The notes: generated by a model not told the origin, from the sequence alone. DNA of 64,000 bases from Raillietiella orientalis (GCA_036172245.1 JAYWIR010000060.1:1-64000); one strand, 5' to 3'. Counted from the first letter of the stretch, positions 1 to 64,000 are shown. Program-made: numbers and translations.

Positions 1-447
1 AGTCATGTGGACCACCACGGAGCGGTCCATAGATACTGGCAGGATCTTGCGGCCGTCTACGTTCAGCGGCGCATGGATAAGGCGGTGAGCCAAGGTGACG
101 TCTTTGCAGACCACCTCGACCCGCTGCCCGCCGCTGAGAACGGAGAGGCCGTCCAGATCCTTCTCCGTGACATTCGCGTCCTTCAACGCTTTTCTGAAGG
201 CGCGCGCTGTTCGGCCGTCGAACAAGTTGCCTACCTGGTACAAAAGCGAAGGCTTGTACCCGGAGGCCTTGTATGCGGCCATCTCCGCCATGGCTTCTGC
301 TCTGGGCGCGGCCACATTGGCGCTTCATGTCCTCGGGGTGGCCGGGGATGATTCCGGGGCGGCTGCCCCTGCTCCAGTAGGCTGTGGGGGCGAACTAGCC
401 TCCTCCGCGCCTACCTCCATCGCGGTGTCCTCTGGCATCGTGGCCAT
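1..447 (-). mobile_element. 5' part of ORF1 of a Tx1/L1-like non-LTR retrotransposon, interrupted by an in-frame TGA; runs off the window edge
   Basis: From the ATG at 447 the minus strand reads MATMPEDTAMEVG...PRT*SANVAAP...LDGLSVLSGGQRVEVVCKDVTLAHRLIHAPLNVDGRKILPVSMDRSVVVHM. A low-complexity N-terminus followed by this pattern resembles Tx1-type ORF1. Family assignment is by resemblance only. Confidence 0.5.
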
Positions 448-729
448 TGGACACCTACGATGTACACCAAACAGCACACACAAGAAAAACGCTTTCCTAC
501 TACTCTTTGAGGAGTGAAGGAAAAACACGTCCTGCTACTGGCCTTGGGGCGGCCGGCTGCAACGATACAGCCAGCTCCTTCGCCGCACGCTCGAAGGCGG
601 CGTCATCGATCACGGTCTCGATGACGGGCGCTTCCGCCGGTTCGCTCCCCATGCTGTTGACATTTTCAGCAGTGGGTTTTACACCCGCGTGAGCTCGGGC
701 TTTTATTATTAAAATTTTTCAAAATACAC

Positions 730-812
730 AAAAAAAAAAAAAAAAAATTCGTAACGAAGTCATGATTTGTTTTTTTTTTGTTGTTGTTGTTGTTGTTATT
801 GTTCTTTTTTTT
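730..812. repeat. Poly-A run plus (TTG)n/T-rich tract; on the minus strand the latter is the A/(CAA)-rich 3' tail of the adjacent LINE
   Basis: A-run at ~730-747; tttttttttg(ttg)n...ttttttt at 767-812. Confidence 0.8.
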
Positions 813-2945
813 CTGTCGGGACATATGGCCCGACTATCTTGAGGCACTTGTTCTTACCGACCTTAAGGCCTATAAGGTCCTTCACACTGGCGAAGGGGCG
901 GGGAAAAACAAAAATAAAAAACAAAAAAAAGAAAACGCCTGGGGGGGTAATGTTCTTCGGGAGGGGGAGGGAAGGGAAGGAATCACGGCACGCCGTGAGG
1001 AGGCCTCTGCATCCGGTCACGGATGCGGACGAGTGCCTGTAAATGTTTTCCAAGTCGGCGCCAACGGCAGGCCTTCTCCAAGGAGATGGTTGCCCAGTGG
1101 ATGGCATTCCCACTGGCATGTCCTCTCCTTGACGGGTTCACTTGTTCAGTATTCCGCGTATGCAACAGAGCACTGCTAGACATCCGGAAGCTGGCAAGGC
1201 GTCCCGCATCAGGAGTCGAAAGATGTTCTTCTGGTCGCCCCGCGGAATGTTCAAGATCGACGAGAGTCGGTCCCACATATCACGAAGGGCAACGCACTCT
1301 AGGATCAAGTGAGGAAAGGTTTCTCTTTCCCACAGTCTGGGCAGTTAGCATCCACACTCCCCGGTGTCCAGTGAGGCAAGCGCGCTCTGCTTAACAGTGT
1401 CCAATGGAGCAGAAGCAACGCCGTCTCCTGCCACTGCAGGGGAAGGGTGCCGTTGTCCCGAGACGCCGGGGGCCACTTCACCTCCTCCGGAGGTACTTCG
1501 AGCAGCGCACCCCAGCCTGAAAGTCCATTCGGCGGGACACTCGGGGTACTAGCGTTTGCTAGTTCCCGGGACGTCCACGCCTTCAATAATTTTTTCCTGC
1601 CTCCGATGAGTCAGGACACTCCCTACAATGCCTCCTGCTGGCTGTCCCGAACTTCCCTGAGGGAGGGCAGCACTGGGGCAAGGGGGGTGAAGGAGGCCCA
1701 CAGAAGCTTCCGTGGGTTGCGGGCGATCTCCTGCAGTCGCTGACCAGCGTGCCTGCTTCTACGGAGGCAGGAGAATTCTTCATCGCTGGAGCCGTTGATT
1801 TTAGTCCATGCGGAAACGGATTCCTGGAGCCAGGTAGTCCAGTCCACAGGGATGCAGGAGATCCACGAATTGTCTCTTAACAGGGCAACCAAGTCTTGAA
1901 GCTGAAAACCACAGTGGTTAAGGTTGCAGTAGTTTGCTACTAGGATTGAGGTCAATCCATGGCAGCCGGTTGCCCTGTGAGCAAGGAGTCTTGACGGTGC
2001 ACACCAGGGTGCGGTCCAGTACTTTGCCACAAGGGCAAGTTTACGGAATTGGTGCTGTCGCTATATGCGCTCCAGCGTCAGGAGTCCAAGTCCACCGTCC
2101 CTGCGTGGAGCGCACAGGTCTTTAAGATGGACGCGGGGCCTCCGATTGCCCCAGAGGGCTTTTCTAATGAGGCCCCTTGTCCTTTCACGAATTTGGGGAG
2201 GGTTGGGGCATACAAAAAGTAGGGGGCGGAGGATGGGGGCCGCGAAGGCGTTCCAAACCGCGGCCCGTTCCTGCAAGTAAAACTTGCCGTCCCGGAACGG
2301 GCCGATCGCCAACTCCATCTTTTGGAGACGGTCGGACCAGGCTTCTGCAGCGCAGAAGTCCCCCAACGGAACGGTCAGGTACTTTAAGTACCCTCCCGTG
2401 GGGATCCCCAAGCGCATCCAGTCCGACCGTCCTGCCCGCGCCGAGTCCGGAAAAATGATTGACGACTTCGCCGTGTTTACCTCGGAGCCCGTCCCACGGT
2501 TCAGCAACTCAAAGAAATCTCCCAGCGCCGATGCCAGGGTGGACCCGGGAAGCAGAAGCAGAAGGTCGTCGGCATAGGCCGACACGGCCGGCGTGCCGGG
2601 ACATGAGCTCGACAGGGTTTCCAAAGTCTCCCTGTATGCTCTCAGCACCAGCTCGAAGTAGATGCTGAAGAGCAAGGGGCTAAGGCTGTCACCCTGTCGG
2701 ATGCCACGACGAACCGGCACGCCAAACACGTGCCGGCCGCTAAAATTTAAATTGATCAAAGCGAAGCGCCAGCAAGAGCGCAGGTAGGCCAGGAAGACGG
2801 CCGGAAATCGCAAGCGTTCTAAGAGCTCTAAAAGGAGCTCCTTGTCGACGCAATGGAAAGCTTTACGCAAATCGACTGCGACCGCAAGTGCTCCGGGCGC
2901 CGCATCCTCCCCCCGGCTTCCCTCCTCTCGGTCAATGAAGAGTCC
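767..2945 (-). mobile_element. 5'-truncated, frameshifted Tx1/L1-clade LINE ORF2 (reverse transcriptase plus C-terminal CCHC zinc knuckle) with 3' UTR and tail
   Basis: RT motifs AVDLRKAFHCVD, GIRQGDSLSPLLF, AYADDL, VNTAKS and LKYL, plus the L1/Tx1-type motif LCAPRRDGGLGL (ORF 2061-2870). CPDCGKE / ETFPHLILEC..W spans a frameshift near 1320. Stops and frameshifts occur downstream; the tail is A-rich. Confidence 0.92.
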
Positions 2946-2959
2946 AGGACTCTCCCGAC

Positions 2960-3730
2960 CTAGCTAAGCCGCCCGTCGCAGGTGCTGCGGCGTCTTCAGA
3001 CATTTCTGCCTTCCAACTGCCACGCTTCCACACTCACACGAACTTCTAAGCTGGCTTGCCCAAGCTTGCTCACCAAAGCCGCGTGCGACCACCAGCACAA
3101 GTAAGCTGCATCTTCGCGTCGTTTGCGTCTTTTTTTACCACGTTCCTGTTTGATTCCTGCTGCAAACCCTTGGAGTCTTTCTGCGACCTTGCTCCCCAGC
3201 ATGGTGCGGGTCCATCGCCGCATGCATTTTTTTCCAATGTCCCTTCAACTGTAGAAACTTTTATCTGCTATAAAAAAACAGGAAAGGCGAAGTGCTGAAA
3301 TCTGCAATCAAGGAAGAGGTGCTTTGGACACGAAATTCCTGTGGTAAGTAAGGAAATCCGGACTTCACGTGGAGGTCAGCGTATTGGTCTTTCCTTCTCC
3401 GGGAACAAAAGAAACGGAATGGATACACAACCAAATCCCAGAAAGAAGGGAACTTGCGGAATCACCTGGGGCTCCGTGGGCGCCGAATACCCAGAACAAG
3501 CTGCAGGGATCTTCCGCACTCACTGGCAATGCTCCTAAGAACCCTTGTGTGGCATGCATCACGGAAGACGGTGCGCCATGGACTGCTTTCTCCGATTCTT
3601 GGCTGCCTTCACAGAGTTTCCAGATGGGAGAGCGGGAGCCACGTCTTTGATGGAAAAAGGTACATAGCAAGAGATTTTGATATGCAAGCGAAACCAAGGT
3701 GTTCCTAATGCTCCCAAGCCAGTCTCACGT
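2960..3730 (-). mobile_element. Older, highly decayed LINE segment (possibly the endonuclease region), inversely homologous to ~34050-34770
   Basis: By-eye nucleotide similarity to the reverse complement of 34050-34500, e.g. gagccacgtcttt.atggaa and gttcctaatg.tcc..agcc.gtctcac. Confidence 0.4.
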
Positions 3731-3761
3731 CCATTCCCCGGAAAGATCAGCCCAAGTCGGA

Positions 3762-3830
3762 GGCCGGGTGGTAACGGTAGTCTCTGCGCGTGTCACCAAC
3801 AGTCACAGGTTCGAATACTTTGAACTCAAT
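3762..3830 (+). repeat. tRNA-derived (SINE-like) head, degenerate
   Basis: A-box-like TGGTAACGGT and B-box-like GGTTCGAATAC. Homologous to 33370-33436(-) and 60131-60194(+). Confidence 0.45.
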
Positions 3831-4649
3831 CGACACAGCCGACAATTCAGTTCGAAGTTAAAGACGTAGGTTCGAGTTCCTCCCAAGACATAACGCTGGT
3901 TAGACTACATTTAACCGGGTGCGAAACTCAGGGTGGTTAAAATCGGATACCCCGATGAGGGCCAGGACAAATGGGAGTCGACTTTTGGGTCCTTCCAGGA
4001 ATCAATTAGGGGGACATCTTCTTCGATTGTAGAAAAGAACAGACGCACAAATCCGGAAGGACCATCCGGGTCGTACTGATAAAGTAGGAGTGTCGTCACC
4101 ACCTCTCTAGAGAGTGCAGAGAAGCGAGCCGATCCCTTCGGGTAGGCAGCGTCGTTCAGAATTTCGGGAGCGTTTACTCGGGGTTCTTTTCAGGGGAGTA
4201 AACAGGAGCAAATCCCTTGCGGCGGACCCCTCCGGAGGAGAAAAAGTAAGGCGCATGCCCCCGTGGGTCCCTTTGGAGAGAATAACGAAGACTCCCATGG
4301 AGATTCTCCTTCGGAGACATTCCAGGTGGAGGTGATCTCCATTTTCGGGAAACCTTCCTTGTACGTTAGAGGAACGGACTCCAAGCCTTTCCTGGATTCA
4401 ACCCTTCCGGGTACCCTAACTTTAAGAATTACACACAACATTCTTAACGTGGTGTCGAAGAGTTGCGACGACAGAAAAGAAAGGATTTCCATCACCGTAA
4501 GCCCAGTAGAAGCCTTACGATCGTTACCGTCGGGGAGGCTCCCAGTGATGGGAAATCCCCACATCCATCCACTTAAGAAGCAGGAATTAAGAGGTATGCT
4601 GCTGCATTGGGGGCCCTCTTGCAACTCCGGCCGACATCACTGAACACGG

Positions 4650-5240
4650 GGGAAATGTGAACCCGAACTGTATAGCAGGTGCGGAGCGCAAGGGTGGCTC
4701 CCGCAACTACTTGTGAACTGTGCTTCCCTCCGGCCCCTTCGAGGACGCTTTGACTTGACCCTGCGGACCTCCGGCGGCAACCCCAAAGACTTTAGGAAGC
4801 ACCTCTTTATGCGCGTTTTCCTCACGCCGGCCACGTCCCCGGCAGCTCTTTGCTGCCTACGCGGAATCGCATCGGCCTGAAGCTTCAGCAGACGAGTCAG
4901 GGACGACGGGGACGTCCTCGAGTTTGCAGTCCATTTTCTCAGGAACGCAAACCAATGTTCCCGTTTGCGAACTATCCAGGAGCAACGTGCCGGTGTGCGG
5001 GCACGCATACAGAGGACGCCTTTCAGCAGAATATGAACTCTCCAACATCCATCCGGAGTATTTTCCTATATACATATCTTCATGTATTTTTCTTCATTTT
5101 TCTCTTTGTCGACCCTCTCTCCCCTCTGCTGCCGAAACAAATCCCTCTGGTCTACGAACCGGATTCCCCGCAGCTTCCGAAGGTGATGGCCGTGGCAGGA
5201 ACGAGCGCCCTGCCATCGCCTTTTTCAGTTTTTTTTGCAA
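4650..5240 (+). mobile_element. Decayed 3' fragment of a LINE ORF2 (zinc-knuckle remnant and T-rich 3' UTR); mirrored at ~32056-32646
   Basis: YSRCGAQGWLPQLLVNCASLRPL resembles the CCHC knuckle of the 767-2945 element and is followed by a T-rich/C-rich UTR-like tract. Confidence 0.4.
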
Positions 5241-8200
5241 AAGAACCTGTCCGGCGCGCTCCCTGAAAGTGAAACTGCCGACAGAGACTCAGCGCACCAG
5301 CACGGCGGAAAGCACTTGAAATGAACGGCAAGGAGGACAAAGACGCCGCCAGACGGCTGCAAAGACACGGAGGAACCACAGTGGTGGCTCGTACGGCGCG
5401 ACGAAGATGAGCCAGCAGCCGACCCTTGGGGGGAATTCCGCGCCCAGAAGGGTCGGGGCGACCGTCCACGGCGGCTCGCGCGCGGTCATCAAGGACAGCA
5501 GCGGCAGCCTTCATCGGCTTGCGGGAACAACGCATGGGTCGATTCCAAGATCGAATTGTCGGTCACTCCTAACGGACGACCATTCAAACTGCGCCACGCT
5601 GCATCGGGTGCCCACCGAAATCTTTAGCCTCGTTCGTGAGGCACTTGAAAGCAAGAAGAACATGCCTTGCGAATGTCTGTAGACTGATTCCGCTGATCAC
5701 TCCTCAGCAGAGCAAACGTTGGAACGCAAATCCTTCCTGTGTCTCGTGGAAGACCTCAGTCTTCGAAGTCCCAGCTTCAGAGACTGACATCTGGGTCGAC
5801 GTCTTGCATCTCTTACCGTACGTACCATTGTAATTTCAGAACTCAACACCAGCGTGCAAAACAGTAAGTATGCTGAAGGTAAGAATTGAAATTGCTCTGC
5901 TGCTCGTGAATAAGATTGTAATCACCCCTGAATTCAGAGGACATGATGAACTGCCATACGTTACGTCTTATTGCCTGACATCTTAGTGCCGCGCAAGAAA
6001 TGCATACAACGAAGCTCGAATCTCAAGATGAATGCATCCAGAAGAAGGTCGACCGGGCTGGCAGTAATAAGCAGAGCTCTACGCAGGAAGCTGAATTTGC
6101 AAGGCTCCCGCGCAGACATTGCGCACGTCCTTATCGTTTGTGGGTATGACGAAGGATGAAATGAAGAAACAGAAATCGGTTGAGGGCACTGCCGGAGGTG
6201 CGAAAGAAATTTCATTTTTGTAAGAAATACACAGCTGTTCCACCAATATAGAGAATAAAGCAAAAAAGATTGGTAAGAACCCTGGAAGCTCGGAGGTACA
6301 TTTGTCCTGAAGGGACAGCGTATCCTTGCAATGATGTCCTCACTAGGGGAACGTTCAAACTGCGGTGTTTTTGCAAAAACGGTAAGTGCGATACACTCAA
6401 GATACAGAGGCAAATGGCAAATGAGAATAAATAGGCGGTGATCAGCCTCCATATCACGAGAGGGTCAACAGTTTTTCGCATTGGGCATGAGGCTGATAAA
6501 GCTTCTGTGATTTCAGGGCTGCAAAGTGTAGAAATGGTGGTCACTGTACTTAGCTGGTGAATAAGAGGGATTCCTGTGGGGGATGGCAGATTTCGAAAAT
6601 AAAAGGTGGTGTGAGTTTCTTGTTGACACGCGTGACTGTGATCTTCAGGTTTGTCGATGAAGACGACGAAGGGCTATTTTCGTTTATAGAGTTTCTTGCT
6701 TCATAATGGCTGATATTGTCCTGAGCCCAGGCAAGGAAAATGAGGACATGAGGATACTGGCTCGTGAGGGTCGGATTTTCAGCGTAAGGAAGGGATGAGA
6801 AGAGACGAATAGGGTGAGTGAGCAATAGGGGAATGAAGAGAAAGCGTTTGAGATCAAGTGTGGATTCTTCTCCGTAACTTAAAGATGCTTTCTAAGAGAA
6901 GGAAACGAAAACGTCTACGATGTAAAGAGAAAACGAATGCTGGGTATGATGATGTCAAGGAGAAGAAACCGCCAGGAATGATGATGCATGGATAAGTAAC
7001 AAAGTGTGTAAAAGCCAAGATTATGGAATGAGAACATGACCAGAATAGAAGGAAAACGGATAGAATGTTGGTGACACAAAGGGATGGATTGATAAGATAT
7101 AACGTTTCCGGGTGCCGTACTAAGAAGAGCAGTGGCATCATGGTAATGCCCAGAAAAAGGTGCTCGGGTGTCGGAAATAGAAACCAAACGAAATCTACAT
7201 ATATTACCCTTCCGATCATTTTGCATCGTCAAACACTTTACAAGCATTCCGCCATTTCTCAGTCGCAGATTCGGGACTCTAGGAAAAAGTGGGAATAAGG
7301 AAGACGGTTGTGTCTTGAGTGGGAGTATTGAGGTTTAGTAACTGCATGCCACTCAGGGACAGATTTCAAAGACTTTACTGGGATTGGAGGTCAAAATGTT
7401 GGGTATTCCATTCCGATAGAAGCAAACATAAGGGGCAATGGATATAAAATGTCAATGAGGACCGTGTCAGTGTTTGTAAGAGAGCTCACAAACCCTTTAC
7501 CCCAGCTTGGAATTATGATTGACCACACTAGCTAGGCGAGGTCATGGCAATGACTATTGTGGGTCTTCAGTGTTCCTCGACATTGATGGAATTTTTTCTT
7601 ATTCATAATTATGGATGCAAAGGTAAGATGAGGGTTCGTGCGTAATTTCTTCATGAATGATGTGATGATTGAACGAAAAAGGATAACTGCAAGCGGATGG
7701 GATGGTTATTCCATTCTAGTGGTTGTGGCATTATTTCTTGCAATCCCACAGGGTGGGGCGAAAAAGATTAGTGGATCAGTGTTTGCGGTTGTGAAAGGAA
7801 AATCATGCATTACAGTGATATTTTTAAGGTTCCTACGGTGCATAGGTATGAGAAATAGCCAACGATTCAATAGTGGAACGGTTGTGTTATTATTTTCAAA
7901 GTTATCATTGATGAGATAGGTGAGGGGAGAAAACAAAAGCCACAGAAGGCCTAGAAAAATAGGAAACTGAGGCTGGCGAGAGTGGACAATAGGGAAAATG
8001 CAATGAGAAAGATGATGCGTATGTAAAATAAGCTCATTTCCAAGCCAAATTAGTGAGCATATTCTAGTGGAAAATGCGATCCATGTTATTCGGATGATTA
8101 GACCAAAGAGAAGTTGCTCTGATGGAGTGAGAATAAAGAGATCACAGAGGACAATCGTGAACGGGGTATGGGGCCAACAGCTATATTTGCTAATCTTCAA

Positions 8201-10600
8201 TTCACTCATTGTGCTGAACAGGGTACGGATCTTAGTGAAAGAAACACTTTTCTTAAGGTACAGTACCGTGAAGGCGAGCATCAGTTGATCCTTCATTGTA
8301 AAAATGGATGTTTCGTAATTGAGTCGCTCCAATCAAAGTTTGCGTAATCTTAAGAACACTTCAAGTTTGATGTCACCTACTCAAAGGAGTAGGTGACATT
8401 AAGGGACGATACGCAACTTTAAGGGTTTTGAATTTTCCATGGTTTTCATTCTCAGCTTGGAGAACTGTATGAGGAAAGCACTGCACGCTCCTACGCAGGT
8501 TGAGGTGAGCGCGTGGGCGGAGCAGATGCAGCGATGTACCACTTGAAGAAGGCACTTGGCAAAAGCCATAGGAAGAGGTGGAAAGCCTATTGCGGGAACG
8601 TGCGTAGCAACCGCTTGTTCCATGCGAGGGACAGTTGGGGCATGGAATGCCACGGGAAGACACAAACACCACAGAGGAGTGAGTGCCCACTTAAGAATCG
8701 ACGAACGCCACTGTGTCAACGTATTCCGGATGAGAAAAGAGACTTCGTGGAACACGCTGGGATCGCTTCCTCCCATAAACATTTTTGATGACATTCTTCC
8801 TTCCATTTTTCCCGTTTATCTTCATACCATGCCTACCCGCATGAAATCCCGGGGAAGTGGAAAAGAACTCTCGCTGTGTTTTGCACTTGGAAGAACCAAT
8901 TCTTCCAACGAAAATCCGAATTGATTATCCTTATTGTTTTCTAATAAATGGCCAGACAAATACAGATGAGGAATGGCGTTCTAACTGGTGCAACCGTTCA
9001 CCCCTTTACGCTTACGCGCGTGCCCCCACTCCTCAAGAGGATCACCTCGAAAACTACCTCGAGCATGGCCTTCTGGCTTCAGGAACTCCACATGGGCTGC
9101 TGGGCGAAACCACGTGCAAAAATGTCATCAAAAATCGCGTTCCCTGTCGACCGCGAGCGATCGCGAGAGCATGTGGCACCCCTGACTGCCTGCGTGTCCT
9201 CCAAAGGCCCTTCTGCGATTCTCCGCAAATCCGCTGCAACCGTTTGCTGTTATTTAGCCATAGCTGAGCTTCAGGTCGAAGGTCATCGCGACAGGTGGCT
9301 ACCCTTTTCGTGTCTTGACGTCGCCGCGCAGTCCGTGGACGCTCCGCTAGTTGGAGGAAGGAGGGGAATCCCTTCATCATTGCTGGGAAATTTCCCGGTT
9401 CGCTCCTCATAGTCAAATGAAAGCGGAAGTGAAAGCTGAGGCATTCTTTGCTTTGTCTCCAAATTTGTTCTTTGAGCGGAAAATGCTCGCTGTGCACCAT
9501 TCTTCCGACCCCCCGCATACTTCCGTTATCCGTGTACGGTACATCCATTCCCCGAGGAAATGCGATCCTTCTCTCAGCTCTCGGCTTTATTTTGGAAACT
9601 CTTCGTACTTCATTCTCATAAGGATCTCCGCAAGATGGCCGTACATAAGCGACCACAGAAACGAAACTGCCAAAACCCTGCATGCGAAGTTGCGAACAAA
9701 CGGCAGCTATGAACCTTTCACCAATCTCCCCGCCCTTACTGTGAAAACCCACCAATCCTTTTTTGTTGTTTATTTTTTGCTTTGGTTCATTGCTCCCTCT
9801 TCGCTAGCGAAGTGGACACAAAGGATTGCTCCCAGGTTCGTTCAGCAAGCAAGAAGAAGCGGTGGTAAACTTGGTGGATGGCGAGTGCCATATACTTTGG
9901 CAAAAGATCAAACATTCATGGAGTTCGGCAAACGCTGACAGCAGCAGTCCAAGCATTGTCCGCTGTTACGGCCCCAGAAGAGGGGGCGAATCTGGCAAAT
10001 CGAGTAAGAGAGGGACATTGCAAGAAGGAAAGTATGGGGATGCTGCGTCGTTCTGTCGCATCCACGCCCACCCATTACGTTCGAGTGCCTTCACGGCTGA
10101 AAAGAACCAGGCGCCTCTCTTCTTCAGCAGCATTCAGTCGACCAGAAAAGTGAGACATTGCTTGAGGAGGCTCACGGAATTCAGCAGCCGAGGGCAGTGT
10201 ATCTCTCGGGCGCCTCCTAGCCGAGGGCGTGTATACAGTCCAATATAAAAGTATACCACGTGTGTCCACATGCACCGTACAACCCTGAGAAGAAGGGAGT
10301 GCGGATGCTGATCGCGGAGTTTTCGCCATGGAGCCGGTGGCGGTGCTGGAGGTTTGACCATCCATCTTCCACTTTTCCAGGTAGATGTGTGAGTGGTCTC
10401 GGACACCCTGAAGCATTCAAAGAAGGAATTTGGGCAGAGGGCAGCTCTGAGGCGCTCTTGCCACCATCAATGGGAAAATATCCTCGATGCAGAAAAGAGA
10501 ACCATCTGAAATCGCTTGGAACGTAACCCGAGAAAGAGACATCACCCATCTTTTCTTCGCCACATTCCCTGATACACGCCAAGACGCGTTGTGGATGCGC

Positions 10601-10606
10601 TTTATT
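10601..10606 (-). promoter_or_regulatory. Polyadenylation signal AATAAA of the left GM2AP-like gene (mirror at 26690-26695)
   Basis: AATAAA about 15 nt after the stop codon in both arms. Confidence 0.6.
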
Positions 10607-10620
10607 GGACAGAAAGATCT

Positions 10621-11591
10621 CTATTTGGATTTAAGAGTGAAGCGCAAATCGTAACAGAAAAGCTCCTCTCCGTTTTTCTTCAGCTCCAACCGAACGTGAT
10701 AATCACCTTCAAAGATAGGTACCGCCGGCTCCTCGTAGCTAAACTCCCTGTCAAACTGGTGGGGATAAAACGGACACTCTCCGAGAATAACGAGCTCTGA
10801 CAGGAACGTGCAAACACTGTCATAGTGGCAGCTTCCCACGTCTTCCACGCATTCAATTTTAACCCATTCGTCCAGTATTTTCACCTCCACAGTGACATCA
10901 AGCTGAAATCGGAGAAAAGAATTGAACTCTGCATCCGTTGATGGAAAGAGAATGCAGCTATAAGAGATGTGCTTCAGGATCTCTCGTTAGAGCTAGAGCT
11001 GGAAATGGTGCTGGGATTAGAGAATGCTCACCGATTGGCTGCTGTTGATTTCAATTTTCAGGTCACCCTTCAGTTGAACGTCCACATTTCCCGGGATGAC
11101 AATCGGATCCGGCTTCACCAGGAGAGAGATATCAAGAGCATCCTTTGACTTCGGGGAGCAGCTCTCGAAGCTGAAGCCACCCTGGAAGAACAGAAGGAAC
11201 AATCCAAATGGTCCCCTGTTTTGCCTGGTCACCCTGAGGTCCCATCTGCGCCATATTGCACATGCAGCCACGTCTCCTACCGAAGTCTCCCCAATCCTTC
11301 AACGAATTTTCGTAAGATCACTCGAACCATAGAGAAGTCGTTGAAGGTTCTGAACATTCGGAACACGGGAATGATTGACGCATTCTACCATCATGAGCGA
11401 TGGTAGGAGAGGGTGCACAAACGATCTCTCGGTGACCTTCCGCCATGCATTCAGTCAGAAACTCGGAAAAAGTTCGTTACCTTTGGGAGATTCCAGACGT
11501 GTATCAGATTTTCCAGCACGTTTTGGCCACGCTGAGGGGTCCTCGCAGAGGCCTGGAAGACGATGAGAGACAGCAGGAGAAACCGAATCAT
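10621..11591 (-). CDS. GM2-activator-like / ML-fold lipid-binding secreted protein, copy A (exons 11591-11481, 11181-11032, 10902-10621; ~180 aa, 6 Cys)
   Basis: Signal peptide MIRFLLLSLIVFQASA; FSFESC...VKPDPIVIPGNV; WVKIECVEDVGSCHYDSVC...GDYHVRLEL...LFCY, matching GM2A family motifs. Introns are phase-0 GT-AG and a polyA signal follows. An extra small exon in intron 1 cannot be excluded. Confidence 0.88.
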
Positions 11592-12139
11592 CCTCCGATT
11601 CTTATTCCCGTCAAACTTTAGAAGAGTGGAAGGTCTTAACGCAAAGGCAACTTTCCCAAGCAAGGAGGGCAGCCGAGTATTTAGAGGGTGTTGCTTATCA
11701 CTATCTGCTGTGCCTTTCCGGCCCCAGTCGAGCACTCTCCAACGCAGATGGGAGGCTATCAAAAACTCACACCATAGGAAATTTTTATTTCCAGATTCCA
11801 TCTCTCTAAGGAATAGCGGGAGGAATGCAGGTCTCGTTTTTCCATAAGGTGAACAGAGCGAGAAGTTTCTCGAACGCACTCTTTTCAGGAGTTCCGAGAA
11901 ACCAGGCGGAAGAAGGATGGGGACCTCTCACAGTGACATGAGGAGTGAAACCGGGATGCTACGGAAAGAATCGTGATGATGACGCCATGCACGCACGGTT
12001 CGGACAGCCAGTTGTGTCATTCTGCTGGGTTTTCAGACTAAAGACAAAGAAGTACTGAAGGAAGTGGGTTGGACATATCAGATCAGCGACCATCTCCACG
12101 TGGCATTAAATATGTCTCTCCACTCTCAATGCTTTATGG

Positions 12140-12690
12140 AGATTGAGTTGTAGGGTCAACCAGCAGCTGGATCGCGGACGTGTGGAGAGCAGGCAAAGGA
12201 TAAAAGAGGATATTACCCCGCAAGGGTGGCGAAGAGCTTCGACATAATTTATACGCTATTGGTGTTGACGGAGAACCACCGACGGTCGCTTGGTCGCCAT
12301 GCCAATGGACTCACATCCGTCTTACCGGGGGTCCTTGGAAGACAACGCCGATCTGACGCATGCAGTACGAGAAGGAACACGCGGTGGATCTTCTTTCTTT
12401 GGAGATGGCACTTTGCTCGTTCTCGGAAGCTGCTGCATTCCTTACGAGACAGACCCAGACTTTTGGTTTGCACGTTGCGAAGAAATTGAAACGAAGGAGG
12501 TGCCAGTAAATTTCAGATGGGGGCACAATAGCCACTTTGCTTGCATCAATATTTTCATCTGCAAAACGATTACCACGAAGTATCTGTGAATAACGGTAGC
12601 TTTCCCTCAATCCATCTGCATGCTTGTGGACACACGGAACAAGCGTATGTTGTAGGTGTTTTCAAACGCTTCGGTTGCAGGCCGAAGAGC
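12140..12690 (+). mobile_element. Decayed PIF/Harbinger-like DDE transposase relic (mirror ~24606-25150, minus)
   Basis: Ordered motif remnants across frames: VVG; YY/RKG; YRGSLEDNADL; FFGDG; HTEQAYVVGVFKRF. Compare Harbinger YxNRKG, GSxxD, GDxxY and IExxFGxLKxRF. Confidence 0.45.
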
Positions 12691-15600
12691 ACTGTGAGGT
12701 TTTTCATGAAGAGACTCAGTGAGATTTCTTTTCCAGAAGAAGCATCCACGTATGAAAGGACCAAAAATACTCCAAGTCTTTGACATACGAAAGTACATCA
12801 AACTGGTTGCAGAGATCTCTGTCGGACGTGAAAAGCTCTTGCTTCGCATACTCAGGATTTACACACGTTGCCATAGAAACGTCATTACGCTTGTGCTGCT
12901 CATAGCTTTCCGAATGTGCCTTATGGGTAAGCTTGCAGCGTCGGTCGTTGGCCACTATGACCACTATGAAGCGGCAGCTGAGACGATGCTCCTGAGGAAA
13001 TCCACCTAAAGATGCCGCCGAGACAATCTCTTTGCCAGGAGGTGTTGCTGCATGTTGCCTGCTGGGGGGAAGGAATTCCTCATGCCGGAATGATCGCCTG
13101 CAACTGGCCATTGCAGCGTTCCCACGAAACGACTCTCCCAAAGTGAATCACGTTATCTCGTGGGACTCAGATATTCCTCCGCTGAAAGTAAACTTTGTCC
13201 TCGGGAGGCTCAAACAAGCGCGCAAGCTGCAGATTTCTCAGGAGTAACGGTGGAGATTCCGTCGTTGACAACCACGATCCTGAAGCGATGTGCTTCATTC
13301 GATGAACCGAGTACCTCAGCTTAACCTATTCCTTGGCGACCAGAGATGAAGGTCGCCAAGGTAACGAGCTCAGGGGCACAAAGCAGCACAGAAAACTCCC
13401 TGCTACGACGGAAGAAACGAACTTTCCGTTAGCTCCATGGAGAAATTCCATATCGCGAGAGACAGGGAGGAAATAAATGAGATCAGCCCCTCATCTCATC
13501 GATACTGTTAATTGCAATCTGCCGCGTGCTTTCCGAACTTTCGCGAAAGTGAGTGTCGATAGGAGGAAGAAACATTGGGTAACTGAATTTCGACATGAAC
13601 GGCTCGATGTGACTTGCAGATCGTGTGCTGTGAACTGAGGTTTCTTCAGTTGAACGGAGCAATGTGGCAAGTGAAAAAAATAATGGAGTTGACAGCATTT
13701 TCATTCCAAAAGTCTATGTGGAAGGAAGGCTGTCGATCGAATTGCCGTGAGGACCTTTGGACAGAAGTCGGATGGACATGGATGGGATGAGAGCTCCTCA
13801 TTACCGCATGACTGCCTCCAGCTGTCATCACGTGCGCTCTCTCCTGCTGACTGCACGACTGCCTTCAGAAAATCACATGCATGTCACACGAGCGAACCAT
13901 CATTGCTCCACGGCCACATCACGTCCACTGAAGCACCTATCTTTTTCGGTTTCGGAAAATTCCAATGTCTGGTGATCGCGATTGCTAGGGCAACACGAGT
14001 CCTACAAAGTAAGGATCGAGAATCTTCCGGTTCTCATTGCTACTTGCGTGCACAATTCTGCTGTTGTTACTTTTATAGCTCGCCGAGATGGGACTCCATA
14101 AATCGCCAAATATTCATCTGAGGCGTCGCAAAACTGATCCTTCGAATTCAAGGGAATGCTGTTTTTTCTGAAAATGAGGATCTTTGACCACCGTTCAAAG
14201 TACAGCCTTTCCCAGCAAAAGAAAGTGTAAGAGGAAAGATGCAAACCTCTCCGTGGTTGTCTTTCTGCATTGCGACGAAATTTTTCCATGAACAGAGCAC
14301 CAAACCTTTCTTTCTTTTACAGTAATTTTCAACCTTCTCGTACATACCACAAAGGTACATCTCACTTGCTCGGAGCGTCACTTTTGAGTTCTCCTCGATC
14401 GAAGGATGAAGATATTATGGCCATTCAGAAGGACTTGGTAATCAGTCGAAACCATGTAGTTAGTCATGGGTTCCGAGCTGACGTGGACATACATATTCCG
14501 CTCACGGCATTCTTCTTGATGCATTGTGCGTGTCGACTGCCGAAGGAAAATCCATCTGCCTGAGCGCTCAGTTTTTCGAGCAGTAAACACTTTGCTCGGA
14601 ATGCGCTGTACTTCTCGAAAGCAGAGTTCCAGAGCGATTGGCATCTCTGTTCTCCGTGTAGAGGATCTCAGTATCTGGACCGGACATCGACATTGCGAAC
14701 AGGCCGAAGCACCTCATTCATGTCAGAGTTTAACCGAGCACTCATTTCATCCCCCGTGCGTTGCGTACTCGTGCATTGCGGTCATCTCAAGCTAGAATGA
14801 CAGCAGGGTCACTATGTGAAGAAGGTGGCCACTTCCGAGCGGGAAATGCGAAAAAGTTCATCTGGAATGAGGGATTGTATCCGTGGTTTGTCCGGAACAG
14901 AGCAACCAAAATAAAATCCGCTGTTGCATGTGAAGACAGAATTATCAGCTGACAGATGGATGACGCAGTGCGCTGCTGCTGGGAAGGTCGATCGTCGGAT
15001 CAGCGTGGGTACGGAATCCCTTGATAGGACAGGGGAAAAGAAGGCTCCCCACAGGGAAGACCAATGTGGCGGTGTTTGGGACAGCTCAAGTGCCCCATAA
15101 GCGCTCACACGGACATTGCCTGCCTGTGGACCAGGTATCACTCAGCAGTGATATGACCACTTCAGGAGAGCAAGCTTCCAGGTCACCAAAGCCTCTTTGC
15201 CATTGTGACTATCGAAAACTGGAAGACTCTGACGAAGCTGACACTTCTCATGGGGAGCGCGTAGCCAGAGGTGCAATAGGGTGGTTCTCAGATAATGGCT
15301 TGCGCTCATCGCCGAGCTCGCTTGCCTATTTTTCCAACTGCCACATCGTAGGAGTGGAGAGCGCTACTCTTCGACTGCTGCTCATGCATCCGACTGTTTA
15401 CTGTGTTTTTGCAGCCATGACTTTCGCACAAACTGATGGAGAAGGAAAATGAGCACGGATTTGCAGCTGTCGATAAGAATTCAGCCTCGAAAGAGCAGAG
15501 CTGGAGGCCACGTGATGCAACATGGAAAAAGCACTGCATAGCTGAAACATTCTCAAAGTGCCACCGTGCATGAACACCGTACGTGACTACAACGCTTGCC

Positions 15601-16199
15601 AGCCTCATGTCGTCACAGCGTGGCATTTGCATCGGGCGCCTTCAGGAAGCCGGAAACGGATCCAGCATCAACGTGAGAGGAGCATTCCCTAGGGAACAAC
15701 TGGGTAGTTCGTTCCGAGCTACTAACAACTTTCCCCATTTGCCGCCGCCAAACATTGCTCACATGGTTCCCTTCGTGCGGGATGACCACATGTACTTTCC
15801 TGGAAACAGAAAACACTTCAGACATAAGCGAAACTCCTCTTAACTTTTTTGCATTCATCTCCACGTAAGTGGCTATAAAACTGTCTTGCTCGTTGACAGT
15901 GACTATGGGAAGAATCGGGAATAGTGCAAGGCACCGCGCGAAAACATCCCGATGGCGACCAGCACGCAAGATGGGACATCACTCGAGAAATCGCAAGAAA
16001 AAGTAGGAAACTGGAATACCGAGCGGCATATCAACATTCTGACGTCTTCCCCCCAGCCGCCCGACTAGTCCAATGGGCTTCTTCCATGAGACCACTAACT
16101 CCTAATGGTCCCGGAACACCGAGACATTCTCCCGATGTTCCTCGGCATTTTTAGCTTCCCTTCAAGTGGCAGCAGGACGTCATTGGAGCCCTCACTAGG

Positions 16200-16850
16200 C
16201 GCTCTGTTGAGGCCAGAGCCGGCGCTGCTGAACAAGGAAAAGTGTGACCTCGGAATGTGCCCAGCGCGGAGAAACGAAAACCCTTCTGCACCTACTGATT
16301 GTGCAGATCGCCCTTCGGTATGTGTGGCAATGCCACGCCACCGCCCTACAATCAGAAAGCGACAATTCCAAAAACGTGATGGAACTGCTCAGTGGCGTAG
16401 CGCAATTCCGCATCGGTCTCAGCTGCGCGCTGCCTCCGCGCAAGGCCCAGGCAACAGGCGATGCTGCAAGAGGTTCTCTCAAACAGATCGCGAGAGGCTG
16501 TTTCCTCTTGAATAGGACCTTGAGATGACCCGATCCATGTCGAAACCAGGAGGAGCTTGCATGCATTCTGGACAGAATGCTGGAAACAACAGGAAGGGCT
16601 CAGTCAGCTCTTTCCTTGCCTTCCCACCGTTCCCTAATATTTCAAGAACCCTTTCTTTCTTGTACATTCTTTTCTCACACTTATTTCCTTTTTTACCCTA
16701 TGTGGAGCTCTCAAGGACATTCCTTCTCGGGCATGAATACCTTCCGGGATGTCTCCCTACTTGGCAAGACGATGCTGCTACGGTCGAATCACCCTCCCCA
16801 TTTCCCGATACATTAACAGACGATACATTTCTAGATATGTGGCTTTCCCT
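16200..16850 (+). mobile_element. Decayed LINE 3' fragment (zinc-knuckle remnant and T-rich UTR); mirrored at ~20430-21070
   Basis: SECAQRGETKTLLHLLIVQIALRYVW resembles the knuckle followed by W in L1/Tx1 ORF2; a pyrimidine-rich tail follows. Confidence 0.45.
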
Positions 16851-16979
16851 AGAAACACCTCGTCGTACAAGACGCCTTGCTGCGTGAGCACTCAGCGACC
16901 CCGCCTATGTGGTGCGAACAAACTGAATCTATTCAAGAGATGAGTCTGGTGTGGTTGACAGTGTGGTAGGAAATAATAC

Positions 16980-17500
16980 CACGAAACACAAATAAGGAGG
17001 ACGCGTATGTGGAAAGAATTTTGTTGGAACATCTCAATGGACGGTGGCAGCTGCCGCGAAAGAATCAATTCCAGGAACCAGGAAGATGTGGAGCCGACCT
17101 GGACAGCAGAGCCGGACTGGATCCACTTGGATGTAATGTCCTCAAACCAAACACTTCGAACGGATCCGCTGGATCTTCTCCAAGTGGTTGGTTGGAGGAC
17201 TGGGACGTTGCAGAAGTCTGGTGCGGCCGTTCCGGAAAAGTCCAAATGGCGATCGGCCCGTTCCAGAACGACAAATTTTGTTTGACGCAACGCACTCCGG
17301 TGCGGAGCTCGGATGTGCCGCCTCTCCTTCAGCACCACCTCTCTGGTATCTTCTTCTTCGCGGTCGTCAAGGACGGACCGAAAAACCTTCCAACAGGTGC
17401 CCATTCCGGCAAAGGGAAGTTCACATTCTGAAGTAAGGTCTTCTGTGGTCCGAGTAAGGATGCTGGACTAGGGCTCCCAACGCTTTAGCAGCTGGAGATT
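16980..17500 (+). mobile_element. RT C-terminal fragment of the same Tx1-like family as 767-2945, crossing the arm/spacer boundary
   Basis: VAEVWCGRSGKVQMAIGPFQNDKFCLTQRTPV aligns with AAEAWSDRLQKMELAIGPFRDGKFYLQERAAV. VFCGPSKDAGLGLPTL aligns with DLCAPRRDGGLGLLTL. Confidence 0.8.
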
Positions 17501-18179
17501 CCGTTCCACCTGCGCACACCCTTTTGTTGAAAGGTTATTTATCAGCCAACTCGTGTCATTTGCCACGAAAAGCGATTGCATGCGTTGGACTTTCTTCCGT
17601 TTTCGCGGCAAATCACACGAGTTTTAGCCTCTTCAGCAGTCAGCTACGTCGAATGGTTGCCTTGGTTGCGGAGGATCTCCTGCTGCCCCTTCGGCCTCAC
17701 TCTTTCACTTTACAAGTCAGTTTTAGCTCTTGTAGGTAAAGTGTGGAGGCTCGAGGAAGGCAGACTACGTTAGTCTTCGAAGAAACAGATACGCTCGACA
17801 TGCTTGGGAGGATATTCCCTGCAATCCGCCCAAGTTCCCGTGGGGTTTGTTCTGCCCCTCATCCCCATCGCTGCCATCCTTGAGAGAAAACAGAGCCGAA
17901 GTGATCGCATGAACGCAGGAAGCAAAGTGCTGCTGCATTGCATTAAAAAGGAAAACTCTTTGCGCACCAAGAAATCCGCAGCCAACGGATGCGGCGACCT
18001 GGTGTGCCCCACCAGGAAAACTTCTTCGATGGGACGAGCTGCTGGGGATTGCAAGGAAATCCCGATGTGACTCCCGGTTCTGCAGAGCAACCGTTCCCTC
18101 TCTGCCCACGCTCCGGATATCCGAGGGCAATACCCGGAGACGTTATCAAGCGCCTGTTTGCGTGGGAGGCGCGGACTCA

Positions 18180-18960
18180 CGAGTCGCGTGCGTAGCAGCT
18201 GCTTCTTCAACGCGAGGGACAGTATGGGTATGGAACGCCACGTGAAGGCGCCAACACGCCAGTGGTGTCGGTGCCCATTCGGGAAACGACAAATGCCACC
18301 TTCACAGCATCTTCCACATGAGGAAAGCGACGTTGCGCATCACGCTGGGATTCCTTCCATGTGCCCCCAAATGCATTTTTGATGACACTCTTTCTTAGGT
18401 TTGTTCCGTTTTTCTTCACACTATGCGTCCCTGCGTAAAACCCCGGGCGACCGGTGGAAAGAACTCTCTTTGTGTTTTCCACTTGGAAGGACAATTCTTC
18501 TGCAAAATAACCGAATTCTTTATCATTATTATCCTAAGACAAATAACCCATCAGATGCGGTTGAACGACTACGCTCTCACTCGTGCAACCGTACACTTCT
18601 TTTTGTTGGCGAGTTTGCCCATTCCCCCCCACAGGGTGAGTTCGAAGCATTCCTCGAGCGTGTCCTCCGGGCGTGGGGAACAACAAATGGGGCTGTCGGG
18701 TTACTTACTGCGACACCCCGTGCAAAAATGCCATCGAGAATCGCGTTCCCTGTCTATCGCCTCCGATCGCGAGAGCATGTGGCACCCCTGACTGCCTGCG
18801 TGTCCGCTAAAAGCACTTATGGGCATTCTCGCTCCTGTGGAATGCGTTGCAACCGTCTGTGGTTCCAGTGGTCATTGCTGAGGAACAGGTCGGAAGTCGG
18901 GGAAACGGGTGGTTACCCATTCCGTGGCTTGACGTGGTCACGTTGCCCGTGGACGTTCAA
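18180..18960 (+). repeat. Diverged third copy of the unidentified block at ~8590-9350 (and its mirror ~27950-28705)
   Basis: Shared blocks such as gaaagaactctc.ttgtgtttt.cacttggaag and atcgcgagagcatgtggcacccctgactgcctgcgtgtcc occur in collinear order. Confidence 0.85.
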
Positions 18961-20181
18961 GGAGGCAATGCCGGACGGACACAAAGCTGAAAACGCCTGG
19001 GAGATCTCTGTGATCCCTTCCTTTATCTCTTCCTTTTTCCCAATATTATATTCTGGACTTCGGCTCCAATTGAAAACCCACGAGCCTTGCGACGGTCGCT
19101 CCCCTTGGGACGTTTCGATTTGACCTCTTTCTGATTCGTTCCTGTCGTTTTCTCGTTTTGAAAGTGGAGTACATTAGCGTCGCCAATTTGCTTGGCACTG
19201 AGCGGCGATTCCATACCGCCACCGTTGGTCGCCCTCCTCGCCTCTTCGACTGTGTCCTCAATCGCCGCGTTGCCGTCGGGAAAAATCCGACAGGCTCGAA
19301 CGAGCGTCGGGATGTCACGGCGCTTAGCCGATTTGCCCGTGTCGGCTTCATCCCTCGTGTGTGTTACCACCGTCCGACCCGCTTCGTCGGTCATTCTTTC
19401 CCCTCTTTCGGGAATAGTTGACCGTATCTCTGTTGGCTGCTGCACTCTCATAAGTGACCTCTTTTGTTGTTCCTTTCCTTTTGTTTCAGTGCTCTAAAGA
19501 CGTGCTTTTTTTATCTTTTGTCGATTACCCCCTCTTTTTGAGCAAGCTCCCCCCATGTGGCCCATCTGTCCGTGGCGACGCCTACTTGTTTGAAGGCGCC
19601 TCCTCCTCTTTGGATGTTCGGTTCGTTGCTGCATACTTTGGATGTCCTGGGGATGCGCTTGTCGACGCATTCTTCTCTCAACTTTGTCTTAAGGGGAGGG
19701 CGCTCGCCTTCCAGCACGGCGACCCTGGCTGCTGCTAAGCCGCCAAATGCTCCCTGGAATTTTGGAAAAAGCACCACTCGAAACAGTACGCGTACGCAGT
19801 CGTTGCTTTCGAGTGCTGTTACGGAGGATGTCGTTCTCGTTTACGCGCAGCTTCAAAGAGCCGGTCAAGAGGACCACAGCTGAATCCCAGCGGTCACGAG
19901 GTTGGGCCTTCTTACCAAGATGTTCACGATGTACTCTGCGGTCGTCAAAAGCAAACTCCCGGTTTGCAATTGCAGACTCCGTGATTTCATCCCTACGTGC
20001 AACAAAGTGGCCATGAAGGTTTCTTTTGGCGGCGTTGTGGTTTCGCGATCGCTCCTCGAAGGAGCGCGCAACCGACTCGAGTCGTAGACGGATTACCTTC
20101 TACAAAAGGGTGGGTCGATATCCTGAAGTGAAGATGGTCGTTCACTGCGCCTCGACCGCAGGCATGAAAGTGGCAACGATA

Positions 20182-23100
20182 CGGCTCCACATCTTCCTGG
20201 TTCCTGGAATTGATTCTTTCGCGGCAGCTGCCTCCGTCCATTGAGATGTTCCAACAAAATTCTTTCCACATACGCGTCCTCCTTATTTGTGTTTCGTGGT
20301 ATTATTTCCTACCACACTGTCAACCACACCAGACTCATCTCTTGAGTAGATTCAGTTTGTTCGCACCACATACGCGGGGTCGCTGAGTGCTCACGCAGCA
20401 GGGCGTCTTGTACGACGAGGGGTTTCTAGGGAAAGCCACATATCTAGAAATGTATCGTCTGTTAATGTATCGGGAAATGGGGAGGCTGATTCGACCGTAG
20501 CAGCATCGTCTTGCCAAGTAGGGAGACATCCCGGAAGGTATTCATGCCCGAGAAGGAATGTCGTTGAGAGCTCCACATAGGGTAAAAAAGGAAATAAGTG
20601 TGAGAAAAGAATGTACAAGAAAGAAAGGGTTCTTGAAATATTAGGGAACGGTGGGAAGGCATGGAAAGAGCTGTCTGAGCCCTTCCTGTTGTTTCCAGCA
20701 TTCTGTCCAGAATGCATGCAAGCTCCTCCTGGTTTCGACATGGATCGGGTCATCTGAAGGTCCTATTCAAGAGGAAACAGCCTCTCGCGATCTGTTTGAG
20801 AGAACCTCTTGCAGCATCGCCTGTTGCCTGGGCCTTGCGCGGAGGCAGCGCGCAGCTGAGACCGATGCGGAATTGCGCTACGCCACTGAGCAGTTCCATC
20901 ACGTTTTTGGAATTGTCGCTTTCTGATTGTAGGGCGGTGGCGTGGCATTGCCACACATACCGAAGGGCGATCTGCACAATCAGTAGGTGCAGAAGGGTTT
21001 GCGTTTCTCCGCGCTGGGCACATTCCGAGGTCACACTTTTCCTTGTTCAGCAGCGCCGGCTCTGGTTCCACGGGATGCCCAATGAGGTGGTCTCAACGAC
21101 GTGTCCTGCTGCCACTTGAAGGGAAGCTAAAAACTGCCGAGGAACATCGGGAGAATGTCTCGGTGTTCCGGGACCATTAGGAGTAAGTGGTCTCATGGAA
21201 GAAGCCCTTTGGACTAGTCGGGCGGCTGGGGGGAAGACGTCTGAATGTTGATATGCCGCTCGGTATTCCAGTTTCCTACTTTTTCTTGCGATTTCTCGAG
21301 TGATGTCCCATCTTGCGTGCTGGTCGCCATCGGGATGTTTTCTAAGTGCGGTGCCTTGCACCCGTCTATTCCCTCTGATTCTTCCCATAGTCAACGTCAA
21401 CGAGCAAGGATAATGCAGGAAGCCGACCACATGCGGAGATGAATGCAAAAAAGTTAAGAGGAGTTTCGCTTATGTCTGAAGTGTTTTCTGTTTCCAGGAA
21501 AGTACATGTGGTCATCCCGCACGAAGGGAACCATGTGAGCAATGTTTGGCGGCGGCAAATTGGGAAAGTTGTTAGTAGCTCGGAACGAACTACCCAGTTG
21601 TTCCCTAGGGAATGCTCCTCTCACGTTGATGCTGGATCCGTTTCCGGCTTCCTGAAGCCGCCCGATGCAAATGCCACGCTGTGACGACATGAGGCTGGCA
21701 AGCGTTGTAGTCACGCACGGTGTTCATGCACGGTGGCACTTTGAGAATGTTTCAGCTATGCAGTGCTTTTTCCATGTGGCATCACGTGGCCTCCAGCTCT
21801 GCTCTTTCGAGGCTGAATTCTTATCGACAGCTGCAAATCCGTGCTCATTTTCCTTCTCCATCAGTTTGTGCGAAAGTCATGGCTGCAAAAACACAGTAAA
21901 CAGTCGGATGCATGAGCAGCAGTCGAAGAGTAGCGCTCTCCACTCCTACGATGTGGCAGTTGGAAAAATAGGCAAGCGAGCTCGGCGATGAGCGCAAGCC
22001 ATTATCTGAGAACCACCCTATTGCACCTCTGGCTACGCGCTCCCCATGAGAAGTGTCAGCTTCGTCAGAGTCTTCCAGTTTTCGATAGTCACAATGGCAA
22101 AGAGGCTTTGGTGACCTGGAAGCTTGCTCTCCTGAAGTGGTCATATCACTGCTCAGTTATACCTGGTCCACAAGCAGGCAATGTCCGTGTGAGCGCTTAT
22201 CGTCACTTGAGCTGTCCCAAACACCGCCACATTGGTCTTCCCTGTGGGGAGCCTTCTTTTCCCCTGTCCTATCAAGGGATTCCGTACCCACGCTGATCCG
22301 ACGATCGACCTTCCCAGCAGCAGCGCACTGCGTCATCCATCTGTCAGCTGATAATTCTGTCTTCACATGCAACAGCGGATTTTATTTTGGTTGCTCTGTT
22401 CCGGACAAACCACGGATACAATCCCTCATTCCAGATGAACTTTTTCGCATTTCCCGCTCGGAAGTGGCCACCTTCTTCACATAGTGACCCTCCTGTCATT
22501 CTAGCTTGAGATGACCGCAATGCACGAGTACGGAACGAACGGGGGATGAAATGAGTGCTCGGTTAAACTCTGACATGAATGAGGTGCTTCGGCCTGTTCG
22601 CAATGTCGATGTCCGGTCCAGAAACTGAGATCCTCTACACGGAGAACAGAGATGCCAATCGCTCTGGAACTCTGCTTTCGAGAAGTACAGCGCATTCCGA
22701 GCAAAGTGTTCACTGCTCGAGAAAGTGAGCGCTCAGAGAGATGGATTTTCCTTCGGCAGTCGACACGCACAATGCATCAAGAAGAATGCCGTGAGCGGAA
22801 TATGTATGTCCACGTCAGCTCGGAACCCATGACTAACTACATGGTTTCGACTGATTACCAAGTCCTTCTGAATGGCCATAATATCTTCATCCTTCGATCG
22901 AGGAGAACTCAAAAGTGACGCTCCGAGCAAGTGAGATGTACCTTTGTGGTATGTACGAGAAGGTTGAAAATTACTGTAAAAGAAAGAAAGGTTTGGTGCT
23001 CTCTTCATGGAAAAATTTCGTCGCAATGCAGAAAGACAACCACGGAGAGGTTTGCATCTTTCCTCTTACACTTTCTTTTGCTGGGAAAGGCTGTACTTTG

Positions 23101-26100
23101 AACGGTGGTCAAAGATCCTCATTTTTGGAAAAAACAGCATTCCCTTGAATTCGAAGGATCAGTTTTGCGACGCCTCAGATGAATATTTGGCGATTCATGG
23201 AGTCCCATCTCAACGAGCTATAAAAGTAACAACAGCAGAATTGTGCACGCAAGTAGCAATGAGAACCGGAAGATTCTCGATCCTTACTTTGTAGGACTCG
23301 TGTTGCCCTAGCAATCGCGATCACCAGACATTGGAATTTTCCGAAACCGAAAAAGATAGGTGCTTCAGTGGACGTGATGTGGCCGTGGAGCAATGATGGT
23401 TCGCTCGTGTGACATGCATGTGATTTTCTGAAGGCAGTCGTGCAGTCAGCAGGAGAGAGCGCACGTGATGACAGCTGGAGGCAGTCATGCGGTAATGAGG
23501 AGCTCTCATCCCATCCATGTCCATCCGACTTCTGTCCAAAGGTCCTCACGGCAATTCGATCGACAGCCTTCCTTCCACATAGACTTTTGGAATGAAAATG
23601 CTGTCAACTCCATTATTTTTTTCACTTGCCACATTGCTCCGTTCAACTGAAGAAACCTCAGTTCACAGCACACGATCTGCAAGTCACATCGAGCCGTTCA
23701 TGTCGAAATTCAGTTACCCAATGTTTCTTCCTCCTATCGACACTCACTTTCGCGAAAGTTCGGAAAGCACGCGGCAGATTGCAATTAACAGTATCGATGA
23801 GATGAGGGGCTGATCTCATTTATTTCCTCCCTGTCTCTCGCGATATGGAATTTCTCCATGGAGCTAACGGAAAGTTCGTTTCTTCCGTCGTAGCAGGGAA
23901 TTTTCCGTGTTGCTTTGTGCCCCTGAGCTCGTTACCTTGGCGACCTTCATCTCTGGTCGCCAAGGAATAGGTTAAGCTGAGGTACTCGGTTCATCGAATG
24001 AAGCACATCGTTTCAGGATCGTGGTTGTCAACGACGGAATCTCCACCGTTACTCCTGAGAAATCTGCAGCTTGCGCGCTTGTTTGAGCCTCCCGAGGACA
24101 AAGTTTACTTTCAGCGGAGCAATATCTGAGTCCCACAAGATAACGTGATTCACCTTGGGAGAGTCGTTTCGTGGGAACGCTGCAATGGCCAGTTGCAGGC
24201 GATCATTCCGGCATGAGGAATTCCTTCCCCCCAGCAGGCAACATGCAGCAACACCTCCTGGCAAAGAGATTGTCTCGGCGGCATCTTTAGGTGGATTTCC
24301 TCAGGAGCATCGTCTCAGCTGCCGCTTCATAGTGGTCATAGTGGCCAACGACCGACGCTGCAAGCTTACCCATAAGGCACATTCGGAAAGCTATGAGCAG
24401 CACAAGCGTAATGACGTTTCTATGGCAACGTGTGTAAATCCTGAGTATGCGAAGCAAGAGCTTTTCACGTCCGACAGAGATCTCTGCAACCAGTTTGATG
24501 TACTTTCGTATGTCAAAGACTTGGAGTATTTTTGGTCCTTTCATACGTGGATGCTTCTTCTGGAAAAGAAATCTCACTGAGTCTCTTCATGAAAAACCTC
24601 ACAGTGCTCTTCGGCCTGCAACCGAAGCGTTTGAAAACACCTACAACATACGCTTGTTCCGTGTGTCGACAAGCATGCAGATGGATTGAGGGAAAGCTAC
24701 CGTTATTCACAGATACTTCGTGGTAATCGTTTTGCAGATGAAAAGATTGATGCAAGCAAAGTGGCTATTGTGCCCCCATCTGAAATTTACTGGCACCTCC
24801 TTCGTTTCAATTCCTTCCCTACCTGCAAACCAAAAGTCTGGGTCGGCCTCGTAAGGAATTCAGCAGCTTCCGAGAACGAGCAAAGTGCCATCTCCAAAGA
24901 AAGAAGATCCACCGCGTGTTCCTTCTCGTACTGCATGCGTCAGATCGGCGTTGTCTTCCAAGGACCCCCGGTAAGACGGATGTGAGTCCATTGGCATGGC
25001 GACCAAGCGACCGTTGGTGGTTCTCCGTGGTGGTTGAACACCAATAGCGTATAAATTATGTCGAAGCTCTTCGCCACCCTTGCGGTCCTCTTTTTGCCTT
25101 TGGCTGCTCTCCACACGTCCGCAATCCACTTGCTGGTTGACCGTACAACTCTATCTCCATAAAGCATCGAGAGTGGAGAGACATATTTAATGCCACGTGG
25201 AGATGGTCGCTGATCTGATATGTCCAACCGACTTCCTTCAGTACTTCTTTGTCTTTAGTCTGAAAACCCAGCAGAATGACACAACTGGCTGTCCGAACCG
25301 TGCGTGCATGGCATCGTCATCACGATTTTTTCCTTTGCATCCCGGTTTCACTCCTCATGTCACTGCGAGAGGTCCTCACCCTTCTTCCGCCTGGTTTCTC
25401 GGAACTCCTGAAAAGAGTGCGTTCGAGAAACTTCTCGCTCTGTTCACCTTATGGAAAAACGAGACCTGCATTTCTCCCGCTATTCCTTAGAGAGATGGAA
25501 TCTGGAAATAAAAATTTCCTATGGTGTGACTTTTTGATAGCCTCCCAACTGCGTACGAAGATGCTCCATATGGGCCGGAAAGGTTAAGCAGATAGTGATA
25601 AGCCACACCCTTTAAATACTCGGCTGCTCTCCTTGCTTGCGAAAGTTGCCTTTGCGTTAAGACCTTCCACTCTTCTAAAGTTTGACGGGAATAAGAATCG
25701 GAGGATGATTCGGTTTCTCCTGCTGTCACTCATCGTCTTCCAGGCCTCTGCGAGGACCCCTCAGCGTGGCCAAAACTTGCTGGAAAATCTGATACACGTC
25801 TGGAATCTCCCAAAGGTAACGAACTTTTTGCGAGTTTCTGACTGAATGCATGGCGGAAGGTCACCGAGAGATCGTTTGTGCACCCTCTCCTACCATCGCT
25901 CATGATGGTAGAATGCGTCAATCATTCCCGTGTTCCGAGTGTTCAGAACCTTCAACGACTTCTCTCTGGTTCGAGGGGTCTTACGAAAATTCGTTGAAGG
26001 ATTGGGGAGACTTCGGTAGGAGACGTGGCTGCATGTGCAATACGGCGCAAATGGGTCCTCAGGGTGACCAGGCAAAACAGGAAACCATTTGGATTGTTCG

Positions 26101-29100
26101 TTCTGTTCTTCCAGGGTGGCTTCAGCTTCGAGAGCTGCTCCCCGAAGTCAAAGGATGCTCTTGATATCTCTCTCCTGGTGAAGCCGGATCCGATTGTCAT
26201 CCCGGGAAATGTGGACTTTAAACTGAAGGGTGACCTGAAAATTGAAATCAACAGCAGCCTCTCGGTGAGCATTCTCTCATCCCAGCAGCATTTCCAGCTC
26301 TAGCTCTAACGAGAGATCCTGAAGCACATCTCTTGTAGCTGCATTCTCTTTCCATGAATGGATGCAGAGTTCAATTCGTTTCTCTGATTTCAGCTTGATG
26401 TCACTGTGGAGGTGAAAATAGAGGACAAATGGGTTACAATTCCCTGCAACTATAACCTGGGAAGCTGTTACTATGATAGTGTCTGCATCTTCTTGTCAGA
26501 GCTCGGTTTTATCGGAGGGTGCCCACTTCATCCCAAACACATTGACAAAACGATTCGGACCCAGGCGCCGGACCTTCCTATCTTCGAAAGTGATTATCAC
26601 GTTCGGTTGGAGCTGAAGAAAAACGGAGAGGAGCTTTTCTGTTACGATTTGCGCTTCACTCTTAAATCCAAATAGAGATCTTTCTGTCCAATAAAGCGCA
26701 TCCACAACGCGTGTTGGCGTGTATCAGGGAATGTGGCGAAGAAAAGATGGGTGATGGCTCTTTCTCGGGTTACGTTCCAAGCGATTTCAGATGGTTCTCT
26801 TTTCTGCATCGAGGATATTTTCCCATTGATGGTGGCAAGAGCGCCTCAGAGCTGCCCTCTGCCCAAATTCCTTCTTTGAATGCTTCAGGGTGTCCGAGAC
26901 CACTCACACATCTACCTGGAAAAGTGGAAGATGGATGGTCAAACCTCCAGCACCGCCACCGGCTCCATGGCGAAAACTCCGCGATCAGCATCCGCACTCC
27001 CTTCTTCCCAGGGTTGTACGGTGCATGTGGACACACGTGGTATACTTTTATATTGGACTGTATACACGCCCTCGGCTAGGAGGCGCCCGAGAGATACACT
27101 GCCCTCGGTTGCTGAATTCCGTGAGCCTCCTCAAGCAATGGCTCACTTTTCTGGTCGACTGAATGCTGCTGAAGAAGAGAGGCGCCTGGTTCTTTTCAGC
27201 CGTGAGGGCACTCGAACGTAATGGGTGGGCATGGATGCGACAGAACGACGCAGCATCCCCATACTTCCCTTCTTGCAATGTCCCTCTCTTACTCGAGTTG
27301 CCAGATTCGCCCCCTCTTCTGGGGCCGTAACAGCGGGCAATGCTTGGACTGCTGCTGTCAGCGTTTTCCGAACTCCACGAATGTTTGATGTTTTCCCAAA
27401 GCATATGGCACTCGCCATCCACCAAGTTTACCACCGCTTCTTATTGCTTGCTGAACGAACCTGGATGCAATCCTTTGTGTCCGCTTCGTCAGCGAAGAGG
27501 GAGCAATGAACCAAAGCAAAAAATAAACAACAAAAAAAAGGGTTCGTGGGTTTTTACAGTAAGGGCGGCGAGATTGGTGAAAGGTTCATAGCTGCCGTTT
27601 GTTCGCAACTTCGCATGCAGGGTTTTGGCAGTTTCGCTTCTGTGGTCGCTTAGGTACGGCCATCTTGCGGAGATCCTTATGAAAATGAAGTACGAAGAGT
27701 TTCGGAAATAAAGCCGAGAGCTGAGAGAAGGATCGCATTTCCTCGGGGAATGGATGTACCGTACACGGATAACGGAAGTATGCGGGGGGTCCGAGGAATG
27801 GTGCACAGCGAGCATTTTCCGCTCAAAGAACAAATTTGGAGACAAAGCAAAGAATGCCTCAGCTTTCACTTCCGCTTTCATTTGACTATGAGGAGCGAAC
27901 CGGGAAATTTCCCAGCAATGATGAAGGGATTCCCCTCCTTCCTCCAACTAGCGGAGCGTCCACGGACTGCGCGGCGACGTCAAGACACGAAAAGGGTAGC
28001 CACCTGTCGCGATGACCTTCGACCTGAAGCTCAGCTATGGCTAAATAACAGCAAACGGTTGCAGCGGATTTGCGGAGAATCCCAGAAGGGCCTTTGGAGG
28101 ACACGCAGGCAGTCAGGGGTGCCACATGCTCTCGCGATCGCTCGCGGTCGACAGGGAACGCGATTTTGATGACATTTTTGCACGTGGTTTCGCCCGGCAG
28201 CCCATGTGCAGTTCCTCAAGCCAGTGGTCCATGTTCGAGGAAGTTTTCGAGGTGATCCTCTTGAGGAGTGGGGGCACACGCGTAAGCGTAAAAGGGTGAA
28301 CGGTTGCACCAGTTAGGATGCCATTCTTTTTCTGTATTTTTCTGGACATTTATTAGAAAATAATAAGGATAATCAATTCGGATTTTCGTTGGAAGAATTG
28401 GTTCTTCCAAGTGCAAAACACAACGAGAGTTCTTTTCCACTTCCCCGGGATTTCATGCGGGTAGGCATGGTATGAAGATAAACGGGAAAAATGGAAGGAA
28501 GAATGTCATCAAAAATGTTTATGGGAGGAAGCGATCCCAGCGTGTTCCACGAAGTCTCTTTTCTCATCCGGAATACGTTGACAAAGTGGCGTTCGAGGAT
28601 TCTTAAGTGGGCACTCACTCCTCTGTGGTGTTTGTGTCTTCCCGTGGCATTCCATGCCCCAACTGTCCCTCGCATGGAACAAGCGGTTGCTAAGCACGTT
28701 CCCGCAATAGGCTTTCCACCTCTTCCTATGGCTGCTGCCAAGTGCCTTCTTCAAGTGGTACATCGCTGCATCTGCTCCGCCCACGCGCTCACCTCAACCT
28801 GCGTAGGAGCGTGCAGTGCTTTCCTCATACAGTTCTCCAAGCTGAGAATGAAAACCATGGAAAATTCAAAACCCTTAAAGTTGCGTATCGTCCCTTAATG
28901 TCACCTACTCCTTTGAGTAGGTGACATCAAACTTGAAGTGTTCTTAAGATTACGCAAACTTTGATTCGAGCGACTCAATTACGAAACATCCATTTTTACA
29001 ATGAAGGATCAACTGATGCTCGCCTTCACGGTACTGTACCTTAAGAAAAGTGTTTCTTTCACTAAGATCCGTACCCTGTTCAGCACAATGAGTGAATTGC

Positions 29101-32100
29101 AGATTAGCAAATATAGCTGTTGGCCCCATACCCCGTTCACGATTCTCCTCTGTGATCTCTTTATTCTCACTCCATCAGAGCAACTTCTCTTTGGTCTAAT
29201 CATCCGAATAACATCGATCGCATTTTCCACTCGAATATGCTCACTAATTTGGCTTGGAAATGAGCTCATTTTACATACGCATCATCTTTCTCATTGCATT
29301 TTCCCTATTTTCTACTCTCGCCAGCCTCAGTTTCCTATTTTTCTAGGCCTTCTGTGGCTTTTGTTTTCTCCCCTCACCTATCTCATCAATGATAACTTTG
29401 AAAATAATAACACAACCGTTCCACTATTGAATCGTTGGCTATTTCTCATACCTATGCACCGTAGGAACCTTAAAAATATCACTGTAATGCATGATTTTCC
29501 TTTCACAACCGCAAACACTGATCCACTAATCTTTTTCGCCCCACCCTGTGGGATTGCAAGAAATAATGCCACAACCACTAGAATGGAATAACCATCCCAT
29601 CCGCTTGCAGTTATCCTTTTTCGTTCAATCATCACATCATTCATGAAGAAATTACGCACGAACCCTCATCTTACCTTTGCATCCATAATTATGAATAAGA
29701 AAAAATTCCATCAATGTCGAGGAACACTGAAGACCCACAATAGTCATTGCCATGACCTCGCCTAGCTAGTGTGGTCAATCATAATTCCAAGCTGGGGTAA
29801 AGGGTTTGTGAGCTCTCTTACAAACACTGACACGGTCCTCATTGACATTTTATATCCATTGCCCCTTATGTTTGCTTCTATCGGAATGGAATACCCAACA
29901 TTTTGACCTCCAATCCCAGTAAAGTCTTTGAAATCTGTCCCTGAGTGGCATGCAGTTACTAAACCTCAATACTCCCACTCAAGACACAACCGTCTTCCTT
30001 ATTCCCACTTTTTCCTAGAGTCCCGAATCTGCGACTGAGAAATGGCGGAATGCTTGTAAAGTGTTTGACGATGCAAAATGATCGGAAGGGTAATATATGT
30101 AGATTTCGTTTGGTTTCTATTTCCGACACCCGAGCACCTTTTTCTGGGCATTACCATGATGCCACTGCTCTTCTTAGTACGGCACCCGGAAACGTTATAT
30201 CTTATCAATCCATCCCTTTGTGTCACCAACATTCTATCCGTTTTCCTTCTATTCTGGTCATGTTCTCATTCCATAATCTTGGCTTTCACACACTTTGTTA
30301 CTTATCCATGCATCGTCATTCCTGTCAGTTTCTTCTCCTTGACATCATCATACCCAGCATTCGTTTTCTCTTTACATCGTAGACGTTTTCGTTTCCTTCT
30401 CTTAGAAAGCATCTTTAAGTTACGGAGAAGAATCCACACTTGATCTCAAACGCTTTCTCTTCATTCCCCTATTGCTCACTCACCCTATTCGTCTCTTCTC
30501 ATCCCTTCCTTACGCTGAAAATCCGACCCTCACGAGCCAGTTTCCTCATGTCCTCATTTTCCTTGCCTGGGCTCAGGACAATATCAGCCATTATGAAGCA
30601 AGAAACTCTATAAACGAAAATAGCCCTTCGTCGTCTTCATCGACAAACCTGAAAATCACAGTCACGCGTGTCAACAAGAAACTCACACCACCTTTTATTT
30701 TCGAAATCTGCCATCCCCCACAGGAATCCCTCTTATTCACCAGCTAAGTACAGTGACCACCATTTCTACACTTTGCAGCCCTGAAATCACAGAAGCTTTA
30801 TCAGCCTCATGCCCAATGCGAAAAACTGTTGACCCTCTCGTGATATGGAGGCTGATCACCGCCTATTTATTCTCATTTGCCATTTGCCTCTGTATCTTGA
30901 GTGTATCGCACTTACCGTTTTTGCAAAAACACCGCAGTTTGAACGTTCCCCTAGTGAGGACATCATTGCAAGGATACGCTGTCCCTTCAGGACAAATGTA
31001 CCTCCGAGCTTGCAGGGTTCTTACCAATCTTTTTTGCTTTATTCTCTATATTGGTGGAACAGCTGTGTATTTCTTACAAAAATGAAATTTCTTTCGCACC
31101 TCCGGCAGTGCCCTCAACCGATTTCTGTTTCTTCATTTCATCCTTCGTCATACCCACAAACGATAAGGACGTGCGCAATGTCTGCGCGGGAGCCTTGCAA
31201 ATTCGGCTTCCTGCGTAGAGCTCTGCTTATTACTGCCAGCCCGGTCGACCTTCTTCTGGATGCATTCATCTTGAGATTCGAGCTTCGTTGTATGCATTCT
31301 TGCGCGGCACTAAGATGTCAGGCAATAAGACGTAACGTATGGCAGTTCATCATGTCCTCTGAATTCAGGGGTGATTACAATCTTATTCACGAGCAGCAGA
31401 GCAATTTCAATTCTTACTTTCAGCATACTTACTGTTTTGCACGCTGATGTTGAGTTCTGAAATTACAATGGTACGTACGGTAAGAGATGCAAGACGTCGA
31501 CCCAGATGTCAGTCTCTGAAGCTGGGACTTCGAAGACTGAGGTCTTCCACGAGACACAGGAAGGATTTGCGTTCCAACGTTTGCTCTGCTGAGGAGTGAT
31601 CAGCGGAATCAGTCTACAGACATTCGCAAGGCATGTTCTTCTTGCTTTCAAGTGCCTCACGAACGAGGCTAAAGAGTTCGGTGGGCACCCGATGCAGCGT
31701 GGCGCAGTTTGAATGGTCGTCCGTTAGGAGTGACCGACAATTCGATCTTGGAATCGACCCATGCGTTGTTCCCGCAAGCCGATGAAGGCTGCCGCTGCTG
31801 TCCTTGATGACCGCGCGCGAGCCGCCGTGGACGGTCGCCCCGACCCTTCTGGGCGCGGAATTCCCCCCAACGGTCGGCTGCTGGCTCATCTTCGTCGCGC
31901 CGTACGAGCCACCACTGTGGTTCCTCCGTGTCTTTGCAGCCGTCTGGCGGCGTCTTTGTCCTCCTTGCCGTTCATTTCAAGTGCTTTCCGCCGTGCTGGT
32001 GCGCTGAGTCTCTGTCGGCAGTTTCACTTTCAGGGAGCGCGCCGGACAGGTTCTTTTGCAAAAAAAACTGAAAAAGGCGATGGCAGGGCGCTCGTTCCTG

Positions 32101-33241
32101 CCACGGCCATCACCTTCGGAAGCTGCGGGGAATCCGGTTCGTAGACCAGAGGGATTTGTTTCGGCAGCAGAGGGGAGAGAGGGTCGACAAAGAGAAAAAT
32201 GAAGAAAAATACATGAAGATATGTATATAGGAAAATACTCCGGATGGATGTTGGAGAGTTCATATTCTGCTGAAAGGCGTCCTCTGTATGCGTGCCCGCA
32301 CACCGGCACGTTGCTCCTGGATAGTTCGCAAACGGGAACATTGGTTTGCGTTCCTGAGAAAATGGACTGCAAACTCGAGGACGTCCCCGTCGTCCCTGAC
32401 TCGTCTGCTGAAGCTTCAGGCCGATGCGATTCCGCGTAGGCAGCAAAGAGCTGCCGGGGACGTGGCCGGCGTGAGGAAAACGCGCATAAAGAGGTGCTTC
32501 CTAAAGTCTTTGGGGTTGCCGCCGGAGGTCCGCAGGGTCAAGTCAAAGCGTCCTCGAAGGGGCCGGAGGGAAGCACAGTTCACAAGTAGTTGCGGGAGCC
32601 ACCCTTGCGCTCCGCACCTGCTATACAGTTCGGGTTCACATTTCCCCCGTGTTCAGTGATGTCGGCCGGCGTTGCAAGAGGGCCCCCAATGCAGCAGCAT
32701 ACCTCTTAATTCCTGCTTCTTAAGTGGATGGATGTGGGGATTTCTCATCACTGGGAGCCTCCCCGACGGTAACGATCGTAAGGCTTCTACTGGGCTTACG
32801 GTGATGGAAATCCTTTCTTTTCTGTCGTCGCAACTCTTCGACACCACGTTAAAAATGTTGTGTGTAATTCTTAAAGTTAGGGTACCCGGGAGGGTTGAAT
32901 CCAGGAAAGGCTTGGAGTCCGTTCCTCTAACGTAGAAGGAAGGTTTCTCGAAAATGGAGATCACCTCCACCTGGAATGTCTCCGAAGGAGAATCTCCATG
33001 AAAGTCTTCGTTATTCTCTCCAAAGGGACCCACGGGGGCATGCGCCTTACTTTTTCTTCTCCGGAGGGGTCCGCCGCAAGGGATTTGCTCCTGTTTACTC
33101 CCCTGAAAAGAACCCCGAGGAAACGCTCCCGAAATTCTGAACGACGCTGCCTACCCGAAGGGATCGGCTCGCTTCTCTGCACTCTCTAGAGAGGTGGTGA
33201 CGGCACTCCTACTTTATCAGTACGACCCGGAGGGTCCTCCC
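20182..33241 (-). repeat. Right arm of the ~13 kb inverted duplication
   Basis: Reverse complement of 4055-17096 with scattered substitutions, small indels and a few divergent patches. Confidence 0.97.
25705..26675 (+). CDS. GM2-activator-like / ML-fold lipid-binding secreted protein, copy B (exons 25705-25815, 26115-26264, 26394-26675; ~180 aa, 6 Cys)
   Basis: Mirror of copy A. Splice sites are AAG|GTAACG, CCAG|GGT, TCG|GTGAGC and TCAG|CTT. Exon 3 reads WVTIPCNYNLGSCYYDSVC. AATAAA at 26690. Confidence 0.88.
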
Positions 33242-33369
33242 GGCATGGTGCGTCCGCTCTCCTCCACATCCGGATGGGATCTCCCCTCCTTGATTCCTGG
33301 AAGGACCCAAAAGTCGACTCCCATTTGTCTCGGTCCTCATCGAACTGAATCGACGGCTGTGTCGATTGA

Positions 33370-33436
33370 GTTCGGAGTATTCGACCCCGTGACGCTTGGT
33401 GACACGCGCGGAGACCACCGTTACCACATGGCCTCC
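33370..33436 (-). repeat. tRNA-derived head, diverged inverted counterpart of 3762-3830
   Basis: Reverse complement reads ggccatgtggtaacggtggtctccgcgcgtgtcaccaagcgtcacggggtcgaatactcc. Confidence 0.45.
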
Positions 33437-34049
33437 GATGCGGGCAGGTCTTTCCGTCGAATTTTAAATTGCTGGTTCGATCGCAAGAGTTCTTTCATTG
33501 GGGCACTCGGGGTCGCAGCGTCTGTGAGCTGGTCCGTGGTCCAGCCACCCAAGTTCTTCCTCCTAGAGTCGATCCCACAGGGAACCTCCCACTTCGCCAT
33601 GATGATCCCTTAGAGGGGGCAGAGCGGCGGCACGGTAGGTTGTTCAGGCCCACGCAATCTTTTTAACGATGTGCGGTCATCTCTTGGAGTGAGCAGCTTG
33701 TTTAGGAGTACAGCAACGCTCAATCGCCGAATTTGCTGCCCCTTCAGGGTGACATATTTTCTTCTCTTTGTGGTAGGGTACTCGTTGTTGGGTCACCGCC
33801 ACGCTCTGCATACTTTCCGCATCATGCATCTGTGGTCTTGTTGACCAAGCAGATGACTCCTCTGACCTCTGATTATTCACCTATGTGTTCTTGGTTCCAC
33901 TTAGCTTTGAGGGACTTCCGCACCGCTCCTTCAGCACGATCAACCAAACCCGGGAAGTGGGCAAGCCGCAGAATCCACACGGAATCTCTAGAAAAGCAAC
34001 TTCAATCCAACAGAACTTCTTGCTACCCTGAGGGACCTATCGCATGCAT

Positions 34050-36560
34050 GTGAGACGGGCTGCGGAACATTAGGAACTCCTACTTGTGTGCTGCTTCCGT
34101 CTCAGAGTCCCCCGCTAAGCACCTCCTTCCATAAAAGACGTGGCTCTTCGGGAAAGAACCGCTAGTCGATGGGTCCGTTTGCCAGACTCAAAGCTCTAGT
34201 AGCGGAAGGGCAACTGGGCGGATAAGCATTAAGCATGAATTTCGGGACCGGGTCACCTGGATCCCTTCGGTGGAGGTCCTTGGGAACAGCGGAAACGAAA
34301 CTGAAAGTAACCGGAGGAAGGACTTCCGCATCCTTGGCTGAGCACTTGAAAGTCCCTCTGGAGTCGATCCTGAGCGGCCTCCAATCTGGCACACTGGCAT
34401 CGTTGCAAGTACCTTCGGGAGTCTGTGTTGCTATCCCAGAAGCTCCTCCGTTTGCCTTCCTCGGATACCTCAAGCGGAATACGCGCCACCTCTATAGTGC
34501 AATCTTTTGTCTTCGCAGTCTTTCTTCTTGCCTTCATCTCCCATGAATGTGTCGATGAAGATCAGCGCTCTTCCTCCACGCATCGCGAACAGGTGGGGTG
34601 GGTTCTTGGATTCTTCCTTGGTTTCATCTTCTTCCTTTGTGCAGCTGACTGGAGGCTCAGAGAGTTCCGTGTAGCCCTTTGGTTTGAGCCCGTTCGTGAT
34701 CCAGGGTGTTCTCTTTAGCGCTGGAGGGCGGTCGAAAGCTACTTTCCCTGCTGCTGCCGGAGTCAAGCTGTGAGCATATTTTTCGCGAACTCTGGCAAGG
34801 CTGCTTGTAGTGCTTCCGCGCTCGGAGTTCTGCTGCAAGTGGTCCCATCCGGATCCAAAAGTCAGGACGGAGATGCTGCAGTCATTCTTTGCCGGTTCCA
34901 GAACGAGGCCAAAGATCCCTCTTACCTTTTCCTTCATTTCGGCATTCCATCCCCTCCGTACCTCCTGATCAGTGACCTGCGTACCGGTGAATCCCTTCCT
35001 CTGAACTTGTTGTTTCCGGGAACTGCGTTCCCAATTTGTTTATTTTCCTGTAAACTCACGCATCGGCGTGATCGGATTGGAAGCTGGCAGCACAGATCTG
35101 AGATGACGTGTCACTAGTCTCGTCCATATGCGTTGGACGGTTCCCGCCTTGGTTACGGAGATCCTGGCCCGCGAAGCGGCTCCACGGATCGCACCCTCCT
35201 GCTCATGAGCTGCTGCTCCCAGAATCTGCTGATTCGAGACATCCTTAAACGCTCGTTTGGGGGACTGACCCCGCGAGATCGTGAAAAAAGGCTGAGCTCA
35301 GTCCTGAGTGCTGCTCATGCGTTAACTGACCACCTCAACTCGTGCTCGTGTGACCTTGTACCGAGACGACCTTTTTTGCCTCCTGTGGTCTACTCGCCTG
35401 GATGGAACGCTTCAAAGGGCCAGAGGGCGAAAAGAAGGTGGGAACACAAGGAGTCGATTTCCCGACCATTACGGAAACTGAGCGCAGCTGGGGTCGGGAA
35501 GAGTCAACCTCCATCCCCTGGAAGCTTCGAGAGAAGATAGTCCGGGTTTGCAGAGATGAGACCTGAGAATCGGAGATCTCCGTGAGCGAGCGTTACGAAA
35601 GCGGCAAGCGTGCACGGGTACTACACACGGTCTTGGCAACTCACCCAGAAGTTTGTGGAAAGGTCACGCCCCCTGGAAAGGCTTCCCAAGTCGATTCTCC
35701 ACACACTCCTCCCATCGGCTCCCATAGGCGAGGCCAAAGATGCGGCCAAGGAAGAAAAAGGCACTCTGGGACGCCGAAAGCAGAGAACGCCAGTGAGGAT
35801 GGAGGAGTTCTTGTGCACCGAACATGGGACGCGGCGGCGTTTCCGGTGTTTGCACATGGCCGCACGGTCGCGGCAATGGAGCGAGTTCCGCGCCTTTCTC
35901 TGCACCCAGGACGTGTCGATAGCTTTCCGGAGGGTTCTTCCGCAAGGTTTTCTGCAGCTGCTGGAGACATGGGCGCGAGCACGAGCGTTGCGTGGTTTAC
36001 GATGGCTTCGCCTGCCGCGCAAACGCGGAGGATTTCACGTGCCGAACTCCTCAAGGTCGGGATTGGCAAGGATCACTGGCACGGATTCCGACGGGACTAT
36101 GCAGCTGAAAGGACAGAGAATATCTGAGGCAGACTGAAAGGGAGCAGCTGGCTTGTGGGAGGTGGGGGTGCCAAGAGATAAAAGCGTACTCGGAGCATTT
36201 CTTAATTGGCGAGAGACGGGCGATGATCCGGAGTGCGAAGCAGACATCGCTGTTCCTACGACGCTAGGGATGCTCTGACTTGCGGGCAAACTGCCCCTCT
36301 TCTGCTTCGGTGGCAGCGAGGACATCGTCCGCAAACCGAGCTCTGCTGCTCAATTGTTCCCCGACAAGGAAAGATAGACGCCTCTGCGTGGAAGAGAAAC
36401 CGTATATCGGCCTCCAAGGCATGGAGCCTTCAAGCTTAAAGGAATCTCGGGCTGCTTTTCCTCTTCTCGAGCTGCGGATTCCTCCGAGGCGGCCGAACCT
36501 CTCATGCTTTCTTGCCAGTTAGATCCTCAGATGATATGCACAACGAGATAGGAGCGAGAT
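34050..36560 (+). mobile_element. Heavily decayed Tx1/L1-like LINE ORF2 relic
   Basis: Ordered remnants: AETKL and SGVCVAI (endonuclease-like), ERYESGKRARV, LRLPRKRGGFHVP (compare LxxPxxxGGLG) and NCP...LLLNCS. Many stops and frameshifts. Confidence 0.45.
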
Positions 36561-36899
36561 CCTAGAACAGAAGCGCTCGCATCCCTTTGACAACGCCGAC
36601 CGCGCGAGGGTTCAGCATTGCCTGGAAGGCCGTCCAGCGTTCGAAGGGTGCAGCAGTCGTGCAAGAGGAGACGCCCCTACAGATACCTTATTGAGGAAAG
36701 TCAAATTGACTGCAGATGAACGAACTCCGCGTGCTCTGGTATGGATGTGAAAGTGGCTCCTAAAGAAGAAATTGCTGGACTCTCCCTTGTTTTCGGAACT
36801 CGAGGTCGAGCAATAGACTCGAAAAAACAAAAGGAAAACCTGCAGTGAAGCCGCTCGTGCTGCAAGATGCGTGGCATCGCAGAAGAGATGCGGTCTCTG

Positions 36900-37740
36900 C
36901 GATGCTATGCGTGACTTTGCGCTGGGGCAACCTTTTTTGCCTCTCGGGGTCCACCCGCTTGAAGAAAGCTTTCCAAAGAACAAAAAGTAGTTGGGAGCGC
37001 AAGGAGTCCACTTTTCAGTTCCCACAGCCTTCACGAAAGGTGCAATGCGCCTCTCAACTCGACCACTGCTGCTCGATGCCCCATTCTCGACCTTGGTCTT
37101 CCTCGTCACCTGTTGCACCGAGGGCACATCCTTCGATCCGAAGGGGTCCACACCCAGCAGACTGCGACATCGGAATGGCGGGATTCCAGGTTCTCCCTGG
37201 GATCAGAGAGAGTGAACAGCGGCAAGTCGGTGATCGTTGTGCAGGAAACATCCGCCTCGCTCCAGTCCTGCTCGGAAGGCGAAAGAGCGTCTGCGAAACA
37301 AAGGGAAGCGCAAAGGGTGAACGGACGGTCCGAAAACCTCTCCCGCCTCACGCATCTCCATCGTTCACGGATTCTCAGGAGACGTTCTGCCTCGGCGTGG
37401 AAGAGGGAATTGGAAAATGGGTAAGTCTGCCTCGATTTCGCGCCATTCCGCCTTCCAGGAGTTAATTCGCTCCGCTCACAGCGCACATTCGAGGCATGCG
37501 GAAATTCGGTGATGAAATTCGATGGCCCAGGTCAAACGGAAGGTCACTCACGGAAACACGAAGGGTGTTGCCTGTGCAAACAGCCACGGTCCACGAAGCG
37601 CCGGAAGCCTCGAGGGAGGTCCGGTCCTGACAAGTGGCGACCCGTACTACCTGCAGTAGAGAGAGGGCGTGGAGCGGCGTTCTCCAGAAGACTCGCGGTG
37701 ATGCACTGGTACCACCAGCCAGGAGCCCACCACTAAGCGT
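36900..37740 (-). mobile_element. Decayed LTR-retrotransposon (gypsy-like) integrase relic
   Basis: Ordered remnants in different frames: WLVVPVHHR, ISACLECA, DLPLFTLSDPRENLES and SSGRVERRI. Confidence 0.5.
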
Positions 37741-37842
37741 ATCAGAGAGAAAATAATTTATTCCTGCACTCCAACGCGGCATTCCTCGATCACGCCTGCG
37801 GCGCTTGGCCGCAGGCGGTCCGTGCGACGGTCCATCATCTCC

Positions 37843-38685
37843 CTACGACAGCATACCCCGCGTTTCCAGCCTGTAGTCGACGTTGTAGCATCCGAATCTC
37901 TTTCCCGAGCTGAATAGCTCCACTTCCATGTGATAGTCACCGGAGGGTATCCACGACCTCCTTGTTATGGACACCTCCTCGTTGTCCATCTCCATCGACA
38001 CCTTGCGGATAGGGCAGGAGCATGGAAGACCGAGTTTTATCAAATCCCAGGAGCAGTTGTTTTCGAACACTGCCTCCCACAACGTGCACATGTCGTCATA
38101 GTGACAGGTGCCGATATTTCCCAGGCAAGGGATTCGTAGCCAAAAGGGTCCCAGCCTGTACGCTAGCAGCAGCTTGGCCTGCGAGACGGGTCGACTCGGT
38201 CCATGTGCCTCCCGATGTACTCACGGAAACCTCTCCCGAGACGTCGCGCCTCAAGCGAACCCTTCCAGAGAAGAGGGTCGATCCCGGCACGGGAATGGGG
38301 TCGGGGGAGATCACGAAATCCTCTACGTAAAGGTCGTCGTCCGGAGATCCGCAGTTCTCGAAGCGGAACTTGCGCGTGGGGTACTCCTTGAACTGGGATG
38401 AGGGGTCAGGACGGAGCCGCCTCCACGTGATCGATGCCAATCGAGCCAAGTGGTGGCGGTCGCCTGGGCGGGTTCGCGCCCAGGCGTGGGAAGGGAAGGG
38501 GAGAGACATCCTACCTCGTGTACCTCCAAGCCGCCGAGGTTCGTGCTGTAGGGGGGGAGGTCCCCGATGAAGCTGCTGTAATTCCACAGGCCGAGGAGTC
38601 GGTCGAGGGCACTGCTGTTGGAGTGCGCCTCTTCTGAAGGGCGGGCGCATGCCAGGATGGTCAAACCGACGATGGCTCGGATCAT
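37843..38685 (-). CDS. GM2A: Ganglioside GM2 activator homolog, copy C (exons 38685-38515, 38392-38225, 38178-37843; ~224 aa; full 8-Cys pattern)
   Basis: Signal peptide MIRAIVGLTILACA; FRFENCG...ISPDPIPVPG; WLRIPCLGNIGTCHYDDMC...C...GLPCSCP...SGDYHMEVELFSSGKRFGCY, closely matching GM2A motifs. Phase-0 GT-AG introns of 122 and 46 bp; CTGAC branch point; AATAAA at 37757-37762. Orthology was not tested. Confidence 0.92.
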
Positions 38686-39239
38686 GCTGGCGTGTTGCAG
38701 CACAGCCGGGAGCGACGCGCGCGAGCGGAGACCGCGGGGTCAGGAAGTGGTGCTGAACGCTCGCGCGGTCACCCGGCCTGTCCGCGAGACGGAGCTTCGT
38801 GGCGGGGCGGGGATTCGTAGACTGGTGCGCGAGACGCCAGAGGCGTAAGGGGGTAACAGGCTCCCTCGCTGCGCAATGGCGGCTGACTTTTGGTCACCCC
38901 ACACCTCCCGGAGCAGCGCAGCTTTCCCCCGAGGTTGTCTTTGGTTCCCCCGCGGCTGAAAGCAGGGCAGTCTGGGAGGGGAAGGGAGAGGGTCGATCGG
39001 CAGGACGGGGCTTCCGGTGGGAGGCAGGCACTTCCTGCCCGCAGGCACGTGCGTACATTCCCTCTCAAATTCCCTTTGCTCCGACGGCGCAGCCGTTCCG
39101 AGGAGTCGGTGAATCCGCCAGCTGCTGCGACCGTGGCCAATGGAACGAGAAGAATTGGAATTCGGTAGCTCCAGACATGCCCGACAGGGCATTGCCCATC
39201 CCGACCTCCAAGGCCGAAGGTTTCCTTCCCTTCACCGTT

Positions 39240-39281
39240 TTCTTCTCTCTCTCTCTCTCTCCTCCCCCTTCCCCTCTCTCT
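39240..39281. repeat. (CT)n / pyrimidine tract
   Basis: ttcttctctctctctctctctcctcccccttcccctctctct, about 550 bp upstream of copy C. Confidence 0.75.
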
Positions 39282-42200
39282 GTGGAACCCGTGGACGCAG
39301 ATGACTCGGGAGAAGGGGTTCGGAGCTAGGCAGTTCCATGTCGCGGCTCTCTCCAGTTGCCCTGGTAACGGAAAGCAAGAAACCTCAAAGGCACAGCAGC
39401 AGGAGCTCCTCGAAGCGCACCGCCAGGGGTCGCCCGTTGAAGCAACGACCCCTCCGCCCGCCCGTCGTGTGTTTTTCGCCGCTTCGCATCGCGTGAGCGC
39501 GGAAGGTCACTAACCTGAGGCGTCACACATGGGAAAGCGCCCATGGGGTGGGTACGCGACCGATCCTGGATCGCTCACTCGAGTCCGGATGACGCGGGGG
39601 GAGAGGGTGGTCGGCTCTGTGCACCACCCAAGGACTCGAGAGCCAAGAGAAAAATGAGGTCATCAGGTTTCCGGCCCTGGGTGACCACCAGGTCGTCCGT
39701 AGCAGCAAAAGGGCATGCGACACCGCATGTGACCCCGGAAACGCGGGAACAAACGACCACCCTGACGAGGTCCCGCAGAGTTCAGACAAGCTCGAGAGCT
39801 CACCCCGGCCTCAGTAGCCGCGATACTTTGGGAATTCCTCGTGTTCCCACCGCACGGATCTCCTGCTCCCCCGCAGGAGCATTTCTGAAGTTCCACAGGA
39901 TCGCGGGCCGCCCTTGCTCTACGCTGCCCGAGCCCTCCCAGCAATAGGTGAAGCCAGCGCAGGCGAACCCCGAGGCCGAAGGTGCTATCCAGCACAGTCG
40001 CGGGTGCCCACCAGGATGGCAACCTGTCTCTGGGAGACTCGGATCACCTGCCCCGGGGAAAAAAAGATTCTCAATCTCGGGAGCTGCTGCATGACCCGGG
40101 TGATACGAGCTCACGACGCTGGGGACCAGGGAATGGGACGGGATCTCCCATCTACCTCCCCCGTCCGCCTGACTTTCGGCTTCCTCTGTTCCCGCCAAAA
40201 GGCCTGCTGGATGCTCGCTCGGTTAATCTGGGGGATCAGGCTGATCTGCCTCGCCACCGTCTAAACCCTTCCTTGCCATCTCGTTTGCGGGAGAGGAGCA
40301 AAACCGCACGAGGGGCGGCGCATCCTCGTCGCTGAGCAGCGGCTCCGGTGCGCCACCCTTTCCGTGGCCCCTTAGGGATCCTGAAGTCTCTTCTTCCCTT
40401 CTCTTCGGTTCCAAGCACTCCTCTTCCTGCTTCCAGGGGATGATGGGGGACGGAAAGGCATGCATGGACCAAGGAAGGGCTTACTTCGCTTCTCGGTCTT
40501 TTGGCTAAGATAGAAGGTCTTACTCGCCTCTTTCGTGAAGGCGCTGTCCCGGTCTCCGGTAACTGGTCCCTCGCGTCCCTGGGTGAGGTTCCTAGGCATC
40601 TAGGAGGGGCGAATCGCTTCCCGAGAGCAGCTTCCCTTTGCGGGACCGCTGAGGCTGTTAGCCTTGCCTGCGCAGTGTGGGCGGCTTCCCCGGATCTTTG
40701 GCTCATCGGCTGTCCTCCCTTCTTCGGGGAATGTCATTGCATAGGGAAGCGGATCGTATGACTAGGACATGATCCCCGCCTGTGAAGTGGACTTCTTCCT
40801 GTTTCTTCCTGAATCTCTTCCTGTAAGCTGCCGAGGCTGAAAGCATGGCTAATTAGGGCGCCTTGGAAGGAAGAAGGGACTTCTCCTTGTCTCTGTGGAT
40901 ATCCATATGAGAAGTGGCTTCGCACAGGACTTCTGGTGCTGACTTTGGCTGACCCCGCTCCCGCAAAGTGCAAGAAAAGTAGAGGGCGCTAACGGCGAGC
41001 TCAACCGGTCGCGCAGCCTCCGTACAGTGATCATCTAGGCAGCCATCTGTCCTGGAAGGCAGCCACTTGCGTCGCAGTGATTCCTTCGCTCTGACATTCA
41101 TTCCGGCTGCGGTTTCCCGCTGCTCTGCCGGCAGCATTGTCTCACATGCAGATGAGGCGGTAGAGTAGCCATTGCTTTCTGCATGGCTTCGCTGCCCCTC
41201 GTTCTGGCGTCAGCGACTCCCAAGACGCCCTTCTTGACCGTTGGTCCTCTCCGCGTAGGCCTTATAGGCGCGTTGAACTTCCCTTTTTGCAGCCACCGGG
41301 CTCCTTCAAGACACCTACCGCCACTACCAGGTCCCTTGGACAATCAGCGGGTGCTCTGGATGCCCTGCCAAAGAGGAAAAGGATCCTACAATCAGCAATG
41401 AGGGACGGGACTACCTTCCCGGAATGGTCTCCCTGAAAGTTCCTAGGAGCTCCCGAGAAGCGCACGTCACTCTGTTTGCACTTTTACTCTGCAGAAGGCC
41501 ACCTGAATGGCACATCCATGCTATAGGCGTAGCATGACGCGCCTACCTCAGTCCAACCTAGATTCAGTGGTCGTACTGAAAGCCTCCGTGCAGGATGGAC
41601 AGTATCTCTTCTCTGCCTTTTGTCGCCCAAGAAGAGCCTCTGTACTCGTAGTCCAGGTAGATGACTGCAGCAGGAGAACTAAGAAGGGCCTTCAAGGAAT
41701 GCTTATGATTTCTGCATAGCACAATTTGACTAAGTGCTGTAGCAGAGATTTTCTATCAAGGGTGGAGATGCAGAGGGCTTTTCTTTAGCAGTAGGAGCGC
41801 GACTCTTAATGAGAAGCAAGAAAAGAGAGAATAGAATCAGTTGCTTGCCGAAGCCACGGCAGCGACTGGGTAGCTCTCAGTAAGGAACGATGCTCTTGGT
41901 CGTCGTGATTCATAGAGATTTGCACTCAGTGTTTACAGAGCTTGTGGGAATGCCATTCCGCGGACTCTGCTTCTTGCTTTTTCCAGAAGAGGCACGTGGA
42001 CGGGTAGTGACTGCACCTGAGTGGTCTCAAAGCTCTCGTGAAGATACCGCTACTTGTGGCCGGCGACATCTGTTCTCTAAGAAATTGCCTACTCCCCCTC
42101 CTGAGATTTTAGATTAGGGAAGAAGTCCTTATCTTGAAAGCAGGACTCTCCTTGTTTATCTTTCAATTTTCTATTCGCTGCGGAGATCTCTTTAATTTTC

Positions 42201-44264
42201 TTTAAAAAAGAAAAACGCAATTAATTGTCAATTTATGTCGTTTAGAATCCAGCATTCCAGATGTTAGTCAGTCTTGCTGAAAACTGAAGCATACGCGAAT
42301 AAATTGCATCTTTGCACAAAGTTGTCATTTTTTTCACCACATGATGCCTTCAAGGAAGTGGTTGGAAACTGAAAGTACTACCTTCGTTACAAAAATGTCT
42401 CTTGAGTGCACTCCCGAGAAGTCGAGCACACTCTTTTGTGATGCTGCAGCCTTAGGCCAACAATCCATCCATGAAATGAAGACAAACCAGAAAACTTTGC
42501 AATTCTCACTTCCTTGGGTGTGTTTATCAGATTTCCGTAACAGGTACAGATAAATAATCAAGTCAATTCAAACCTGCAGATTTTGAATTTACCCAAATAT
42601 CTAAACATTGAATTCTTCAGTAAAATTCAAAATCCCTGATAAGATTATTAATTCCCTGAAATTTTGGTAGTAATTGATAATCCTAATACTGTCACTTAAG
42701 CAAGTTACTTATCACCGAATGAGGAAATGCAAAGTCCATGAAAGCTTGCACTCTTGAAATATCGAAGTATTCCAACTTATTTATTTTACAAATATTTTGC
42801 GATATATTCATCCAATCCTCATATTTTTTCAATAAGAAAGATAAATTTTAAATGTATTTGAATGTAATTAGAGTACATTTGCTGCATAATTTCAGGTAAG
42901 TTCCAGTGTCATGTGTTGTTCTTGATGTCTTGTTCATTGCGTCCATCTTTACAGCAGAAACAAACTTCAGATGAATGTGAAAGTTCGACTTCGTCTTGCG
43001 GTTTGTGATTATGTTTGCACTATGGTCATAAAGGTTCAAGTGCTTACTTCAGTTTTTCATAGCCTTTCTTTTGATTCCCCTAATTTTTGTCATAAGCTGT
43101 TGTTTCAGCAAATAAATCCTTTTTGTTATCATAATGAAGAATATATCTTTGATTTCTTCATAAAAAGGAATATGCCCTAGATTCAGCATTTTCATGAAGT
43201 GGAGCAGTGGCATATTCTTGTATCATTAAAAGAAGCAACAATTTTGCCTGCTTGCATTCATTCATTCTTATTCATTGATTTGTGAGAAATGAAACTCTTT
43301 ATTAGAGACAGACAGTCTTCCCTTTAAAATAGCACTTCAAATAACACAATTTGACATTTGGCACTTCTTGCTGCGTTGCTCGTGGATGTCGGCGTGAGGT
43401 GGATGCTGCTTCATCTGTGGGAACAGGTAACTAGCAAAGAGAGGCAAAAAAAACACTTCTTAAGACAACAACTGATCGTAACACCTAAAAGGAGTTCACA
43501 TGTTAAAGTCCTTGTGCATCACATAAGGCTTTTTAATTTCGCATAAGAAAGAAAGAAATATCCGAATGCAATCCTTAGGGAAAAAGGTGCATGAAAAACC
43601 TCCAAATCCTGCTTGGTCAGAAGTCATGCAAATCTGGAGCGAGTGCAAATTTCCAGGTGAAGCCTACTTTGGTGCACGTTGACTAGAAAGCTTTAGTGAT
43701 TTCCGCGAATTATTAGGATGGTTAGTTTCAAATTAACGTGTATGGAACTTCCGGATTTCGATTGACACCACGAGTTCGACGTGCAAGAAGTGTTCGCAGT
43801 TTTTGGTGCCTCGTTTGCCCACTGATGTTTATTCGGGGTTGCAAAAATTCTCGAACTTTCAAACTCGTTGTTGTATCCATTTCGTGTGAATTGCAAAGCA
43901 TGTTGAAGTTGCTTTACTGTTCGCATTAGAATCACGAAAGTTCCAAGTCGTTATTCTAGTCATATTTGGAGCAGTTGTGACGTTGGTTCCCAAAGAACTC
44001 TTTAAACCAAGGGATTGTTTTTTTTTTAAGTTTGCCGCATACCCGCTTGAAAAGAGTGCAAGAGGTTGAAAAAATGTCCAATTGAAAAACGTTGCACCTT
44101 GCTTAGGAAGAAAACTTCTCTGTTCAAGCTAGCAACAGTCTTACATGGAAATTCTAAAGTTCTGGGTATGTACTCAAAGCAGTTTTAATCGACTTTGCTG
44201 TCCATTGAAGTTGTTAAGTATCCTTTAGTGTTTCAGTGTTTGCAATTGGCGATAGCATTCTCCC

Positions 44265-46234
44265 ATGGCCCTTTTTAAGAAAACTCCATTTGTTCCTCTT
44301 TGTAAAACAGTAAATCTTGACACTGAGAAAATAAGGTACTGGAAAAATTTCGAGGTAATCAAAGGATTTCTTCATATGCTTTCATTACGTACCACTTTGC
44401 AGTTTCCGGTTACTACCAAGGAATTTGGAGCTATTGATTACATTGATTTCTCTCCTGTGGAACCTCATTATTTTTCAGTTACTTCCTCTGCTAAAGTAAG
44501 TCTCATGGTCTACTTGAGTACATATATGTGGATCTTTGTTAGGTACAAATCTTTCACCCATGGACCTCGGAAATTTATAAAAATCTGAGCAAATTTCAAC
44601 AGACAGCATATGGTGGCTGCTTTAGGAGTGATGGCCAGTTACTGTGTGCAGGAAGTGGTGAAGGGCATATTAAGCTGTTCAGTCTCAAGTCAAATTCCTT
44701 ATTGCGAGTTCTTAAAGGACACAAAGGGTATGCCTTTGTTTCTTTTGAAGATGTTCTTTAGGGGAACAAAAGTTTTCATTGAAAAACATGCTTTAGAGAA
44801 GTACATCGGTGCAAGTTCATGGGGGACATGATAAAGATTGCAAGTTTTGGTGATGACCAGACAGTAAGAGTATGGGATATCCCTGGAGAAAGTGAAATCA
44901 CTAATTTTCCAGATCATCAAGTAAGACTGATATGTAAACTTACCTGGTAACAAAGATTTTCAGGATTATGTTCGTGCAGGCTGTGTAGTGCCAAACAGTG
45001 AAAGTCTAATTATATCTGGCTGTTATGATCACAAGATCCGCGTTTTTGATTGCAGATCAAATGATTGTGTAATGACTGCAGATCACGGATCTCCAGTTGA
45101 GTCCCTGTTGTGTTTGCCAGCTGGCACAGTGCTCATTTCAGCTGGTGAGCTTTGACATCCATTCAGCCTTTATACCTTACTTTAGGCACAAATTATGTCA
45201 AAGTATGGGATCTGCTAGCAGGTGGCCGCCTGCTTGCCTGCTTATCTTCTCATCATAAAACAGTGACCTGTCTCACGTACTCTTCTAAGTCTAGAAATCT
45301 GTTTTCTGGCTCCCTTGATTGCCAGCTGAAGATATATGATGTCTCCACTTATAACTTGGTGACCAGTCTTACGTTTCCATCTCCTCTATTGAGTTCTGCT
45401 GTTTCGGTACAAAGGCATAGTGATTGCACCAAGGTGATTCAGTCTTCTAGGTTGATGATAATGTTCTGGTAGCAGGAGGAACTGATGGCTTGATTTCTGT
45501 CTTGAAAAGAGTAGAGCCACACGATGTTCATGTTGGAGGGACCAACAAGTTAAAAGTCAGAACTAGCTGGCACCACACAATTCATGCAGTTGAAACTGCT
45601 GACTTGATTGTTACAAACCCAGAACCAGTAGGAATATATGATGTCATGCTTTCTTGAGGATTAAGCTGTTTCCAGGACAAAATACCAAAATATGACCATC
45701 ATCTGCGGAAATTCGAGTACTCCAAGGCCTTGGATGCTGTTTTGAGACCATATGTTGCTAAACGCAGACCAGATGCTACTGTGGGTCTTATCCAGGAATT
45801 GATCAGGTAGCTATTACCAGAATGGCACATTAGCTGTTTTAGGCGGCAAGGCCTGAAACCAGCCTTGGCAGGAAGGGATGATAAGTCCGTTAGTATTGTT
45901 ATTAAATTCCTTGTATCCCATTTACCCAACCCTAGTTTTGCACGCACATTGGTGGATGCTACTCACATTTTATTAGGTGAGTGTAAAGATTTGTCACATT
46001 ATTGCAATATTTGCTTCAGATGTGTACACACCATTACTTGATCAAAGGCCAGAGCTTAGTAAGGCTCTGCAGAAGCTTCATAATGTTTTACTTCAGCAGT
46101 GCCACCAGTTACAAGAGCTCATTGCTGTCCAGGGAACATTAGATATGATTCTTTGTGCCTCTCAGTCACCATCTCTAGTACCTTCATTTCCTACCTGTTG
46201 CCATCTGATGCTGCACAGTCAAAACTACTCGTAG
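44265..46234 (+). CDS. UTP15: U3 snoRNA-associated protein 15 (WD40 repeats plus UTP15 C-terminal domain), multi-exon
   Basis: Spliced translation YWKNFE|FPVTTKEFGAIDYIDFSPVEPHYFSVTSSAK|VQIF...FRSDGQLL...; VKVWDLLAGGRLL...HHKTVTCL...SGSLD; LRKFEYSKALDAVL; LAGRDD; QGTLDMIL. Short GT-AG introns, e.g. 44355-44402 and 44496-44542. Confidence 0.96.
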
Positions 46235-47399
46235 TGGTTGATTAATTTGAAGTGAACCAATATCTGTGAAGAACTTGCTTTCCAAGTGAATAATGTTGGC
46301 TAGAGAAGATTAGTGTAAAGGCCAGTGGTTTTGTCTGGTGACCTTAATATCTGATTGTTTCCACTGAACAGTCTCAGTTGTTGCCTGCCAACAATTATTC
46401 TGTGTTGAGTATTTGTTTATTCATTGTAACTTGAAACATTATAGTATATTTTGTAAGCAATGGTTCTGTCAGCCATGTTCTGATCTTATTGAACATGAAC
46501 TGACTTTATGAAAAACTTGTAATTGAAAAAATACATTTCACAAGTCTAGCAGTTGTGAGTTATTATTCACGTTTCTATGGTAAATCATTAATGCATTTTC
46601 AAGAAACGATATTGATGCATCAGACTTCAGGCAAAGTTTGCTTAATATTGGGCAAATTCCAATTCCTTGTTGATCCAAAATGAATTCATGTCAAGTGGTT
46701 TGGGTGTGTTAAACTGTCTTTGATGTTTAAGGTTCACTTTGAAGCCATAAACCCAGGCTTTGTCAGTGAATTAATGATCTGAATTTCTGTGTCGCATTAT
46801 TTTCATGATTTTCGTAAAGCATCGATTAAACTTGACCAGCGTAGGAGTGCACACCTGCATGTATTTTATGTGCATGTATGTGTTCAGTGCATAAAAAAGA
46901 ATTTTATTGCTTGGGGTTTGAAGTTTCCCAGTTCTACAGAATGCTGTTTTGCATGCTTTTGGCATGAACTTTTTGATTTTAAAATCCAATTTTCATGATA
47001 AAAACAACATGGAATTGTACGTGTCCCAATCTATTGCCATGTGTAATGGGGACATTTGCTACTCCTAATTTAGAAACTGGCTTGATGTGCACCGGTTGGA
47101 AGTTGCCTCGTGATTCATGGCTGGGATTCGATAGAATGAGCTTTTTTCATATTTCGTTCTGATCTGAAATGCATGTAAGCCAAGCGTTTCACATCAACTG
47201 CCTTAGGAAACGGAAGCAAAGACGGTAAAACTTTAGGAGGTAGGAGTTTCACGAAATTATTCGTCATGCAATAAGAAAAGCATTCCGACTTTAACCGTTG
47301 AATTTGCTTTTGTGGGCCTCCCAGCTGGCCGATGCATTTGGGGGCTGCTCCCAGAGGCGGTGTCCCACAAGGTGCGCTTCGGGAGCAGAGTGGAGTCCT

Positions 47400-48125
47400 G
47401 AAGAGAAGAGCAGTCCCTGCTTGGGCCCTTTCCTTTCGTGTTACCATTGCCGTCAGATTGCCGAACGCTCCTCTGCAATACCCCTGATGGTGCCGCTCCA
47501 GATGTGTCTTCAGACTCCGGAACATGGATGGCGGAAAAATCAAGTTGTCCTCCGTCCCCACAGTTTCTCTTTGAGTCTCTGCCAAGTGCCGGATCGTTTC
47601 GAAATGAATCCCAAAGAGTGTCCGTGCATTTTTATTTTTTATTTTTTTGCCAAAGTACATTACGGCATGCGAGGTCGGCGAGACCAAGTAAGAGGTGGCG
47701 AGAGTTTCGGGCTCTGTGCTGCTCTGCAGAGCGTTTTCCACTTGTCAGGCGAAGAAAAACGCTGAATACTCAGAAACCACAAGTAAGGACAGCCTCATTG
47801 CCGTCTCTGCGAAGTTTTTCAAACAAAAGCAAGGGAACGTGCCATCATCAAACACGTCTTCGTTTATTTGCAGAGCGAGCGTTTGGGACGCGTGCACGCA
47901 TAAAAACCCCGTGTGCAAGAGAAGACCGAGCCAGTGGAGGAGATTCAGGATCTCTCTCTTCCCGAAAGACCTGGAACCCGACTGCTTCGGAACACGAAGA
48001 TCTGCCAGCTTCCAGCGGTGCAGTCTGCGTCTGTACAGACGGAGCAGGCGGAGAGATGTTTGCTGCTTGTGAAGGTCGAATCTTGCCGTCATGTCCTCCG
48101 CGTGGGCTCTTTCTGCCGCCATCAT
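47400..48125 (-). mobile_element. Decayed PIF/Harbinger-like transposase relic
   Basis: VPKQSGSRSFGKREILNLL...GFLCV resembles PxxSGSxYxNYK...FLxV; also VFDDGTFP and RGAFGNL. Resemblance only. Confidence 0.4.
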
Positions 48126-49093
48126 GCGGAGAGTGCTGCAGCAGTCGTCAAGGGAATCGGGCTTCTCGCTTTCGTCCGAAAGCGGACCTGGAAATGGGTG
48201 GAAGCATAGGAAAGGCCCTGCGGAAATGGGTCAACACGGTCAATGTCGCAGCCATTCTGCTAAAAAAAAAAAACCATCGTATCGTTCTTCTCAGCTGGAA
48301 GAATCCAACGCGTGCATAGTATGGAGCTATAAGATGGACGCGAGCATTGACGGCATTTTCGGAACGAATGATAAAGATAAATTCTCTTGCGGTCGTTTAC
48401 AGCACAAAAAAAAAAAAAGATGCAGCGAAAGCGAACGGAGGTTCGATACTTACGAGGGGCATTTTCAACGGCGCTTCGCTGAAGACGGCCCTAACAATGC
48501 CCATCCATTGTTCCCCAAAGTGTTCTCGAATGAATAGGAAGTTGGCGCTGCCCTGCAGCTTCTTACCGTTTACCGAGGGCTTCCATCAGGATATACGCAT
48601 CCTCGAGGGTGTGCAAGAAGTGTGTCGTGCTGATCCACTCGAGTGGGCCACTCGAGGTGGACAGCTTGCGGTGGAAAAGGGTGGATTGTGAGAAATGTGG
48701 GTTGGAATCCACGTGCGGGCGTTCGATGGTGATGGGAACGCACTCCCCTCACCACGGGGCTCTTGTCCTCTCATCCGGGAGGAGGAGATGGCGCTCTCCG
48801 TAGTACATAAGCTTCTGCCCTCAATAAACATCGGGCAACTTTCGCTGAACGAGCCGTTTCCAAGCTGTGCTCACACGCCGAGTGTGCTGCTGTTCTGAGG
48901 AACACTTCAGTCGTGTTGTGGCGTGGAGAAGCGCTTCTTGCATTCGCACTTGACGCGAGGACCGCACGCCGCCTCGAAGGGAATCCCAGGTGCCATCAGC
49001 ATCATCAGCATGCTGATGGCACCTGGGATCGGCGTGGGATTGTTTGGGATTGCACCTGGCGCGTGGGATTCAATGTCCGCAATAAGTGTCGGC

Positions 49094-51340
49094 TCAGCAC
49101 GCCGATGCGTCATTGGAATTCAGTTTCCCTTCCACTCGGTGTTTTGGGGCTGCAGAAACAGAAGGAGCGATGAGAGCAGCGCGTTGCTTGCGAATGCAAA
49201 GAGTTGCGTACAGCTGCGCGCATAAGTGTGCATTGTACCACCAATCGCAAGCGTTGTATTTTGCATTCCATTTAGCACCAGCGGGGCATGCGAAGGAGGA
49301 ATGTCTCCTCCCATTCTCTTCGCAGATGTGGAAAACCTTAAATGTGCATTCGTGGCTGAGGAAAGCATTTTCTACATTTCGCTTCTTCCTTTCTTCCTCC
49401 TCTTTTTTCTCACCAAGGATAAACGGTCCTTGGAGGAAAGGAGGAAAAAAGCACGGAAGAAAGCAGAAGTGACGTGAACTTCAGTCACACCCATCTATAA
49501 TTAGGAAAAGCCTCAGCGCGTTGCGACATAAATACATCCTCAAATGCAAAAGACAGACGCCACGCTCTTCGCAGGAGGCTGCGAGGGTGTGTGTTTGATG
49601 ATGATCTCGAAACGAAGTGTTTTTCGATCGTCGCAGGCAAAAAGTTGGCTTCTCCTCTCGACTTCTCCGTCCACTATGGACACTTTCCACTATCTGTTCT
49701 CCTCTTGCCCTCCGTTTAACGTTTGGGTCCAGCCATTCGTCACAGTGGCAATAAGAGCAAACGAAACCAATCATGCAGAGCATCCAACAACGACAGCGTT
49801 ATCTCGCTGATTAACGTTTCCTTCTTGCTGCCACAGCAACCAGGAAGTATAAGGAAGAGTGCTTCACTTCATTCTTTCTCGCCTCCCGGGCTTCATTTTC
49901 ATTTCACCATCATTTTTTTTCCTTCTTTTCCAGCCAGCTTACAGCAGCCAGCGTACCCATACGAAAGGCAGAAGGGATCGAAAGATTCCTTCTGCGTTGC
50001 TCCAACTTTTTTTTTTACCATCATTTGCAACGGGGCGCACACATTGGTTTCCTGTACTATCCAAGAGTTTTTGCTGAATTTTCAGGGGGATATTCGCAGG
50101 AGACTTTCGTCTTGATTTTCAGTTGGGCGGGGGGGAGGAGAAGATGTCTTGACTTTCGATGCAAAGGACGAGCTTACTTTCTTTTTGGCAAAACGTCACA
50201 TCGTTTTATAACAAGGCAGTCAGTGATAGACGGGACTTTTCCAACTCTCGGCTGAACGTCCTAACCTGTGGGAATGCGCCGAGAGAGAAAACACTTGAAG
50301 AATTTATGTCCAAAGTCTTTCGAGCTTGGCAGGCTCGGAGCTGCGCCAGCCAGTGGACGGAACCACGCTCCAGGCGGCGCGGTGGCTTACCGCGCCAGTC
50401 TGAATCAGGTAGGGAGGAGAAGAGCGCATCTCACTTGGCATCCCGTCTCCACGTCGGCGTAGTATCCAGGCAGCATGTGCGCCTTGCAGTGGAACGCCGT
50501 TTTTGGTATTGCCGAATGTACAGGAGGAGGAGCCGGATGCGTGATGCCAGAGACTTGATTATTTTTAATTTGAGGGAACGTCTCGTTTCCACTTATGAAA
50601 TCTGGAGGAGGGGAAAAGTGCAAGCAAAGGGGAAAAGAGAGTGACGATTGAAAGCTTCACCGCTGCTAGTCTGGATGAAAGGTTCACCTTGTGCTGATGA
50701 CGATCTGCGTTCCGTGTTAACGAGCGCATTAGCATTGCCAGGTCCCCCTGATTTGACACCAGCTGTCTTTGGAACAGTTTCAGGGAGTATGCTCTTCAGG
50801 AGAGGAATGAAAGACTCAATGGGGACGATTTGGAATCCAGGAGTAGGGGAAGGAGGGAATATCAAGAGCGAATCGGGACTTCTAGTAGACGACGGACGAT
50901 CTTTGATTAATTTGGTATAGTCGACCAGCTTCGCCTCTTCTACAGGGCTGTCTCCCTGACGATTCTGTGACGAAGACGCCGTTGCATATCGCAGATGGGT
51001 CGCAGCAGGCTTTTTATACTGCTGCCGGTTCAAAGGTAGCTGGTTTCCACGGTCTGCGGTGGCCTCATCAGAGTCCACGCAGCTCTTGGCATCTGAAGAG
51101 GAATAATTTGCAATGAAATGGATGAGGCATGAGAGATCAGTGAAACACAGTGGTAGTGAAGAGTGTCTCTTGGTATCCATCACCGTTCGTTCTCACTACC
51201 TGCCACCTTTTCGCCCTCGCACTGGCTGATTTGCAGGCTCTGCGGAACGAGCGGGGGATCCCAAGCAAACACTTGTTTCCTATCTTCGTGGATGCTATTT
51301 TTAATGTCTTCTTCCTTCTCGGCTTCCAGACTCATCCCTG
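49094..51340 (-). CDS. Chitin-binding type-2 (CBM14/peritrophin-A) domain protein; 5' end and last exon boundary uncertain
   Basis: IPKTAFHCKAHMLPGYYADVETGCQ (exon 50601-50435, donor GTGAG) splices to VFHICEENGRRHSSFACPAGAKWNAKYNACDWWYNAHLC (exon from 49336), giving a 6-Cys CBM14. Upstream exon 51092-50661 joins in phase via a 59-bp intron. Confidence 0.88.
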
Positions 51341-52339
51341 GCGACATAAACAAGGAAAAGATCGACTCTTATAGCCTGTGCTTTTGGGTTATTACATTTT
51401 ATCAGAGCGCGAGAAAAGACGTCTGAGATCGTGTTCCTCGTGATTACGACTACCAAATACAGAAGGCGGCTTACGTATGGGCGTGGCTTCTTCATTATCC
51501 AGACATGAATCCGCTGCCTGTCATTCTGAGATCCTCATTCAAATAAAATGGAAAATCCAGTTCCACTAACGGAGACCACGTTGGGAGCGTTCCCTACAAA
51601 AATTAACGGTTCCGCTGCGAGTCTCTTATGAAACGGTCTTTCTCTCGAGCCCTAATTGTGTGCCAACACCCCGGTACCCAACGGCGCAGATAAAAATACA
51701 CTGCAATGTTTTGAAGAGCTGCAGTGTTAGTTCATCTCTTTCACCTATTTTAAGTCTCCGTTGCAAGCCAAATGAGCTAGAGATTTGTATGCTACGTTTT
51801 GCCATGCAGTTCGGATTAGAAGCACCTTCTTCTGAACACCGGCGGCTGCGTTTCCAATGGACCACTGGGTGAGGCGGCCGCAAAAGGGCTGCATCCCGGT
51901 CGTTTTTAGATCTTCTGGTTTGCCTTGAGCTGGCGTTTGAGCAACCGAGAATCCATGCAAATGCTTAGCTCAGAGGACCTCTGCAAGCTGTGAGGAGTCC
52001 AAGGGCACGAACGGTCTCCTCGGCTCGCGGCATTGCCGTCCGAAAGTCGCTCAGGGAGTATCTAAACTGAAAGCTCTTGTAATAAACGATAGGTTCCCGT
52101 GCGCGCACTGGGGGAAGGCATGAGAGAGATGAGGAGCGTTCCAGAGACACCCCCAAAATCAGAATGACGGGGGCAGCTATCGTTATGAAACCGCTCACCT
52201 CTGGCACTTCCGAAACGGTTCCCAGTCACAGGCGAACCCGCATGTATCGGTGGTATTCTTTCTTTGTGTGGAAAAAATGCTCAAGGATGCCGTTAGCTAC
52301 TGCCAGAATGTTCACTAACCAATAAGACAACACGAACAT

Positions 52340-54010
52340 CGGTGAACACACGTTTGATAAGAAAAATGTTTGATTCGTGGAGAAGCGGGGATATTTTCAG
52401 CGGGCTTCCTTTTGCAGAGGCTGAGGAATCTCTACTTCTAGATCGGGAAGGCAACTCTCACGAAAACCAGGTATCTGCGCTGATTGCACTGGAATTCCCA
52501 AAGCAGAAACAGCAGGACATCCTGTTTCCATTGTAGCAGGAACACGGAGAGTGTCCCCTCACGCAAGGAAGGGACCACGAATCATTCGGGAAGCACAGCA
52601 AGCAGGTGACTCCCTCAGGGAGAAGAAGTCCCTTCTTCGCTCTGAGGGAAACGAAGAGTCGCGGCGTTCACCAGCTCGCTATCTTGCAGCCGCCTCGACC
52701 CCTGCAGTTTTTCAGGATGACTCCCGACCCGCTGGTTGGCTGCTGTCATTGCTTTCCCTGAGGGAGGCAATGCTGCGCCAAGGAGGGTAACGGCTATCGG
52801 GGGACCATTGCGCCCAGTCCTGAAGGATATCTTTCAGCGATTTGCTTATGGCATTCTGCAGGGGCCGCAGTTCCAAAGTTGCGACCCAGGACTCCCATCT
52901 CTACTTCCAGATGCTTGCATCTTTGGAGTCTGCGGATCTACTGGTATGCTTTCCATAGAAATTATGGAACGAAGGCGAGCCAAGAAATGGGACAGAGTGC
53001 GTGTCAAGGTCCATGCAGATCAGTAGCGGTGAAGGCTTGCGACCCTCTGCTTCTTGATCTGGGACGATCAACTCTTGCGTCGTACGGCACCGTCCCTCAA
53101 GCATTCAGCAGGAAGCCACGCTCGACCCCGTTTGCATAGGGTTCCTCACTTCCTTCAGACCCGCCGTGGGATTCCAGAAGTCGGCCTCGAGCCTGACAGA
53201 CGTCCACAGACGATGGGTCAAACAGACGTCCTTGCTATAGCGGATTCTAGAAACGACCGCAGGCTGCTTCATCTTCCCCGCATGCAACCGGGACATCCGG
53301 GGCTCCTTCGACAGCCTGCCATTTTGATGAATGCCTTTCACGTTCCGCAGATCGAATGCTCTGCCACCGCCAAGGTTTCTGCCACGGCTGGGGGCCATCG
53401 CGATCTCCGCGGATTTCGTGGCTGCGTCTGCATGTTTTTGCGCTTCCCCAGCCTCTCTGGGTCCTGCTGTCGCATCCTTAGACGAGAAACGCGCATCCAA
53501 GACTGCGTTCCGCGTTTTCTTCCGAAGAGGAACATCAGCTCGTGGCGCGGAGCCACTCCGAGTAGCCTCTGTTTGAAGAACACCAAATTCCGTCTCCCAC
53601 CAGCGGATCTATTGGTGCGCTTCCCTCTCTTACCTTCGCCTGTGGATGTGGGAGTGTGGTGGCCAATGTGCGACGCAAAGTCCCGTTCCGCATTTGGGGT
53701 CGCCTCCCTTCCTTCGGCATCTCCTCCGATTGGAGGAAGGTTCAGACTAGCCGCACGCAGGAAGATCGTGAACCAACCTGTGGTAGGGGTACGATCGGAT
53801 GCCCGTTGAAGCAGAGTGCACTCCGTGGCCTTCCCTTGGCCCTCGAGATTGCCAATCAGGGAAGGACTCCAGTCGCTGAGGACTGTGAGGCGCAAATTTC
53901 CACCGCACTCTTGCACGCCGAGGCCCACCCTGACCGAAGATCCAGCGTGTATGGATGGTTATTATGTATATGGATGTATATTTATATATAAGTATGTATT
54001 AAATAAATAA
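52340..54010 (+). mobile_element. Decayed L1/Tx1-like LINE RT relic with AT-rich 3' tail
   Basis: Ordered remnants KMFDS, QAGDSL, AVFQDD, IFQRFAY, LIW and RLPPADLLVR...PMCD, ending in tatata...aaataaataaa. Confidence 0.5.
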
Positions 54011-54299
54011 ATATGAATATCGAATTGTAAAGAATGAAAAGCAATGCCGACAATGACAGACAGCGCAAAGGAATAAAAAGTCAAGCAAATGAGGAAGAAA
54101 AAAAAAACGGAAAAGAAACTTGGCATTTCCTTTTTCCCTGTCCTTTCCGGCGTTCAGAAAATGGCGCTTCCTCAACAATCGAAGCATTCGCTTCACGTCG
54201 GATACACACATACATGTGTTTATAATTCGGTATTTATGTATTCATTTCATATGCATCTATTAGGCGCATAAATGTAGATGAATACGTAAAATGAGTATA

Positions 54300-54830
54300 T
54301 GTGCTTGTTTTTCATGATCGTTCGGGGTTTCGGCGTTCGGGATTCTGGACCAAGCGCCGAAATCGTTCGGGCCTACCGTCCTCGCGCATGCCCAAGGGAC
54401 GCAAAAGCTCGGAAGGGGGGCAACGCAAGAAGCCAACAGCAACCCCTCCTCACCCGCGCCATCGACAAGGCCCACCGAGAGCTGGAGAAGCTGGCGGTTC
54501 GTCGTCAGGCCACCGGAGTAGCCGGCGCGAACATGGCGTCGGCTGCCGAGTGGGGCCATCTTTCGGAAGATGTTAGGAGCGATATCACCGGCATCCATAT
54601 CCGGTTCTGAAGGAAAGGAACGGCCGAAACCAAAGACCCCTGTCCCCTACCCTCCCATATCTTTATTTATATTTTTTATATGTATTTTTGTGGTCCCCTC
54701 CCTCCCGTTCCGGACTTCCGGTATACCGACCTGCGTGTCGGGGATCCCTCTATTCGTTTTTCTGTGTCCTTTGTCCGGGAACTCTGTTCCCGGATAGTTT
54801 TGAAATAAACGCCCCGGCGCACCCGGGTGA
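54300..54830 (+). mobile_element. Probable 3' end of a LINE (ORF2 C-terminus and C/T-rich UTR)
   Basis: The ORF ends at 54610 and is followed by a C-rich / T-rich / C-rich UTR and aaataaacgccccgg, similar to 61060-61280. Confidence 0.4.
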
Positions 54831-57800
54831 CAAACAGCAACCCCTGCGAGGCACCCTCTTCGATTGGCACCCGCTGGCGTCGGGGCGAGGCGCCCTCTTG
54901 GCGGGGGGGGACCGGATGCGCGCGCGAGGGAAGCGTGTCGGGAGATGCGCGTCAAGCATTCCAGCATGGAGAACGAGAGCGTTGCCTAGCTACGACACGC
55001 AGGCTCTCAACCTAGCGATTCCGCTTCCGTCTCGGCTGTAGGCGCCCCATGGTAGCGGATCTTTGCCCGCGGGGGCCAATTCTGTAGGTGATCAAAAAAA
55101 AAATACGCGGTGCTTTTGTGTCGCTCTGTAGAGGTCCCTGATCGGTGTCGGACGGGGTGTTCGACTATGCGCCTCCCCTGAGGATGCGGGCCTGAAGCGC
55201 TCCCCTTCACCGCGAGCACCGAAGAACGCGTCTTCCTCGCGTTCTTCAGTGCTTCGGGGGCGTGCGCGACGAGCAGCCCTCTGGAGCAGCCGCTTCCCCG
55301 AGCTTTTCACGAGGGAGGGACTGCGGGAAACCGAGCCCCGCTCGGCCTGCTCGCTCCACGACGAGCGGCATCACCTTCAAGAAACTTCCGGGAACGATCC
55401 GGACCCGAAGCGGAACTGCCGCATAGATGGTCGCGCCCACCATCCTGCCACCTCCCCCATCGTCCGCGAGTGGGCCACGCCGCGGAACGAGCAGGAAGAG
55501 GAGGTGGCGCGCGCGCCCCCAACCGCTTTCCGGAGGATCGGAAAATGAGGGAGGAGGGAACGGTGAACGCCCACACCTCAGGTGGAACGAGTCGGAGCTC
55601 CCAGGGCCCATCGCAGTCCCGCGGGTCGACTCGGGAAGATCGGGCTCGCGGCCAGGAGTATTCGGTGGGGGGAGAGCGGGCCCACGAGTGCCTGCCAAGC
55701 GGGAGGTATTCTTAGTACCGCGAGCGCGCGGGGACAACGCATGCCGCCTCGGAGAGTCAGCCGTGTGGCGGCGACGCGCACGCGCGGATGCGCTCTTCCG
55801 CGGCGGCGGCAGGGGCTGCTGGCCTGGCTGGGAGCCCCTTCGCCAGCAGGGCGGATGGTGGCTGCTGATGGGGATGGTCCCCCTGGCGCGCGTGCGACCC
55901 GTGCGCTAGGCGCCGACTTGCGTGCGGTCACCTTCGCGGATTGCGCTCCCGGATTTGTAGCTCGTGGCTCGCACCGCTTTACCCGCGTGTCCCCGTGGCC
56001 GGGGTGGGGCCGGGGAAAGGAGGAAGGAACGCCATCCCGTTCGCTTCTCCTCGCTTTTGCCCCTCGCCAGTCGCTGCCGACTGCGAAAGGTGTGCGCGGG
56101 ACGCAGCGGAGGGGTGGAGTCATCGCGGGCCTCCCTTTTCCGCAAACAGGGCTCCTCACCTGCGGGCGTGTCTCTCCATCGTTGAAGGGTGAGCATTCGA
56201 AAGGTCTACTTGCCTCCCGTGCATAGGCTCCTTACAAACAGCTGCAGGGAAACGACAGCCCTGAAATCAAAACGTGATTACGTCAGCGGCGAACGGACTC
56301 GCGCGCATGCGTATCCATGTGCACAACCACTGCAAGCAAAAATCGTAGCGTGCATCATCTATCGTCATCACGTTTTCCTTTTTTTTCACACGTCCTGCAG
56401 AACAGCGCTTGCGAAAATGCGCGTGCGTGGGTTCTCCGGAGACTGGTGGAAGAGTCCGAGGGTCTGCACTCACCGAATGGCGACGAAACACCGCCTGGCG
56501 GCCGCAGTCGGAAGCATCCTCCGGCGAAGGACGACAAGTCACATGGACGCCGTGCTCTGGAGGGCGTCGCGGAGGCCCGTTTTCTACTCCCGGCCGATTC
56601 CGACCGACACCTGCCGAGCGAAACTCGAGGCGGTCTGAGCGCCGACCTCTGCAAGCAGTTAACAGGGAGAATCTTCCAGGAGCGGCAGCCCGCCCTTCCT
56701 CACCGGCCGCGAGACAGGGGGAGCGCTTCCGGCTCCTGGACCGCTCTACGCCAGCGCCGCCGGGTGTTCCCAAGGCCGCAGCAAGAGGTCGGGTCCGGGT
56801 CTGAAGGGTTCCCGACAGAGCGGACGTGCTCGCAGCGCTGTGCGCCCCCTACCGGGACGGGTGTCAGAGTGCCCGCTTCCTCCGTGCCATCCGGTCATCC
56901 ACCCATCCGCCTGATGGCGTCTCCACGTGCTGCGCCCAAATCGCATGTGCTCGGACAGGCGACGTAGCGATCGCGAGGAGCCCATCTTCACCGGAGAAGC
57001 GAGAGAACCCAAACCCGGGAAAAGGGTGCTCTCAAATCAACCCATCTTGGATATAATCCCGAAACCGTGGCAGCAACGGGGCAAAGGGAACGTCCAGGCG
57101 CTGCCGCCTGACCACATTCGCGCGTGCAGCACTCCCTCTAATCCTCTCGGCCTAGCAGGCACCGAGGCACCCGAACGCTCATTTCCTCTCACGGGAACTC
57201 GACACCCGCTGCAAGGGCGTGGTCCCCAGCAGAGTCCGCGAACCCAGCAGCTCTGTCCGGCGAAGCCGCGTCCTACGCGGACGAAGGCACGTGCCGCAAG
57301 AAGCGACCGCTTCCCTCCGCATTCCAGCCACGCCTCCGCAAGAGGTCGAGGCACTCGCGGCCTCCCAGAGTTGGCGTCGCTGGTACGAGTACCGTGGGAA
57401 GAGACGCCACAAACGCCCAAGACGATCTGCGGAATCCATTTCGACTCCGAAAAGCTTCTTCGAGCCAGGGCAGAAGAGGAGAGCTCATGCGCGCAGCCTC
57501 CAACCGGGAAAGTTCGTTCGACCCGCTGCGTTGCCCTTCACACCGCAGGCCACGTCCTGGAATTTCCGTTCCGTCGTCAGAGCCCTCCAAGAAGGCCCTT
57601 CGGGAAAAAGGCGCTGCCTCGCACTGCGGCCGCAGTCGCATCTTTTGGCCGTCGCCCCACGCGCGTGCAGGAGGCTGCTTCACAGGAGACGACAAGCAGC
57701 CCGCACCCGCAAGAGCGATGCACCAAGTTCAGATAGGTCGCCGGAGCTCCTAAAGGTCATTCCGCCGCTGCGTCTGGAAAGCTGCTTGGCTGTGGAAGAA

Positions 57801-57845
57801 CGGAATTTGCTCCCCAGTTCTTCCCCATAAAAAAAGACTGCCCAT

Positions 57846-58978
57846 CTACAGAGCTCCTTTATTCTGCAAGGAATGGAAATCTTTGAAGCTGACGGTGATG
57901 TACGCGTAATAACACGCGTATCGGGCTAGCTGATCCGAAAGTTCAAATTGAACATAGAAGTTCAAGTTGTACAACGGCAAGGATTGGGGAAGAAAGAAAT
58001 GCCATCTTTCACTGAAGCTGTATGGCGTGCCCTTGCACGTTCCGAACACTCCCGCCAGAGAGTCCAGGACCTGGCAAAAGTCTTTGTAGTGGCAGCTTCC
58101 CACTCCGTAAATGCAAGGGATCTTAATCCATGCTTTGCCCAAGCCTATTTCCAGCGTAAGATCCAGCTGAAAAAGGAAACTCGTGGTCGCGTGTGGGGTG
58201 CCCTTGCCAATGCCGTGCACGCGCTCCGAAAGACTTTCGAGAGACGCAGCAGCAGCAAAGGAAACGAAACCAACTCACCGAGAAGCTGTCGTTTATGAGA
58301 GCCTCCTTCCAATATCCCTCCAAGTTCAATTCAAATGGTCCGGGAAAAACGATGGGATTCGTGAAGTTGGTATTGAAATCGAGAAGGTCGCTCGGCCACC
58401 AGGAGCAACTTTCAAATCTTCCCCAACTTCCCTGAGAGAGGAGGACAAAAAAACTCGATGAAGCCGAGCCGTCGCGCAATCCCCACGCCGCAGCCACGAC
58501 GACGGGCGTGACGTCACGATCGACAGGTTCCACGTCCGGGCAGAGAAGCTCCCACCCGCCAGCAGGGAGCAGAGGGAAGTGTGCGCTTCCGCGCCTTCGG
58601 CCAGCAGCTGGAGGTCCGTCAGACAGTCCCACCGGGACAGAAGCTACAGCCACGCGACTGCATTGCCGCGAGCGCTCTCCAGACCGCCGCAGCGACACAG
58701 GAGCGCGACAGGCTCGTCCTCGCAAGGACCATCTCCATCCGGGTGCGTCGTTCACAGCAGGAGGGCACGGTGGTGGCGAAGGGAACGCGCGAGAGCGCGT
58801 GCCTCGCCGCCGGCGGACGTCGCGAAGCCTCCATGTCCTCCGCGTCCGACTCGAGCCAACCGCTTACCTCTTTGTGGACAGGAAAACTCGCCGGATGGCT
58901 TGGGTGGTGACGTCTCGCCCCGACACCTTTCGCGGGACCAGTCACGATGGCCAGGGCCAAAAGAAGCTCACGGATCAT
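57846..58978 (-). CDS. GM2-activator-like protein, copy D (exons 58978-58868, 58431-58279, 58166-57846; ~194 aa, 6 Cys)
   Basis: Signal peptide MIRELLLALAIVTG; RFESC...NPIVFPG; LDLTLEIGLGKAWIKIPCIYGVGSCHYKDFC...YACY. Same phase-0 intron positions as copies A-C. Confidence 0.88.
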
Positions 58979-60130
58979 CTTGATCACCGTGGGAAGTGAC
59001 GCTCTTGCAATTCGAGATGCCGAGAGGCGAAGCCGAAGTCAGCAGTCCGAAAGATCGACAGCAAGGCGAAGCCTGGCGTCCGTCGCTTTTAAGAGAAGTC
59101 TCTTCGGTGTCCATGACGTTATCGAATCCTTTATCTACCACCCGGGATGAAGGGCCGGGGAAGAGGCAGATGCTGGGTCAGCTCTTGGAATCAGTGGGAA
59201 CGCACCTGACGTCATGGAAACGAACGGAAAAGCTCACGCAAACATCTGCAGGTTCCCATCAAACGTGTTCCTGGAAAACCCTGTGGTTCGAAGCTGGGAA
59301 GGCGCATTTGCAGTAGGTGACTCCGAAGATCGAGCATCACTGGGGGCAGCGAAGGTCCTCGATCCGGGTTCACACTGTTGGGATCTGTCGAGGTGTTTTT
59401 TGGGGGAAGTAGCAGGATGGATGTGGTGAGGATGAGTGCTGCTGCCGATGCCAGAGCATTCTTTCGAAGAGCGACCTCAGTAGTCTCATGGAGACAGAGC
59501 CCACGGTCTCTACTGCTTGAGGGGTTCTGTCGCGCACGGACTGAAGTGTTCCATAACACGGAAGTCTGTGCTGTGCTATCTCCCTCTTCCCCGTCGTGCA
59601 GACATTTTGGAAGGATGCGTTCCCTGTTGATGAGTTGCCAGCTCTCGCTGCTGGAAGAATTCAACAGCAGCCAGAGGTCTCACAGAGGGAGATAAGGTCA
59701 GGAACCTCTCCCCAGCTGAAGTGGCACTCAGATTGTCTCCGTGCATCGCTCCTGGTGAAGCAGGCAGCAGCGTTCCCTTCCCTTCTGTTTCTTTCCTAGT
59801 GGCTTTATGCTTCCAAGCGGGTTAGGGCAGAATGGAGATGCGTGAAGAGTCAGAGTGCGTTTGATGCAGTTGATTTCACTAGGAAGATCTTTGCGGTCAC
59901 TGGCTTCCTCCCGATGATTGCAAGCAGAGGCTACACGCGTGTCAGCATCGCTTCGAGGATCTCTCATGCCGGTGTTCGTTGCCATGACGAACCCAACGAA
60001 TAACGTGCGGCTCTCCGCAGCGAGGCACATGTCTCCAAGTGAAATTTTGGGATGTTTCCTTGGAGCCATCAAGGACGTGGAGGTTTCGGCAAGTTGCAAA
60101 TCGAAGGGACCTCTGTGTAGTTGCTTAATT

Positions 60131-60194
60131 GGCGGCCGTGTGGCTGTGGTCTCCCCTCGCAGTACCGAGAGTTGCGGGTTCGAATCCCGCCCGC
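60131..60194 (+). repeat. tRNA-like / SINE head with an intact T-arm
   Basis: gcggg-ttcgaat-cccgc is a perfect T stem-loop, but I could not build canonical D or anticodon arms. Downstream sequence (gaggtccttccaggaac; 61290-61570) resembles 3980-4420. Confidence 0.55.
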
Positions 60195-60699
60195 AGAAGG
60201 ATCTACGCCGAGAAATGGGTGCGTAGTGGGTTTCGAGTCTTTCTTCCTCAGGACGGCTCTGGTTGGCCTCCGTTGGCCTCGGGTAGGGCACTGATGGAAA
60301 CTAAATGCCCCCGTTGCCTTGCCGGGACTGGATGTTGACCTTTCGAGGTCCTTCCAGGAACCAGGAGTCCTTCGGGGTTCCCCTCCGATTGCGCAAATAG
60401 AGCCGCACCCCACCCCTCGGGTGGGGCTCCTCCATCGCGTACCATGGAACAGGTATATGGAGGAAACCTTCCCAGAGTGAGTGAAGAAGCGCGCTGCTCC
60501 TTTCGGGGAGCGCTCCGGCAGATCCTTGAAGAGCCCGAAAAGAGTGCGTATGCAGGAATAACCTCCCTTGCCACGGTATCTCTCTCCCTGAGGAAACGCA
60601 CGAGCGGCAGCATTCCGACAAGATGGGACGTCTCCGTGGAAGTCTCTCGGAGAGAGAAAAGAAGTACGTGAATGGACAAGGGTCCGGTTTATACGAACG

Positions 60700-61280
60700 C
60701 TGAGACCTGAGTGTCCCACCCCGAGGACTATTGCGCTGGGTGGAGGTACTGGGCATTCCAGTTGACCCTAGGGCGACCCTGGGAACACCTGGAGGCAACT
60801 CCAGGGACGCTCTCAAACCCCTCCTCGTTCACGACGCCCTTCGACCTGCCGGCGAGGCTGCTGGCTCTCTGCTGCCTACGCGGGACCGTCGCTGACTGGG
60901 GAAACGCAAGAGGACCCAGCGGCAGGGGTGCCACATTCACTTCGCCGTCCGCTTCATGAGGATGCAACGAGCTGGCCCATCTGAAGCACTGCATGTAGCA
61001 AAAGCTTGCAGGAATCCTCCAAAGGATGCGAGGACCGCCACCAGCAGGACGTGACCCCTTTCCGCCCCCGCGCTCCCACCCTCAAAGTTTATTTATTTAT
61101 TTTTATTTTTGCTTCGTTTTTTTGTTGTTTGCCCCCCTTTCCTCTGCTCCCGTGGCGGATCTCACCGGGAGAATTAGTCACCCGGCAGGCTCCCGTTGGA
61201 ATGCACGTGGTTGGACCACCGATCTAACCACAATCCGTTGTAAATATTTATTTCTACATTAAATAAATGCCCCGGCCCGC
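60700..61280 (+). mobile_element. Probable LINE 3' fragment inserted within the tRNA-headed repeat
   Basis: C-rich / T-rich UTR-like tract ending in aaataaatgccccgg, lying between two blocks homologous to 3760-4420. The left boundary is uncertain. Confidence 0.35.
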
Positions 61281-61749
61281 CCGGATGAGAGCTCTCTTCG
61301 AGGAGCGCCCTTTTTAGAAATTGGGAGGCGTCACTTCCGGGTTTTCTTCAGAGGAGCAAACAGGGAGCGGATCATTCCAGGTTTCTTTCGGAGAAGGAAA
61401 TTAGGGGTACACCCCCTCCGAGAAACCCCTCTGGAGTGAATAAGGGAAAGGATTCCTTCAGGGTTCCCTTCGGAGACAACCAGGGTAGGCTATCCCTACT
61501 AAACGTGAAAGGAAGGGACTCTTCCCCCGAAGTCTTCCTGGGTCCTTCCGGAGTCACCCCTAACTCGAAGATTTAGAGTTAGGGAAGAGTTAGGGTTCAT
61601 CCGGTAGTTCGACCGAAGACATGCCGACTACTTCCCTAAGAATGGATTTCTGATGTGACCCTCAGCACCGCAAAAAAAATACCCATCCCATGACGACCTA
61701 CTCCAGTTGTTCCTTGTAGTAACGGCAGGCGGAAAGCCCCGCAAGCAGA

Positions 61750-62350
61750 AGAGGTCACACACGCAACACATCTCGCAGGTTACGCTTAGGCTGTGGACAC
61801 TCCGCTAAAGAAGCAGCAGTCCGTCTGAACCCTGGCGTTGAAGAGATGGTGGTGCCTTCTTGGTTTTGCTGTCTCTCGGAGCAACGGGATATGCCATCTT
61901 GAAGGCTCACGAATCGTGAGGACACGAACAGCCGTTCCTGTACAAAAACTACGGAGACCTTGTACCTCAATTGCAGTTGTTTCTCTAAGAAGTTGACCAC
62001 CTCTACGAGCACCAAACATACATCAAGCGGGTGCCTGCTGTTCCGCGGTCTGATGAGATTCATTGGGAGAATGGGAACCGCGCCTCAACAGATGGTAAAA
62101 AGTGGAAGAGCCTCCTACAGTTTCCGGTCCTCATGCGCGAAACGCAGCGTCAAACCCGGGTCCGAAGGTGCCTTGACTCTCGTCGGCATCTGCTCGCCCA
62201 CGAGGGAAAGCAAAGCATCGCGACGCTCCCGGGGCGCTCGAAGTCCGTGGGCTGGCTGGCTGGCTGGACTCGATGGCCACCCCGAGACGTTGCTGCCCAG
62301 TGCAGGTTTCTTGAGCGCTCCCGGCGAATTTCACATGTGTCCTGAGCTGC
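61750..62350 (+). mobile_element. Decayed BEL/Pao-like integrase relic
   Basis: LLFRGLMRFIGRMGTAPQQM resembles FLxALxRFxxRRGxP, and RSPWAGWL resembles APWxGGxWE. Confidence 0.4.
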
Positions 62351-63904
62351 ATCCTTCTAGGAAGATGGAAGTTCGTACGCTTGCAGGCGTCTATTCATGA
62401 GGTACACGTCCGCTGCACGCTCTCGCGCACGCACGTACGCATGCATTGAAGACCCCAAAGTACGAATTGGATTGCAGAGAAAACGGCGTGCATCTTAGCG
62501 CCAATTGAAAAAGAGCCGTCCGCCGAGCTCCAGTTCCAGCTCCCTACATCCTGAGGGGAGCACAACGGAGGGCGGTCTCTTTTGGGTTCGCGACTCAAGG
62601 GAAAAGGGAAAAGAATGACGTCATGTGCGCGTAGTTCCGCCTTTGGTGTTGCCGCCAGTCGGCGTCCTTCCATTCTCGTAACTGGCGCGAGTGACGCAGA
62701 CGCAGCAACCGCGGCTGGCGGAAGGTGTCCGCGTGACCTCTCGGTCGCTCACCGTGGTCCCGAGAGACCACTCCGGGAGACAGAGTCCTTCCAGAAGGCT
62801 TGCCGGCGGATTCTGGAAAGGAGAGCTCAACGGAGATTGTAGTCTCCGACCCTCGACGCGCTCCATGACCGGATCGGTTTCCTTGGACGCCGTCTCCACC
62901 GTCTCCGTCTTGAAAGCGGAGCCGTCGCTCTGCGCCAAGGCTCCGGCCTGGGTTCGAGTGATGGAGGCGCGCCGGCACACCCAGCCGAGCGCGTTCATCC
63001 GGAGGGGTGTGCCTCTGCAGAGAGGCCGACGTCCAGACGACTAAGGAGCGGCAGAAACCCGCCATGTTCCCGATTCCGCTCGCCGTTACGGGAAAAGGGC
63101 TGCTTCGTGCTGCTTCTCGGGCAGTGAACCGGATGAGGGAGGCTGGAACTTGCGGAGGGGAAAAATCTCCGATCCCGAAATTGCCACCGCTCGAACGAGT
63201 CTACTCCCTTCGCCCCACCTTCGCCGCTTCGTCGTGGAGCGCGATGGGACTTCTGGATTGATTTATAGAATGTGGTCATCATCCCTACCCATCCCAGACC
63301 TTTTCTACACAAAAGCTCCTAGGGTGCTAGGGGGGGGAACCCGACGGGCATCGGTTAGGATGGGCGTTGCATGGGAGGCCCCAGTGTAGCAGAAGGAGAA
63401 GCGCCGACGCCCGCCACTCGAGAGGGGGGGAGCGGTCGTTCGGGAGCGCTGGGGACCGCTCTCGAGGTCTTCGCGGAGGATTCCCAGTAGCTCGCCCCAG
63501 CGCACGAGTGGGGTCGACACTCGGGAAGGCAGCGTCTGTGCTCCGACGATCATCCCCTGCGACGAATTCCACGGGAGACCACGACGACGGAGGACCTCGC
63601 GACGAAAGCAGTTTGCATCCGCGACTCGCTGACGTCACAAGAAAAGGTCCCGGAACCCGAGCATTCAAACAGTGGCGGCGGCGGAGGCACCTGCGTTCTT
63701 CAGCCTCGACATCCAGCGGCAAGGGAAGGCGAAATCTCGAAATCGGCAGCTTCCCCGACGCGCTCTCTTCTTCCTTTCCCGAAAGTGTTCCTGCCGGGAG
63801 TGGAAAGCAGGCGGCTCGGCTGCATACCTGCGAACGTTGCACGGGAGGCGGGCGGGTGCATAGGGAAATTAAACGCCGGCCGAAGGGGAAAGAGAGCGGC
63901 TCCC

Positions 63905-63912
63905 TATTTATA
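63905..63912 (-). promoter_or_regulatory. Possible TATA box (TATAAATA) in GC-rich context
   Basis: Reverse complement gcgggTATAAATAggga. No downstream gene could be identified. Confidence 0.3.
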
Positions 63913-64000
63913 CCCGCTTCGCACGCGTGGCGGGATGGCGAACCGCCATTTTCGTCATCCGGTTTCCGGATTGCGCGCTTCGAGCGAGAGGTCGCTGCGT

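Follow-up and report, generated by a model that had tools for sequence, protein, structure and literature searches.

Peaks of divergence between paralogues that undergo gene conversion have been described for human RHD/RHCE and for exon 5 in the genes for red and green opsin, and their theory has been treated by Innan (2003) and by Teshima and Innan, according to the available portion of the source (PMC3924837). As that portion presents the two human systems, the paralogues are kept near-identical by conversion save for a short exonic island, the introns and flanks diverge less than this island, and the island is interpreted as a target of selection against conversion. Islands of divergence between converting paralogues are also reported, in the available excerpts, from Drosophila, yeast and the GOT1 genes of Tigriopus (PMC3924837, PMC3728101). 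For the Tigriopus californicus pair GOT1p1/GOT1p2, the excerpt describes islands amid converted sequence, raises the question of selection versus neutral suppression of conversion, and gives population data that show occasional conversion across the islands (PMC3728101). Homogenised inverted-repeat paralogue pairs are known in Caenorhabditis, as stated in the accessible part of PMC1803023, and the partly available accounts of mammalian sex chromosomes describe large palindromes with arm-to-arm conversion and an arm identity above 99%. Finally, a division of labour between duplicates that is opposed by ongoing conversion has been described for the ATP1A1 paralogues of toad-eating frogs (10.1101/2020.08.04.234435, available in part).

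We analysed a 64-kb stretch of DNA (hereafter, the window) that carries a pair of GM2-activator-like genes in the arms of a palindrome, with a divergent 171-bp block in exon 3. As with RHD/RHCE and the opsins, so far as the available text of PMC3924837 describes them, the paralogues are near-identical, apparently by conversion, save for a short exonic island, and their introns and flanks are more alike than that island. On the same partial account, the pair differs from those systems in lying in a palindrome rather than a tandem array, and in having a very deep island (29% of nucleotides, 51% of residues) that takes in a whole structural module rather than a few tuning sites. With GOT1p1/GOT1p2, as excerpted in PMC3728101, it has in common that islands lie within the converted sequence of an invertebrate gene pair and that the same question of selection or neutral suppression arises; the present locus is known from one sequence. 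Arms longer than 10 kb, a unique spacer, one gene copy per arm and a homogenisation deduced from the sequence are shared with the mammalian palindromes and the Caenorhabditis pairs in the portions of those accounts at hand, whereas the arm identity here is 97.4–98.2%, compared with >99%, and strongly mosaic. The frog ATP1A1 paralogues, in the available part of 10.1101/2020.08.04.234435, differ by a few co-adapted substitutions and have a known function, whereas the function of the present pair is putative. The locus adds a clean and deep case to a known phenomenon, the divergence island between converting paralogues, and reveals neither a new mechanism nor a new kind of system.

Self-comparison of the window by blastn detected an inverted repeat in which 3953–17096 pairs with 33342–20182 at 97.4% identity over 13,175 columns, confirming the near-identical palindrome that had been noticed in an earlier reading made without database searches (the sequence-only reading). 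For the small patch upstream of the gene (Table 1), mirror positions in the two arms add up to 37296 (left plus right coordinate). With the block excluded, the arms differ by 233 substitutions in 12,811 aligned columns, which gives a background of 1.8%. The outer border of the arms lies at 3953/33342; an additional piece with 85% identity is found beyond it, and the outer flanks (1–3700 and 33600 onward) are mutually unrelated. In the spacer, 18187–18830 is a copy of an approximately 650-bp dispersed repeat (73% identical). ARAGORN, searching for a tRNA gene at the arm border, found none anywhere in the 64-kb window. The window is of eukaryotic type, its spliceosomal introns being short, and it also holds a reverse-transcriptase ORF that is 73% identical to a metagenome protein.

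Table 1. Positions of the palindrome, gene and block features in the window; for segments of the block, exon-3 residue numbers are given
Feature	Position	Strand	Remarks
Left inverted-repeat arm, 13.1 kb	3953..17096	.	Self-blastn; inner boundary sharp at 17096
Unique spacer between arms, 3.1 kb	17097..20181	.	Self-comparison; no inverted self-match inside spacer
Right inverted-repeat arm	20182..33342	.	Self-blastn
Left gene exon 1 (predicted)	11481..11591	-	37 codons, ATG, hydrophobic signal-like N-terminus, GTAACG donor
Left gene exon 2	11032..11181	-	50 codons; weak Pfam ML-domain match, 16.4 bits
Left gene exon 3	10621..10902	-	93 codons + stop; phmmer to mouse GM2 activator 2agc, E 1.5e-9
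Right gene exon 1 (predicted)	25705..25815	+	
Right gene exon 2	26115..26264	+	Pfam ML-domain match, 17.1 bits
Right gene exon 3	26394..26675	+	93 codons + stop; phmmer to 2agc, E 3.8e-6
Divergent block, left (acidic) version	10705..10875	-	Exon-3 codons 10-66; D/E 13, K/R 2
Divergent block, right version	26421..26591	+	Exon-3 codons 10-66; D/E 7, K/R 4
Smaller indel-free divergent patch, left	11710..11766	-	14/57 nt differ; about 120-175 nt upstream of predicted ATG
Smaller indel-free divergent patch, right	25530..25586	+	Mirror coordinates of left patch
Block, turn	residues 10-11		1/2 positions differ
Block, strand	residues 12-15		2/4 positions differ
Block, Cys-rich stretch	residues 16-29		6/14 positions differ
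Block, helix	residues 30-36		1/7 positions differ
Block, coil	residues 37-65		18/29 positions differ
Block, last residue	residue 66		1/1 positions differ

A three-exon gene is present once in each arm, and the two copies are arranged head-to-head with their 5' ends toward the spacer (Table 1). The exon models were built from homology and splice motifs alone, exon 1 and the transcription start being predicted; the exon 3 named in the sequence-only reading agrees with them. Both spliced models comprise 180 codons with one terminal stop, and neither copy has a disrupted ORF or splice motif. Translation of the predicted exon 1 gives a hydrophobic N-terminus, and both proteins are putatively secreted.

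Between the two versions of the block, 50 of 171 nucleotides differ (29%); 29 of the 57 codons change the amino acid (51% of residues) and seven change synonymously only. The block contains no indels and no stops, and all four Cys are kept in each version. The excess of D/E over K/R residues is 11 in the left version and 3 in the right. Every count that the sequence-only reading had given for the block (nucleotides, codons, Cys, D/E, K/R, indels and stops) was reproduced exactly. At the 1.8% background, approximately 3.1 differences would be expected per 171 nt (Poisson P(≥50) = 7e-42). The differences are spread across the whole block, at 3–10 per 19 nt, and the longest identical run is 12 nt. 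Outside the block, none of the 108 nucleotides of the remaining exon-3 codons (nine before, 27 after) differs, and the identity of the last 27 residues that had been pointed out earlier therefore extends to the nucleotide level. The adjacent intron and the 3' flank had likewise been described as differing little: there are 7 differences in the 129 nt of intron 2, and the 121 nt after the block are identical, the next difference downstream being at 10583. Both introns are nevertheless raised relative to the arm average, with 11 of 299 nt differing in the other intron. The coding sequence outside the block differs at 6 of 372 nt.

We then compared silent and replacement sites by the Nei–Gojobori method. 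The block showed 11.8 synonymous differences in 34.8 sites (pS 0.34) and 38.2 non-synonymous differences in 136.2 sites (pN 0.28), giving an omega of 0.78, which, coming from two sequences, is indistinguishable from 1 and so demonstrates no selective difference between the versions. The silent sites of the block are as diverged as its replacement sites, indicating an older history rather than a faster rate. In the other 36 exon-3 codons, no difference was found in approximately 23 synonymous sites (Fisher p = 0.0018 against the block), and the pS of 0.34 in the block also stands against the 1.8% of the arms. The mean entropy of the family columns was 2.54 bits at the identical flank residues versus 2.29 bits at the differing block positions; the identical residues thus occupy columns that vary in the family, indicating that their identity stems from recent common ancestry and not from constraint. 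One exon holds two histories, and its block is old rather than fast-evolving. These values do not sustain the sequence-only reading where it calls the block hyperdivergent or sees selection as its driver; preservation of both versions by selection is plausible. Recent positive selection, with a burst of replacements on a young duplicate, was rejected, the silent sites being equally diverged. DGR-like templated or base-specific hypermutation was also rejected, as all 12 substitution types occur without adenine bias, and a localised mutator is unlikely in view of all 12 types, the lack of base bias and the even spread of the differences.

The arms are a mosaic. Outside the block, the number of substitutions per 500 bp ranges from 0 to 25, with 0–4 in 4453–7952 and 17–25 in 8953–9952 and 10953–12452, and substitution counts in 51 windows of 250 columns are over-dispersed, with an index of dispersion of 8.8 (p = 2e-63). 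Runs of identity of 973, 798 and 686 bp are longer than any obtained in 2000 permutations, where the maximum was 596 bp. The arms contain seven other diverged patches of 22–133 columns with 15–41% divergence, most of them with indels, and the indel-free patch upstream of the predicted ATG (Table 1) is similar to the block in depth of divergence. With these patches present, the block is not unique in its divergence. Among all patches, and among the indel-free ones, it is the largest, and it is the one that lies in coding sequence, which makes up 4% of the arm. Divergence is raised around the gene (3.4% in 10876–11709 versus 0.4% in 4453–7952), where homogenisation is least. This mosaic is the pattern expected of an old duplication overwritten piecemeal by conversion tracts of different ages, and we infer that conversion has been the homogenising process. 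The earlier proposal of a palindrome-housed pair with converting arms agrees with the sliding windows, in which near-identical and diverged tracts alternate as conversion would leave them. Among the outcomes that would count against it, the same reading had listed a block no more diverged than neutral patches spared by conversion; the 29% divergence of the block lies within the 15–41% of the non-coding patches.

To place the two proteins in a family, exon 3 was searched against the PDB with phmmer, and both copies matched 2agc (E values in Table 1). A profile of 52 GM2A-like homologues aligned the spliced models end to end, with 126 and 114 bits. Comparison with the Pfam ML domain (PF02221 clan; gathering cut-off, 22.7 bits) was made with single exons only: the scores of exon 2 are below this cut-off, and exon 3 gave no ML match. 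The homologues retrieved with exon 3 exceed the cut-off, at 39–57 bits. Among 1.84 billion representative proteins, the exon-3 query found 79 matches at E ≤ 1e-3, the best being 40% identical, and the best GM2A-like matches, with an identity of at most 40%, came from molluscs, arthropods and frogs. Ten of the top 12 matches were looked up, and eight of these ten represent clusters with named members, all of them animal proteins; the names include four ganglioside GM2 activator-like proteins and three MD-2-related lipid-recognition domain proteins. AlphaFold2 models of the exon-3 peptides, which were built from an 83-row alignment and cover 93 residues at the C-terminus of a mature protein of about 164, reached a pLDDT of 78.5 (left) and 79.8 (right), and the top seven Foldseek PDB matches of the left model were all GM2 activator (best E 4.7e-4, TM 0.61–0.69), in line with the GM2AP beta-cup. 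The phmmer search, the homologue profile and Foldseek agree on the GM2-activator/ML-fold-like nature that had been ascribed to the twin genes. In addition, metagenome contigs were scanned with the two-copy alignment; of 201 pattern matches, none encoded a relative. A word-based comparison for close protein relatives gave no candidate either, no protein having enough 5-residue words in common with the query to receive a score.

Both copies lack the GxPCxCPF segment with its two Cys that is present in most relatives. The mature model has six Cys and departs from the full canonical cysteine pattern, including its CxC pair. The remaining conserved Cys (C18, C25, C31, C43 and C83) are kept in both copies, and so are the conserved Trp and the core of Cys, Gly, Ser and Tyr residues. 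Measured against canonical GM2 activators, both blocks have the same deletion, indicating that they are sister versions from one short-form subfamily, and by sequence both copies represent a short-form GM2-activator/ML-fold-like variant. Compared with mammalian GM2 activator (PDB 2agc, 1g13, 1pu5, 2ag2 and 1tjj), the proteins share a sequence match, the Foldseek fold, and the Trp and Cys/Gly/Ser/Tyr core, but are of the short form, without GxPCxCPF and with six Cys, at an identity of 22–28%, and their lipid binding is putative. Two distant paralogues lie elsewhere in the window, at about 37858–38368 and 57882–58416 (approximately 30% amino-acid identity), and the neighbouring paralogue ORF at 37846–38220 passes the Pfam ML cut-off with 30.3 bits. 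The GM2-activator-like cluster thus has at least four genes in 64 kb.

The two AlphaFold2 models have the same secondary structure, with strands at residues 2–9, 12–15, 66–76 and 79–90, a helix at 30–36 and a long low-confidence coil at 37–65. In these predicted models, the identical flanks form three long scaffold strands, and all that lies between them belongs to the block: one short strand, a stretch rich in Cys, the only helix and a long loop. The distribution of the differing positions among these segments is given in Table 1. The hydrophobic positions 45, 50 and 54 show conservative changes, from Phe to Leu or Ile, and the charge changes between versions at polar block positions. The view that the block is a segment with its own structural role is supported in so far as the models predict a helix-and-loop module between scaffold strands. 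In the alignment with GM2 activator, Trp13 of exon 3 is placed opposite chain residue 63, and exon-3 residues 53–64 opposite chain residues 120–133. In human GM2AP, loops around Trp63 and Trp131 rim the cavity mouth, and the two aligned regions are presumably the apolar loop and the mobile loop found where the lipid cavity opens. The two copies may differ in ligand or membrane preference.

Both copies appear to be under constraint at the protein level. The arms have accumulated 15 indel events per 233 substitutions, a rate at which approximately 3.2 indels are expected in the block; none was seen (P = 0.04). Amino-acid changes affect 3 of 13 family-conserved columns versus 26 of 44 others (Fisher p = 0.03). 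Near-invariant positions have been replaced in each copy: in the left one, Glu stands at a position that is Pro in 79 of 79 relatives, and in the right one, Ser stands at a position that is Gly in 57 of 62 and Asn at one that is Val, Ile or Leu in 71 of 79. These replacements could reflect relaxed constraint. At the differing positions, the commonest family residue is matched six times by the left copy and four times by the right, suggesting that neither copy is simply ancestral. Judged by their reading frames, by the scarcity of changes in conserved columns and by the predicted models, both copies look functional.

The explanation that we favour, and to which we give an even chance, is that the block, lying in a converting palindrome, is a relic island, kept by selection against its being overwritten and helped by heterology. 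An old inverted duplication would hold, head-to-head, two genes for secreted lipid-binding proteins of GM2-activator-like (ML-fold) type. Gene conversion from arm to arm would re-homogenise the 13-kb arms patch by patch, and the 171-bp block would be a remnant, so far spared by conversion, of a much older original divergence. The products would then have one scaffold and two helix-and-loop modules, one strongly acidic and one near-neutral. Selection against conversion tracts that overwrite the block is probably one reason for the persistence of the island. The other probable reason is that the block, with no identical run longer than 12 nt, would be a poor substrate for heteroduplex formation.

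The strongest competitor, which we nonetheless consider unlikely, is a cassette-type import: the palindrome would be young (approximately 1.8%), and the exon-3 module of one copy would have been overwritten by ectopic gene conversion from an older short-form paralogue outside the window. A single imported tract would account equally well for the sharp borders that the block has at either end inside one exon, its synonymous divergence far above that of the flanks is in keeping with such a source, and the location in a cluster of at least four GM2-activator-like genes means that more paralogues may be near. However, a search with tblastn and sensitive blastn for a donor copy of either block version found none within the 64-kb window. 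The other matches there are two distant paralogues only, with approximately 30% amino-acid identity or 67–70% nucleotide identity over 47–67 nt, and the donor paralogue that the sequence-only reading had put forward as its alternative was thus not found in this stretch. At 71% identity and with no run above 12 nt, a donor would moreover need near-identical flanks to recombine, which again implies a family with a homogenised scaffold and a spared module. Import also leaves the other diverged patches and the arm mosaic unexplained, and both versions, with six and four consensus matches, are similarly far from the family consensus.

A relic without selection is improbable in our view. Here, the block would have escaped conversion by chance and then have become self-protecting as heterology blocked heteroduplex formation, with one copy perhaps drifting towards a pseudogene. 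The block is no more diverged than the small non-coding patches of the arms, which makes such a neutral origin possible, and both the omega of 0.78 and the replacement of a near-invariant family residue in each copy are in line with it. On the other hand, the amino-acid changes avoid conserved columns (p = 0.03) and indels are missing (P = 0.04), all Cys and core residues are kept, the same scaffold is confidently predicted for both versions, and the largest patch, which is also the largest indel-free one, lies inside the 4% of the arm that codes.

That the arms are diverged haplotypes of one locus joined in inverted orientation, the block being a highly diverged allelic polymorphism, is very improbable: a patchy divergence of 1.8% with small indels does resemble the heterozygosity of outbred invertebrates, but the homology stops sharply at both the inner and the outer ends of the arms, the spacer of 3.1 kb is unique and non-palindromic, the outer flanks are unrelated where allelic homology should continue, and the window is without any N.

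Beyond the relic island kept by selection, a broader scheme can be imagined, although we regard it as a long shot. The pair might belong to a larger secreted lipid-recognition family in which conversion homogenises the beta-strand scaffold, and in which helix-and-loop modules serve as specificity cassettes that are occasionally exchanged. This would amount to an invertebrate germline-encoded scheme for different microbial or dietary lipids, with the palindrome keeping exactly two specificities linked.

If the relic-island explanation is true, the natural contrast between the copies marks out the region of a GM2-activator-like protein that can, or must, vary when all else stays identical. The differing part is exon-3 codons 10–66, mainly a 24-residue loop stretch with 18 differing positions. 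With 0% beside 29% divergence within one exon, the pair is an unusually sharp case for models of conversion versus selection. It would also be a natural protein pair suited to probing lipid or membrane specificity in a poorly studied invertebrate family.

Outside the exon-3 block, the divergent 171-bp segment of the two GM2-activator-like genes (the twins, one in each arm of the inverted repeat), we identified differences between the copies in an upstream patch and in exon 2. The upstream patch, located approximately 120–175 nt to the 5' side of the predicted ATG, differed at 14 of 57 nt with no indel, and some of the changes were adjacent, in runs of three. Its depth of divergence was similar to that of the exon-3 block, and the patch may be a sign that the promoters or 5'UTRs of the twins have diverged. 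In exon 2, four nucleotide differences changed three amino-acid codons (Val/Phe, Gln/Lys and Gln/Leu, with no synonymous-only codon among those changed), counts that are too few to infer from.

Just outside the arm borders, two copies of a short piece shared 85% identity, and an insertion of 100 bp was present on the left. This border piece carries GGTTCGAAT, a motif resembling a tRNA T-arm, and no tRNA was called on it by ARAGORN; it may represent a SINE-like element situated at the breakpoint of the duplication. The reverse-transcriptase ORF, which lies immediately outside the left arm and is matched by a metagenome protein at 73% identity, is probably a fragment of a non-LTR retroelement. 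A dispersed repeat of approximately 650 bp was present once per arm, and a further copy in the spacer (73% identity) had the orientation of the left-arm copy. GC skew was strong in the left arm (+0.28 at 6001–8000) and negative in the right-arm mirror region (−0.14 to −0.15 at 28001–32000).

Positions of features within and around the inverted repeat
Feature	Position	Strand	Remark
RVT_1 ORF	2064–2963	−	300 codons; 54.7 bits
Border piece	3739–3852 / 33343–33456		
Insertion	3853–3952		
Dispersed repeat, arms	8599–9223 / 28075–28698		
Dispersed repeat, spacer	18187–18830		
Exon-2 differences of twins	11035–11079 / 26217–26261		
Upstream patch	11710–11766 / 25530–25586		
GM2-activator-like paralog	37858–38368	−	~30% identity to twins; exon-2-like and exon-3-like pieces
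GM2-activator-like paralog	57882–58416	−	~30% identity to twins; exon-2-like and exon-3-like pieces
Chitin-binding peritrophin-A ORF	49097–49480	−	CBM_14, 26.4 bits

The segment at 42001–48000 was AT-rich (GC 37–42% versus 51–63% in the flanks). The chitin-binding ORF fits an animal genome. Two further GM2-activator-like paralogs were detected beside the twins, and the one at approximately 38 kb retained the canonical GLPCSCP segment and, at 30.3 bits, scored above the cut-off for the Pfam ML domain. Four or more members of this family are thus clustered at the locus.
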